A DNA stretch of 64,000 bases from the NCBI GenBank assembly GCA_000004985.1, contig GG738908.1, one strand, 5' to 3'. Both the position numbers and the translations under genes were made by a program. The notes under the pieces are model-generated. The model had not been told where the DNA came from, did no database searches, and saw only the letters and a program-made list of their open reading frames with translations. Within the stretch, counting starts at the first letter, position 1. Each line of letters starts with the position of its first letter. Positions 1-64,000 of this stretch are shown piece by piece. Source of the stretch: Naegleria gruberi (lineage: Eukaryota).

Positions 1-46
1 ATTCATCAACGGTATTGTTTAATATTTTGTAAATGAATTCCATCAT

Positions 47-1094
47 TTAAAAGAGAAAATAAAACAATATGGCAAATATCCAATAAATATTGACAACTGA
101 CATTCCAGTTGTGGATGCATCATTTCGTGCAGTAATATTCATGGTGGTAAATGTTGAGAATGCATATGGTTGATTAATGAACACAACTGAACAATTCTTG
201 CAATTAGCTCTATTACTATCCAACCAAGAAAGGAAAGTGACAGCATTATAAACGACAGCATGTACTTTCTTATCAAGGATTAATTTCCATTGAGTTTCTG
301 GAGTTCCAAAGGAAATGTACTGAGCTGCTGGTAAATTAGTTTTGACATCGATTTCATAAGTAGTTCCTGCGTATGTGGCAACAATGACATTTGACTGATT
401 GAGACTCTTGTAGGTCGATAATTCAAGTTGTGGATCAAGTTCTGTTCTAAGGAATGCTTTACTAGTTGTTCCCCAAGGACATTGAAAATGAACTGCTTTT
501 CTTCTGGCATCATTTTGTTCAACATTGACACTAATCACGTCACCTGCCAAAATTCAAGTTCAACAAAGATCCAAATTACTTACAAATTCCAGAATTGACA
601 GCATTCTTCATTGTGTCAAAGAATCCAAGAGCTGTGGTATTCACATATTTGACATAGGTCTGTAATTTACTTCCGTAATGATTGTTAATTTTCTTGACAA
701 GTGTGTTGGCAACTAAAAGTCTGGCATCTTGGAATGGATAACCCAGACCACCTAGATCGATGCACATGACTAGTCCAGTACGGTCAGTGAATGGATTTTT
801 GGTTGGCCAAGAAACTGGAGTATAGGTACACTGTCAGGTGTCAAATCGAATATTTAGTTTCAATATTTTGACATTTGTACTTACTTGTGGCACTTGGAAA
901 TACATCAGTTTGAAGAAGGCATCCATGAAGGTTGTATCTGTTATCATTTCTTGAGTGGCAGCGTCAATAGCATCAGAATAATCTTGAGTGACAGGTACAG
1001 CGTGTGTTTCGTATTCCTGCCCAATAGTTACTTGGCAGTTTAGCAATAAAACACTGCATAGAATAAGTAAAGATAGCAATATTGAATATTTCAT
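47..1094 (-). CDS. Secreted hypothetical protein, 3 exons: join(1094..885, 830..584, 543..47). N-terminal signal peptide and C-terminal hydrophobic tail, possibly a GPI-anchor signal.
   Basis: ATG at 1094 gives 'MKYSILLSLLILCSVLLLNC' (signal peptide). Minus-strand GTAAGT donors are at 884-879 and 583-578. Acceptors ...gacag and ...ggcag join the three ORF-track pieces (834-1094, 576-767, 47-550) in frame. The C-terminus ...TTGMSVVNIYWIFAILFYFLF is hydrophobic. No family recognised. Confidence 0.45.
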
Positions 1095-2340
1095 TGTTAT
1101 AATGTTGTTGTTTTTTATGATTTTTATTTCAATTGACAGCTTTTGAATTTTGACAGGCCAAGCTCTTAGTAGTGAATATTCTTAATGTTTCTTAAAAGAA
1201 CTAAATACCGCTCTGCATTTCGTTATAAGAGTTCCTTAACTGTCGTTGCTAAAGTAATCAATTACCAAATTTGTATAATTATAAATGTCAGCAATCATTG
1301 ATAAGAAAGTGAGCGGATCATTAAATTGTCTTTCTCGTTGTGATACGACCAGCTTGGTATGGTGTTGATATCTTTAAAAACGCAAGTACATTGTTATTTC
1401 GTCCACTTTCCAATAACATTATGCAAGTCAATGAACCAAACGAGTTGTAATTAATGCATTAAAGTGTTGATACTATGGCTATAAGGCAACATTTATATCA
1501 TGATTGCAAATGATGTGAAAAAATAAACATTGACATTTGTGAAAATTTCGGACGAAAGTGGTTTACTAGCACAAAATGTTCAATGAAACATTTATAAACC
1601 TTCAGTTCCAAAAATATTGAATCATTTTCAAATTGTAAAGAAATTTGAAATTTATTCTTGTAAAATTTGTGTCTGCCTTCTCGATTAGTTGTTTGAATGG
1701 TTTCTTCCTCCTTCTTTGATGTTTCTCGACAAGTTAAAATACATGTATTCATTTAATCTTTTGCCTTTCATATAAACTCTATATCAATTTGATTCGCATA
1801 TTCAATGCATCTATTGCTTCAATCATGTGAATTGGCGCCAAAATTGATGATGATGAAAACCTTAATCAAAAAAAAATACTCAAACAAGATCACACCATGC
1901 GATTTATTCTCTCTAGTTGTCAACAGCCGACGGAGAAGATGAATTTGTATTATTTAAAAAATTAGCAATAGTAGTAGTAGTGGATCTTGGACTGATGGTT
2001 TTGTGAAGAAAATAGTATCATGATTTCAATCCTAAGGGAAAAGAAGAACAGGAGAGACAATGGTCCGAAGTGTGCACCGATCCAAACATAACTTTCTTGT
2101 TCTCTCCTAAATTTCAAAAAACATTCCTCCTCGCTTGACAAAAGTCTTGGTTCTGCTTTTTCATTATATTTTAATGATTGCAATAATATTATTATTATTT
2201 AAACACCTGATTGCTTGGTGACCTTACGGAAAGGAATTTGGTGGGAATTCTAATAATCATTACTTTGGTTAAATAATGGTCATCATTTTCAATGTTGGCA
2301 TTGATAGAGCTGTCAAATTATTAAAGTCAAATCAAAAAAA

Positions 2341-5070
2341 ATGGCAGGAGATTTTCGGAAGGCGTTTTATGCTGCGGAAAAAGGCAAAATTGATGAATTT
2401 AATAATTATTTTAATGAACAAGACGTTAATAAATCACAGAGAGGTGTTACCATGTTATATATTGCTTGCCAAAATGGACATTTAGAAATTGTTAAATTAT
2501 TATTATCATGTAAAACAATTGATGTTAATTTGAGTGTAAGTATTTTAATATTTAATTTAATTTTATATTTATAATATTAGACTGTAAGTATTTCAATGTT
2601 TAATATTTTTTATATTTAAAATATACATTAGACTGTAAGTATTTGATATTTAATATTATTTTATATTTTTAATATTAGTATGTAAGTATTTTAATATTTA
2701 ATATTTTTTATATTTTTAATATTAGTATGTAAGTATTTAATATTTAATATTATTTTATATTTATAATATTAGACCGTAAGTAATTAATATTTAATTTGAT
2801 ATTATTTATGTTTATAATATTAGTTTGTAAGTATTTAATTTTATTTATATTAATAATATTAGATGGTAAGTATTTTAATATTTAATATTATTTTATTTTT
2901 AATATTAGACACCATTATACATTGCGTGCCACTATGGACATTTAGAAATTGTTAAAGAATTACTTCAACATCCAAATATTGAAATAGATAGCGAATTGTC
3001 AGTGAATGGAATTAATATTCAAACAATTAAAAGTGACATGGAAAAGGAACAACAAATATTACAAGAACAAATAGAACAAAAAAAGTTGAAACAACTAGAA
3101 ATGGAAAGATTAGAAAGAAAAAGAATTACAAAATTAGAAATGGAAAGAATTGAAAAAGAACGTTTATTAAAAATAGAAAGAGAAAGAAAAGAATTTGAGA
3201 AAAAGCAACCATTCATAATCACATCTGAAACACTTTCAAAATTATGTTCACTCAACCAACAAGTAGATAATAATAGAAGAAAAGTTGAAAAACAATTTGA
3301 ATCAATTCAATCATTTTCTTCTTCTATTCAAATTGAGAAAGAATTTCAAGATGAATATTTAAGAATTTGTGATAATTTAAATAATTGTTGTAATTTAATT
3401 GAAAAATTAACAAGTAATAATTATAATATTGAAAATAATGAACATTTGTCAACTATTAATAATTTAATGAATAATATTAGAACTATATTGGAATTTATTA
3501 ATAATCAAAAATATTTATTTAAATTACAATCTTATTCAGAAGTATTAAATGAAAAATTAGAATTATTTAATGAATTTAATTCTCAATTTATTAAACAAGA
3601 ATTATTTGACAATATTGAAATGAGTGAACAATCTATTAAGAATATAAAAAGTATTAATATTGTTCCAACTCATAATAAATTTGGAAATGAAACTAAAACA
3701 ATATTACAACAAGTTACAAAACAATTATCAAATATTGTAAACTCTATCAATAATTGTAATGAAATTGATTTGACACAATTTTCAAATAATTTACAAAAAG
3801 CAATGGAATTATCAGAACAAGAAGAATTATATTTAAATAATATATTGTCAAATTGTAAAATATTAATTTCAGACAATGATCAAATGAATATTTTACAATT
3901 ATATAATTATTATCAAAAACAAGAATTAAATTGTAAATTATTAATTCAAGAAACAATTCCATATATAATTGAAAAATATGAAATGTTACAAAATATTATA
4001 AATATTATGAATAATTATTCAAATTTATCTGAACAATTTAAAACTATTCAAAGACAAAAAACAAGAATTNAAGAAATTTAATTGTGANNNNNNNNNNNNN
4101 NNNNNNNNNNNNNNNNNNNNNNNNNNNNNNNNNNNNNCATGAAAATTTGAAAATTGAAATTTTAAATCTAGAAAAGGAAAAGAAACAATTTTCAAATTCA
4201 AAGTCAAAGAAAAGTGAAGAAATTTCAAAGAAATTACAAAATTTGAAACAAAAAGAAATTGAAATTGAGAAGATGGAAAAGGAAATTAAAGAATCAAAAT
4301 CCAAACAATTAACAATTTCACTTCCAAGTTATTGGAAAAGAAACACATTCCAAACTTATTCGAAAAGATATTACATTATTGATGTTACACAATATTTAAA
4401 AGATACAATGCAAGAAATTATGAATGTATCGTGTAATTCTGCAACACTTGGATCTGGAAGAGATCAATTATTAAGAATTAATTATTCTAAATTAATTGTT
4501 TCAAGTGTTTCAAGAATTGAAAATTCAACACTTTTCACTTCATTCAAATCAAGAATGAATCATTTAATTTCATATCAAGATTCAATTAATTCACTTCAAG
4601 TTCAAACTGAAAATATTTCAAAAACATCAAAAACATTTGAATGGATGAAAACAATTGGATTAAATTCTAATATGAATGAAAAATATTTATGGCATGGAAC
4701 AAAACCTGAATTTGTGAATACAATTGCAGAACATGGATTTGATGAAAGAGTTGCAAATTTAAATGGATTATTTGGAGCAGGTATTTATTTTGCAGAATAT
4801 TGTTCAAAGAGTGATCAATATTGTACACCTGATCATTCAAATGAATATACTCTTTTATTATGTAGAGTTGTAATGGGAAGACAAATTCATTTCACAAAAC
4901 AAGTGATGAATAATCAGAGAAGACCACCTGAAATTTCAGGAAGTAATAATAGAGTTTATGATAGTGTTATTGGTCAATCAAATACTTCAACTAATTCATA
5001 TAGAGAATTCATTGTCTATGATAAATGTCAATGTTATCCTGAATTTATTATTAAATACAAGAGACAATAA
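2341..5070 (+). CDS. Ankyrin-repeat / coiled-coil / PARP catalytic domain protein (tankyrase-like architecture). Exon 1 is 2341..2535, the intron is 2536..2908, and exon 2 is 2909..5070. Exon 2 is interrupted by the assembly gap 4088-4137 with an apparent frame change across the gap.
   Basis: aaaaaaaATG at 2341. Exon 1 encodes the ANK repeat 'TMLYIACQNGHLEIVKLLL'. Exon 2 opens with a second ANK repeat 'TPLYIACHYGHLEIVKELL' in the same frame as ORF 2996..4081, which is K/E-rich coiled coil ('LEMERLERKRITKLEMERIEKERLLKIERERKEFEKK'). After the gap, ORF 4084..5070 carries a PARP catalytic signature: 'YLWHGT' (His), 'GIYFAEY' (Tyr), 'YREFIVYD' (Glu), i.e. an H-Y-E triad. Confidence 0.6.
2536..2908 (+). 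repeat. Intronic tandem array of about 8 mini-intron-like units (~45-50 nt each, GTAAGT...TTAG) separated by 3-nt spacers.
   Basis: Direct reading shows units beginning gtaagtat at 2536, 2584, 2635, 2682, 2729, 2776, 2827 and 2866, each ending 'aatattag' or 'acattag'. The spacers are ACT, ACT, TAT, TAT, ACC, TTT, ATG. The last acceptor ...ttag|ACACCATTATAC gives in-frame 'TPLYIAC'. Confidence 0.8.
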
Positions 5071-5705
5071 GGAATCAATCAAAGAATTATTAATTTCACT
5101 TCACTCCCTGATGTGAGAGAATTACATCTCAACACAAAATAAATATCAACAAATTTATAAAGTTATGGATCGTGAATTTGGTGAAAAGAATTAAGGAAGG
5201 CTGCAATTAGTTCTCTGATGGAGTAAAACTCTCCGTATGGAAGTACAACGCTTTGTTGTAATTTGACTTTAAATTTCTACTAATTAATTGCATTGTAAAA
5301 CTAATCGATCTCAAATAAATCCTACAAATAGGATGAATCAGATTCGAATTGAGGGTGTTGAAGACGTTCCTGATTACAGTTTCAGTGAAATTTCAATCAA
5401 AACATTTCGTTGCTGATTAGGAAATGCTTTTCTTAGTCATTTCGAATATTTCTTTACTAATGGCCAATGAAAGAAACACAACAGAAGTAGGAGAAACAAA
5501 GTACTACCCAAGAGGTGGTATCTTTAAGCCATCAACGTAATATCCGACTTTACCCGCTCTTGATGGGATGAAAGTAAGAAAAAATGTCGAAACGAAATGA
5601 GACGAAACTCTCGCTCATTCAACACAACAAATCATCAGACGAAACTTATCAAGTTCATATAAAATCATCATCAACGGAGAAAGGAAACATTTCAAGATTT
5701 TTCTT

Positions 5706-7703
5706 TTGGATTCGGAAGAAATTAATTCGAATAAGAAAATTTGGATTTCGTTTATAATAGTTTCGATTATGTTCGGAGGATTAGTTTTATTATTAATGAA
5801 TGATTCATTCATTACGAACGGATCAGATTTTATTCGAAAGGATTCGTTTGAAATTTCTACATCCAATCACGAACTGAAATTAATAGAAATTTATTCCAAT
5901 ACCACTTCTTCTACTGAAATACGAAACGATTCATCAATTTGTCATCCAATTTTATTAGAAATGGGAGCCGAAAGTTCTTTAGGTCTTTGTGATGATCAAG
6001 TTTCGTCCAAAACCATCGCAGCAATCTTTCTCTTTGCCCACACCATCCTCGTTATTGTCACTCTCTCTGGCCTTCTCTACAAATTATGGAAATTACGAAA
6101 CGACATTTCGAATAGAGAAGCCAACTTTCTAACCATTACCAGAAATCCACTTTTAATGACATTAGGCTCCTTAATTGGATGGAGCTATAGTCTTGTAATG
6201 ATGGGAAGAGTACTCATTGGACGAAAGGTTTATCCATGTTTCTTATTCATGTTTGTTTTCTATATGGCAGTTCCTGGATTGGCAAGTACGATCATTATCA
6301 GATGTTTGAGATTGATAATTTTATCGAGGATGAATGAATTGAAAGTCAAGATTGGGAATAGAGAGATGAAGAGTGTGCCGAATCAAGTGAATGATAAATT
6401 GGAAAGGAAATATTCGAATGTTGTTGTGGATGGTGGAGTGGTGGTTGAAAGTGAATTGAAAGTTGTGAGCTCTGTAACGAGTACGAGTACTCAGCAAGAT
6501 GCAATTAATTCTTCTCTTGACAATGTGTCAGAAAGTGAGAGTGCTTGCACAATTTCAGCAATTCCACCAAGTATAGAGCCACAATCAATGAATATTACAT
6601 TGGAAGATTCTGTGAGTGTAAATCAACCTGGATATTCGAAATGGGAATCATTTGAAAGAAGATGGCTCATGAAAATGTACAAATTTCTAATTAGTTCCAA
6701 ATTCATAGCCATCTGGTATGCATCCATTGCAATTATACATATTGGAATTTACATTATCATTGGAGCATTTGATTATTTCAATTTCGAGAATGGTGTTAAC
6801 AATTTTTCCATTGAAGAACGACGATCCATGTCATTTGTGTACGATACTCGAATTTTCTCAGTTGGAGGATGTGGAATTAGTTTCAATTCAGTTTTAATTT
6901 TTGTCATTTATTTGGCAGTTTATGGAATTGTGGCCATTGTCATGTCCATTTATAGTTTTCTGGTCAAGAAGGATATTTGGAAAGTTAAAACAGAGCTCAT
7001 CCTCATTACACTCAATTGGTTAATCTTTTCAATTCTGTACGGAGTTTTTTCAATCATTGAAGTGTTGAGCATTCTCGTTGATTATTTCTTTCCAACAGTT
7101 GCTTTTATTTTACTGGCATGTGTCATTGACACGTTTGTTTCATGCACCATTCCAGTATTTTTCTATCAACGTTCCAAGAACTCTAAAGTAGCCAACACTC
7201 GACAAGTTTCCACCTCCAACATGCTTTCTAAAATACTATTTGATAAGAAATGGAATGAGGAATTCTTAATCTTTTCAGAGAAGAGTTATTGTCCAGAAAA
7301 TTTAATGTGTTGGAATTCTATTGAGATTTTTAGAGAATCTTCTGAGAAATTGAGAAGGAAACATATAATTAGTATTCTGGAAACTTATTTATTGGAAGGA
7401 TCTCCTTTGGAACTCAATGTTCAACGTCAAATATTTAATAATTTTGAAAATATCACGTCAATTGTCAGATCAATCAAAGCTCAAGAAGCAGAATTGAAAC
7501 GCTTAGCAGAGGAGAATAATAAGGTTGTGGGAACAGCTGTGGTAGCTCTGCAACGTAGAAAGTCAATGAAAATCATTCAAATTCCAACAAATTTATTCGA
7601 TTCCATTCAGAAACATTGTGAAATTAATATGGCTGATTGTTTTGATAGATTTTATGTGCAACATTGGCAGAAATTATGCATGGAATTGGATGTAGAGGAG
7701 TGA
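5706..7703 (+). CDS. 7TM-RGS protein: N-terminal Cys-containing ectodomain, 7 predicted TM helices, C-terminal RGS domain. Single exon. The first in-frame ATG is at 5769; the true start is uncertain.
   Basis: Seven hydrophobic helices (e.g. 'IAAIFLFAHTILVIVTLSGLL', 'CFLFMFVFYMAVPGLASTIIIRCL', 'FFPTVAFILLACVIDTFVSCTIPVFFY'). The RGS box is 'FSEKSYCPENLMCWNSIEIFRESSEKLRRKHIISILETYLLEGSPLELNV' (the S-x-EN-x-x-FW-core pattern of RGS domains). The architecture is like plant AtRGS1. Confidence 0.6.
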   Translation: MDSEEINSNKKIWISFIIVSIMFGGLVLLLMNDSFITNGSDFIRKDSFEISTSNHELKLIEIYSNTTSSTEIRNDSSICHPILLEMGAESSLGLCDDQVSSKTIAAIFLFAHTILVIVTLSGLLYKLWKLRNDISNREANFLTITRNPLLMTLGSLIGWSYSLVMMGRVLIGRKVYPCFLFMFVFYMAVPGLASTIIIRCLRLIILSRMNELKVKIGNREMKSVPNQVNDKLERKYSNVVVDGGVVVESELKVVSSVTSTSTQQDAINSSLDNVSESESACTISAIPPSIEPQSMNITLEDSVSVNQPGYSKWESFERRWLMKMYKFLISSKFIAIWYASIAIIHIGIYIIIGAFDYFNFENGVNNFSIEERRSMSFVYDTRIFSVGGCGISFNSVLIFVIYLAVYGIVAIVMSIYSFLVKKDIWKVKTELILITLNWLIFSILYGVFSIIEVLSILVDYFFPTVAFILLACVIDTFVSCTIPVFFYQRSKNSKVANTRQVSTSNMLSKILFDKKWNEEFLIFSEKSYCPENLMCWNSIEIFRESSEKLRRKHIISILETYLLEGSPLELNVQRQIFNNFENITSIVRSIKAQEAELKRLAEENNKVVGTAVVALQRRKSMKIIQIPTNLFDSIQKHCEINMADCFDRFYVQHWQKLCMELDVEE

Positions 7704-7870
7704 GGAGGAGAGGACTAGAGTTTGTTTTTATGAATTACCCCATTAAGATGACTTGTGGCCATAGCTGTCACTTGTCCATATTTGTAATTTATTAATATGC
7801 ACTTTGCGAAGACGAACGAAGAATAAGGTGGAAGATCTGATGCGCCAAGTCCGTCAAAATATTGAAAAAA

Positions 7871-9792
7871 ATGCCCAACTGCCATTCACTTGGCAGCTGC
7901 CACACGTCACTTGACATTCAAAAACCAAAAACAAGATTTTTCATCTCTCTATCTCTTCTCATCATGATGACGATGAATTTTCCAACAAACGCATCAATTT
8001 TGAATACAACCATCATCAACACTGAATTACGAAATGATTCGTCAGTTTGTCATCCAATTTTATTAGAAATGGGAGCCGAAAGTCAGTACGGATTATGTGA
8101 TGACCAAACACCTTCAAAAGCACTTGCTGGAATCTTTCTCGGATTGCACACAATTTTGGAAATAGTTTCGTTTATTGGACTTTCGTATAAATTATGGAAA
8201 GTAAAAAGGTCAACCAGCAATGAAGCCAATTTTCTGACCATTACCAGAAATCCACTTCTCATGATTTTGGGCTCATTGGTCGGATATATCTATAGCATTA
8301 TCATGATGGTTAGAATTTTAATTGGACGAAAGATTTTTCCATGTTTCTTATTCATGTTTTGTTTTTATATGGCAGTTCCAGGATTGGCAAGTACGATCAT
8401 TGTCAGATGTTTGAGAACTATTACATTATCGAGGATGAATGAATTGAAAATCAAGATTGGTAATCGAGAAATGAAAGATTTGAAAAATGTCGAGTTGAGT
8501 GTGATGAGTTCTGTACAGATTGATGCAGTTTCGTCTAGTACGGAAACTTCTGAGAGTAATGTTTCACAAACTAATGTTTCATTTTCGGTTGAAAGTAATG
8601 CTACTGGATCACATTCTGGAACTTTGGAAAGTGGAAATCAAATGGTCAACCAGCAAGTTACTTTGGAAGATTCTGTCAGTGTGAATCAACCAGGAATTAC
8701 CAAATGGGAGAATTTTGAAAAGAAGGTCTTGATGAAGGTTTACAAATTCCTGATCAGTACCAAATTTGTAGTATTGTGGTATTCAATGATTGCCATCGTT
8801 CACATTGGAATTTATATCATTATTGGCGCAGTTGACTATGTGAATTATGATAAGAATATTGCACTTTCGTATGCTGAAAAAAAGTCCTCGTCCTTTGTTT
8901 ACGATACCAGAATATTCACAACCAATGGATGTGGTATCAGTTTCAATAGTGTTCTCATTATTATTGCCTATTTGGTGTTTTATGGAAGTTTTGCAATTGT
9001 GATTATTGGATATAGTTTTTTAATTAAGAGAGATATTTGGAGAGTCAAGATTGAGTTGTATATTATTGTGATTTGTTGGATTTTATTGATTATTCTGTAT
9101 GCTGTCTTTTCAGTTATTGACATTTTGAGTACCTTGTAAGTAATATAGTAGTAGTAGTAGAATGATTAACATTTGACAGGGTTGATTATTATTTTCCAAC
9201 CTTTTTGTTTATTTTGATTGGCTGTATGATTGATACATTCATGAGCGTGACAGTTCCTGTCTTTTTCTATCAAAAGGCAACAATAGATAATAGATATTCT
9301 CAATCTTCTAGAACTAACATACTTGTCAAGTGTCTATTCAATAAGAAGTGGAATGATGAATTTTTACTCTTCTCTGAAAAGAGCTATTGTCCAGAAAATT
9401 TGATGTGTTGGAATGCCGTTGAGCAATTTAAGAGAGCTCCTGAAAAACTGAGAAGAAAACTCATTAAGGTCATTATGGAGACCTATCTTATCGAAGGTTC
9501 TCCACTCGAACTCAATATTCAACGAAATATGTTCAATAATTTTGAAGATATTTCAGCCATCACTGATTCTATTAAGAGACAAGAGAATGAAATGAAAAGA
9601 CTTGTCGCAGAGAATAATATCGTGGTTGGAACGATCAAAAAGAGAAGATCTATGAAAATGATTTCAATTCAACCAAATATTTTGGATAGAGTTCAGAAAC
9701 AATGTGAAGTGAACATGGTTGACTGTTTTGATAGATTTTATATTCAGTATTGGCAAGATATGTGTAAAGATTTGGAATCTGATGAGAATTAA
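7871..9792 (+). CDS. 7TM-RGS protein, tandem paralog of the upstream gene: join(7871..9135, 9180..9792), with one 44-nt phase-2 intron.
   Basis: Colinear similarity to 5706..7703 ('NDSSVCHPILLEMGAES..GLCDDQ', 'NFLTITRNPLLM', 'CFLFMF.FYMAVPGLASTII.RCL', RGS box 'FSEKSYCPENLMCWNAVEQF'). Donor tt|GTAAGT is at 9136 and acceptor ...tttgacag| at 9179. The join gives '...IDILSTL'+'VDYYFPTFLF', matching paralog 1 'LSILVDYFFPTVAF'. Confidence 0.65.
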
Positions 9793-10097
9793 TGTTGTGA
9801 TGAAATATGAAGAGGAAAATAGGATTTAAAATTTGGTGAAAATACGTTCGAAGTGATTGACAAGCTAACGAGCTCCAAATATTTATTTGAAATATAAGGT
9901 AATTGAATTACATCATTGGCTTGTGGTCTTTCTGTGGAATTCTTATTCAAAATGAGAGAACAATTTAATTAATTCTTTCGAATAGAGGTTAGGTTCTTCC
10001 ATTCTTTCAGTAAGCCATTGTTGAACGTGTTCTGGATCTTTGGTAAGATATTGTTCACTAGTAGAGACAAAAATAAATAAAAATATTTTTATACCTT

Positions 10098-13000
10098 TTA
10101 CATATTTGTTTCATGATCATCTAGCCATTGATAATTGAGTTCCTTTTCCTGTTCCATAATTTGAATCATTTCGGTACTGCTGATTCTTCCATTCTCTCCA
10201 GCAGAAGATCTTCCACTTCTTCTGTACATTTCCAAATCAATTAAATAGCATTGCAATACTGTATCAATAACAGTTTGGAAAATTGTAATAAACAATGAGC
10301 TGACAAGTACACTCATAGCAAAAACAATAACCAGCAACATAAAGCTATGATTCACATCAAGCCATTCCTTTCCTGAAAAGACAATTTCAAACAAGCCATA
10401 ATTACCTTGTTCATTGTAGGCATTGGTTATCTTTCCAACAACACTTGTGAATTCCTCAAGTGATTTATCTTGGGCATGAATGATAATATAAGCCACAGCA
10501 ACACTAATAATGGCGACTAACATTTTCATACAAAACATGATCCAATCGGTAATCCATTCCAGAACTGCAATAAATGTAATATTCTTACGCATCAGCTTGG
10601 TAGAACTGAGTGAGGAGTGGAAGAATGTTGTACCAAAAATGGCACAGTGAATCAAACTGTTTCTAGCAAAGAATTCCATGAATTTTTCAATGTACTTGAG
10701 AATAACAAATAGAATTCTATGGATAAATCTTGTTAAGAAATTATTTCTAAAATTGTTAATAAATCTAACAATAAAGAATTGACTCTCAACTGCTTGTTCA
10801 ACAGTGCTCTTTTCACTTTGATATCCCATCAAGGAAAGGGATGTCTTGATAACCAGTATCAAATATTTCACAAGTCCAACAAATAAACTAGCAAGTGCAA
10901 TACTTCCTGCATTGTAGTACATGACAAATAATGAAGCTTGAAGAACTGGAAGCTTTAGACACATGAGCGTCTTTTCATAGCTGTCAAATATTGCAGAGCT
11001 TGATTCACCTCTTCTTGCTGCTGTTATAGTTCCAGAAACGTTTCCAAACTTGAAATAGAAGGTAGAGGTAACACGAGCAACAACAATAGTAACAAAACTC
11101 AACAAGAATTGAGTAATCCAGAAGAAACCAAGCAAGTAGTATGCAAACCATCCTTTCAAGAGATGGGACTGCAAAGTTAAAATAAAGCTTGTTGGATTGG
11201 AGAGTGATTGCATCTTTTCAGTAAGGGTATTACCTGTGGCAATATTACTTGTAACTTTTCCAGCCAAAGATGAAGCATCTGTAATTCCAGCGGCTGTCAG
11301 TTCATTGGTGAGCAAGAGGGCAACAACACAGAACCACCAAACACAGAAAATAATGCCTCCAATAAAGATTGCAATAGGCAGTACTGTAAACATTTGAGGC
11401 ACTGTCGTAATAATCATGGCACTCTCCTTAATGATAGAAACTGATCTGGATAATGTCTTTTTCCAATAATTCCAGAAAATAAATGTGAACAACAAATTTG
11501 TAAAGAGTAAGAATAAACCACTGCCCAAGTAGAGAGAATTTTCCCAAGTTAAATCAGCAATAGTGGAAGAGAATTTCTGGGACCATCTTGATGAGCCAGA
11601 TACATTGAAATGTAGATCAGATCCTCCTTCAACAAGTAACATGATGGACAAGGAGAACCATGCAAGAATGAGTAGGGCAACGGTACCATAAATCAAAGGC
11701 TTGGCCAATACCCTCAACAAGACAACTGTAATAAATGATACAGCAGCAGTAATTGTAACTGAGATGAGAATAATTTTCCAACTATTATACAACATGGTAA
11801 CACTCTTAATGATAAACTTTTCCAAGAAGGAAGGCATCAAACCAGATAATTCTTGAATATTAATTTCCTTTCCAATATTTGAAATGGTTGGTAAATTATC
11901 AATATAAGGACCAATAGTTGCACTGAAATATGAAGCAGGTGATATAGTAGTAATATGTCGTATCAAATTGGAGAGGGCTGACTTTTGTTGTTCAAACATT
12001 TCTTCAGTCATTTCGAAACCTGAAATTGTTTGAAGACTGGACTTGGTATTCAAATTGTTTTGCAATTTAGCCAAATTAGCTGCTTGTTCAAAGAATGCAA
12101 ATGAAGACGGTGTAGGAATGCAACGTCCCATCACTGAAAAGTAGGTTTGATCTTGAGGAACTTCGAAATAGACAGGTTCTGCTTTCTTTTCCTTGGAGAG
12201 GAAGAAACGTTTAGCAGCACACAAGTTCTTCTTTTTGATAATGACTTTGGTGACATTTTCTGTAATGGTTTCATTTCCTACAATCTTTTTAACTTGTTCG
12301 GTAATTTCAGTCTTATCGAACCAGGTTTTTCTCAAGGAGAGAGGGCATTCATCCGATACAAATGACAAACTTTCTGTTGATTGAGATGAGAATTCATCAC
12401 GAACATCAAGGTCCTTATTGTTCAAATTCTTTGAATTATCAATAGTCTTGACAGCACTTGGGCAACTCTCCACACAAATACCTCCATGTTTAATCCAAGT
12501 TTCAAATGGTACTGTTGATTTGGCAAGGTCATACTTTTCCTTTCCAAAGAATGCATCCTTTTCATTCATAATCCACAAATATTTACGTGATGAAAGATCT
12601 TCCTTCCAATAGTTTTTATCAACCATAGAATCAGCAAATTGAAGTGCTCTATTTTGAATAGATAAACTATCGAGAGATCCATCATCTTTAGAATAATCAA
12701 CACCACAAGCTCTTCCCAAATAATCAATCGGATAGAAGAAACGTGTCATTTCCCTCTTTGATGGAATAAAGTAATTAAAGAATGAAATATTGTCGTCTAA
12801 TGATGATGGATTGTTGTTGTTACTATTTACAGAGGAAGTAAGAAGGTCGGCAACACTGGCTTTTAAAAGATTCATCTCTGCCCCTTGATTATGTTCCTTC
12901 AATTGTGCTGAAATGTACTCTCTTCTCTTTACTATAGCCTCCAAAGCAATAGCAATCATACCAATACAGAAGAGGATAAACACAATAAGGAAGAGAATAT

Positions 13001-13370
13001 CTCTACATGGACGATTTTGATGGAATTCATAAGTGTACTTTTTAACGAGGAGACTATTACTCTTTCTATTGTTATTACCAAGAAGTGATTCTTCATCAGA
13101 GTCTGAATCAAAGTCTAGTGATGGTTTAGGAATGGTAGCAGAAGGTCTTCCGCCATTGTTATTATTATGAGATGATGTGTTATTGTTATTATTTGCAGAG
13201 TTTGTAGTTTTGTTAGTTGTATGATTGTTATTAGTTGAAGTTTGTTGTTGTTGGTTTGTTTGATTAATCTTTGTATTGACCAATTCAACTTCCCTCGATA
13301 GATATTCTAACAACTCTTCTGGAGAAGGAGTTGGATATAAATTGTTATTATTATTGCCTTGTTGACTCAT
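10098..13370 (-). CDS. Large polytopic membrane protein, probably of the choline-transporter-like (CTL/SLC44) family. It has an N-terminal Asn-rich cytosolic tail, TM1, a Cys- and N-glycosylation-rich ectodomain, then about 9 TM helices. Single exon.
   Basis: 1090-aa ORF without stops. The topology (TM 'ILFLIVFILFCIGMIAIALEAIV', a ~400-aa loop with many Cys and NxS/T sites, then repeated helices such as 'LKGWFAYYLLGFFWITQFLLSFVTIVVARV') is typical of CTL proteins. The family call rests on topology plus weak motif resemblance and is unverified. Confidence 0.45.
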   Translation of the reverse strand: MSQQGNNNNNLYPTPSPEELLEYLSREVELVNTKINQTNQQQQTSTNNNHTTNKTTNSANNNNNTSSHNNNNGGRPSATIPKPSLDFDSDSDEESLLGNNNRKSNSLLVKKYTYEFHQNRPCRDILFLIVFILFCIGMIAIALEAIVKRREYISAQLKEHNQGAEMNLLKASVADLLTSSVNSNNNNPSSLDDNISFFNYFIPSKREMTRFFYPIDYLGRACGVDYSKDDGSLDSLSIQNRALQFADSMVDKNYWKEDLSSRKYLWIMNEKDAFFGKEKYDLAKSTVPFETWIKHGGICVESCPSAVKTIDNSKNLNNKDLDVRDEFSSQSTESLSFVSDECPLSLRKTWFDKTEITEQVKKIVGNETITENVTKVIIKKKNLCAAKRFFLSKEKKAEPVYFEVPQDQTYFSVMGRCIPTPSSFAFFEQAANLAKLQNNLNTKSSLQTISGFEMTEEMFEQQKSALSNLIRHITTISPASYFSATIGPYIDNLPTISNIGKEINIQELSGLMPSFLEKFIIKSVTMLYNSWKIILISVTITAAVSFITVVLLRVLAKPLIYGTVALLILAWFSLSIMLLVEGGSDLHFNVSGSSRWSQKFSSTIADLTWENSLYLGSGLFLLFTNLLFTFIFWNYWKKTLSRSVSIIKESAMIITTVPQMFTVLPIAIFIGGIIFCVWWFCVVALLLTNELTAAGITDASSLAGKVTSNIATGNTLTEKMQSLSNPTSFILTLQSHLLKGWFAYYLLGFFWITQFLLSFVTIVVARVTSTFYFKFGNVSGTITAARRGESSSAIFDSYEKTLMCLKLPVLQASLFVMYYNAGSIALASLFVGLVKYLILVIKTSLSLMGYQSEKSTVEQAVESQFFIVRFINNFRNNFLTRFIHRILFVILKYIEKFMEFFARNSLIHCAIFGTTFFHSSLSSTKLMRKNITFIAVLEWITDWIMFCMKMLVAIISVAVAYIIIHAQDKSLEEFTSVVGKITNAYNEQGNYGLFEIVFSGKEWLDVNHSFMLLVIVFAMSVLVSSLFITIFQTVIDTVLQCYLIDLEMYRRSGRSSAGENGRISSTEMIQIMEQEKELNYQWLDDHETNM

Positions 13371-14013
13371 ATTATATAATTATTATTATTTACAAAGTAA
13401 TATGTACAGATTCATAAATTTACAAATTGTAGCTTCTTGTTGAAATCTTCTCAGAGTACAAGTCTTTGCTTATTATTATTTAGCTTGTTGAAGAAGAGGT
13501 CAAACCAGCTTGGTCCACGTTTGTTGTACAATTTTGATGAAGATAATCGGAACGCTGGAGAGATGATGAACAATGAAGAAGGCAAATTTTATTAAAAATA
13601 AAAAAAATAACGTGATGATGTTGTTCTATTAATAAAACATTCTATTTTTTGCTTTGGTATGAAGTTTGATGATGAAAATTTAAAAAGATTACATTAGTGT
13701 TTTTGTTTCCGGAATAATAATATTTATTTGAATCTTATTGTGAGTCTATTTAATGATTAATATTGAATTTTTGTAGACAAAAGATTAAGAATGGCATATT
13801 TGTGATATTCTTAGTTAAATATTGCTTTGTTAGGTATCTGGTCGAGTATTCTCTTTTCTTTGGAATATTGGGACCAGTTGGAGGTATCATATTTTCCTGA
13901 TGGATTAACTTTTTTCAATCCAAAATGAAATTTTGATTTGTACAATTTACTTTTTTATAATTATTCTAGCTCAAATTAGTAATTTGGTTGATGACACATT
14001 AATGGTAAATAGA

Positions 14014-15294
14014 TTAATTAATCACTGTTAGTTTCAAGTCAGCAAAGTAATGACATGTTGTGGCACAAATTATTTTCAAATTTTCATTGAAATATACTAG
14101 ACACTTGCTTGCAATTTTCCTATTGTAAATCACATAATACGAACTGCCACAATCCACACTCATTTCATAACTTTGTGGACTAGCTCTTCCAAATGAGTAG
14201 TACCAACACTCTTGTGGTTCACTGTTAAACTTGTACTTTCTTCCAAAATTGGAACCTCCAATACCAAGAAATCCAAATTCATTGACAAAAGTTGTTGAAC
14301 TTCCACCACACAAAATACTTTTCGGTTTAAATACATGATTACTTGATAGGTTTCCTTCATATACAATTGGAGAAACTGAATCATTCAATGGTTGTAAGGG
14401 AAATGATGGAAAATTCAATTTGGTCAAAAATTTCTCTATAAAATTATAATCGAATCCACATTGAGAATATAAATTAAAACCACACGTATAGACTTGACCA
14501 TTCTCTAATAGGATACACGTATGAAAAATTCCACATTTCATTTGCTTAATTCGTTCGCCCTTAAATGGCGTATCCATTTCAGAGAAACGGTCCTTTGATA
14601 TTTGACCATTTTGAACACTGAATGTATCATCACCATGAGTGAGAATATGATGAGAGCCATCCTCTTTCTCATACACAACAAATGTGGAATATCCACTCAG
14701 TGCAGATGTTACATATTTCTTATCTGTGAAATCCAATCTCAAGTCAACTTGCTCAATTATACCATTCGAGGTTGTTCTGAAATAATAAATCATGGAATCA
14801 TTTCCGTACACAATCATGTGAGAAGATGAAGGTCCACATACAATTTCCCTAATTTCAATTCCATCATCCATAAATTTCTTACAACTATTCGAATATCCAA
14901 TTGAAGTTTCGAATGTCAAAATTAAATTATTCTTCATTTGTAAAACAATAAATTCGAGATTGGAATAAACATTTTCCACTTGATAGCAATTTCCTAACTC
15001 CATCATTTCCATAGCAAGTTTATAATTCAATAAATAGAAATCTTGATTATTGACACATTGATTGAAATATTCGGAACAACAGATTGAGCTTGAAAACTTG
15101 ACAAAAAGATCTTCTTCCATCAAGGTAGTATGATGTTTCGGCCACAATCTCACAACAAAGCAAGTTCCTCCACAAATAACACTCCGAATATCTTTCGAAT
15201 AATTATTAGAAACCGGTCCGAGATGACAAGGTTCAAAATCATGAGCATCAGGATTTCTAATTCCCAATGTCAGTAGTGGTATTGTATTTTGCAT
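14014..15294 (-). CDS. RCC1-like repeat (beta-propeller) protein.
   Basis: 426-aa ORF with repeated 'hhCG..H.hhl..nG.VYtcG.N..gQcG' blocks ('CGIFHTCILLENGQVYTCGFNLYSQCG', 'ILCGGSSTTFVNEFGFLGIGGSNFGRK', 'VCGPSSSHMIVYGNDSMIYYF'). Confidence 0.45.
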   Translation of the reverse strand: MQNTIPLLTLGIRNPDAHDFEPCHLGPVSNNYSKDIRSVICGGTCFVVRLWPKHHTTLMEEDLFVKFSSSICCSEYFNQCVNNQDFYLLNYKLAMEMMELGNCYQVENVYSNLEFIVLQMKNNLILTFETSIGYSNSCKKFMDDGIEIREIVCGPSSSHMIVYGNDSMIYYFRTTSNGIIEQVDLRLDFTDKKYVTSALSGYSTFVVYEKEDGSHHILTHGDDTFSVQNGQISKDRFSEMDTPFKGERIKQMKCGIFHTCILLENGQVYTCGFNLYSQCGFDYNFIEKFLTKLNFPSFPLQPLNDSVSPIVYEGNLSSNHVFKPKSILCGGSSTTFVNEFGFLGIGGSNFGRKYKFNSEPQECWYYSFGRASPQSYEMSVDCGSSYYVIYNRKIASKCLVYFNENLKIICATTCHYFADLKLTVIN

Positions 15295-15502
15295 GATCGC
15301 AGAAGTGATATTTTTTATATTTAAATATTTTGAAAATGGCCAAAATTATTCTTGTGAAATTGAGAGAAGGAAATGTTGTGCTAATACCAAATCAATTTTG
15401 CTTTCATTGCTAGATGTATCAAGGTTATGTTTTTCTTCATCTGAAGATTGGTCAGACGAATTATTGATATATTGGAATATTCCTGTAGAACTATCAGACT
15501 GT

Positions 15503-18500
15503 TTATTGAATGAAAATGAAAGCAAGAATCAATGAAAACAATACAATGAAATAGAATTTGGAGGAAGATGCTTGGTTGACTGATTGTTGAGCTAAAGTTG
15601 GTGAAATGGCAAAATCAGTCAAGTGAACAGTTCTACATTTGACTCTGGTATTACTAATCTTGATAGATTCCAATCCAATTGATGAGAATTGTGATGATTG
15701 AGTATTGTAGAATTGACACAAACCCATCATTGTAGAATTCATTAAAGAAATGTCAACTTCAAACTCAATTGGGGAAGTGAGGTCTGAAATTTCGAGTTCA
15801 GTACCATTAGAAAGAATGTTAATTGAAATAATGGAAGAAACCAAATCAGTCTTGATGTGAGAGTAAATATTTTGTGAAATGATTGATAAGGAAATTGAAA
15901 CAGAAGCACTGGAATCTAATTGATATTTGGAAGAAAGCAACTTTTTCAAAGAATCCTTTGGTAAGCTCAAGGAAGAAAGTCCAATTTGAGAAGGTGAGAA
16001 ATTAAAGTTGTCAATTGTGCTCTTTACAACAGCTGTCTTGACAAGATTTGAAACTGAGACGCTCGATTGTCCATCAACCAATGACATGGCTGCTCCAACT
16101 TGACTAGCATCAATGACCTTCTTTAATTGAGAAGCAAAATTAGAATTTGATGTGGAAACAGTTGAAACCAATTGAGAAACTGTCTTGACAATGGAAGTTC
16201 TATCAGTAGATTGTAAGTTTTGCTTCAAAGATGTAGAAATACTCGACAATAAATTCAAAGTCTTTTGAGCTGTGTCTGATGTAATTTCTGATGGTTGATT
16301 GGTTAATCTTTCCAAAAGTCCAATCTTTGCGGTGTCAGAATCAGTTGAAGCAATAATTTGAGTCAAAATGTTACTTCTGATTGATGTCTTTTCAGTAGTT
16401 GTAAGCTTGGAATTGAGTAATGAATTGGCAATTTCCAAAGAACTCAATGAAGTGCTGCTAATCAAAGAGTTGACAAGTGAGCTAACTTCTTGAGCTGACA
16501 TGGTAGTAGTTGGATCTTGAATGGTCAAAACTTTAGTTTTTTCAACTGTTGTAAAAGCAGCATCTCTGACTGCAAAGAAAATTGTCACTTGTCCAGAGCT
16601 GAAAGTAGGAAGAGTAAATGTTGGGGATGTTGAGCTAGCACTCAATTCAGCAACATAAACTTTGCTATTTTCTTGAGTATAATAACCAAATGAATAGAGC
16701 ATGGTAAATGATTCTGGATCCGTGGCAACCAAACTAGCTCTTAAACTTGTCTTGACAGCAAGTGCAGAACTAATTTCCAATCCACTAGTAGCATTGACAA
16801 CCTTGAATGATGAAATAGTTGGTGATCTGTTAATGGTAATCTTTAAATCTTTTGAAACGGATACAGATCCAGTAGCAGAAACACGAGTAGCATTCAATCT
16901 GAAAGTATAAGTTGCTCCTTCTGTTAAACTATTTGCCTTAATGGCTAAATCTTTCTTGTCAGTTCCAGCAACTGAAATAGTTTCCAAATTGACTGCAGTT
17001 CCAGAAACTTGAGTCCACTTGTAGCTCAATGAAGAATACGCACTCAATGATGAAATTGTAGATTTGAAAACAATGTCCATCGATCCAGGAGTATAAACAG
17101 TTTGTCCAGAGGTGAAAGTTGGTGAACTGATAACAGCATCGAATGACAAATCACAACTTCCATAAACATAATTGGCTGGACAGGTACAAATATTTGGACC
17201 AGTACATTGTCCAAATCCACAACCACCCTTAGAGGAACAATCAAATACGTTACAATCACTTCCAGTATATCCTGACTTGCAAGTACAAACATTAGGTGAA
17301 GTACATGTACCATTTCCATTACAATTATTGAGAGTGGTACAAGTTGGAGTGTTACAACTAGCTCCTGTATATCCAGATTGACAAGTACAGACATTAGGAC
17401 CAGTACATTGACCACGATTCATGCAATTCGAAACCAAATTACAACTATATTGATTACAGGTACTTCCCTTATAACCAGCTTTACATAAACAAGTATTAAT
17501 GGCAAGACAATCACCATTTCCATTACAATTATTCACTCCAGCACATGATGGAGTTTCTCCAGGACGAACAGCTCTCAAGTAATTGCTAGTACATGCAGAG
17601 TTTTCACCCTGAGTGAGAAGATAGCCAACCGATGGATAATAATACTTGTATCCATTTGAATCTACTGCCTTAATATAATATTTTCTACAAGCAGTTCCAG
17701 AAGAAAGTCTAGTAGTATTATATTCGAAAGTTCCTGCATTCAAAGACGAATCAGTATACATACTCGATGTTGGAATACTCATTGGATATTCCACATCATT
17801 AATAAAAATGGAAACATTCAATGGAGCTACTCCCTTTCCCAAATCTGCCTTATGATAATAATTAGCAAGGAATGTAACTGTATCTGTGGCAAACGTAATA
17901 TGTGTAGCAGCAACGATTGGATTTGAAATACCATGTGAACCTGAGGCAAAATTCTGTGTCCAATAATCACTGAAACCTGTGGCTGCAACCTTTGGATAAT
18001 GTCCAACTCCAAGAAGGGTATATGAGCTTCCAAGAATGTTGGCTCTGTGTCCATCAGAATTAATCCAAGCCATGGTTACAGAAAGAGGACTTGTCTGTCC
18101 AGCTGCAATATTTTCAGCCATTGCTGCTGGTTTAGTGTAAAAAGTAGCAACTCTGGTGAAGGTTAGAGTTCCATCACATGAATTATGTTGAAAACAAGGT
18201 ACAGTTGCCATGTCTTTCGAATGGAATCGTCCAGATTCTACCAAATTGAAATGTTCGAAAAGTGGAGGCAAACCAGTGGTTTCCAATGACTTTTCTGCTT
18301 GGAATAAATTCAAGAATCTGGTCTTGAATCCTGAAGGAGACATTCTAGCCCAATTTGTTAAAACATGGACCGTCTTTTCGACATATCTCGAATAAGTGTA
18401 AACTAAATCAGAAAGTGCATTCACACCAACTTGATCACCAATTCCATAAAATTCCCAATTACCATTATCTGTGCTGCCATTGTTGGTTGAAGCACCACCA

Positions 18501-18685
18501 TCATTAGCAAAAGTGGCCATGACAGCACGTTTGTTTTTGGCAAATTTCAAATTGCTGTCAAATGCCATCGAAGGAGGATTTTGTGAAATGACAGATAGAG
18601 GTTCATGTTCTGCCAACACCAGAAAGAGGGAGGATAATACCAACACTACCAAGAGTGCATAATGCAACCTGTTACTCAACAACAT
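15503..18685 (-). CDS. Giant secreted protein: signal peptide, CAP/SCP (PR-1-like) domain, about 5 tenascin-type EGF repeats, and a long Ser/Thr-rich (mucin-like) tail. Single exon.
   Basis: Signal peptide 'MLLSNRLHYALLVVLVLSSLFLVLA'. CAP motif 'SDGHRANILGSSYTLLGVGHY' (compare 'GH[RY]xNIL...GVG' of SCP-like proteins). EGF repeats 'CNGNGDCLAINTCLCKAGYKGSTCN', 'CMNRGQCTGPNVCTCQSGYTGASCN', 'CNGNGTCTSPNVCTCKSGYTGSDCN'. The C-terminal ~500 aa are S/T-rich. Confidence 0.6.
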   Translation of the reverse strand: MLLSNRLHYALLVVLVLSSLFLVLAEHEPLSVISQNPPSMAFDSNLKFAKNKRAVMATFANDGGASTNNGSTDNGNWEFYGIGDQVGVNALSDLVYTYSRYVEKTVHVLTNWARMSPSGFKTRFLNLFQAEKSLETTGLPPLFEHFNLVESGRFHSKDMATVPCFQHNSCDGTLTFTRVATFYTKPAAMAENIAAGQTSPLSVTMAWINSDGHRANILGSSYTLLGVGHYPKVAATGFSDYWTQNFASGSHGISNPIVAATHITFATDTVTFLANYYHKADLGKGVAPLNVSIFINDVEYPMSIPTSSMYTDSSLNAGTFEYNTTRLSSGTACRKYYIKAVDSNGYKYYYPSVGYLLTQGENSACTSNYLRAVRPGETPSCAGVNNCNGNGDCLAINTCLCKAGYKGSTCNQYSCNLVSNCMNRGQCTGPNVCTCQSGYTGASCNTPTCTTLNNCNGNGTCTSPNVCTCKSGYTGSDCNVFDCSSKGGCGFGQCTGPNICTCPANYVYGSCDLSFDAVISSPTFTSGQTVYTPGSMDIVFKSTISSLSAYSSLSYKWTQVSGTAVNLETISVAGTDKKDLAIKANSLTEGATYTFRLNATRVSATGSVSVSKDLKITINRSPTISSFKVVNATSGLEISSALAVKTSLRASLVATDPESFTMLYSFGYYTQENSKVYVAELSASSTSPTFTLPTFSSGQVTIFFAVRDAAFTTVEKTKVLTIQDPTTTMSAQEVSSLVNSLISSTSLSSLEIANSLLNSKLTTTEKTSIRSNILTQIIASTDSDTAKIGLLERLTNQPSEITSDTAQKTLNLLSSISTSLKQNLQSTDRTSIVKTVSQLVSTVSTSNSNFASQLKKVIDASQVGAAMSLVDGQSSVSVSNLVKTAVVKSTIDNFNFSPSQIGLSSLSLPKDSLKKLLSSKYQLDSSASVSISLSIISQNIYSHIKTDLVSSIISINILSNGTELEISDLTSPIEFEVDISLMNSTMMGLCQFYNTQSSQFSSIGLESIKISNTRVKCRTVHLTDFAISPTLAQQSVNQASSSKFYFIVLFSLILAFIFIQ

Positions 18686-19084
18686 GTTTGCCCTTCAGAT
18701 GTCGTTATTTTTTTTGAATGATTTTAAAGCTGTCACCAATATCGCAGGGTTGTTGGCCAAAAACAAGTGAAAAGGATGATTTTGCGGGGTCAACACTCAC
18801 CTTTCATAGAGTTTACAATTGTTGATCCATGACAAATCATTAAACTCTATAAATGGAAAGTGAAAAAATTACAAAACGATTTCAAAACGTTAAATATTCA
18901 ATTCTTAAGTAAGTGGCAATTTAATTTGCATTTTATTTAATAACCTTATTAAACTTTCTCTAATATTTACTCTCCCTACAATAAAATCCCAATTTTTGAC
19001 AGAACGATCAATCACATCAAATAATTCTTCTAATTCATCTTTTCTAATTAAACTCTCCAATTTGTAGGCATAAATTGGTCGAAA

Positions 19085-19273
19085 TCAATGAGAACATTGT
19101 TGAGTGAAACCTTCCCAGGAATTCCCACTTTCCCAATGTCTGTTACAATCGGTGCAGTGATAATAGCCGTATTTTCTTGTTGGATTTGAGTTATTGTAAG
19201 TTTTCTTGAATTTGTGAGTCATTGTGCTTTTTAATTTGTTTTTGAAAATTGTTTTTTTTATAGAAAATTTCAC
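19085..19273 (-). CDS. Small ORF fragment with a 3CxxC-type zinc-finger-like motif. Probably an exon of a larger, unresolved gene.
   Basis: 'YGYYHCTDCNRHWESGNSWEGFTQQC' resembles the zf-3CxxC pattern (C-x2-C...W.S...). The ORF-track start is a non-ATG codon, so the gene model is unresolved. Confidence 0.2.
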   Translation of the reverse strand: MKFSIKKTIFKNKLKSTMTHKFKKTYNNSNPTRKYGYYHCTDCNRHWESGNSWEGFTQQCSH

Positions 19274-19497
19274 AATTCCTAACCTTAATTAGGTTCATGC
19301 TTTTTTATGAAAACTGATCAATTCAAGTCCATTGTAAACAGCAATACAATTTTTTTGTAATCTTGAACAACCCCTCTCAAATCCTCAACAAGCATTCACA
19401 ACTCCTCTTCACCGCACTCCTCAGAATTGGCGGCAATTAACAAGCAATAAAAAGCAAATTCCTTCGAAAAATTAACCGCCCAACACTTTGAAAAAAA

Positions 19498-21143
19498 ATG
19501 CAAACCATCTTGATGGTGTTATTGGCTGTGGTGGTATTGATTGCTACCTTTGTGGTGAGGCGATTGTTTTCCCTCCATAAAATCCACTCGAAAATTAAGC
19601 ACATTCCGGGGGTGATGCAAGTATTCGAACTTTCTCCGATAAGAATTCCCTTCTTGTCCACTCATCTCTATCTAACAAGTGATGAGGATTTGGATAAGGC
19701 TTGTTTGTTGTATGGAGATGCAGAAACTCAAACTTTGAGTATTGCTACTTCTACTACACCACTCGTTTTTATTAGTGATCCGAAAATGTTGAAGGAATAT
19801 TTCATTACTAAGGGTCATTTGTTTGAGAAACCAGGATATGAGGTGGTGAATTTCTTTGGAGAGGATAATATTTTGACAGCTACTAATACTGAAAAATGGA
19901 AGAAACATTACAAGATTTGTTCGGCAGCTTTCACACCAAAGAATTTAATGTATGTGTGTAAGGTTGCTGACAAGTCTTGTGATTTATTGTTTGAAATTTG
20001 GAATGAGAGATTGAAAGAGAATGGATCTATGATTTTGGATGTAAATGAATATTCGAATCTTACATTGGGTAAGTAATTTCGTAGCTCAATGAGTTACTGA
20101 TCTGAGTCGATCTGTTATATCATAACACAACCTTGGTTGAATAGACGTTTTGGGAAAAGCTGCTTTTAACATTGATTTTGGTTTTTATTCCAATAATGAA
20201 GAGGGTAGATACTTTAGACAAAGTATGGAGAAACTAATTTCACCGCAAGCTGTTCTTTCTTTTGCTTTCTTTGGGAATATTCCTTTCTTATTCAAGTTAG
20301 CAAACAGAGTGATGGGTGTTCAAGCAGCCACTGATCATTGCAGCGATTATTTAGACAAGATAATTGAGCAGAGAAAGAAGCTATTGTCTACTGGTGAAAT
20401 TTTGGATACTGATGAAGGAAGTGATTTACTGACACTACTTGTTGGAGCTAATGTAAAGGAAGAAACCATTACAAATAATCAATTGAAGAGTAATACACTG
20501 TTGCTATCAACGGCTGGACACGAAACAACTGCTAAAACATTGTCTTGGTAAGTTTTAAAGATGCTATTGAAATTTCATTAACCAAATTAGGGTTTCTTAT
20601 CGTTTATCTAAACATCCAGAAATTCAAAGTAAATTATGGAAAGAAGTTGATGAAGTATTGCAAGGTAGAAATCCAACCTATGCCGATCTTCCATCTTTGC
20701 CATATGTCAATGCGATTATCACTGAATCTTTAAGATTGAATCCACCTGTATATCACTTGGGAAGAATTGCCACTAAAAATCTCACCCTTGGAAAGTATGA
20801 TATTCCAAAAGGAACTATGGTTCAAGCTTTCATGTCACGAGTTCAACAGAGAGAAGATATTTGGGAAAATGCCAAAGAATTCATACCAGAAAGATTCCTC
20901 GATCCAAAAGTGAAAGACAGTTATCAGCACAACTTTACGTATGCTGCATTTAGTTTGGGAAATAGACAATGTTTAGGAAAGCATTTTGCCATTTTGGAGG
21001 CTGCCACTATTTTGTGTAAATTAGCTCAAAAGTATGAATTCAAATTGTTGAATGATGAGAGTGTTGATCCAGTGGGTGTTTTCAAATTGCCAGTTGCCAA
21101 ACCAACATCAAACATGAAGGTTCAAGTCTCTTTGAGAAAGTAA
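19498..21143 (+). CDS. Cytochrome P450 monooxygenase, 3 exons: join(19498..20068, 20145..20547, 20591..21143).
   Basis: aaaaaaaATG at 19498. There is an N-terminal membrane anchor. I-helix 'STAGHETTAKTLSW', K-helix 'ESLRLNPP', and heme-binding 'FSLGNRQCLGKHFA' (FxxGxRxCxG). Donors g|GTAAGT at 20069 and tg|GTAAGT at 20548. Acceptors ...gaatag| at 20144 and ...aaattag| at 20590 restore colinearity with the neighbouring paralog ('NLTLDVLGKAAFNIDFG', 'TLSWVSYRLSKHPEIQSKLWKEV'). Confidence 0.8.
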
Positions 21144-21290
21144 ATAATTAAATATTATTAAACATTATTCATTGAAAGTTTTTGGACAATTTCATCTACA
21201 GATATTCTCTCTTTAAAACTTGAAAAAGAGTTATATTCCCTCATCATAATATTTCGTCTTACAATTTTATTATAATATATGTACACATAC

Positions 21291-22841
21291 TCAAGCAGCA
21301 CTGACTATTTCAGGAGTAACTCTTCTTGTGATTCTAACCTTTAAATTAGGGGAAGGTTTATGGACAGGACTTTGGATTGCAACAATTGGATCCTTCTCCA
21401 AATCATTCAACAATTCAAATTCGAATCTCTGAATCATTTTGGTCAATATCATGCAAGATTCCAATAGAGAAAACTTCTTTCCCAAACAAGCACGATTTCC
21501 CATACTGAATGGAACAAATGTAAAGTTGTGGAATGACGATTCTCTGAATTGTGGATCCACAAATCGATCAGCAATGAATTCGGTTGGTTTCTCCCAAACA
21601 TCAGGTCGTTTCATCAAGTATCCAAATAGGGTAGCTACATGAGTTCCCTTAGGAATTGAAAAATTACCCAATGTCGTATTCTTGACTGCAACACGAGATA
21701 GAATTTGAACTGCTGGATGAAGTCTGAAAGATTCCATAAGGACAGAGTTGACCAAATGAAGATTTGGAAAATCATCAATTGTTGGATCTCTTCTTCCAAT
21801 CGTTTTGGAAATTTCATTATAGAGCTCTTGTTGAATTGTTGGATTTTTGGAAATTTCAAAGGTTGTCCATTGTAAAAGTGTGGAAGTCGTATCATGACCT
21901 GCAAAACTCATTATTACACTGTTACTCTTCAGCTCATCATCAGTAATTAGCTTTTCTGTCATGTTTGCCTTCACCAATAATGTCAAAATGTCATTCATGT
22001 CATTAATCAATGGTTTGTCTTCCAACAATTTTTTTCTACTTTGAATCATTTCATCCAAAGATTTGCTACAGGTTTCCAAATGTCCATGAATGCCAACTAT
22101 CTTTGACATGATTGTTTGTAATTTTCCATTTCCAAATAGACGACGAATTGCCAAAGCTTTCATTGAGAATGTTTGTTGTAAACTTGTCTTGAAAGCTTTT
22201 CCTTCTTGATTGGAGGAGAATATTCCAAAATCGAGATTGAAACCTGCCTTACCAAGTACATCCAAAGTAATATCTGAAAAGTCATCATTCGAAAGCATGA
22301 CACCACTTTCGTCCTTGCTCCATCTTTCGAATAATAATTCTGCAGATTGACAAGCAACTTGACAAACATAGATTAAATTCTGAGGTGAGAATGCTGGACT
22401 GCAAACTTTAAAGTGTCTTTTCCATCTTTCGTTATTCACAGCACTCACAATATTTTCACCAAACATGGTAATAAATTTAAAATCAGGTTTTTCATAGCAA
22501 TTTGCTTTTAGAATGAAGAATTCCTTGAATAGTTTCGGATCACTGATTAAAACTATTGGAGCATCCTTTGTAACGATTCGAGCAGTTTTAGTTTCATCAT
22601 TCGAATAAGAATCGACTACATTTTCAATTTCCTTGACTGAACCAAAGTAATAGTAGGGAGAAAGAAGAGGAATTCTGAATGGAGAAAGTTCCAATAATTG
22701 GAAAACTCCTGGAATGTTCGATACCTTGCTGTATTGCTTGTACAATCTGAAAGCAAAATACGAAACCAAACTAATGACTGTTAGCAACAAGATTAAACCA
22801 AATGATTGCCAACTGTTTAAACTATAAAGGTATGTTAGCAT
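21291..22841 (-). CDS. Cytochrome P450 monooxygenase. Intronless paralog of 19498..21143, in convergent orientation.
   Basis: 516-aa uninterrupted ORF with 'MSFAGHDTTSTLLQW', 'ESFRLHPA', 'FSMGNRACLGKKFS' (heme Cys). About 40-45% colinear identity to the plus-strand P450 by eye ('SDITLDVLGKAGFNLDFG'). Confidence 0.8.
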   Translation of the reverse strand: MLTYLYSLNSWQSFGLILLLTVISLVSYFAFRLYKQYSKVSNIPGVFQLLELSPFRIPLLSPYYYFGSVKEIENVVDSYSNDETKTARIVTKDAPIVLISDPKLFKEFFILKANCYEKPDFKFITMFGENIVSAVNNERWKRHFKVCSPAFSPQNLIYVCQVACQSAELLFERWSKDESGVMLSNDDFSDITLDVLGKAGFNLDFGIFSSNQEGKAFKTSLQQTFSMKALAIRRLFGNGKLQTIMSKIVGIHGHLETCSKSLDEMIQSRKKLLEDKPLINDMNDILTLLVKANMTEKLITDDELKSNSVIMSFAGHDTTSTLLQWTTFEISKNPTIQQELYNEISKTIGRRDPTIDDFPNLHLVNSVLMESFRLHPAVQILSRVAVKNTTLGNFSIPKGTHVATLFGYLMKRPDVWEKPTEFIADRFVDPQFRESSFHNFTFVPFSMGNRACLGKKFSLLESCMILTKMIQRFEFELLNDLEKDPIVAIQSPVHKPSPNLKVRITRRVTPEIVSAA

Positions 22842-24074
22842 TTTTTATATTAATTCTATTCTAATCTTTCATGCTAATCAAAATCTTTTAAGAAAAATGT
22901 CGGCGGACAATTTTCAAAGTCCTCTTTGATTGAATTTCAGTTGAGGACTAAGAATCGTAATGTAGATAGTAAATTTCTAAATAAAGTACATATTATTGTT
23001 GGAAATGAGATAACCAGTGTATATTCAATCTAAATCCTAGGTCTTTTGTTGAAGTTTCGAATAGAAATCAATTACAGATCTGGACGAATCAAGTTGATTC
23101 AAATGAGAAAAGTACCAAGTTTACAATTCTCATAATTGAACGTTTAATATTCCAAAAGACCTTTTCCATTCCCAAATGAGTAAACTTCCCCTTTCGTCTA
23201 TTTTACAATATTTATGAAAATTAAATAGTGGTCGATTGAAGAAAAAACTCTCATAAAAAAACAAAACAACTCATCTCTTACAATTACCATGATTACTGTT
23301 GGTCAACCTTGCTTTTTCACCAAGTGTGTAAGTTTCGTATATCACTTTCCAGTAAAGAAATATTTTCACACAGGTCAATTAGGAGAATTACAACAAATCA
23401 TCATCTACAGTTTCAAGATTACCTACCAATATGTGTGTTTCGTCTACAGTAAGAAGATTTAACCTTCAATCTTTCTAATTTTCCTGTAAATCATCACCTC
23501 AGGAAACACTCAAGTGCCAGATGTTTTAAACGAGAAATATTTCGAATAGGAAACAATCTCCATGCGCTATCTTTCAATTATCTGGCTAGACTATTGCATG
23601 CCTGTACCTACACGTTGAATTTGCATACTTTCCTTTACAATCGAATAGTTTTTTACTTTCCTCTAGTTTCGAACATGATAAAACTTCCTTAATCATTCTC
23701 TTTCCAATAACTATGTCTATCCAATATCAGTAATATGCATTAATAGAAAGCATGTTAATGTAGAAACCATTCGAATATGTGAAAATTGTCTCCTCGCTCA
23801 CTACCTTACTAAGAAAGATGAACAATTTCGAATAGAATCAATTTATCGAACAGGCAAAATAAACGAAAATCATGAAGCGCATTGTGAAGAGACAATAAAG
23901 TTTCGTTCAAATTAATTTTTTCAACTTACTTTTATAGTATTAAACAACGTCCAAAAATAGTTACCCCACAAATTTGGGAGGAACCAAAATTTGGAAAAAA
24001 AATTTGGTGAGCTTTAAAAAGTGGTGGACAATCCCAGCAAAAACTATTCGATTGTACTTTAAAAAAACAAACAA
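22842..24074. promoter_or_regulatory. Divergent intergenic region (the P450 gene on the minus strand and the EEP gene on the plus strand both start here) carrying a cluster of TTCGAATAG-core motifs.
   Basis: Motif copies by direct reading: 23055 'gtttcgaatagaaatcaatt', 23540 'atttcgaataggaaacaatc', 23639 'acaatcgaatagtttttt', 23770 'cattcgaatatgtg', 23826 'caatttcgaatagaatcaattt', and a reverse-strand copy at about 24044 ('aaactattcgattgt' is the reverse complement of 'acaatcgaatagttt'). The core 9-mer is over-represented window-wide (at least 10 copies against about 1 expected). Confidence 0.3.
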
Positions 24075-25151
24075 ATGCCTTCTAACAACAATTTCTCTCT
24101 AATTTCACTTCTTTCCTTTACAATTTTACTTTCTCTCGCCAATTTCACCCTTTCGAATAACAATAACTTAAAGATTGCTTCCTTTAATACTGCTCTAGTA
24201 CCTGGCACACCAGTCAATGTCAAGAAAATCATAGAAACCATACCAAAAGACCTCGATGTAGTCTTTCTCCAAGAAGTTTGGCTCCAATCTCATTCCCACC
24301 TAATTGCTGAAGAGCTGAAATCCTCATATCCATACTCCTTCCATGGACACAAGGAAGTTTTGAATGAAGCATCTTGTACGGATGATTCATTCCATAGATT
24401 CGCTCTTCCTTTCCTTCATTGTGTCCGTGAAAATAATTTGACACTTTCGTGGACAACTTTGGGACCATGTGCTGAATTTTTGAGTCGAGCTGCCTATGGA
24501 AATTTTAAATGTATATCCTGTGTCCTGACATCTATCGTTGAGAATAAGAATATGGCCAATTGTTACACTCCTGGACACACAGGTCAGGAATTTCTCTATG
24601 ACGGCTCCAATGGATTGATGGTTCTGAGTAAGACACCAATCTCACGTGCCAATTACACTTCCTATCCTTCATTTTTATTGAGTAGAGGATTATTAGAGAT
24701 GTGTATCAATGGTTTATATATTATGGAATCACACTTTCCTTTTAATTTTGGGATTGACTTGCCAGTAATGTATCAACCAGAGTTTTCTAGGATGGTTATC
24801 ATGAAGAGACCTAATATCTTGGTTGGCGATTTGAATAGTGGACCAATGACGCAACCAGAAGGTTATGAGACACTTGCTGGATATGGATATCAGTCAATTG
24901 ATCCAAATAAGGCAACTTTTTGTGTGAATGGATTAAATTGGGAAAGTGGCGATTGTTCTGATGATCCAGAAAGAAATACTGGAATGGATCATATCATGGT
25001 TGATAAATTTAGTAGAATTTTGGAATGGAATTTCAATAATTCCTTCAAACTCCAATTATTTGGAGACTCAACTCCAACTCCGAGTGATCATTTGGGTATC
25101 ACAACTGAGCTGAATTATAATATGGCTAGAAAACATCCATATTGTGTCTAA
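24075..25151 (+). CDS. Secreted endonuclease/exonuclease/phosphatase (EEP) family protein (sphingomyelin-phosphodiesterase/DNase I-like fold).
   Basis: Signal peptide 'FSLISLLSFTILLSLANF'. EEP motifs 'LKIASFNT', 'DVVFLQEVW', 'LVGDLNSG', and C-terminal 'SDHLGITTEL' (the SDH motif of the EEP fold). Single exon. Confidence 0.6.
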   Translation: MPSNNNFSLISLLSFTILLSLANFTLSNNNNLKIASFNTALVPGTPVNVKKIIETIPKDLDVVFLQEVWLQSHSHLIAEELKSSYPYSFHGHKEVLNEASCTDDSFHRFALPFLHCVRENNLTLSWTTLGPCAEFLSRAAYGNFKCISCVLTSIVENKNMANCYTPGHTGQEFLYDGSNGLMVLSKTPISRANYTSYPSFLLSRGLLEMCINGLYIMESHFPFNFGIDLPVMYQPEFSRMVIMKRPNILVGDLNSGPMTQPEGYETLAGYGYQSIDPNKATFCVNGLNWESGDCSDDPERNTGMDHIMVDKFSRILEWNFNNSFKLQLFGDSTPTPSDHLGITTELNYNMARKHPYCV

Positions 25152-25201
25152 ATAAACTAAAATAACACCTAGGTTTCTTTGAAATTCATTTACTTCTGAA
25201 A

Positions 25202-25268
25202 GTTTGTTGTAATTCGAAACTGAAAACAGTTTCTTCCTAAATTTTGTTGTAATTCGAAACTGAAAAGA
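25202..25268 (+). repeat. Two tandem copies of the 22-bp motif TTGTTGTAATTCGAAACTGAAAA in the EEP / F-box intergenic region. A third copy lies at 25911-25938.
   Basis: 'gtttgttgtaattcgaaactgaaaacag' (25202) and 'ttttgttgtaattcgaaactgaaaagatt' (25242). The third copy 'tttgttgtaatacgaaactgaaac' at 25911 sits between the F-box gene and the convergent LRR gene. Confidence 0.6.
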
Positions 25269-25322
25269 TTAAATTCAAACACTGATGAACTTTGCATGAT
25301 CTAAATTAAATCAAAAAAAAAA

Positions 25323-25781
25323 ATGTCATCATTTAGTGATTTGCCTCCAGAGGTGCTCATTGAGATTTTCAACTTTCTCTCCATAAAACACCTCGGAACG
25401 ATATTACAAATCGATCGGTCAACTCATAATATTGTAATGAATTCCAGAATTTTTTGGAGAAATTTATGGAATGAATATTACAATCGTCTTTTAATTCCAA
25501 ATATGATGCTGGAGATTTTGGAGAAGAAATTTGATGAAAATACAAATTCACCACAACAATTTATTGACTTGATAGAAATGAAGAAGGAAATGAAAGATGG
25601 AATTCTCAAGATTTTATCAGATTTGGAATTGGATCGAAAAGAGTGTGAAAAATCGAGGGAAGAACATGAGCAAGAGTATGGATATGATGAAACCTCATTG
25701 TGGTGGATGGAAATTATTAATGGAATTGAAAGGGATATGGAGCACTATGAGAATTTATTGAAATTGTTACAAGTTGACTAA
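25323..25781 (+). CDS. F-box domain protein (small).
   Basis: aaaaaaaaaATG at 25323. N-terminal F-box 'FSDLPPEVLIEIFNFLSIKHLGTILQIDRSTHNIVMNSRIFWRNLW'. Confidence 0.55.
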   Translation: MSSFSDLPPEVLIEIFNFLSIKHLGTILQIDRSTHNIVMNSRIFWRNLWNEYYNRLLIPNMMLEILEKKFDENTNSPQQFIDLIEMKKEMKDGILKILSDLELDRKECEKSREEHEQEYGYDETSLWWMEIINGIERDMEHYENLLKLLQVD

Positions 25782-25895
25782 ATATATATTTAATATTTTA
25801 CAATGCAATTAATTTTTCCCCTGTACTCAAATATATATCATCATACTGATATTTAATTGTAACAGAGTAAGAAATTGAAATTGTTGTTTATTCAA

Positions 25896-26825
25896 TTAAA
25901 TGTAATTATTTTTGTTGTAATACGAAACTGAAACATTCATTCCAAATCTAACATTTGCATACAATATATGAATATGATCGAGTTTTACACTTCTCAACTC
26001 TTTCATTTCACTAATTGCCTTGGAACCTTCCCTTTCAATATTTTCATTTCCATGAATGTATAAAGTTTTCAAGTTGACCAAGTTACTGAGATACTTTGCA
26101 CCCTGAGTTTGAATTTGATTGTGATCAATGGTGAGGAGAGTTAGATTTTGCATTTTTCCAATAAATTTGGCGCCTTCATCTCCAATTTCGTTTAGTCTAA
26201 TGTTTAGGTTTGTTAATTGGTTCAATTGACTAAGTGATTTGGCTCCTTCATCATTAATTCGATTGCAACTAATATTAAGAATAGTTAATTTTTGCAGTTG
26301 ACTAATTGATTTTTCGCCTTCAAAATCACCAAGTAAATTATTGGAAATGTCTAGCTCTGTTAAATTTTTCAGTTGACCAATAAATTCTGCTCCTTGATAA
26401 ATGCCATTTATAGAAATATTTAACGATGTTAAATGTTCCAATTGACTAATTGATTTGGCTCCTTGAATTCCAATATTGTTATGATTTAGAGTAAGTTTTG
26501 TTACATTTTTCATCTTTCGTAAACTTTCGACTAGTTTCTTCCTTTCGAATAAAACTTGTTCAGCAAACTTGACCATTTCAAAACAATTTAAAAATTCGCT
26601 GTTATCAATCAACGTTTCCATCTCATCACTGATCACATTAAATTCAATGGAAAATTTCGAATAGTTTCGGATAACATTCATCCATTGTTTGGAGACGAGT
26701 ATACAATTCAACAAGACAAATTTATAATCATCAGATAAATAGGAAAATATTTCTGTGCAAATTTCATCAGGAAATAATTTGTGGCTGTCTTGTTTTTCCA
26801 TTTTTTTTAAAGTTTCTAATAACAT
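25896..26825 (-). CDS. F-box / leucine-rich-repeat (RNI-like LRR) protein.
   Basis: N-terminal 'LFPDEICTEIFSYLSDDYKFVLLNCILVSKQWMNVI' (F-box) followed by about 8 LRRs of the type 'LTxLNIxxNxIGDEGAKxISQLxxL'. Confidence 0.6.
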   Translation of the reverse strand: MLLETLKKMEKQDSHKLFPDEICTEIFSYLSDDYKFVLLNCILVSKQWMNVIRNYSKFSIEFNVISDEMETLIDNSEFLNCFEMVKFAEQVLFERKKLVESLRKMKNVTKLTLNHNNIGIQGAKSISQLEHLTSLNISINGIYQGAEFIGQLKNLTELDISNNLLGDFEGEKSISQLQKLTILNISCNRINDEGAKSLSQLNQLTNLNIRLNEIGDEGAKFIGKMQNLTLLTIDHNQIQTQGAKYLSNLVNLKTLYIHGNENIEREGSKAISEMKELRSVKLDHIHILYANVRFGMNVSVSYYNKNNYI

Positions 26826-27233
26826 TTTTAAACTAATTTCCTGTGACCTAGTTCATAAAAATAATATCTGATGAGAAATGAGAAAATCAAGGCACCAAAT
26901 GCGAGAAAAGTAATTTGGTTGAATTTCGAAGAAATTAAGGAAAAGGGCCGACTTTTGGCGGGAGAATCATGTGCTTCGTACACCATTATCAATGTCCTTA
27001 GTTGACCATTTTTGAATAATTTCGAAGGATTAAAAGTAATATCGATTAGCGAACTATCAATAATTTAAACAATTTCTGTGCTAAATGCAAGTTTTCACAC
27101 TCGGTATGCGAAACTGTGTGAAAATGCAATAATTGAGCAAAAATTGAATTAATTGGTTGAGAATTAATAGAAAAAAATAAGAACACTTGAAAGATAGAAA
27201 AAGTGATATTGAAAGTTTTTAAAAAGTGTGAAA

Positions 27234-28239
27234 ATGAATGAGATTTTGCAGTTGACTCACGAATCGATCAAACATTTGGATGTTTTCATGTCGAATTATG
27301 TTCCTTACATGAAATCTAATATATCAACAGATTATCCAGATGATAAATTATCAGAATTGAATTTCTTTGATGGTGGAATGGTGAAATTGTGGATTTTCAT
27401 GTTGGAGAATTATTCACTCACGATGGTGACAATTGTCTTGCCATTTGTCATTTTGTTTTTGAATTATTTCATTCCTAGTGGATTGATGTGGTTGGTAGAG
27501 TGGTGCGACTTTGATTTTCTGAGGAAATATAAGATTCAACCTGTAAGTAGTTAAATTTTTATTGGAAACCTTGACGAAACTATTTCAGAAAAGGAAAAAT
27601 AGTGGAATGAAGATTGTTAAGGCAACATTCTATTTGTTATTCATTTACTTTTTGGTGATTCTTCCAATGTATGCAGTTGCTTTTCACTTTCTTACTCAAA
27701 TTGACTACTTTAGTCTCGAAGTTTCGAATATCCCAAATTGGAAAGTTCTTCTCCTTCAATTAGCTTTCTGTTTCTTCATGGAAGACACAGCTCACTACTG
27801 GTTCCATAGGTGGCTTCACACACCATGGGCCTATCACGTCATCCACAAAATCCATCACGAATTCGAATCTCCAACCATACTTTCCACTAGTTTCGCTCAT
27901 CCCTTAGAAATCTTAATACTTGGATTCGCCACCTTTCTAGGACCTCTTCTTCTCCGTCCACATTTCCTTACCCTTTTAATCTTTGTCAACCTTAGACAAT
28001 TGGCAGCTTGTGAAACTCATTCGGGCTTTGATTTCCCATTTTCTCCGAATAATTTGGCGCCAAACTTAATTGGAGGTGCAGATTTTCATGATTTTCATCA
28101 TCGTAGATGTAGTGGAGTATTTTCATCGAATTTCATGTGGTGGGATATTTGGTGTGGAACTTGTGGTGGATTCTTTGAGTGGAAACTCAAACAACAAAAG
28201 AAGAAACTAGCCGAATCGAATAAAATTCATCAAGAATAA
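27234..28239 (+). CDS. ERG25: C-4 methylsterol monooxygenase (ERG25/SMO, fatty-acid-hydroxylase superfamily), 2 exons: join(27234..27542, 27589..28239).
   Basis: Three His boxes, 'HRWLHTPWAYHVIHKIHHEFESP' and 'FHDFHHRRC'. Colinear with human/yeast SMO motifs ('YKIQ', 'AHPLEILILG', 'NFMWWDIWCGT'). Donor cct|GTAAGT at 27543 and acceptor ...tatttcag| at 27588, both phase 0. Confidence 0.85.
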
Positions 28240-28352
28240 CCTTGTAAGCATCAGTGTTCAATACTAAACACTTGACAAATATGGAACTTTATAGTTCAAT
28301 CCGGAGTTGTACTATTTCGGAGTTCACTTCCGTTAGCCACAAATTAAAAAAA

Positions 28353-31300
28353 ATGTCATCACCACAACATGCAACCCTGCTTCTCGCCTTTTTNNNNNNN
28401 NNNNNNNNNNNNNNNNNNNNNNNNNNNNNNNNNNNNNNNNNNNNNNNNNNNNNNNNNNNNNNNNNNNNNNNNNNNNNNNNNNNNNNNNNNNNNNNNNNNN
28501 NNNNNNNNNNNNNNNNNNNNNNNNNNNNNNNNNNNNNNNNNNNNNNNNNNNNNNNNNNNNNNNNNNNNNNNNNNNNNNNNNNNNNNNNNNNNNNNNNNNN
28601 NNNNNNNNNNNNNNNNNNNNNNNNNNNNNNNNNNNNNNNNNNNNNNNNNNNNNNNNNNNNNNNNNNNNNNNNNNNNNNNNNNNNNNNNNNNNNNNNNNNN
28701 NNNNNNNNNNNNNNNNNNNNNNNNNNNNNNNNNNNNNNNNNNNNNNNNNNNNNNNNNNNNNNNNNNNNNNNNNNNNNNNNNNNNNNNNNNNNNNNNNNNN
28801 NNNNNNNNNNNNNNNNNNNNNNNNNNNNNNNNNNNNNNNNNNNNNNNNNNNNNNNNNNNNNNNNNNNNNNNNNNNNNNNNNNNNNNNNNNNNNNNNNNNN
28901 NNNNNNNNNNNNNNNNNNNNNNNNNNNNNNNNNNNNNNNNNNNNNNNNNNNNNNNNNNNNNNNNNNNNNNNNNNNNNNNNNNNNNNNNNNNNNNNNNNNN
29001 NNNNNNNNNNNNNNNNNNNNNNNNNNNNNNNNNNNNNNNNNNNNNNNNNNNNNNNNNNNNNNNNNNNNNNNNNNNNNNNNNNNNNNNNNNNNNNNNNNNN
29101 NNNNNNNNNNNNNNNNNNNNNNNNNNNNNNNNNNTATTGATGGTATCAATTCTTTCACAATTACTGGCTCTACATTTGCAAACAATTCCAAATTACACAT
29201 GACAACTGTTTTCAGCTCTACCTTGAGAGGTTTGACTTTTGAGGGAAATGAAAATGTTCTTTCTGCGAAAGGAATTGGTTCTTTTACATTGGAGCATTCA
29301 AATTTTACTCGCAATGGTAATCCAATTTATATTTCAGGAAATCAATTGACAAATCAATTTAGAAAAATTAGTTTTTGTTTATTTGAGGACAATTGGTCAA
29401 CCAGCAATGGTCTTATAACATTGGAACAGTTTCCCACACATGTGGAATTTAACAATTTCAGAAATAATTGGGCAGTGAATGGAGGAATAATTTATGCAAC
29501 TAGTTCCATAATTACTTTGGATAAAAATCAGTTTGTGGATACTTATGCAAGATTCATTGAAGGTTGTTTAGTTGATAATTGTGGAAATGGAGGAATTGCC
29601 TATATTTCTAATACTATTTTGTACATGTCCAATCTCATTATTCAAAATACTCAAGCAATTAGAGGAGGAATTGTTTATTCTGAGGGAAATTCTCGAATTC
29701 AAACCCAAAATTGTGATATTTCAGATAATATTGCTTCTTTGGCTGGTAATTTATTTTACTTTGGAGATGTTATTGATTTTAATGCCCAAAATTATTCGAA
29801 ATCTGACCTGAGTTCGAGGAAAACAACTCGAGCACTTTGGAGAACGGAATCTAGTCAACCTTACGATAATCAACGAATTGCCATCCAACCCGGGCAAACA
29901 ATACAATTGGATTTTGAGTATTTTGACATGTTTGACAACAGATTCAATAGAACAAATTCTGCTCCAATTATTAAGGCAAGTGATTCATCCAACATTCTTG
30001 TATCCCTCGTTTCAATTGATCCACTTTCCAATACTGACTTTAAATTCTTCTTGCAAGTGTCAGAAACTTCAAAAAGCTCAAATATTTCAGTATATCTCCC
30101 ATTCCATGACTTTACATTTGAGATTGATATTGATATTATTGGATGCCCTTTTGATTATGGTTTATCACCACTTTTAAATTCACACTACAACGTGTGTGTC
30201 TATAGAGGTTATATTATAATTGTATTCTCCTCTATTGGCATTGCAATCATTCTACTGGTTGCAATTTATTTATTGATCTATGTTGTTAAGAGATTACTCA
30301 AATTGAGAAAGAAGGAAATGACTGAAAAGGAAATTGCACAAAAGATTATTGATAAGAATTTTGTTTTTTCTATCAATACTGATAATGAGCACACTCCATT
30401 ATTATCAAAACTGGAAGTTGCCAAGATTAGTAATATCTTAATTCCAATTGAGGATATTGAAATCATCAAAAGAATTGGAGAAGGAGCTAATGGTACTGTA
30501 TACTTAGCTAAATGGCAAGGAAATCGTGTAGCTCTAAAAAGTTTAAAATTCGAAAGGGATAGCACTGACTTTGAAAATGAAGCATCTCTCCTTAATAATT
30601 TGAGACATCCTTCTATTGTGAGATTTTATGGAATTGTAGTGTCTTCTTCAGTTAAATACATGGTTACAGAGTTTGTGGAAAATGGAAGTTTGGATGCAGC
30701 CATTCATAATTCCAAAATTGGAAAGAAGAAACTTGATTTACAAACAAAATTACAAATTTTGAGAGGAATTGCAAATGGAATGAACTATCTTCATAATTTG
30801 AAAACTCCATGTCTTCACAGAGATTTGAAATGTCAAAATATTCTTCTCAATTCCAACATGGAACCAAAGGTTACAGATTTTGGATTGTCAAAATTGACTT
30901 TAAATTCAATGACATTGACTTGCAATATTGGAACAGCTCTTTACATGGTAAGTTTTCAAATTTAAGAGAGTTAAACCGAGTCAATCATTGTAAAGTCTCC
31001 TGAATTATTTGGAAGTGGTTACAAAATTTCATACAAATTGGACGTTTACAGTTTCTCCATCATCATGTACGAATTATTCTTTGAGGAAACTCCATTCTTT
31101 AGCTCATCAGCCAAGATGAGAAAATTTATCATTTCATCCACTGAACAATCACCAGAAGATGATCATGATACAATGAATTTTGGTTTTGCAATTCCAGTAA
31201 AAGTTTCGAAAGGAGAACGGCCAATGCTTCCCTGGACTAATGATGAGGAATGTGAAATGTGGATTAAGGAATTTATAGAACCCTATGAAGGAGGAGGAGG

Positions 31301-31475
31301 AGGAAATAATAGTAGTAGCAAAAGATCTTCATCCCTATTGAAAGTATTGCAAGTTAGCTTACAATATATTAACTTGATGAAGGAATGTTGGAGTCAGGAT
31401 CCAAATCAAAGACCGAACTTTTCCCAAATTGAGACGGAATTATTCAACATGATCAATGAAATTTCCAACCAATAA
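28353..31475 (+). CDS. Receptor protein kinase (TKL/tyrosine-kinase-like) with a parallel beta-helix (Pmp-like 'GGxIY') ectodomain: join(28353..30947, 30996..31475). The N-terminal part is interrupted by the 741-nt assembly gap 28394-29134.
   Basis: aaaaaaaATG at 28353. Repeated beta-helix motifs 'NGGIIYATSS', 'NGGIAYISNT', 'RGGIVYSEGN', 'AGNLFYFGD'. TM 'IIIVFSSIGIAIILLVAIYLLIYVV'. Kinase subdomains 'IGEGANGTVYLAKWQGNRVALK', 'HRDLKCQNILL', 'DFGLSK', then after the intron 'SPELFGSGYKISYKLDVYSFSIIMYELF' and 'CWSQDPNQRPNF'. Donor atg|GTAAGT at 30948 and acceptor ...gtaaag| at 30995. Confidence 0.7.
28394..29134. other. Assembly gap (741 N) inside the beta-helix receptor-kinase gene. Other gaps: 4088-4137 (50 N, plus a single N at 4068) and 61996-64000 (2005 N, to the end of the window).
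   Basis: Runs of N read directly from the sequence. The ORF-track 'XXXX' proteins across them are artefacts. Confidence 0.99.
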
Positions 31476-31549
31476 ATTATTCTCCTTCAACTATTTAATA
31501 TATTTAATATATTTAAAATTTAATACTTAATATTTAATTATTAAAAAAA

Positions 31550-33214
31550 ATGTTTAAACAACAAATAGTGAAAAGAACATTATCAAGCAGACTGCTTTGT
31601 ACCCTCATTAAACAATCCAAATCATCATCATCTCTAGTTATTAATCCTTCCCTTTCATTCCGTAATTTTTCTCTCATCAACAATAAGAATACAACACAAA
31701 CAACAACATCAACATCAAACTCTAAAAACGAACCTCCACAAACAACATCAAACAACACTAACACTACTACTGGTGAGGATAAACAAGTCTTTCTATCACT
31801 TGATCCGGAAACTAGAACTCTCACACTTGCCAATGAAAGAAATTTAAAAGTAGCCTTGAAGGAAACTCAAGAAAAGGTTTCAAAGGTTACGCAAACTTTT
31901 AGAACATTATTGCAGAATGCTTGGATTTTCAAGGCTTTTTCTATAATTTGTGTGTTGGGATTGTTGGTTTTGGAGGAGTACTTTAAATTGTCTCGTGTTG
32001 AACAGGAGTTTACTACAACAATTTCTGCTGAGGAGAGGGACCATTTTGAGAGATCTATTGAGAGAAAGAAGGAAGAGGAAGAGTTGGAGCAATTTGCATT
32101 GCATAGTGTCAATCAATATAGTATGATTTATGGACAAAGGTTTGTTGTTAATTGTAATGATATTGATTGATTGATTTACTGTTTAATTTTGATATTATGT
32201 GATTTTGATTTTGGATTTTGATAATACTGATTGATCTATCAATTAATAATAATCAAATTTGATTTGGATTGAATTTCATGAAATTAAAGTGGAAGTGGAA
32301 AGACTGAACTTTGTAGAAGATTAATTTATAGAGCCAAAAGGCAAGGAATTCCTGTCTTTTATTCATCAGCATCAGAAAGACAATACGAAGCTAGATTGAA
32401 GACCGAATTGGGTTATTTCACATTTGTTACTCAATTCTTCCACTATGTTAAAAAAGCTTTGAGTGTCGATTCATCCAGTGATATTTTGAAAGATTTGGAA
32501 AGAGTTGGCAACGAAGTTAAGAAAAAGACAGGAAAGAGACCAATTATGATTATTGATAATGCTCATCAACTTGTTGCCAATCCAGACAGTGAACAATTTT
32601 TGAGGAATTTGCAAGAATTAGCTAAGAGAATGGCTGATCAAGAAGCTCTCAATGTTATCTTTGTGGTGACACTTGATGGTGCTAAAACTGTTCAAAGAGA
32701 ACTTTTAAAGAGAGAATTTTCTAGTAGAATGAGAGTTTATGGAGTTGGAGAAATGACTAAAGATGAAGCAATTAAATATTTGGATACAAAGTTTGGAGTT
32801 ACTGATCCAAAGCAAATTTCCGACATTTTCCAAGTTGCTGGTTGCGTTCCAAAGTACTTGAACTGTTACAATCAACTCTCACAAATCACATCATCAATTA
32901 CTGAGGCCTTTATCTCAGCAAAGGTCGATCCATTGTTCAATGGACCTTTTAGGGAAATTGCCAAAGCAATTCTAGAAAATGGTTCTGTTGATATTCATGA
33001 TTTTGAAGCCAAAACACCTGCCACAGAAGTTATTGATTATCAACATGTTGTCCTTCAATCAACACCACACCCAGTTCGTACCTTGTTAGAAGATAACATT
33101 ATCTTCACACGTAACGAACGAAAGGTTGTTTTCAAAAATTCAGGAATTGAAAACTATGTCAAAAACATTGTAAATGGGAACAGGAAAGAACTGTCCAATA
33201 CCAGCAACAAATAA
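31550..33214 (+). CDS. P-loop NTPase with a predicted N-terminal mitochondrial presequence and a single TM anchor: join(31550..32139, 32290..33214).
   Basis: aaaaaaaATG at 31550. 'MFKQQIVKRTLSSRLLCTLIKQSK' is basic and hydroxylated with no acidic residues. TM 'AWIFKAFSIICVLGLLVLEEYF'. Donor ag|GTTTGT at 32140 (phase 2) and acceptor ...attaaag| at 32289 create Walker A 'GQSGSGKT'. Walker B-like 'IMIIDNAH'. The family is not identified. The donor is non-consensus (GTTTGT), so the join is inferred. Confidence 0.45.
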
Positions 33215-33340
33215 CATTTTGCCTTAATGAACGAGCGAAGAACTTTCTAATTATTTTCCTATTCTCACACAAATCAGACAGATCAGTTGTGTAACATCAA
33301 TCACAAAAAACCAAAAAATCAAATAGAAAAAATATCAACA

Positions 33341-33913
33341 ATGACAGAATCTGAATTTTACAGCTTTGTTGTGCCAGATGCTCAAGGCAATGACGTTAAA
33401 CTCTCCGACTACAAGGGAAAGGTAGTGATGGTTGTGAATGTTGCCAGCAGTTGTGGTAAAACACCTCAATATGCAGGATTGCAAAAGTTATATGAAAAGT
33501 ACAAGGATCAAGGATTGGAAATTTTGGCATTCCCTTGCAATCAATTTGCTTTCCAAGTAAGTTGTCATCCCGATCATCAATTTAATTACTTTAATGATAA
33601 TTATTATTCCGATCAATTTAATATAATAATTAATTAATAGGAAAGAGGATCTAATGAAGAAATTTGTACATTCACAAGAGACAAGTACAAGGTGACTTTC
33701 AAAATGTTTGCCAAAACAACTGTCAATGGAGGTGATACTATTCCTCTCTACCAGTACTTGAAGAAGGAAGGAGAAGGTTCTCTCTTCAATGCCATCAAGT
33801 GGAATTTTACTAAATTCTTGGTTTCTAAAAGTGGAAAGGTCTTACAAAGATATTCTCCAAATACTGAACCTGAAGATATGGAAGAAGATATCAAGAAATT
33901 ACTTGCTGAATAA
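33341..33913 (+). CDS. GPX: Glutathione peroxidase (Cys-type, not a selenoprotein): join(33341..33557, 33641..33913).
   Basis: '[14 protein letters not shown]' (peroxidatic Cys encoded by TGT, not TGA), '[10 protein letters not shown]' spanning the intron, '[14 protein letters not shown]'. Donor ccaag|GTAAGT at 33558 and acceptor ...aattaatag| at 33640. Confidence 0.85.
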
Positions 33914-33921
33914 TTTATAAA

Positions 33922-35262
33922 TTATTTCTTTTTCAATCTTTCAATTTCACGTTTCAACTCTTCATTCTCTTTTAAGAGTTGCTGTGTTTGCATGCTAATT
34001 CTAATTTCTTCATCGATTAATTGTCTCAACTTTTGAGGATGAAGCATTTTAGGATTTTGTTCTGTATTATTTCCTCTATTTTCCAATAATTGAGATTTGA
34101 TAATGCCAAAAAGCTGATTTCTCAATCGCCCTACATCACTATTAGTGTGGCCAAGGTGTCTTCTCAGTTTAGCTTCTATTATTTCACTCAACTTTTCAGG
34201 TGTGATCATTTCAATAAACTCAACCTTGGATAATTTCTCCACTGCCTTGCTCCAATCATTTCTACAATAATTTACAAAGATTGCCCAATCTTCTGATTCA
34301 CGTTTGTATCTAATTTTGGTAGAGTTAGTGGTTCTCTTCTTGTCATGTTGTTCAATCATATCTTTGAGCATTTTAGTTGCAGCTTCTCCCTTCCTTTTCC
34401 ATACTTGCAAATTCTCAATGGTTGTGCTTGTTGTGAATCGGTATGTTATTGTATTGTTCTTGCCAGATCGTGCTTCAGTTGTGAAATAGTTGAGGAAAAT
34501 ATCACAAATGCAATCTGAATTGAAAGCGATCATTTCCTTATACAGTTTAGCTTGATCAAAAACGAGTTTCTCTTTCTTTTTGGTGGAATATGATTGTCCC
34601 TCTTCAGATTTAACATCACTCTTATAATCTTCAATTTCATTGACATATCTTATTGGAAGAACAGCAACATCTTCACCAAATTCAATCATTACACAAAGAC
34701 TAGGATCATCCAAAGTGTCAATCCAATAACTCAAAGCCAAATCAACCTGATAGAGGTAACCATTCAAACTGGCAGTAGCATCTCTCTTATCAAAGAAGAA
34801 TTCCTTTCCAATTTCATAGAGAATTGGCTTATCTTCCACCTTTGAAAAGGAACCAACAATTTCATTGAACTTTTTCGAATAGGTTTGCCAATCACCAGTT
34901 ACCTGTGCCTTGAACTCGAATTCTACTTGTTTAGCAACCTTCTTTCCAAATGTAAAGACATTCGAAATCCTTCCAATAGTATTCTCTTTCTTTTGGTTTG
35001 CCGATTTGGTCGTCATCAACTGATCATAGACAAAACTTGGAAAACTCTTTTGATCAACTGTTTCCTGTCCAGCATCATCATTAATCTTGGCCACCAAAAC
35101 CATTTGCAACTCATTCTTTGTCTTGTCATAATTGTACTTGGTCAAACATTCCAATTCTACTTTAACAGTTCCGACTCGTGCAAAATTAAATTCCAAAAAT
35201 CTATTTCGTGATGTCGTTTCTGTGCTGAATATTAATTTTACATCGGATGATTTGCCAGCCAC
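33922..35262 (-). CDS. Hypothetical protein (446 aa) with a C-terminal coiled coil.
   Basis: Long uninterrupted ORF. The C-terminus 'QLLKENEELKREIERLKKK' is a coiled coil. No family recognised. Confidence 0.4.
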   Translation of the reverse strand: MAGKSSDVKLIFSTETTSRNRFLEFNFARVGTVKVELECLTKYNYDKTKNELQMVLVAKINDDAGQETVDQKSFPSFVYDQLMTTKSANQKKENTIGRISNVFTFGKKVAKQVEFEFKAQVTGDWQTYSKKFNEIVGSFSKVEDKPILYEIGKEFFFDKRDATASLNGYLYQVDLALSYWIDTLDDPSLCVMIEFGEDVAVLPIRYVNEIEDYKSDVKSEEGQSYSTKKKEKLVFDQAKLYKEMIAFNSDCICDIFLNYFTTEARSGKNNTITYRFTTSTTIENLQVWKRKGEAATKMLKDMIEQHDKKRTTNSTKIRYKRESEDWAIFVNYCRNDWSKAVEKLSKVEFIEMITPEKLSEIIEAKLRRHLGHTNSDVGRLRNQLFGIIKSQLLENRGNNTEQNPKMLHPQKLRQLIDEEIRISMQTQQLLKENEELKREIERLKKK

Positions 35263-35600
35263 ATAGTAGGTGCAGGTGAAGTGAGCAGAGACATTTTTTT
35301 GTGTTTTGTTGCTGTGAATTCACGTTCTGCAAGTTGTTACTTTTTTACCTTTTTAAATCTTTGTGTGAACAAGAATTCTTGTCTGATACAAATCCAGTTT
35401 CACTTGGGTTTGTTGTGCAGTAAAATTTTACATGAGGGAACATTTCTTCTTGTTTGGATCTTTGGAATTGAGGAGGACTGGAAGGAATTTTTGTAAATTA
35501 ATGAGTTTGATCTTGTTAAGGGTTTGTATGGTGAGTTCTCTGACTTGTTCTCTTTCGTATAGGTTACATTCCATTATGGTGGGATCTGTAATGCTAAATT

Positions 35601-36542
35601 TCAAAAGATATTCACGTAAACGTTTTGTAAAATATGTCTTGAACTTTTCGAATAGTTCTGGTCCTTTCCTCCATAGTGAATTCCAAACGAAATAATATAT
35701 CTATCCATTGTAATTCTAGAAAGTTTGAACAATTTTTCAAATCCTCCAAAACCATTATTTACCAGTGAATCAAAATCTTGCTCGGCACTATAAACTACCA
35801 CTGTGAAAATCATTGCATGATTAGTCTTGAGATACTGCTCAATCATTGCTGTGAAATCCTCAGAAAAAACAGCCGAAAATATACTGAAATATTGTCCATT
35901 CAATCTAGTTCTATACACATCAGGACACGAAGGATCATATCCCTCAACAAAGTATCCTCCACACAATTGAGAACAAAATCCCTCTGCGTAGACATATCCC
36001 TCATTACTTGCACTAATCAATCGTGGAATGAATCCTTCCTTCTTATCATCATCACTTGGCAAATACAATTCATCATTCAAATATTCCCTCGGAAGCAAGT
36101 TTGTATGTTTTTCATAGAATTTGATATGAAAATAGGCTCGCATCAGTTTTCTCTTTCCTACAAATTCTTTTTGAAAACTTTCCATTCTAAATAGACTAAC
36201 ATGACATGAATCGGCATCATCTCTTGTTGTATAACTATTATTATTATTGCTATTGTTATTTAAATTATTATTTAATTGATGATCCTGATGACGAATTAAT
36301 TGTGTTTTGTATTCTCGTTCAAAGAGTTTGATCCAAAATTCATCACAATTTTCGAAAATTCCATAGATGTATTTGCAGGATAATAAAAGGCTAGCTAGAT
36401 CGCCTCCATTTCCATTCTGTTTGTTGTGGTTGTGGCTATCGGAATGTTGTTGTATAGTAAAATATGTTGTTAGGAAGGATCCGATAACATCAGTAAATAA
36501 TTCGCTTCCGACTTTTTCGTACCATTTTGATGAAGATGACAT
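35601..36542 (-). CDS. Hypothetical protein. The probable start is the ATG for 'MSSSSKWYEK' near 36542; the upstream ORF-track extension is spurious.
   Basis: ORF 35601..36713 contains the internal Met 'MSSSSKWYEKVG' preceded by an A-rich context on the minus strand. It is divergent from the plus-strand gene starting about 36658 and shares a promoter region of under 150 bp with it. Confidence 0.35.
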   Translation of the reverse strand: MSSSSKWYEKVGSELFTDVIGSFLTTYFTIQQHSDSHNHNKQNGNGGDLASLLLSCKYIYGIFENCDEFWIKLFEREYKTQLIRHQDHQLNNNLNNNSNNNNSYTTRDDADSCHVSLFRMESFQKEFVGKRKLMRAYFHIKFYEKHTNLLPREYLNDELYLPSDDDKKEGFIPRLISASNEGYVYAEGFCSQLCGGYFVEGYDPSCPDVYRTRLNGQYFSIFSAVFSEDFTAMIEQYLKTNHAMIFTVVVYSAEQDFDSLVNNGFGGFEKLFKLSRITMDRYIISFGIHYGGKDQNYSKSSRHILQNVYVNIF

Positions 36543-36657
36543 TTTTTCAAATGAATTTTTTTTATTAATTTTTGAAAATATTGATAACGGTAACTTTCCA
36601 AAAATGAAACTCAATATTCGCGCCACTTTGCACCAGTTTAAAAATTTCAAAAAAAAA

Positions 36658-39600
36658 ATGACAAAACGAAAGGCCAAATCTACTCGGTCACCTTCACCTA
36701 TCTTTGATATCAACGTTCTTCAAAATATGCTCAAAGCTCGGAATGACATATTCACTCTAGATGATTATGGTGATGATTTTTCCAATAGTGATGACTACAA
36801 TTCCGATAGTGATGATTGGATGGATGAAGGTTTATCATATGATGGACCAACGGATCCAGTGCTCAGGCCTTGCGATTTAGTTGCTGAGAAATTATTACCT
36901 GCCGAGAAGAATATTAAGAAACGAATGAGTGATGTGTTAGAATTGTCTGGATTTGATGGAGAGTTTTGGAGTGGAGGAAAATTGCATTCAGATTATATGA
37001 TGCCTTCTATTGAGATGTTGGATGAGGAGAGTGGTACATATAGGCTATTACCACTTCCGATTGTGTATGAGGAACAAGTGAATGATTTGATTAGGAGTTC
37101 AATGAATGCAGGAGAGAAGAATTTGTGGAAGTTGATTGAACCAAAAAAGTTTAGAATAACAAATCCTAAATGGGATGTGTTGATGCAAGAGTTGTTGAAT
37201 AGAATTAAACCAGAATTAGGTATTCTAAAAGAGAAAAAGATTGATATATCACTATATAGAATGGTGTTATACGAGAAGGAAAGCCATTTTGATTTCCAGG
37301 CAGATATTGAGCCTAATGCGATTGGATCAATAGTAATTCAACTGCCTAGCTTGTATGCTGGAGGTGATTTTGTAATGGTTAATGGTAACACAGAGAAGAA
37401 ATTTGAATTCCAAAAGGAAGCCACCTATTCACCCTATTATATGACTTGTTATTCTAATAATTTCACACAAAAATCAGATATAATTACCTCAGGACACGTT
37501 TTGTCTTTGGTTTACAGTTTGAAATATTCTGGAACTGAAAAAATTGCGCCATATACTAGTACTCAACAATTAAAGGATATGCAACAAGTGATTGAAACAT
37601 GGATTAAGGCTCCTATGTACTCAAAGCTTTGTTACATCCTTGAGAATGAATACGACAATAACTCATTTACTTCTTCCTCATTGAAAGGGAATGATGCGAT
37701 TGCTTTTAAACAATTTTCCAAACTTGACCATACTGTGGTACATTTGGGATTCTTGGAAAAACGTGAATTTTCTGAATTCAATAGTGATATAAGCGCAATA
37801 ACTGAAATGACATACAGCTTTCAAAATAATGTAGGCGAAACTCTGGTTTCAATAGTTGAAGAAGAAGTGTTCCCAGAAAATAGAAGAAAACAAATGCCAG
37901 TAGCCACTCAGAAGGTAAGTATCTGACATGAATTTAAAATTTATATCTAAAATACAAAAAGAAAAGAGAAGATTTTGATGTGGGTGGACTTGAAATTGAA
38001 AGACGATACAAGAGTGCATGCATTCTTGTTTATCCAAAGAAATTAAAGTCGCTTTGCAAACCCAAGAAGGATTTTTTGAATAAGTTGTTAGAGGATTATA
38101 AGGATAAGAAAACAGATAAGAGGAAACATTTATTGATGGCCTATACTTCGTCCCTTGTTGGTTGTGCTGAGGATAAACGTGGAAAGACAACAAACGGATT
38201 GGATATTCCAAAGGTTTTGGAGGCTTGCCTTTTAGTGAACTATCTTCCATTGAGTTTGAAATTTGTGGAAAAAATGTGGCTTGCAGATGGTTTTACTGAA
38301 GAATCTACTACATCGGCCACCAAATTAATTAAGCAACACGGAGCTGGAAATTTCAAGCCATTATTCATCCATTACTTGGATCAAATGTCATGTAAGTCAT
38401 GTTTTCATACATTTATAGTTTATTGAACTATTATCATTTGAATAGTTGAAAGTTATACTTTTTCGAATCGAGTATTCTCAATAGGAACTATGATTTTAGA
38501 GTTGAACGAAGAATCTTGGTTAGATCTTTTTATACCAAAAGTGCTATCTATTTCCCTTCGATTAGAACTTTTGGAACCAAAATCGGTTTTGCTCATTCTT
38601 AGTTTTAAAGAGAAATATCCAGCATGTTCTGCAAAAATTGATCAATTCATCGATCTGTACACAAAATCAGAAATGCGAAACACAGCATTTTCATCGGACG
38701 AATCAAAAATCAATGCACAAGTTATTATCAAATTGAATTTACCAAGTTTATGTGGAGTACTTTGTGCAAGACTGGTTCATTCGAAACAAGAAATTAACTT
38801 GAATGTATTACAAGAAATTGTGGCAGTGACGAAACATTTTGGAATTCAAGTATTGGAAGAATGCTTAAATGCCATTGTAGAAGATATGTTGGTATACCCT
38901 TTACGACAAAGGATTGAAGCATATACTCGACTGGCTGGTGGTGAAAGTGATGAGGCTAAACATTTTGCAAGCAAAATACTCTCAAGTATTATTCGAAAAT
39001 TTGACAACACATCAGAAGATCCATCTGAAGAATGTGCCCAATTACTAACATTTTGTAGAAAGAATGACAAGATTACAGAGGAAATGAGTATTGCAAAAGT
39101 GCTAGTTGAAAAGATTACCAAAGCAAAACATGGTCATTCTCTAGTACAAAAATTAATCAAGGAAAATGGAACTGAATGTTTTTGGACTGGATCAGGATTG
39201 AGATTAGTTTTGGAACATTGCTACAAACTTTTATACACTGCAGCTTCAAATGTAAATATACCAATTGACTTTGACCTTGGAGTTGACTCTACGAGTGAAT
39301 GGGTTTTCAAACATGTTAAAATCAAGTGCAAATGTAATCATTGTAAAAGTGTAAAGAAATTCCTTAAATCCAATGAAATGGAATTTTCTTTCAAGGAGAA
39401 GAAGGATGCCAGAACACATGTGGAAACCATTCTAAATGGCATTGAGGACATTAAGAGAGAAACAATCAAACATGGCTCACCTCAAACTCTCAAACTAACC
39501 AAGATTCGTACAACTCTCGAAGCCAAGAAGGCAATTGTGACCTCAGCCGAAACTGTTCTCAAACAATACATTGAGTATGCCACCAAATCAGATCAGAAAC

Positions 39601-39674
39601 CACATGCAAGACCAGCCTCTGAATCTGTATCATCCTCAACTACTGATCCACCAACCAAGAAAGTCAAACAATAA
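36658..39674 (+). CDS. Large hypothetical protein (about 975 aa), 3 exons: join(36658..37914, 37962..38391, 38446..39674).
   Basis: aaaaaaaaATG ('MTKRKAKSTRSP'). Donor aag|GTAAGT at 37915 and acceptor ...caaaaag| at 37961 (phase 0). Donor t|GTAAGT at 38392 and acceptor ...ttgaatag| at 38445 (phase 1). These joins link ORFs 36367.., 37980.. and 38490.. in frame. No domain recognised. A Cys/His-containing stretch is 'KCKCNHCKSVKKF'. Confidence 0.45.
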
Positions 39675-39821
39675 CACACTCATAAGTATTTATCCAACTA
39701 TCTAAATCTTTCATACGTGATTTTAGAGGGTTACCCTTCGGAGTCTCACACAAGCAATGATAACACTTCCAATTAAGTGTGCCACTATTGGTTAAACAAA
39801 ACTCTTTAAAAGTGAAAAAAA

Positions 39822-42800
39822 ATGGAGAAAGTACCACTCCAGCAAATATCAAAAAGAAAAGGTACGACCTTCAGATTCTTCCATGAAGCTAGTTGCAACG
39901 AGATAAATCAGCACAGAGCAGTGCTGTCATCATCATTGACAACAAGGAGTGGTTTGATCACACTGATGATTGTTGTTATAATAATGATGCTGGTTGTTGT
40001 GGAACATTCGGAAGCATCTCCCACAACAATAGCAGTTGCTGGTAGTGTGGGTAATACAGACGAGGCTTGGAATTTTCCACTGTATGGTACGGGTATATTT
40101 GTGGTGCCAAACAGTGATCCTTCATTGTTGCCAACTTTTTATGTTTCTGATGGAAATTTGTGTGTTGTGAGACAGATCATTGGAAATCAAAGTCGAGTGG
40201 TGGCAGGAACAGGTGAATGTTTACCAAACGGTGCTGATTCAGTTCCTGGAACAGAATCTACCTTGTATGGACCTACGAATATGTATTATGATGCTACTAC
40301 AGATTTTCTCTACATTTTGGATTCGTCATCTATTAGATTATTGGACATGAAGAGTGGAATAATTTCTAAAATGCTCATTACATTCAGTGGAACTAATTTA
40401 AACTCATTTTCTCAACCAAGTGGTATTACCATGTTCAATAAGGATATTTATGTGGCAGATACAGGAAAAGCTGTTGTGTGGAAAGTGCAAATTACCTATA
40501 GAAATGTTGGTACAGCAACAATTAGTGTTGGAAGTTTGAATAATATGAATAACAATAATTATTGTGATAATGTTTATGCCACCACGTGTAAACTTATCAA
40601 ACCTACAAGTATCTCTTTCTTCCCAGATGGAACCAAGGCAATTGCAGATGGAAGAAGAGTTATTATTGTTACTCCAACCAATTCGGCATATGAAGCTCCT
40701 GTATCCATGTCTATGAACAATCCAGTACATGTTGTCGCCTATGATGCATCCAACTTGTTGATTTCAGATCTAGGACTAGCACGTTTTATACAATTTAACA
40801 AGGATCAAGCACAACCAAATACTAATGTGGTATTGTCATCTTCTTGGGCAAGAAATACTTATTTTGGACTTGTGAAACAAGCAGACAATTCTAAAAATGT
40901 ATACTTCCTCACAGGTCAAGATTACACAACAAAGAGAAGTCAAATTGTTTCGTTTAACTTTATTGATAGCGATTTACCAAGTACTTCTACAACACCATTA
41001 TATGGCATGTATGACTCTGGATTCCAGTTTGATAATCCACATAATGCATTGAGTGTTTACATGCCTAGTCCACAACAAATGAGACTAACTTCAAGTAATC
41101 AATTGTATTTCCCAATTTTTAATTCTGCTGTTGTAAAGGTAGATTTGAATTCTGGATTAGTGACAAGAATTGCTGGAAGTATTACACAATTTGGATATAA
41201 TCAAGACAGTATCCCTGCAACCATAGCTCTGATGACTAGACCAAATACTGTTTTACAATTGGATTCCGGAGATTTAATCATTTCAGATACAGGTAATAAC
41301 AGAATTAGAAAAATTGATTCAAATGGAATTATAACTACAATAGTTGGTACAGGAACGCAAGGAAATAGTGGAGATTATGGGCCTGCAAGTCAATGCCAAT
41401 TAAATGGTCCACAAGGACTGGCAACACCTCCAACAAGCATGAAAGGTCAATTTTTGTTTGATTTTGCTGACACTAATAATAACAGAATTAGAAGAATACA
41501 AAATGACTTGACAGTTATACCCCTATTAAGCAATAATCCTAATAATGATGGAATTAACGGACCAAATGGAATAATGTACACGCCAAATGGTGATCTTTAT
41601 ATCGCCAGTCAAGGAAATCACAAAATAATGAAATACAGTAATTCACAATTGAGTACTGTTGCTGGAAATGGTTATGCAGGTTATTCAGGAGATGGAGGAC
41701 CAGCCAGAAATGCCAAGTTGAACTATCCTGCAGATGTTACAGTTTCCTCCACAGGTGAAGTTTATATTGCAGGTATGTTTTGAAGAAATTTAATGTAATT
41801 TTTAAACGATTCATCTACTAGATTGGGGAAATAGAGCTGTAAGAAAAGTTTTCAGAAATGGAACAATTATTACTCTTATTGTTAGTGGCGGACTTTCGGA
41901 CTTGAATGGTGTTACATTGACACCGAATGGAGATTTGTTGTATTCAACACAATTATGGGTCAAGCTGTATATGGAGGGAGATTCAGGAAGTTGTATTGAT
42001 AAGAATACATGCAATAATCATGGCAGTTGTGTGAATGGAAAGTGTGTTTGTGATAGTGGATGGAGAGGAAATTTGAATTGTGGAACATTTTCATGTGACA
42101 TTACACCACCACCTCATTCTTCACAATGTATTGGTCCAAATCAATTTTCTTGTCAAGATGGGTGGACAGGATTAAATTGCCAGGAACCAGTTTGCTTTGG
42201 AACTCCAGCAAACACCACAACAGTATGCAGTTCACACGGTAAATGTATTTCCAATAATACATGTAATTGTGTGAGTGGATGGAGAGGCAATTCAGATTGC
42301 AGTGCATTTTCATGTGATGTAAAATCTGAACATGGAGAGTATTGTATTGGACCTAATACCTACAAATGTCAAGATGGCTGGATTGGTGATTTATGTGACA
42401 TTCCACTTTGTAATGGAATTCCAGCAAATAATCCAGCAGTTTGCAATTCACACGGACAGTGCATTTCCAATAATACATGTAATTGCTTTAGTGGATGGAG
42501 AGGAAATAGTATTTGCACTCAATTTACATGTGATGGTGTCAATAATTGTCAACCTCATGGTCAATGCATTTCTAATAATACTTGTAAATGTAGTACTGGT
42601 TATGGTGGAAATGGATGTAACGATAGAATGTGCTTTGGTAAATGGGGTCAAGCAGGTTGCAGCAATAATGGATATTGTTCAAATACTGACAAGTGCAGTT
42701 GTTTCCCTCTCTATTTTGGACAACAATGTCAGTGGCTTGATTGTAATCCCTCTTCAAATGATCAATCCATTAATTCTACTAAGGGCTGTTCTTCAAATGG

Positions 42801-44082
42801 AAACTGTACTGTTATTGACAATGATCAAACCAGACAAAACTCAACAATTTGTAAATGTAACGAAGGATTTGATGGGCTGTATTGTCAAGAAAAGAAGTCA
42901 TCAGGAAATGGTGGAACTGTTGCAGCTGTTGTCATTGTTGTGTTGCTTTTCATTTGTTGTTTGATTGCTTTCATAGCAGTTGGTGGTTTTGTTTATTACA
43001 AGAAACGAGCAAGTTCCAAATCAGAGGAATTTGAGAATTTGATTCCAAAATCTGTTAACGACGATTGGACTTTGAGAACTGTTATTCCTCCAGAGGAGGC
43101 AACTGTGAAAAGTACAGCCTCTTCTGTTAAATCTGAAAATAGCTTTATACGGTCAATTAGAAAGCAACTGGGTAGTTCAAGTACAACATCTTCTGTATCA
43201 ACCATTAACACAAGAGATCATTTCCATATTAGAGATAAAGAATATGTGAAATCAAAGAAATTGGGATCAGGTGCAAGTGGAACAGTTTTCATGTTTGATG
43301 AGTTGACCAATAAGGAACAAGTTGCTGTGAAAATTATTGAAGTTTTAAATCCAAATGGAAGCGAATTTAAGGAAGTTGTGAACATGTTTGAATTGAGTGA
43401 AGAAGCAAATCCTCACATTGTTCCAATTCTAGGATGTACAATGGTTGAAAATGGAGGATATATTTGTATCTTGATGCCATTATACAAATGTGATTTGAGA
43501 AATTGGATGTATTCCAATAAGGAGACGGTTCCAATCGAAATAATTGTCGAAATTGTGAAACAAATTGCATCAGCACTTCAATATCTCCATTCTAAGAACA
43601 TGGTACACAGAGATTTGAAACAAAGTAATATATTTGTTTCAAAATCACCTGATCTTTCAAAGAATAATGTGAATGTTTCATCTTTCCAACTTTGTGTTGG
43701 AGATTGGGGATCTTCAAGATATCAAACAAGATCTTCTTTAACTGCTTATGAAGGAACAATTCAATACAGTTCACCAGAGTCAATTGTAAAAGCAGAATTT
43801 TCACCAAAAAGTGATGTTTGGAGTCTTGGATGTATTTTATATCAATTATTATCAGCAGATTACAATACTTGTTTGATGAGAGTGAAACAAACCTCAATGA
43901 ATGACCAATCAGATGTTCAAATCATAGGAAATGTTGAAAAATTCTTTTCAAAACGTTCAGATCATTCACACAAACTTTACAAAATCATTTGTGATTTAAT
44001 GTTGGAAATGTTGAGATTTAATCCAGAGGAGAGAATTTCCACAGATGAAATTGTCCAAAAACTCTCAATGAACAATGTTTAA
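39822..44082 (+). CDS. Receptor-type protein kinase with NHL-repeat beta-propeller ectodomain, about 8 tenascin-type EGF repeats, a TM helix and a cytoplasmic kinase: join(39822..41772, 41822..44082).
   Basis: aaaaaaaATG at 39822 with N-terminal signal anchor 'GLITLMIVVIIMMLVVV'. NHL repeats 'LIISDTGNNRIRKID', 'FDFADTNNNRIRRIQ', 'LYIASQGNHKIMKY'. Donor g|GTATGT at 41773 and acceptor ...ctactag| at 41821 give '...VYIAG'+'DWGNRAVRKVF'. EGF repeats 'CNNHGSCVNGKCVCDSGWRGNLNCGTFSC'. TM 'TVAAVVIVVLLFICCLIAFIAVGGFVYY'. Kinase 'GSGASGTVFM', 'VAVKII', 'HRDLKQSNIFV', 'GDWGSS'. Confidence 0.7.
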
Positions 44083-44144
44083 TAATATTATTTAATAATA
44101 AATTAAATATTTACGAATATTTATAAAATTTTGATAAGAAAAAA

Positions 44145-45221
44145 ATGCAACAAGTTGTTTTATTATTGGATGATGATTTGTCTCAATCGTTTGGTGATAT
44201 CGGAAGTGATTGGTTGTTTATAAAATTATCAACACAAATGCGAACTAAATTATTGCAAAATTCACACGAATTTCACACCACAAACTTTAAACTCGTGCAC
44301 ACGATTGGTGAGTGCAAACGAAAAGGCTCTTCCGAATATTTGTTGAATGATCCTATGGGTTTAAAAATTAGCAAATTGATGAATTGGTTGTTAATATGTG
44401 ATTCGGGAAATAAGAGAGTACAAATATATGACAGATTTAATTTTGAATACTTGTATTCGATTCGGATGAAAACTCAACCTCAATATGTGGAAATTGAAGA
44501 GTGGCATGATCAGTGTGGATATTATGCAGATGAGAATTCATTATTACTATACATTACTTGTTCGAATCAGGTTTTAATCAAGATGAAAGTTACTGTAGTG
44601 ATGGAAGAAAATGAAAAGAAACTTCATGTTGAGGAATTGTGGAATACTCGAGAATTATTGGAAAGAAATGAACTAAGTGCAGAGTATGGGCTATTCTTTG
44701 AGAGATTCAACCAAGAATATTTGAATTCTGTCTTGTATGTTTGTGATTCAACCAAGAGAAGAATTGTCATGTTGAATGCCCTTGATGGAAGCATTCTCAA
44801 TCAATTATTTCTGAAAAGAAAGGAGAAATTCAGTTCAGCAGTCTCTATTCTAATCGATTCTAAAAAGAAATGGATTTTAGTGAGCGAAATGGCTGGTCAA
44901 CGTGTGAAAATTTTAGATTACAAAACTAGACAATTATTACACTCACTTGGAAAGTATGGAAAAGAGTTGGATGAATTTTCATATCCTAGAGGAATATTCT
45001 TGGAAGAGAAGATGAATAGATTATATGTGTGTGATGCTTCAAATAATAGAATTTCGCTGATTGACTTGGACAAGTTGGAATTTGTGGAATATTTTGGAGG
45101 AAAGAATTCGAATATGGAACAAGTTCAATTGAAAACACCAACTTCAGTGGTGATTGATGATTCGACTGGAACTCTTCTAGTTTCTGATAACAAATTAGAT
45201 CAAGTTTTCATCTTTAGATGA
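44145..45221 (+). CDS. NHL-repeat (six-bladed beta-propeller) protein, probably soluble.
   Basis: aaaaaaaATG at 44145. NHL blades 'LLICDSGNKRVQIYD', 'LYVCDSTKRRIVMLN', 'ILVSEMAGQRVKILD', 'LYVCDASNNRISLID', 'LLVSDNKLDQVFIF'. Confidence 0.6.
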   Translation: MQQVVLLLDDDLSQSFGDIGSDWLFIKLSTQMRTKLLQNSHEFHTTNFKLVHTIGECKRKGSSEYLLNDPMGLKISKLMNWLLICDSGNKRVQIYDRFNFEYLYSIRMKTQPQYVEIEEWHDQCGYYADENSLLLYITCSNQVLIKMKVTVVMEENEKKLHVEELWNTRELLERNELSAEYGLFFERFNQEYLNSVLYVCDSTKRRIVMLNALDGSILNQLFLKRKEKFSSAVSILIDSKKKWILVSEMAGQRVKILDYKTRQLLHSLGKYGKELDEFSYPRGIFLEEKMNRLYVCDASNNRISLIDLDKLEFVEYFGGKNSNMEQVQLKTPTSVVIDDSTGTLLVSDNKLDQVFIFR

Positions 45222-45373
45222 ATTTGAAAAAGTTTCAGATTTACTTTTTCCTAGTTTGAATTGAACCACGAAGCCTATTGAAAGGAACAATGGCATGATA
45301 AAAGTCCACCACAAAATCCATATTATGTGCCATGCTCATATTCACAAGAGTTGTAATCTTCTTGTTATCAATG

Positions 45374-46291
45374 TCAATGGTCATCCCTCACTGGTGTGTA
45401 AACATTGGAATCAAAATTTTTCTCAAACCAAATTCTAAAATGTGAACTACTCGAAGCCAAAACAGTTTTGTGGCAATTTAAGGAAAGTTTTGAACCCAAA
45501 ATGATTTTCACATCACTGGTCGACTCTTGATTGTACAATTTCTTCAATGCTTGCAATATTGATGATGGTAATTTGTCGTTGCAAGTTAATTTGATTTGGG
45601 TTGGCTTGGTAAGGTTGACTTTGGCCATAATCTTTGCATAGTTCCGTATAATTATTGGACTATCCAACAATTTCTTGGAACAACCAACTTTAGGATGCTC
45701 AAAAGCCACCACTGTAAACTCAATACAATAATTATGTAATAGATCTAACAAATAATTCACCTTATTGAAATTCTCAATGAAATTCTGTTGTAAACCATCA
45801 ATTTTCTCGAACATGACAACTAAATTTTTCACAGTTATACTCTTCGTCACACTATTTATCAAATCCTGTTTCAAATTCGTCAAATACCTCCCATCATTCA
45901 CAGCAGACAATCCCAAAACATACAATATTTGCAATGCAGAATAATAATTCCTCCAATATTTATCTGCATGTTCCTTATAAATCAATTGATCGACCAAATG
46001 TTGCACAATTTCCAAGTATTCCTCCTCCATAATTGATAAATTGTGTTCCGAAAGCACATTCTCACCAAATTCGGGTGCCATTTCATTGATTAAAGGTCGA
46101 AAGGCCGTAACATTGGAATGAGCAATTAAATCTCTTTCGTGTTTTTGAAGAGAAAATTTACGTTCAGAATTTGATGATGGTGATGTTGAGGGAGACGATG
46201 ATGAATAAGCAGAATCAAGGGATCGGGGAGATGAAGAAGGTGAATAAGTTGAAGTATTATTAATACTGCTTATTGATAAATTATTCCTCAT
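45374..46291 (-). CDS. Hypothetical protein with a BTB/POZ-like segment at the C-terminal end of the ORF. The gene model may be incomplete at the 3' end.
   Basis: 'DVKIILGSKLSLNCHKTVLASSSSHFRIWFEKNF' resembles the BTB core. The ORF stops about 10 aa later, while a +1 frame continues ('DIDNKKITTLVNMSMAHNMDFVVDFY'), suggesting an unrecognised intron or a frameshift. Confidence 0.35.
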   Translation of the reverse strand: MRNNLSISSINNTSTYSPSSSPRSLDSAYSSSSPSTSPSSNSERKFSLQKHERDLIAHSNVTAFRPLINEMAPEFGENVLSEHNLSIMEEEYLEIVQHLVDQLIYKEHADKYWRNYYSALQILYVLGLSAVNDGRYLTNLKQDLINSVTKSITVKNLVVMFEKIDGLQQNFIENFNKVNYLLDLLHNYCIEFTVVAFEHPKVGCSKKLLDSPIIIRNYAKIMAKVNLTKPTQIKLTCNDKLPSSILQALKKLYNQESTSDVKIILGSKLSLNCHKTVLASSSSHFRIWFEKNFDSNVYTPVRDDH

Positions 46292-46588
46292 TGTCTTTTT
46301 CTATTATAAATCACTCGATGGCGATAAGTGAAGAGATGATGAGGGCAAGATGGTGTTCCTCTTTTTTGAAGTTCTTCTTTGTTGTTTAATGTTATTATTA
46401 AACACAAAATTACACACATTGATGGATCCTTAATTGGAGTTTGTTGAACCAATTTAATACCAATGGTCTACTGTAAATTTTGAAAAAATAAAAAAATAAA
46501 AGTAAATTACAAATTAGATTATTAAGAATGAAATATTTGATAATACATATTGTTGATAATAAGTATTGAAAATTATAAAACTTTTCGG

Positions 46589-46662
46589 TGGAGTATAGAG
46601 TGATTTGAACACCTGACCTCCCGCTTGCAGAGCGGGCGCTCTCCCATCTGAGCTAACACCCC
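46589..46662 (-). tRNA. tRNA-Ala (anticodon UGC)-like gene on the minus strand, with non-canonical features.
   Basis: The reverse complement reads GGGGTGTTAGCTCAGATGGGAGAGCGCCCGCTCTGCAAGCGGGAGGTCAGGTGTTCAAATCACTCTATACTCCA. The acceptor GGGGTGT/ATACTCC pairs with two G-U pairs. The D-arm GCTC-AGATGGGA-GAGC and the T-loop TTCAAAT are canonical. The anticodon loop is TCTGCAA, giving UGC. However position 33 is C, the T-stem has an A:C mismatch, and there is one extra nucleotide, so the gene may be a pseudogene or my fold may be off. Confidence 0.55.
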
Positions 46663-46754
46663 TTAGAAGAAAAATTTTAAAATAAGGAAAATGTTGTACT
46701 CATGGCAATTATCTATCCACAATGTGAAATTTGACACTAATTTACCATAATAAA

Positions 46755-47531
46755 ATGTCATCACCAGTGAAATCCAGAGCAAAGAAAGCCAGAGAACGTT
46801 TTCTATTGATTACTCTGTTGACCATCACGACAACCGTGACCATACTTTCAATTGGATTATTCTTCCTTTCAGTTCCATTGAGTGGAGCTCATCACAATGA
46901 TTGTTCTGCTTCTAATTGTCGAGTTACCTCTTCATCAAAACAACTCTATCTACAATACGATTTGACCACTTCTAGACGAAACCTGACCATAACCATGCAA
47001 GTTATCTTTGATGAATCATTACTCTCGGATCAATCGAATACCATTCCGTGCATTATCACACCTCTATCATCATCTAATCAATCAATTAATAATAATAATA
47101 ATAATATTACGGAAAATAATTTAGTGTCATTGTTAGGAAAAACAACAACAACAAAATCATCATCATTAGACAATCAACAAAATTTAGAATCATCCACTCG
47201 TATTCTTCTGATGACGGAAAGTTCTTCTATCATCATTACTTACAATAATATTAATTACTCCATCACTACCAATTCTTCATCATCAGACGCAATTCCATGC
47301 TACTACAATGATGCCAATTCCTTCTTCTTTGGCATGACATTCTCCCTCCCGAAAGAACATGCTCAGCTCGAACTCATCCTCGGAGGAGTAATGATTCCCT
47401 TCATCATTCTCGTTGTTGGTTGTTTGTGTTGTTTACCTCTGTCCATGTCATGGATTTGTATGAAGGAGGATATTATGGAGAGGAAGCAGAAGGTAGATTT
47501 TCATAAATTGGACTCAACTTGGGATGAATAA
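46755..47531 (+). CDS. Hypothetical membrane protein, Asn/Ser-rich, with two hydrophobic segments.
   Basis: ATG at 46755 'MSSPVKSRAKKARERF', TM 'LLITLLTITTTVTILSIGLFFL', an N/S-rich middle, and a second TM 'LILGGVMIPFIILVVGCLCCL'. No family recognised. Confidence 0.35.
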   Translation: MSSPVKSRAKKARERFLLITLLTITTTVTILSIGLFFLSVPLSGAHHNDCSASNCRVTSSSKQLYLQYDLTTSRRNLTITMQVIFDESLLSDQSNTIPCIITPLSSSNQSINNNNNNITENNLVSLLGKTTTTKSSSLDNQQNLESSTRILLMTESSSIIITYNNINYSITTNSSSSDAIPCYYNDANSFFFGMTFSLPKEHAQLELILGGVMIPFIILVVGCLCCLPLSMSWICMKEDIMERKQKVDFHKLDSTWDE

Positions 47532-48096
47532 AGATGATGAAGTAACCCACAATATTTTGCCTGATGCATATTTTTTTTAACAACAATTTGTAACGGTAAC
47601 TTTTACTGGAAAGAAAATTGCTTTGTTAGAAAAGTCATTTTGTGTTGGTTTCTCTCAGATCACTTTTCTGATTCAAAATTGTACTTTGTATTATTGCAAA
47701 TTGTAAAGGGACTGAACTATCATTACAACATGATCACTTCAATTTTTGAAACCTTCATTTCAAATTACTATAAATACTTGTCTCGAGAGTAAGATCTTTC
47801 AAACAAGCGTCTCTTGTGCAAAAAAAACGAAAGAAACGAACAGCAATACATGTCTTCGAGAAAGAATAAAGGCATTGTATTGGGCCCCTTGATAGGATCA
47901 TTAATAAGTTGTTCTCTCCAAATTGTTTTACAACTCTGTCAACATTAGTTGCGTACCAAGATCTGTCAAGGGGCATTCGAAACTGGAAAAATAAAGCGTT
48001 TTTTAAGCTCATCATTTTCCTCATCATTTTCTATCATTTTCAGTTTCCAAAGCAACCTTTAGTTTACAAAAACTCTTGTGAACTCATCAAAAAAAA

Positions 48097-48987
48097 TGGC
48101 TAAATTCACAATCTTCCCTCTCGCCCTTTTATTCATCCTCCTTCAGCTCACCCACAATCTCCTCGCCAAACGTCAAGTCCTCTACTGGATGGGCCTCGAA
48201 CGCACTCACGAAAATATCACTCACGATTTGAATGATATTTTGGAGAGAGCAAGGGAAGGCGAATTTACACAAATTTCCTATGAAGTAAGTTGTGTGGAAA
48301 ATTGATGGAGAATTGATGGAATTGATAATGTGGAATGGTGGATAGGCTTATAATTTGGGAGAATATTCATCGTTTGTGGATAATCACTTTAGTAATGTGT
48401 TGCCATTACTAAAAAAGGCTAATTTGCAAACTTTTCCAATGATAACTACTGTTAATATTCCGTATTTGCAAGAATTGTTGAATAATGAGACGACTATGGA
48501 TAGATTTATTATTCAAGCTGTCGAAAATCAAAAGAATATAGACACAACTGGATATAATATTGATTTTGAACCTATTCGAAATGATATTACAACTCAACTA
48601 GCTCCAAATTTTGTAAAATTCTTGAATAGATTTGCGGATTCTCTTCATCTTGTTGGAAAGAAACTTACTGTTTGCATTGCTTCTTGGAGTTTCTTCTGGG
48701 ATTGGAATTTATTATCAGAAAGTCGAGTTGACAAGATTATTACCATGGACACCTATGCTGCTCGTGCAGAACAATTCGATTCTGCATTTAAAAAGGCAGT
48801 TACAACAATTCCTATTAGAAAGTTAGGTTTAGGGTTAATGATTGATTCGAGAGTAAACCAAACTGAACTAGGAAGAAGAATTTCAATGATTGAAAATTCT
48901 GGAATTGATGAAATTGATGTTTGGCAATATCAAGACGTGCCTGAGTTTTGGTTTAATGAATTGGAAAAATTCGTCAAGAATAATTGA
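48097..48987 (+). CDS. Secreted glycoside-hydrolase family 18-like (chitinase/chitobiase-like) protein: join(48097..48284, 48349..48987).
   Basis: aaaaaaaATG at 48097 with signal peptide 'MAKFTIFPLALLFILLQLTHNLLA'. Donor gaa|GTAAGT at 48285 and acceptor ...ggatag| at 48348. 'TTGYNIDFEP' resembles the GH18 'DGxDxDWE' catalytic motif, with the first Asp replaced by Asn. The family call is tentative. Confidence 0.4.
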
Positions 48988-49191
48988 GTTTCTAATTTGG
49001 ATTTTTGAATGAAATTGAAAATAAATCAAACCTCAACTTTTACGGAGATGCAATAAAACAATTATAAAAAATGGATCCAACACGTTTCTCTTTGAGTTTG
49101 ATTGTTGTGTTGATTCTTTTCAACACCTTTCATTTATCAAACTGTCAAACATCAACACTTTCGAATAATTTCTAAACAAGAGTCTTGCTGC

Positions 49192-49737
49192 TTGCCTCCA
49201 AATTTCAATTACAAATACAGCTACATGCAAACAGTTGTTGGAAACTCTAGCCAACACATCAGTGGAACTTTCGAATATGATTTTGATGCAATTGGAGGAA
49301 AGTCAAGATTGGATTCGTATACAACCGGACCTTTAGGTCAAGTGAATGTGGCCACAAATTGGATCTTTCTCAATAACTCTAATGGCCTACAACTTTCCTA
49401 CACCAACACTCAAGGTTCCTGCACCTGTGTCCAAATCAAGAAAACTCATTTCGACCAAATATGTTATCCTATTGGAAACCCAATTGAAAATGAAAAGATT
49501 GTGATTGGTGGATTAGTTGCCAATCGTTTGGTTTACCTCGAAGAAAATGGACAAACAAGAATTGAAAGTACCATTTTCAATCAAGATGGAAATTGTTGGA
49601 TTTTGAATAGAAATGTTTTTTCCAAAATGATTGTTCAATCATTCAATTATTATAACATGGTTGGAAAGTTGTATGTTGAGAGATTTAGATTACCTGCTAA
49701 TTGTCCAAAAGCAGATCATTGCACTCCACTTCCATGA
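49192..49737 (+). CDS. Hypothetical protein. It may be preceded by a signal-peptide exon at about 49076, but the join is unresolved.
   Basis: ORF 49192..49737. Upstream aaaaaATG at 49072 encodes 'MDPTRFSLSLIVVLILFNTFHLSNCQ' (signal peptide) followed by a stop. No clean GT..AG join was found. Confidence 0.3.
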   Translation: MPPNFNYKYSYMQTVVGNSSQHISGTFEYDFDAIGGKSRLDSYTTGPLGQVNVATNWIFLNNSNGLQLSYTNTQGSCTCVQIKKTHFDQICYPIGNPIENEKIVIGGLVANRLVYLEENGQTRIESTIFNQDGNCWILNRNVFSKMIVQSFNYYNMVGKLYVERFRLPANCPKADHCTPLP

Positions 49738-49942
49738 ATTTGAGAGATTGGTAAAATACCTTTCAAGAAAACATAAGAATCAATAAAGAAAACATTTAAA
49801 TTTATTCAGTTATCATGAATGATTACATGCAATAAGAACTTTTTTTCTTCTATAAATTGATCTATTAAGCAAATATGTGTTCAGTAATTTCAGTCATTGT
49901 AATTTAGTATTTCGGAGCTTGGGATTCTTAAGGAAGAAAAAA

Positions 49943-51423
49943 ATGTCCTACTCCCTCTTTGTGCCTCTTTCTCTGAGTCTTTCTGACGATGCACCAGGTT
50001 TTAATACCAGCAATACTGCAGCAATAGATTCATCATCATCTCATCAGCAACACCTTCGGAGGAGGAAAATCTTGGACCATTGTGCTGGAAATGTGATGGC
50101 ACTGGCTTGCAAAAAAGAAAAGGACCAAAACCTCCCAAATCATCAAATAATAATCATATAATTAATAATAATAGTAATAATAATAATTTAATAGATGATG
50201 AAATTCCACCATGTAAAGTTTGTAAAGGCATGAAAAGGTTGAAAATTAAAAAACAATTATTGGAAGCCAAAAGTCGGATGGGAGAAATTACTCAAGTTTC
50301 CATTCCAAGTGATTGGAACAAAATAGTAGGACTAGGAGACGAGCAAGAAGGTTCTAGCTATGATAATGTAGAACATTTAAATCAAGTACTTCTCACACAA
50401 GAAGAACTCCAACCAAAAGAAGGAGAACAATTGTGTGGTCTTGTTGGAGGATGGAGAATATTCCAAAAGAAAGGAGGACATCGTTGGACTACTGATGATA
50501 TTGTTACAGCTTGGGCAGCATGTACTGCAGTGAAAACTATTTTACCTCTCATTAGGAAATTTAACAGAGAAAATCAACCATCATCATCATCTTCATCGTC
50601 TACTGATATTTCAATCGAGGAAGAAGATGCTGATATCAAATGGGAAGATTTGATTTCAAATTATTTAGATATCGGATGTGGAAATGGTTCTGTTCTAATG
50701 ATGGTAGCTCGGAATATGCCACTCACAACCAAATGCATTGGAGTTGAGGCAAGAAGTGAAGCTGTCTCTCTCGCCCGTAGGAGCATTGCTTTCAATTGTG
50801 GATTGGATTCAACTCGTATTCAGGTGAGAAATAGAGATTTTCGAGAAATTAATTCCAATACCATGATGAATGTATTACCTGAAGGAAGTGGTTTTTTCGA
50901 TCTAGTAACAGGCACCCCTCCTTACTTTAGAGTAAATTTCAAACATAATAGCAACAAGGTGGAAGAAGCATTAATAAGACAAGGTGGTATGCCTTCTAAT
51001 AAGGACTCTTGTCCTGCAAGATGTGAATTCAGAGGAGGAATAGAGGCCTACTGCCAAGCTGCGTCTGTTGCCATGAAACCAATGAGTGGTGTGTTTGTGG
51101 TGTGTGAAAATTGGTTGAATCATGATCGTGTGGTAATGGCCGCAAAAGAAGCAAGGCTGCACATTTACTCTATGAATAAGATAAGCGGAAAAGAGGGTAA
51201 AGATGTACTATTTTGTGTCTATTCAATGATCAGCCAACAATTGGTTGACTCTATATCGGAAAGCACATATGTACAAATAAGCAACTATTCAAAATTAATA
51301 GAAACCACTATCAACTCGCAAGCAGTTCGAGATATGGATGGAGCGTGGACAAATGATTATGGACAATTATTGAGGGATGTTCTCTACCCAGTTGCAAGCC
51401 TTCATCCCAGTGGTAAATATTAA
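49943..51423 (+). CDS. Class I SAM-dependent methyltransferase with a (D/N)PPY-type motif ('GTPPYF', HemK/N6-MTase-like) and an N-terminal CxxC...CxxC zinc-ribbon-like region. There is a frame discontinuity between the ATG at 49943 and frame 1 at about 50005-50080.
   Basis: aaaaaaaATG at 49943 is in the frame of ORF 49877.., whereas the body (ORF 50080..51423, 'CWKCDGTG', 'CKVCKGMKRL', motif I 'LDIGCGNGSVLMMVA', motif IV 'LVTGTPPYF') is in another frame with no in-frame ATG before 'MKRL'. No GT..AG intron fits, so this is either an assembly indel or non-canonical. Confidence 0.5.
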
Positions 51424-51758
51424 CAACAATATTTTGACCTACCAAATACTTCATTTTCAATTTCCATTTATTTAAAAGAGATGATTGACTTTGAAATGTG
51501 TCAACATTTGAGAAGAAAAATCATGTTTGCCCGCTGTAACAATTATTGTAGATCAATTGTAGTTTCTCGTAGAAATTCAGGTATGTGCATGAAAATTTAC
51601 TTTAGCTGTTTAGCCAGCTACAATGGGTCTTTGCTTGCCTCTTATTTGTACAGAAGCCTAATGATGGCGATGTGATGGAGGTTGATGGGCGAATGTAATA
51701 TTCTTCACCTACCATTAAGGAAGAAGCCTTTTAAAAGCAAGAAAAAAAGAACACCGTT

Positions 51759-54700
51759 ATGAGCGAATCACATGATATCGGCAACAGTGGTGCTCTCAAA
51801 CATCATCATCATCAATTAGATAATAGTAGTAAGGAAAATGGTGGCTCAATTGTTAGCTCTTCATCAAATACCCAATCAAATATCAGCAAGGGCGCATTTT
51901 CCTTCATGAAGAGCATAATATATGATAAGCTTTTTAATTTTCTAGCAATGGCCAAATCTTCCGAGAGCAGAAATGGAAGAAAATGGCAATCAATCTATTA
52001 TTTGTTTCATATCTATTTCTTTTTCGTCATCTTAATAATACCTACTCTATCAACATATTATCCAAACCTCTATACATCAGATACAACACAATATGCATCA
52101 AGAATTCAGAGTTTCCCTCTCCCTTTGGATACTATGGTGGTTTTGTATTTAGAGTTTTGAACTACTTCATAACGTTTGGCGTTGATACTCTTAGTGCTCC
52201 CTATTATTTTACTATTGCACTGTCATCAGTCATCATATTACTTTACTCATGCTTCCCACTCTTGGTTGTTTACACTCACAAAAAACTCTATGGAAGCGCC
52301 AAGAAACGACTCAATTCTTTTGTGGGCATATTTTCCTTCCTTGTTCTTGTTTTTGCTCCTTTCAGTATCTTTGTAATGACTAGTTTTATTGATTGTGATT
52401 TGAAAACAACAATAAGTGTGGATGGTTTTGATGTATATCCACTGATCAGGTTTCCAACCTATGCATGCTACGATTCAAGCAATGTCATTCTCATTGTAAT
52501 TAACTATATAGGAATGGCCATCTTGTTGGGAAGTTCTTTGATGGCTGTACATATTCTTCCAATGGGTAATCCAGAATCTTCCATACCCTTTCTTTCTGAA
52601 AACCAATTCACATTGATGGGAATTATTGGAAACACCATTTTTAGAATTGGTATTGTTTTTGCAATTCCATATTATCTACTTTATTTGAGAGCTATTGTAC
52701 ACGCAGTATTTTCAATTGTTTCAATAGTCTATCTTTTTTTTGGAGTGCCATTCTTTAAAAGATATGAAAACTCTGTTTATTCTGCAGTATTATTTGGTTC
52801 ATTTGGATCAAGTATTGGAGTTTTGATTAGCTGCCTTGTAAATACTTCAAACGATAATAATTTGGGAGCTGGAATGCTTGGTCTGGTATTTGGATTAACA
52901 ATAATTTTCATGTCAATTGGATATATTGTTATGGAAATTTACACAAGATTAATGGTACATAAAATTAGAAAGATTTTCCACCAATTCTTGAACCAAACAA
53001 CAGACTCCATGTCAGAGGATGATGGCTTGACAAGCATAATGGAAAGATACTGTGCTGAGATATTTTCGACCATTTCAAACACATCACTAACAGCATTCAG
53101 AATGTATATGCAATTCAATATCAAGAAAAAGGTTGGCTATGCTGTTAACGAAAGAACGGATAGCAATATCATTTTGGTATTCATCAAGACATATGCTCCC
53201 AAGAAGAATTTCGATTCACCAATCCTATTATTGTACTCTTCCTTATTTATTTCTCATCAATGGACTGATCCTAATAGGTATTCCTTTGCACTTTATCTAT
53301 TGAAGAGAACTGAGAAGAATCATAACAATAATTATTTTGTAAAACTTTCAGTCTTGTGCAGATGTAGAGATATGGAAATGCATATTGACAAGTCACATAA
53401 TGGAAGAGGAAATTTGGAAGTGAAAGCACTTTTGGATAAACTGGAACAAAAGCAAGAGGAATTGAAGAATGTACATAGAGCATTTTGGAAAGAAATGACA
53501 GCAGAACGTCCTAAAGAGGAGAAAATCTACACTATCAATGCTATTTCAGCAGAAATTATGACATACTGTGATGAATCCTATGAGCACTTACTAGCAAACT
53601 TTCCTCATGATAAAACAGTGATAAGATACTATGCTAATTATGTTGAAAATATCAAGTTGGATAAGGAACTATCTACTGGACTCTTTGAAGAAGCACAAGT
53701 TTTAGAAGAGGAAGAATCTAAAAACTCGAGAACTTCAACCTATCTCTTCAACACCTCAAGAAAGGGATCCAAATTCAAAACCAACCGAGTAGCTCCAGCA
53801 AATTCTCACAGTTTTTCAGACAATTTGAGAACCAGTGAAAATAGTCTTACATCTTTTACCCAAAGAAGACCATCATCTCCTACAAATCACACCATTACTC
53901 CGGAATTGAGTGTTATCGACAAACAAATACTCGAAGATTCAGATGATTTTCGTGGGGTAGAAGAAGAATTAACTCCACAACAACTTCACTACCGTCGGGC
54001 TGCTGTCTTTAGAAATGCTTTAAACACTCCATATGAATCCTCTATTAGAAAATCTATTTTCATAGGACTTGCTGTACTCTCAGTTCTTTTATTGGCTGCT
54101 ATTTTTTCTGTCTCTGTTTATTATGATATTGAAGTTACGAAAACATATTTGGTAAAATCCAGCTGTCTTACTATGAGTTCACCTGGTGCAATGCTTCGAG
54201 ATATTAGATTGATGCAAATTCTAACTGAAACATATGGAAATTTGAAATGGAAAATACCTGAAAATGGAACCGTAGAGTACCAAGAATTACAGACCTATAT
54301 GAGCTATTATACCAAAGCTTTTACTTTCCAACAACAAAATTTATTGAACCTTCAAGCTGTTTCACAATCAGGATCTTTTTCTGAAAGAATGTATCAGGAC
54401 TATACAGTTGAGGACAAGACCATAATGGTACCAATTTCTAACGATACATCTTCAAACACACTTCTAGAATATACAAACACATTCAAAAAAACAACATCAG
54501 TCAGAGAAATTACTCAAGAATTATTAACCCATGCCAATTCTGTTCTAGAATTACAAATAGACTATAACAAATCTCTAAATAGTTATCCATTCATGTACAT
54601 TTTTCAAAATAGAAAGTATGCAGCTGATGCTTTTTACACCTTTTGCAAAGCGTAAGTTTTTAAATTTTGAATGCTATCTTAATATCATCTTACAGATTTC

Positions 54701-57332
54701 AAGAAAGTGAAAAAATTCACATTCAAGAATCTAGAGATATCCTAGGCCAAATTCTGCTTGGATGCTCTGTTGGATTTTCTACTATAATTCTAATTAGTAT
54801 CTCAATTTCAAGATTAGAAATGGAAAAATCTTCAATTATATTTAAACTATATAAAACCATTTCGAAGGATATTATTGGAGTTATTTTTCAAGAGTTGGAT
54901 AAGAAACATAAGAATGATGAGCTTAAAGGACTTAAAAAGAAACGACTTCCAAAACCAAAACATACAACAGTAATTGTTTCATTTATTATTATTGCAATAT
55001 TTTTGGTTTGTTCTGGAATTTTCTATCAGGAAATGTTGACAAATGTTGAAAGAGCAAATATTGCCATGCAAAATGTTGATATTGCATCTCTAATGATCAG
55101 AACAACCAATAGAATTACTCTGAGATTGAATGAAATGTTTTCCTATCTCAGTATTCCACTAGGAAAATCGGTAAATAATCCTGCTATTGTTACCGCTTCT
55201 GTTATTGCACAATACAGAGCAGATGTGAGAACATTTACAACAACTGTACAATCTCTATTCTCTCAATTAGTTTACGGAACTAACAGTACAAACTCAATTA
55301 TTGGCATTTACCCTAAAATTGATGAAATGTTAAAGGGAGATCCTACTTGTGATAATGTTACCTTATTGTATTGTGGAAGTTTGGAACAAATGGTATCAAT
55401 TTATACTATTTTGGGTGGAGGAATGTCTGAAAACTTTTTCAATCCAATCTATGCCAAAAACTCTAAAGAAGTGTTGAATTATCTTGTAAAAATGTATAAT
55501 ATGAACGATATGGTTTTCGAAAAGCTTGTTGATTTCATGGATTTGTTGGTTACCTATACTGGTCAAGCTAGTTTATCATCAACTATTGGACTTTTTATTG
55601 CTGGATTGATAGTCTTGTTAATTTCCAATTACACCATGTATTTATCTATTATTACCTATGACAGACAAGTTTCCAGTTTGAGAGGAATGTTGAACTATTT
55701 ACCTTACGAGTGGATTGAATCGAATGAAACTGTAAAGAATTTTGTTTTCTATAATTCCTTGCCACTCGTTAATCAAAGGAATAATTTAAAGAAGGGAAGT
55801 GATACACTCAACAATTTACTTCATTCCATGGTTGATGGTGCAGTGCTTTCTAACGAGAAGGGAGAAATTCTTCTATTCAACACTGCATGTCAAAGACTAT
55901 TCTCTAAAATTCCTTCAGAAGTAATGGGACTCAAATTCTACTCATTATTTGATAAGGCCAACGAATCTAAATTAATAGACATTGCCAGAAATTGTAGAGA
56001 TTACCTTGTTGAAGGAGAGAACAATAAGAATGGTGAAGTTATGGAGTTGAATTGTATCAGAAAGAATCTATCCACATTCCCTGCACAAGTTAATATTTTC
56101 GTCACAAGAGATGGTGATAATAAGGTTGTCATTGTATGCTTTATCAAGGATATTACTACAGAAAAGAAGGCAAATACATTACTAAGTGAAGAAAAGAAGA
56201 ATTCTGAAAAGTTGTTGAGAAATATTCTACCAGAATCTGTTGCATTGAAATTGAAGAGTGGTAACAGCTTTGTTGCTGAAAGATTTAATGATGTTAGTGT
56301 ATTCTTTTCAGATATGTAAGTATTCCACAATTATTATTATTCATAATATTCATATATATTCCATAATTATTATTCAATATATTAATATTACTCAAATTAA
56401 ATAGGGTTGGATTTACAGCATTATCATCGGATATGAATCCATCTGATTTGATATTACTATTGAATAATGTAGTGAATGGATTTGATGATTTGACTGACAA
56501 GTATGAATTGGAAAAGATTAAAACTATTGGAGATGCATACTTTTGTGTTGGAGGTTTACCAATCAATCCACAATCTGATCACCCTGAAAGAACGCTCCGA
56601 TTTGCTATGGATTGTTTTAGTGTAATTAGAGGATTCAACCAAGCTACAAATGGAGAGAAGGTTATCAATATTAGGTTAGTATTATTATTATTTGTAATAT
56701 TTAGGTAGATGTTAATATTGTTGTTGTGCTCATCCATCTATATAGAATTGGTATTAATACTGGATCAGTTGTAGCTGGTGTTATAGGAAAGAAGGTAAGT
56801 TTTTATAATTGTTATTAATAATATTCATGATGATAATTGTTGAATAGAAATTTGCATATGTGAGTGTTGTTATTATTAAAACATTATTAATTGTTTAATA
56901 TTTTCATACTGATGCTGAATGATGAATAATTATTATTAGGATCTGTGGGGAGTAAGTAAATTATAATTAAAATTCAAATACTAACCAAACATCAAGGATA
57001 CAATCAACACTGCCTCCAGAATGGAATCTAACAGCAAGCCAGGGCGTATTCAAATTTCACGATCAACCTATGAAAGGTATGTGTTAAAATCTTCTATTTG
57101 TTGATATATTATTCTACTTTATAGAGTGTACGATTTAGGATTTGAATTTGAAGAAAGAAGTATTGATGTGAAAGGAAAGGGTGTATGTACTTGTTACTTG
57201 ATGAATGAAAGGTATCACGATAATCCACTGGATATTCAAGTTGTTGGTAATAATACTGTTGTTCCACCTGTGGCTTCCGAGAATCCAATCATGACAGCCT
57301 TGTCTGATGACCAGACTTCATTGACACAATAA
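51759..57332 (+). CDS. Polytopic membrane class III nucleotidyl (adenylyl/guanylyl) cyclase with PAS domain, 8 or more exons: 51759..~52100 (frame change near 52000-52140), ..54651, 54696..56315, 56405..56674, 56745..56793, 56848..56859, 56940..56951, 56997..57076, 57134..57332.
   Basis: N-terminus 'MSESHDIGNSGALKHHHHQ', then about 10 TM helices, further TMs at about residues 700 and 900, and PAS 'MVDGAVLSNEKGEILLFNTACQRLF'. The cyclase core spans the introns: 'RFNDVSVFFSDM|VGFTALSS...KIKTIGDAYFCVGGLP...INIR|[59 protein letters not shown]...'. Donors are GTAAGT, GTTAGT, GTGAGT or GTATGT and all acceptors end in AG, as listed. Confidence 0.7.
56848..56951 (+). other. Two consecutive 12-nt microexons (56848..56859 'KFAY' and 56940..56951 'DLWG') within the cyclase catalytic domain.
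   Basis: ...gttgaatag|AAATTTGCATAT|gtgagt and ...attattag|GATCTGTGGGGA|gtaagt. Their inclusion restores the conserved cyclase segment GxxxP(R/K)YxLWGDTVN ('[22 protein letters not shown]'). Confidence 0.65.
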
Positions 57333-58963
57333 AAATTGTCATATATTGTGATGATATGAAGTTGTTTCTTGTTTTTTGTTATTGGTTTAAAAAGAATCTT
57401 GTAATATTTGAATTTGTTCTAATTGTCGGTAAAAATGGCCGCTTTACCAACATTAAAAAACAACAAAAAGAATTTATTTCTTACATCACCAGCAACAAGC
57501 CTAAAATCATCACCATGACAATAGCGGGGATCCTTGGGCATTCAATCTTTCACCCTAAGCAATTTCTTTGCACTAACCTTTGGCGTTACAGCAGTACCAG
57601 TGGAAGGAGAAGCTGAAGGAGTAGAGATTGGTATCCAAGATATCAATCATGAAAATGACTGAAGTCAAATTGGCAGCAAGTTCAGTAACAATACCCTTGG
57701 TAGCAGATGACAAGATATTTTTGATTGATTCAGAAGCTGCTGAGGTTGAGGTAGATGGATTGGAATGATATTATCGGTAACATCAAGAACTTGGATTCAT
57801 GGCACCTGTTAAAGTGGAGGATGTAAGATTACTCAAGATATTCAAAACTGTGTTAGATGATGTTGTAGTAATTTCCTTCGAGTTGACCGTAACCTTGGAG
57901 AGAACATCTAAAACTATTGCCATCAAAGGAATACTGTAAAGTTCCTGACTAGTGTTACCACCAATATTACAACATCTGATACAATGGAAAGTATGGCTGA
58001 ATCATTGAAATATGAAGCATCCAGTTATTCCTTTTTATTCCTTTTCATTCTCTGTAAATGTTGGACAAGTAGGCATTACTGCAGGTTAAAACACTACATT
58101 TGGACACATTCATCAAACATTCCAAATAATGCTGAATCTTATTATGCCAACAGTACTTTTATTGCGTTGACCAAGCAAGAATATGATTATCAATACAGAG
58201 AACACACCTCTCACTCTGGCATGTTCTGTTTGAGCCACCACTCTAGATGTCTTTATTTACAATTATAGATATGAATCTGAAGATCAATATCAATTGAATA
58301 CTTTTCGAAGAATTTCGGTATGATTTGAGTTTTCCAAGAGATTGATTGATTCACTCCCCTGCTGGTGCAAATCAAGATGTTAGAAATAAGTACAAGAAGT
58401 TCCTTGATTACTATTATGGTACCGCTGTTGTTACCAAGACCACAATGGGAGATGGTATCTTCTTTAAGCTTAACTTTAAGAAAGACCTTACCTACTCGTG
58501 ATTATTACCTGAAGAAGCTGTCTCAAGCATTCATTCAACACTCCTCTGTTGAATTCAACATACAAGGTGGTGCTTGAACTCCAGAAATTAATGACGTGAG
58601 ACCAACTGGTCCAAATGCTCTTAATATTATTGATTCTCCATAAGCTTACATGAGTTGGGAAGATTATGCTAGTTCTATCAAATATGATCCTTATCCAGTC
58701 AACTATGAATTGACCAATCACACCATCTTTGTTGAAAGGCCAAGCAGGCTACATTACACAGCCTATTATGAAGTCTGTTCTTGATGAATCAAGAAAAGTC
58801 AATCAAAAACCAGCATAGAAGAGGAAAGGAATATTAATAAATCAAGTTAATATTTAGAATTTCACTGAAACTTGTAAAACTATCCGTAATAATTTGTATT
58901 CGATTACAATCTCACTTTTGTTACGGATCAATCATTTTTCACTATTTTCAAACTCTTAAAAAA

Positions 58964-60526
58964 ATGACTGCACTCTTCATCTCTTTCCTTCTTCTCCTTT
59001 GCACATCACTGAAACTATCACATGCTACTACCTATCCAGTTTATAACATTTCCAATTTTTTGGGAGGTGGTAGTGTTTTAGGAGATGGTGGATTGGCTGT
59101 GAATGCCAAAGTAGAATATACTGAAGGAGTTGCAGTCAATTCTAAAGGAGAAGTATTAGTAGTACAGAATTTTTATGGTCGTGTTAGAAAGGTTGATAAA
59201 AATGGATATGTTACAACGATAGCAGGATTTGGAACTTCTGGTGATAGTAGTGGAAATGGAGGTTTGGCAACTAATGCAATGCTTGGCTACCCTGCAGGAA
59301 TTACAGTTAACGATAAAGATGAAATTTATCTTGTGGAATATGGAACTCACATGGTTCGAAAGATTTTGGTGAATGGAACAATTCAAGAATTTGCTGGAAT
59401 TTTAAATGGTGGAGGATTTGGAGGAGATAATGGATTGGCAACGAATGCTATTTTTAACCATCCGTATGGAGTTTCAGTTAATCCATTAACAGGTGATGTT
59501 TACATTTCAGATTTTTCGAATAATCGAATTCGTAAGGTAGATTCGAGTGGAATCATTTCAACATATGTTGGAACTGGAAATACAGAGTATGGAGCTGATG
59601 ACATTTTGGCTGTTAATGCTAATATTAACAGTCCTTATTATATTGCAACAGGTCCAAATGGTGATTTATACATCCCATTAGTAGGATCATCTAGAATTTG
59701 TAAAGTTTCGTATAGTACTGGAAAAATTACAACCATAGCAGGTACTGGAGCTTATGGGTATAGTGGAGATGGTGGATTGGCAATTAATGCTGTGATTAGA
59801 TATCCAAAAAGTATAGCCATAGGTAAACATGGTGAAATTTTTTTTACTGATTCGGATAATCAAGTCATTCGTCGAATTACTCCAGATGGAATCATTACAA
59901 CCATAGCGGGCACTGGTAATTTTGGTTATTCTGGTGATGGCGGTTTAGCAACAAGTGCTGATATCAGTAAGCCAACTGGAATAGCTGTAGATTCGAATGG
60001 AACCATTTACTTTTGCGATAATAACAATAATAGAGTTAGAAAGTTAGTTCCTTACTGTTTGGATGGAAAGCTAGTGAATGGAACTTGTGAATTTTCTTGT
60101 TTTGGAATCAAGAACAATCTTGCAACTGTTTGTAATGGTCATGGAAATTGTTTGGCCACAAATAGTTGTTTATGTGATTCTGGATGGAAAGGAAATGTAC
60201 AATGTTCTCAATTCAGTTGTGATGGTTTGAATAATTGCAATGGGCATGGCAGTTGTGTTTTGAATAATACTTGTCAATGTCAAGATGGTTGGAAAGGAAA
60301 TTTAGAGTGTTCTCAATATAGTTGTGAAAGAGTTAATAATTGTAATGGAAGAGGAGCTTGTGTAGGTGTCAATACTTGTTTGTGTGTTAGTGGATATTTT
60401 GGAAAAGAATGTCAATACAAAACCTGTTTTGCAAATAGTAACAATGAAATGCTAAATTATGGAAATAGACCATTTACCATGTCTGAAAGATTTTGTCAAA
60501 AGATAAATAAACAGTTATTGGTTTAA
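58964..60526 (+). CDS. Secreted NHL-repeat beta-propeller plus tenascin-type EGF-repeat protein (no TM or kinase within the ORF). Related in ectodomain architecture to the receptor kinase at 39822..44082.
   Basis: aaaaaaaATG at 58964, signal peptide 'MTALFISFLLLLCTSLKLSHA'. NHL blades 'VYISDFSNNRIRKVD', 'IFFTDSDNQVIRRIT', 'IYFCDNNNNRVRKLV'. EGF repeats 'CNGHGNCLATNSCLCDSGWKGNVQCSQFSC', 'CNGHGSCVLNNTCQCQDGWKGNLECSQYSC'. Confidence 0.65.
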   Translation: MTALFISFLLLLCTSLKLSHATTYPVYNISNFLGGGSVLGDGGLAVNAKVEYTEGVAVNSKGEVLVVQNFYGRVRKVDKNGYVTTIAGFGTSGDSSGNGGLATNAMLGYPAGITVNDKDEIYLVEYGTHMVRKILVNGTIQEFAGILNGGGFGGDNGLATNAIFNHPYGVSVNPLTGDVYISDFSNNRIRKVDSSGIISTYVGTGNTEYGADDILAVNANINSPYYIATGPNGDLYIPLVGSSRICKVSYSTGKITTIAGTGAYGYSGDGGLAINAVIRYPKSIAIGKHGEIFFTDSDNQVIRRITPDGIITTIAGTGNFGYSGDGGLATSADISKPTGIAVDSNGTIYFCDNNNNRVRKLVPYCLDGKLVNGTCEFSCFGIKNNLATVCNGHGNCLATNSCLCDSGWKGNVQCSQFSCDGLNNCNGHGSCVLNNTCQCQDGWKGNLECSQYSCERVNNCNGRGACVGVNTCLCVSGYFGKECQYKTCFANSNNEMLNYGNRPFTMSERFCQKINKQLLV

Positions 60527-60630
60527 GATTTCATGGTAACTTCGATTAGGTAAAGTGTTTTGGTCAGCATTATTAATTGCCATTTTGTTGTTGGTACCTG
60601 TCATTATCTCTGGTTTGGGATCCGCATGTA

Positions 60631-61177
60631 TTTAAGAGATTACTTAGTGAAGATTTATATCATTGATTATATTTCTTATCATCTATTAATGAACCTGTTG
60701 TGACTTCTAAGGCCAAATTCATTGGTAATGAGCTAGTAGAAACCATTATACTTTACAAATCATGTAACAGTGATACTACACAAAAAAACAAATTCCTAAC
60801 TGTTGGTGGATTTATTATTCAGAAAGATGATGTTGACAGATGCAGAATCATTGATTTGAAAATGTTTAACATGGGTGGATTTTTACAAAGCGATTTCATC
60901 TTTATTGAAAGTGTGACATGAAAATTAAAAAATGACTTAAAACTAGTTTTTATCCTTAATTGGTTGAATAACATTTTCATATAGTAAATTGAATGTTTAC
61001 TTTGGTAAAAACAAACCCTTGCAAACTGGTAATAAAACCAAAACCAAGAACCATTACTTTGGTACATAAATTCAAATGGGTTTGGTTAGGATTCAGAGTT
61101 GATTTATTTGGGTTATTTAAGAGATTACTTAGTGAAGATTCATATCATTGATTATATTTCTTATAATCTATTAATGA
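60631..61177 (+). repeat. Pair of 62-bp direct repeats (60631..60692 and 61116..61177, 60/62 identical) flanking about 420 bp.
   Basis: 'tttaagagattacttagtgaagatttatatcattgattatatttcttatcatctattaatga' against 'tttaagagattacttagtgaagattcatatcattgattatatttcttataatctattaatga'. The pair lies in a gene-poor stretch just before the terminal assembly gap. Confidence 0.7.
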
Positions 61178-64000
61178 TGTAAATTTGATGGTTTCATTTC
61201 GTATATTGATAGATATATAAAGGTCAGGTCAGTATCAACTTTTGAATTATGGACTTTGAGAAGTCAAATGTTTGGGACGTGAATCTACTCATTAGATTTC
61301 ATAGGTATTGCTAATAAAGGAACATTTCATTGATTTATTGATCATAACGGTCAAATTGAGTTGAATGGAAGTGAATCACATGTTGATTCATCGTGGTTGG
61401 GTAGTTTCGCCACGTAGTGGTGCAACTACCAACCTTTGTAGATTGAATCAGGTTGATTTGCATGCAATATGAATAAGTAACATTATCAAGAGTGATTATT
61501 CACCAATTCAATGACCAATATTCAATAATCGGTTTGATTCAATCAATAGCTTAATCATCAAGCTTTGAATATTAATATTCCAGTAATCAACGGCAGTCTA
61601 TTTTTAAATTTAATCAAAGACCATATATAGTATCTTGACTTTTATGATATGTAAACTATCTAGATGTGTTCTATATTGAATAATCTATATGAAAATGAGA
61701 AGAAATAAAATTAACTCTTAAATTGAGTTTATTTATATTACTATATATGGTATTATTTCTTACAGAGTCTTCCACAGAACCCACTCTTGAACTAATAATT
61801 GTACTAGAGCGTGTGAGAAACATAATGGTGGTGAAAGTGATCAGTAACTTGTTGAAATGACTGAGATGGAATGTAAACTATGGTCTAAATGTCATGTATT
61901 TGTAACTAGACAGTGTCAACTCCGCCAAAGTGCCTTAAAATAGATTGATATCATCAGATACACTTCTACGCACCACATATACCTCATAGAACGAGTTATG
62001 ACATTATATATTAGANNNNNNNNNNNNNNNNNNNNNNNNNNNNNNNNNNNNNNNNNNNNNNNNNNNNNNNNNNNNNNNNNNNNNNNNNNNNNNNNNNNNN
62101 NNNNNNNNNNNNNNNNNNNNNNNNNNNNNNNNNNNNNNNNNNNNNNNNNNNNNNNNNNNNNNNNNNNNNNNNNNNNNNNNNNNNNNNNNNNNNNNNNNNN
62201 NNNNNNNNNNNNNNNNNNNNNNNNNNNNNNNNNNNNNNNNNNNNNNNNNNNNNNNNNNNNNNNNNNNNNNNNNNNNNNNNNNNNNNNNNNNNNNNNNNNN
62301 NNNNNNNNNNNNNNNNNNNNNNNNNNNNNNNNNNNNNNNNNNNNNNNNNNNNNNNNNNNNNNNNNNNNNNNNNNNNNNNNNNNNNNNNNNNNNNNNNNNN
62401 NNNNNNNNNNNNNNNNNNNNNNNNNNNNNNNNNNNNNNNNNNNNNNNNNNNNNNNNNNNNNNNNNNNNNNNNNNNNNNNNNNNNNNNNNNNNNNNNNNNN
62501 NNNNNNNNNNNNNNNNNNNNNNNNNNNNNNNNNNNNNNNNNNNNNNNNNNNNNNNNNNNNNNNNNNNNNNNNNNNNNNNNNNNNNNNNNNNNNNNNNNNN
62601 NNNNNNNNNNNNNNNNNNNNNNNNNNNNNNNNNNNNNNNNNNNNNNNNNNNNNNNNNNNNNNNNNNNNNNNNNNNNNNNNNNNNNNNNNNNNNNNNNNNN
62701 NNNNNNNNNNNNNNNNNNNNNNNNNNNNNNNNNNNNNNNNNNNNNNNNNNNNNNNNNNNNNNNNNNNNNNNNNNNNNNNNNNNNNNNNNNNNNNNNNNNN
62801 NNNNNNNNNNNNNNNNNNNNNNNNNNNNNNNNNNNNNNNNNNNNNNNNNNNNNNNNNNNNNNNNNNNNNNNNNNNNNNNNNNNNNNNNNNNNNNNNNNNN
62901 NNNNNNNNNNNNNNNNNNNNNNNNNNNNNNNNNNNNNNNNNNNNNNNNNNNNNNNNNNNNNNNNNNNNNNNNNNNNNNNNNNNNNNNNNNNNNNNNNNNN
63001 NNNNNNNNNNNNNNNNNNNNNNNNNNNNNNNNNNNNNNNNNNNNNNNNNNNNNNNNNNNNNNNNNNNNNNNNNNNNNNNNNNNNNNNNNNNNNNNNNNNN
63101 NNNNNNNNNNNNNNNNNNNNNNNNNNNNNNNNNNNNNNNNNNNNNNNNNNNNNNNNNNNNNNNNNNNNNNNNNNNNNNNNNNNNNNNNNNNNNNNNNNNN
63201 NNNNNNNNNNNNNNNNNNNNNNNNNNNNNNNNNNNNNNNNNNNNNNNNNNNNNNNNNNNNNNNNNNNNNNNNNNNNNNNNNNNNNNNNNNNNNNNNNNNN
63301 NNNNNNNNNNNNNNNNNNNNNNNNNNNNNNNNNNNNNNNNNNNNNNNNNNNNNNNNNNNNNNNNNNNNNNNNNNNNNNNNNNNNNNNNNNNNNNNNNNNN
63401 NNNNNNNNNNNNNNNNNNNNNNNNNNNNNNNNNNNNNNNNNNNNNNNNNNNNNNNNNNNNNNNNNNNNNNNNNNNNNNNNNNNNNNNNNNNNNNNNNNNN
63501 NNNNNNNNNNNNNNNNNNNNNNNNNNNNNNNNNNNNNNNNNNNNNNNNNNNNNNNNNNNNNNNNNNNNNNNNNNNNNNNNNNNNNNNNNNNNNNNNNNNN
63601 NNNNNNNNNNNNNNNNNNNNNNNNNNNNNNNNNNNNNNNNNNNNNNNNNNNNNNNNNNNNNNNNNNNNNNNNNNNNNNNNNNNNNNNNNNNNNNNNNNNN
63701 NNNNNNNNNNNNNNNNNNNNNNNNNNNNNNNNNNNNNNNNNNNNNNNNNNNNNNNNNNNNNNNNNNNNNNNNNNNNNNNNNNNNNNNNNNNNNNNNNNNN
63801 NNNNNNNNNNNNNNNNNNNNNNNNNNNNNNNNNNNNNNNNNNNNNNNNNNNNNNNNNNNNNNNNNNNNNNNNNNNNNNNNNNNNNNNNNNNNNNNNNNNN
63901 NNNNNNNNNNNNNNNNNNNNNNNNNNNNNNNNNNNNNNNNNNNNNNNNNNNNNNNNNNNNNNNNNNNNNNNNNNNNNNNNNNNNNNNNNNNNNNNNNNNN

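Follow-up and report, generated by a model that had tools for sequence, protein, structure and literature searches.

Background

Microexons, defined here as exons of at most 15 nt, are well described at this size in animals as well as in plants. Coding microexons of plants within the same limit (<=15 nt) have been catalogued by Yu et al. (2022), and adjacent ones are documented, as in the 5-nt and 12-nt phase-0 pair of the Peptidase M1 genes (PMC8831610). A search of the literature for work linking Naegleria with microexons returned no relevant report. The N. gruberi genome is said, reportedly by Fritz-Laylin et al. in 2010, to average less than one intron per gene. Across the genus Naegleria, 26 adenylate-cyclase orthogroups have been counted (PMC9928731).

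The window, that is, the whole stretch of DNA analysed here, comprises 64,000 nt of Naegleria gruberi contig GG738908.1 (assembly GCA_000004985.1). It has a GC content of about 33%, contains N gaps, and derives from a Sanger draft assembly.

A large gene near the end of the window appears to encode a membrane-bound TmcB-TPR/PAS/class III adenylyl cyclase, and the part coding for its catalytic domain includes two neighboring segments of 12 nt each. On the evidence given below, these segments are very probably genuine coding microexons that are most likely included constitutively.

Gene structure and encoded protein

The predicted features of the gene are listed in Table 1. The encoded protein of roughly 1,650 amino acids would begin with a multi-pass membrane region followed by a TmcB-type TPR domain (PF25474); a second membrane/sensor region would come next, then a PAS domain, and last a class III cyclase domain. 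An N. gruberi paralogue, P0126 (1,695 aa), is full-length and has the same domain architecture.

Table 1 Predicted features of the cyclase gene (positions are those of the window; a slash marks an exon-intron boundary)
Feature	Position	Strand	Description
Cyclase gene	about 51759-57332	+	Eight exons and seven introns, all with canonical ends
Exon 1	51759-54651	+	N-terminal multi-pass membrane region and TmcB-type TPR; long ORF, PF25474 match; donor GC/gtaagt
Exon 2	54696-56315	+	Second membrane/sensor region, PAS, and start of cyclase to FFSD(M), including D45; Pfam PAS_9/PAS; bounded by cag/ and /gtaagt
Exon 3	56405-56674	+	VGFTALSS to KVINI(R), including K85 (base-specifying) and D89 (metal-binding); splice sites, spliced alignment
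Exon 4	56746-56794	+	49 nt; 3' end reads ...GVIGKK, then gtaagt; splice sites, spliced alignment
Intron 4	56795-56847	+	53 nt, gtaagt...tag, phase 0, 17% GC
Microexon 1	56848-56859	+	12 nt, phase 0; AAATTTGCATAT, coding for KFAY (K153 F154 A155 Y156)
Intron 5	56860-56939	+	80 nt, gtgagt...tag, phase 0
Microexon 2	56940-56951	+	12 nt, phase 0; GATCTGTGGGGA, coding for DLWG (D157 L158 W159 G160)
Intron 6	56952-56996	+	45 nt, gtaagt...aag, phase 0
Exon 7	56997-57076	+	80 nt; begins after caag; carries transition-state Asn164 and Arg168; splice sites, spliced alignment
Exon 8	57125-57332	+	C-terminal part of cyclase to stop TAA; splice sites, spliced alignment

In the sequence, microexon 1 is preceded by ttgaatag and followed by gtgagt, and microexon 2 is preceded by attattag and followed by gtaagt; both are therefore in-frame exons of no more than 15 nt with canonical 3' and 5' splice sites. 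Within only 24 coding nt there are three short spliceosomal introns (53, 80, and 45 nt), each with canonical GT-AG ends. Their GC content of 17-20% makes them AT-rich like the remaining introns of the gene, and intron 6 carries a tactaac motif 10 nt upstream of its acceptor. The lengths of introns 4 and 5 are not multiples of three and intron 6 contains an in-frame TAA, so that none of the three can be read through.

Catalytic domain and the residues contributed by the microexons

The spliced product matched the Pfam Guanylate_cyc profile (PF00211) over positions 2-182 of 183 with 190.4 bits (cut-off 21.9), which places it among the class III cyclases. The canonical set of catalytic residues is complete (D45, K85, D89, R136, D157, N164, R168, and K203/205), and the metal-binding residues D45 and D89 lie 44 residues apart, as do Asp396 and Asp440. 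In the C2 domain of AC-II the equivalent positions are the base-specifying Asp1018, Asn1025, and Arg1029 (Table 1 of PMC6005667); the spacing from D157 to N164 (+7) and to R168 (+11) is the same. D157, coded by the first codon of microexon 2 (56940-56942), is the counterpart of the base-specifying Asp, a mark of ATP specificity in that table. Its partner K85 lies in EKIKTIGD, and the Lys85/Asp157 pair, found in place of Glu/Cys, predicts specificity for ATP and hence an adenylyl rather than a guanylyl cyclase.

Conservation was assessed over 32 homologous proteins of heteroloboseans and bacteria. Six of the eight microexon-coded residues are conserved in this sample, with K153, F154, D157, W159, and G160 invariant and Y156 conserved in at least 90%; D45, D89, N164, and R168 are invariant as well. 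In Naegleria paralogues and homologues, a 13-residue segment containing KFAYDLWG is identical, including all eight residues coded by the microexons. The view taken from the sequence alone, that KFAY-DLWG is what should be found at this site of the fold, thus agrees with the homologues. That reading had gone further and held that a domain without the microexons would lose essential substrate-binding and transition-state-binding residues. This is right for the base-specifying D157, but the ribose/transition-state residue Asn164 and the phosphate-binding, transition-state residue Arg168 both lie in exon 7, outside the microexons.

These residues were placed in the fold with the help of the structure that AlphaFold predicts for the N. 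gruberi paralogue P0004 (mean pLDDT 88.4). In the model, A-Y-D-L-W forms a beta-strand (E267-271) that leads into a helix (H273-283); the boundary between the microexons halves the strand, microexon 1 coding for a loop and for the first part of the strand.

Removal of the microexons lowered the Guanylate_cyc score stepwise, from 190.4 bits with both to 174.5 bits with DLWG alone, 168.8 bits with KFAY alone, and 157.8 bits with neither, a total loss of 32.6 bits. Across the microexon stretch the spliced protein aligned without gaps to either catalytic domain of adenylyl cyclase 9 (AC9), and the spliced cyclase domain matched solved adenylyl cyclases at E = 1e-63. Both exons are shown by these comparisons to be needed to restore the predicted catalytic domain, and the expectation of the sequence-only reading that the profile would be matched in full only when both are included was borne out.

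Annotation and integrity of the locus

Searches spanning every exon of the gene were run against a collection of 5.8 billion proteins and returned no protein identical or nearly identical to any exon; an exact look-up of a 1,090-aa ORF from the window likewise gave no record. The best matches in the collection were to N. fowleri for the C-terminal half (50% identity) and to P0126 for the N-terminal half (29%). Two neighboring single-exon ORFs are exact matches to N. gruberi proteins, namely EFC38359.1 (24075-25148) and EFC38369.1 (58964-60523), which are both assigned to one scaffold of 259,034 bp and confirm N. gruberi as the source of the window. It would seem, then, that the cyclase gene has escaped annotation or, at the least, that its protein has no entry in the collection searched, and an apparently intact sensor adenylyl cyclase of about 1,650 residues from a model amoeboflagellate is left without a public protein counterpart.

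The 5' part of the gene contains a one-base frame change within 52065-52112, which was located by homology to P0126 and to the upstream ORF of N. fowleri in two different frames. An intron was considered as its cause and rejected, as no usable GT...AG pair lies between the homology blocks and the sole GT would delete the conserved FGYYGG. An alternative start, ATG 51983, is in the downstream frame. The frame change could be an assembly error or a very recent inactivating mutation, or it could be bypassed by a start at ATG 51983.

If the mutation were real and inactivating, the locus might be a decaying or dead gene, in which case the microexons would no longer matter and its absence from the protein set, in which neighboring genes are represented, would reflect that state. 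We consider this unlikely. Apart from the 5' frame change, about 1,600 codons are open and homologous to P0126, all seven introns have kept canonical ends, the catalytic residues are intact, and the microexon residues are the same as in active-looking paralogues. Moreover, a base error in the draft assembly or a start at ATG 51983 accounts for the frame change equally well. An intact gene is accordingly the preferred reading of the locus.

Splicing and the possibility of regulated skipping

Introns in the range of 45-80 nt are recognised individually, and intron retention rather than exon skipping prevails among them. Introns 4, 5, and 6 have consensus donors (GTAAGT, GTGAGT, and GTAAGT) and YAG/AAG acceptors, and under intron definition each would be recognised and removed separately. 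With introns that are short and individually recognised, an exon of 12 nt would need no special machinery, and we infer that both microexons are included constitutively. The joined exons would then supply the loop and beta-strand that run into the helix carrying the catalytic Asn and Arg, with the adenine-specifying Asp at the first codon of microexon 2.

The sequence-only reading had offered skipping of either exon as a plausible regulatory mechanism yielding an inactive, possibly dominant-negative cyclase. On such an account the microexons would be cassette exons, and conditional skipping would produce an in-frame dead subunit that poisons dimers. It is true that skipping of either or both exons keeps the frame, each being 12 nt long and in phase 0, that the skipped forms remain above the Pfam threshold (157.8-174.5 bits), and that class III cyclases work as dimers with shared active sites. 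However, the intron lengths and the strong donors belong to the regime in which retention is favored over skipping. The deleted residues include half or all of the A-Y-D-L-W strand of the P0004 model, so that a misfolded product would be more likely than a well-behaved dominant negative, and the relatives examined code for the stretch in one piece, which argues against a conserved regulatory feature. Regulated skipping is thus very unlikely and the proposal is unsupported; constitutive inclusion is retained as the preferred reading.

Support for both microexons

An independent check of the exon boundaries was made with a protein-to-genome spliced aligner written for this analysis, using as guide the N. 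fowleri homologue P0001, in which the stretch is free of introns. Exon 4, the two microexons, and exon 7 were returned with the boundaries given in Table 1 at intron penalties of 10, 15, and 20. The microexon positions and their AG and GT(A/G)AGT flanks had been read exactly in the initial inspection of the sequence, whereas its end of the upstream exon (56793) was off by one, the actual position being 56794. The 202-nt interval between exons 4 and 7 contains exactly two segments of the form AG-12nt-GT, and these are the two microexons. When the interval was shuffled 200,000 times, the best ordered pair of such segments scored 23 BLOSUM62 units against KFAY plus DLWG, compared with 49 observed. 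It had also been asked whether KFAY and DLWG might be supplied elsewhere, and tblastn found neither an alternative source of these residues nor a second cyclase within the 64-kb window.

The remaining alternative would place both segments, as fortuitous AG...GT strings, within a single long intron (56795-56996) and leave the real protein eight residues shorter. Its probability is negligible: the 56794/56997 junction is in frame too, but no shuffle out of 200,000 approached the observed score, five of the microexon-coded residues are invariant across the family, and dropping all eight incurs the Pfam loss reported above. From these comparisons, we infer that both microexons are spliced into the mature transcript.

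Intron positions in relatives

The closest sampled relatives code for the KFAYDLWG stretch without these introns. In N. fowleri (L001) the stretch is contiguous, and in L003 it is likewise free of introns. L002 has a single intron after GVIG, L004 a single intron before GVIG, and the gene of Acrasis kona (L006) is intronless. The contig of L054 stops short of the stretch, and its one intron interrupts the GG motif at aa 149 in phase 2. Because the closest sampled relatives lack the introns, the microexon arrangement most likely arose by lineage-specific insertion of introns into a continuous exon.

A comparison of seven loci (the window gene, L001-L004, L054, and Acrasis, six of which have introns), for which exon models are mostly homology-guided predictions of this study and several loci come from metagenome contigs, gave 17 intron positions in about 150 codons, one of them shared. 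The shared intron is FFSD/M in phase 2, present in the window gene, L001, and L003. Several other positions are near misses: four genes differ in having an intron at aa 196, 201, 205, or 207, and two have one at aa 149-150. An ancestor with all 17 introns is implausible, and gene-specific gains are therefore more economical; the seven loci, a small sample, thus favor the gain of introns over their loss. With three introns in a stretch of 24 coding nt, none of them present in any sampled relative, the window gene is a clear-cut candidate for a cluster of recently gained introns.

No introner-type repeat family was detected among the seven introns of the gene by blastn-short within the 64-kb window, which gave only (ATT)n-like low-complexity matches of at most 25 nt. 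When metagenomes were scanned for the KFAY microexon together with its flanking splice sites (AGAARTTYGCNTAYGTRAGT), 47 matches came up, none beside a cyclase, which is the chance level, and a search of metagenomes for an orthologue of the exon-2 protein produced 256 pattern matches and no relative. An orthologue with the same two microexons was not found in these metagenome scans.

Further microexons and consequences for gene models

The public model of the N. fowleri homologue, FDP41_003059 (P0001), treats a 49-nt intron as coding sequence and lacks the conserved GG...SDHPER segment. When a 5-nt microexon, GGAGG (L001 4730-4734, contig VFQX01000033.1), is included in our homology-guided model, FCVGGIGNTQSDHPERTLK is regained and the Pfam score improves modestly, from 172.5 to 181.9 bits; FDP41_003059 thus seems to be mis-modelled at this microexon. 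A homology-guided model of metagenome contig L003 likewise contains a 13-nt microexon, which would code for IKTI(G), and the gene calls P0010 (L002) and P0006 (L003) end where the homology-guided models place introns. In the window itself, tblastn with the catalytic domain gave no HSP over KFAY. It had been anticipated from the sequence that a gene of this structure would be hard to annotate, and this is consistent with the missed KFAY, the lack of a protein in the 5.8-billion collection, and the apparent fault in the N. fowleri model.

As a tentative suggestion, which we regard as possible but somewhat doubtful, the catalytic domain of Naegleria-type PAS-cyclases may be a hot spot at which introns have recently been inserted in individual genes, a process that repeatedly creates motif-coding microexons of 5-13 nt which defeat automatic annotation. 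If this were true, a sizeable share of the Naegleria cyclase family would be either absent from gene sets or wrongly modelled, and the family would offer a natural system for studying the origin of new introns. The finding is of practical value chiefly for gene annotation: with the window gene missing from the protein collection and the N. fowleri model apparently at fault, counts and comparisons of this large family may be biased.

Comparison with known systems

Like the plant microexons (PMC8831610), the Naegleria pair is very short, is flanked on either side by canonical introns, codes for conserved domain residues, and is of a kind often missed or mis-modelled by annotation pipelines. Unlike the plant microexons, which are mostly ancient and kept across land plants, the pair occurs in a heterolobosean gene with introns of 45-89 nt, is absent from every sampled relative, and looks lineage-specific. 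Closer parallels are the predicted 5-nt and 13-nt microexons of N. fowleri FDP41_003059 and of L003, which also lie in the catalytic domain between short gtaagt...ag introns, code for invariant motif residues (GG and the Lys of IKTIG, respectively), and are mishandled by automatic models; they differ from the pair in the window gene in being single and at other positions of the domain.

In its domain layout the protein resembles the rest of the Naegleria PAS-cyclase expansion, the TmcB-TPR, PAS, and cyclase arrangement being common to N. gruberi P0126 and P0005 and to adjacent ORFs of N. fowleri and L002. For the N. fowleri TmcB-TPR ORF and PAS-cyclase ORF, taken as one intron-joined gene, the alignment over the junction contained a stop.

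Judged by its residues, the window protein resembles the class III adenylyl cyclases with a Lys/Asp pair, such as the C2 domain of mammalian adenylyl cyclases and the homodimeric mycobacterial enzymes of the Rv1625c type, with metal, base, ribose, and phosphate residues at canonical spacing. The enzyme would appear ordinary, and the window gene seems to differ from other class III cyclases in gene structure only, that is, in the introns crowded into 24 coding nt. No new mechanism is involved, and the microexon pair is a curiosity of gene structure that belongs to a known kind.

Intron positions and predicted microexons

Across approximately 150 codons of the cyclase domain, 17 intron positions were recorded in a comparison of the window gene, the Naegleria fowleri contig L001, the loci of related cyclases L002, L003, L004 and L054, and the Acrasis kona locus L006, and the sole position held in common was FFSD|M (phase 2). 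Four genes carry an intron inside the 12 codons around one 12-residue stretch of this domain, and the sites all differ.

The public model of the N. fowleri homologue FDP41_003059 (L001 4681-4860, VFQX01000033.1) translates through a 49-nt intron, and the conserved GG...SDHPER segment is missing from its protein. Inclusion of a 5-nt microexon, predicted by homology, regained the family consensus and raised the Pfam score from 172.5 to 181.9 bits. The catalytic domain of the related PAS-cyclase gene of L003, a metagenome contig, contains five introns of 34-44 nt each; those of 44 and 41 nt flank a predicted 13-nt microexon within which the base-specifying Lys is encoded.

Gene structure upstream of the cyclase domain

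Homology in two frames marks a one-base reading-frame change in the 5' region of the window gene (52065-52112). Similarity to the full-length N. gruberi paralogue P0126 and the N. fowleri upstream ORF follows the frame of the first start codon as far as ...IIPTLSTYY and, from ...SPFGYYGGFVF onward, that of the long ORF. No usable GT...AG intron was found between these two blocks. The cause could be an error in the assembly or a frameshift of recent origin, or translation could begin at a downstream start.

In N. fowleri and L002, the TmcB-TPR and PAS-cyclase parts were called as two neighboring genes separated by less than 100 nt. This split is probably an annotation artefact, because both parts lie within a single protein in the window gene and in the N. 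gruberi paralogues P0126 and P0005. A stop is present in the alignment across the N. fowleri junction.

Locations of the features described
Feature	Location	Strand	Remark
Start codon, cyclase gene	window 51759		ATG
Alternative start codon	window 51983		ATG
TmcB-TPR and PAS-cyclase ORFs	L001 60-2915 and 3001-5355	same	N. fowleri
TmcB-TPR and PAS-cyclase ORFs	L002 1434-3899 and 3938-6460	same	
Predicted 5-nt microexon	L001 4730-4734		GGAGG; introns 4681-4729 and 4735-4817
Predicted 13-nt microexon	L003 3070-3082		ATCAAAACAATTG, IKTI(G); ENA ERZ27315067 k141_928242
EGF/NHL-repeat gene	window 15503-18685	-	fused to CAP domain
EGF/NHL-repeat gene	window 39822-45221	+	fused to protein kinase domain (41902-44082)
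EGF/NHL-repeat gene	window 58964-60526	+	
N run	window 4088-4137		scaffold gap
N run	window 28394-29134		scaffold gap
N run	window 62016-64000		to window end

Other features of the window

The terminal N run appears to be either padding or unsequenced DNA. Teneurin-like EGF and NHL repeats occur in the products of several window genes, which appear to form a local group of paralogues for surface or receptor-type proteins.
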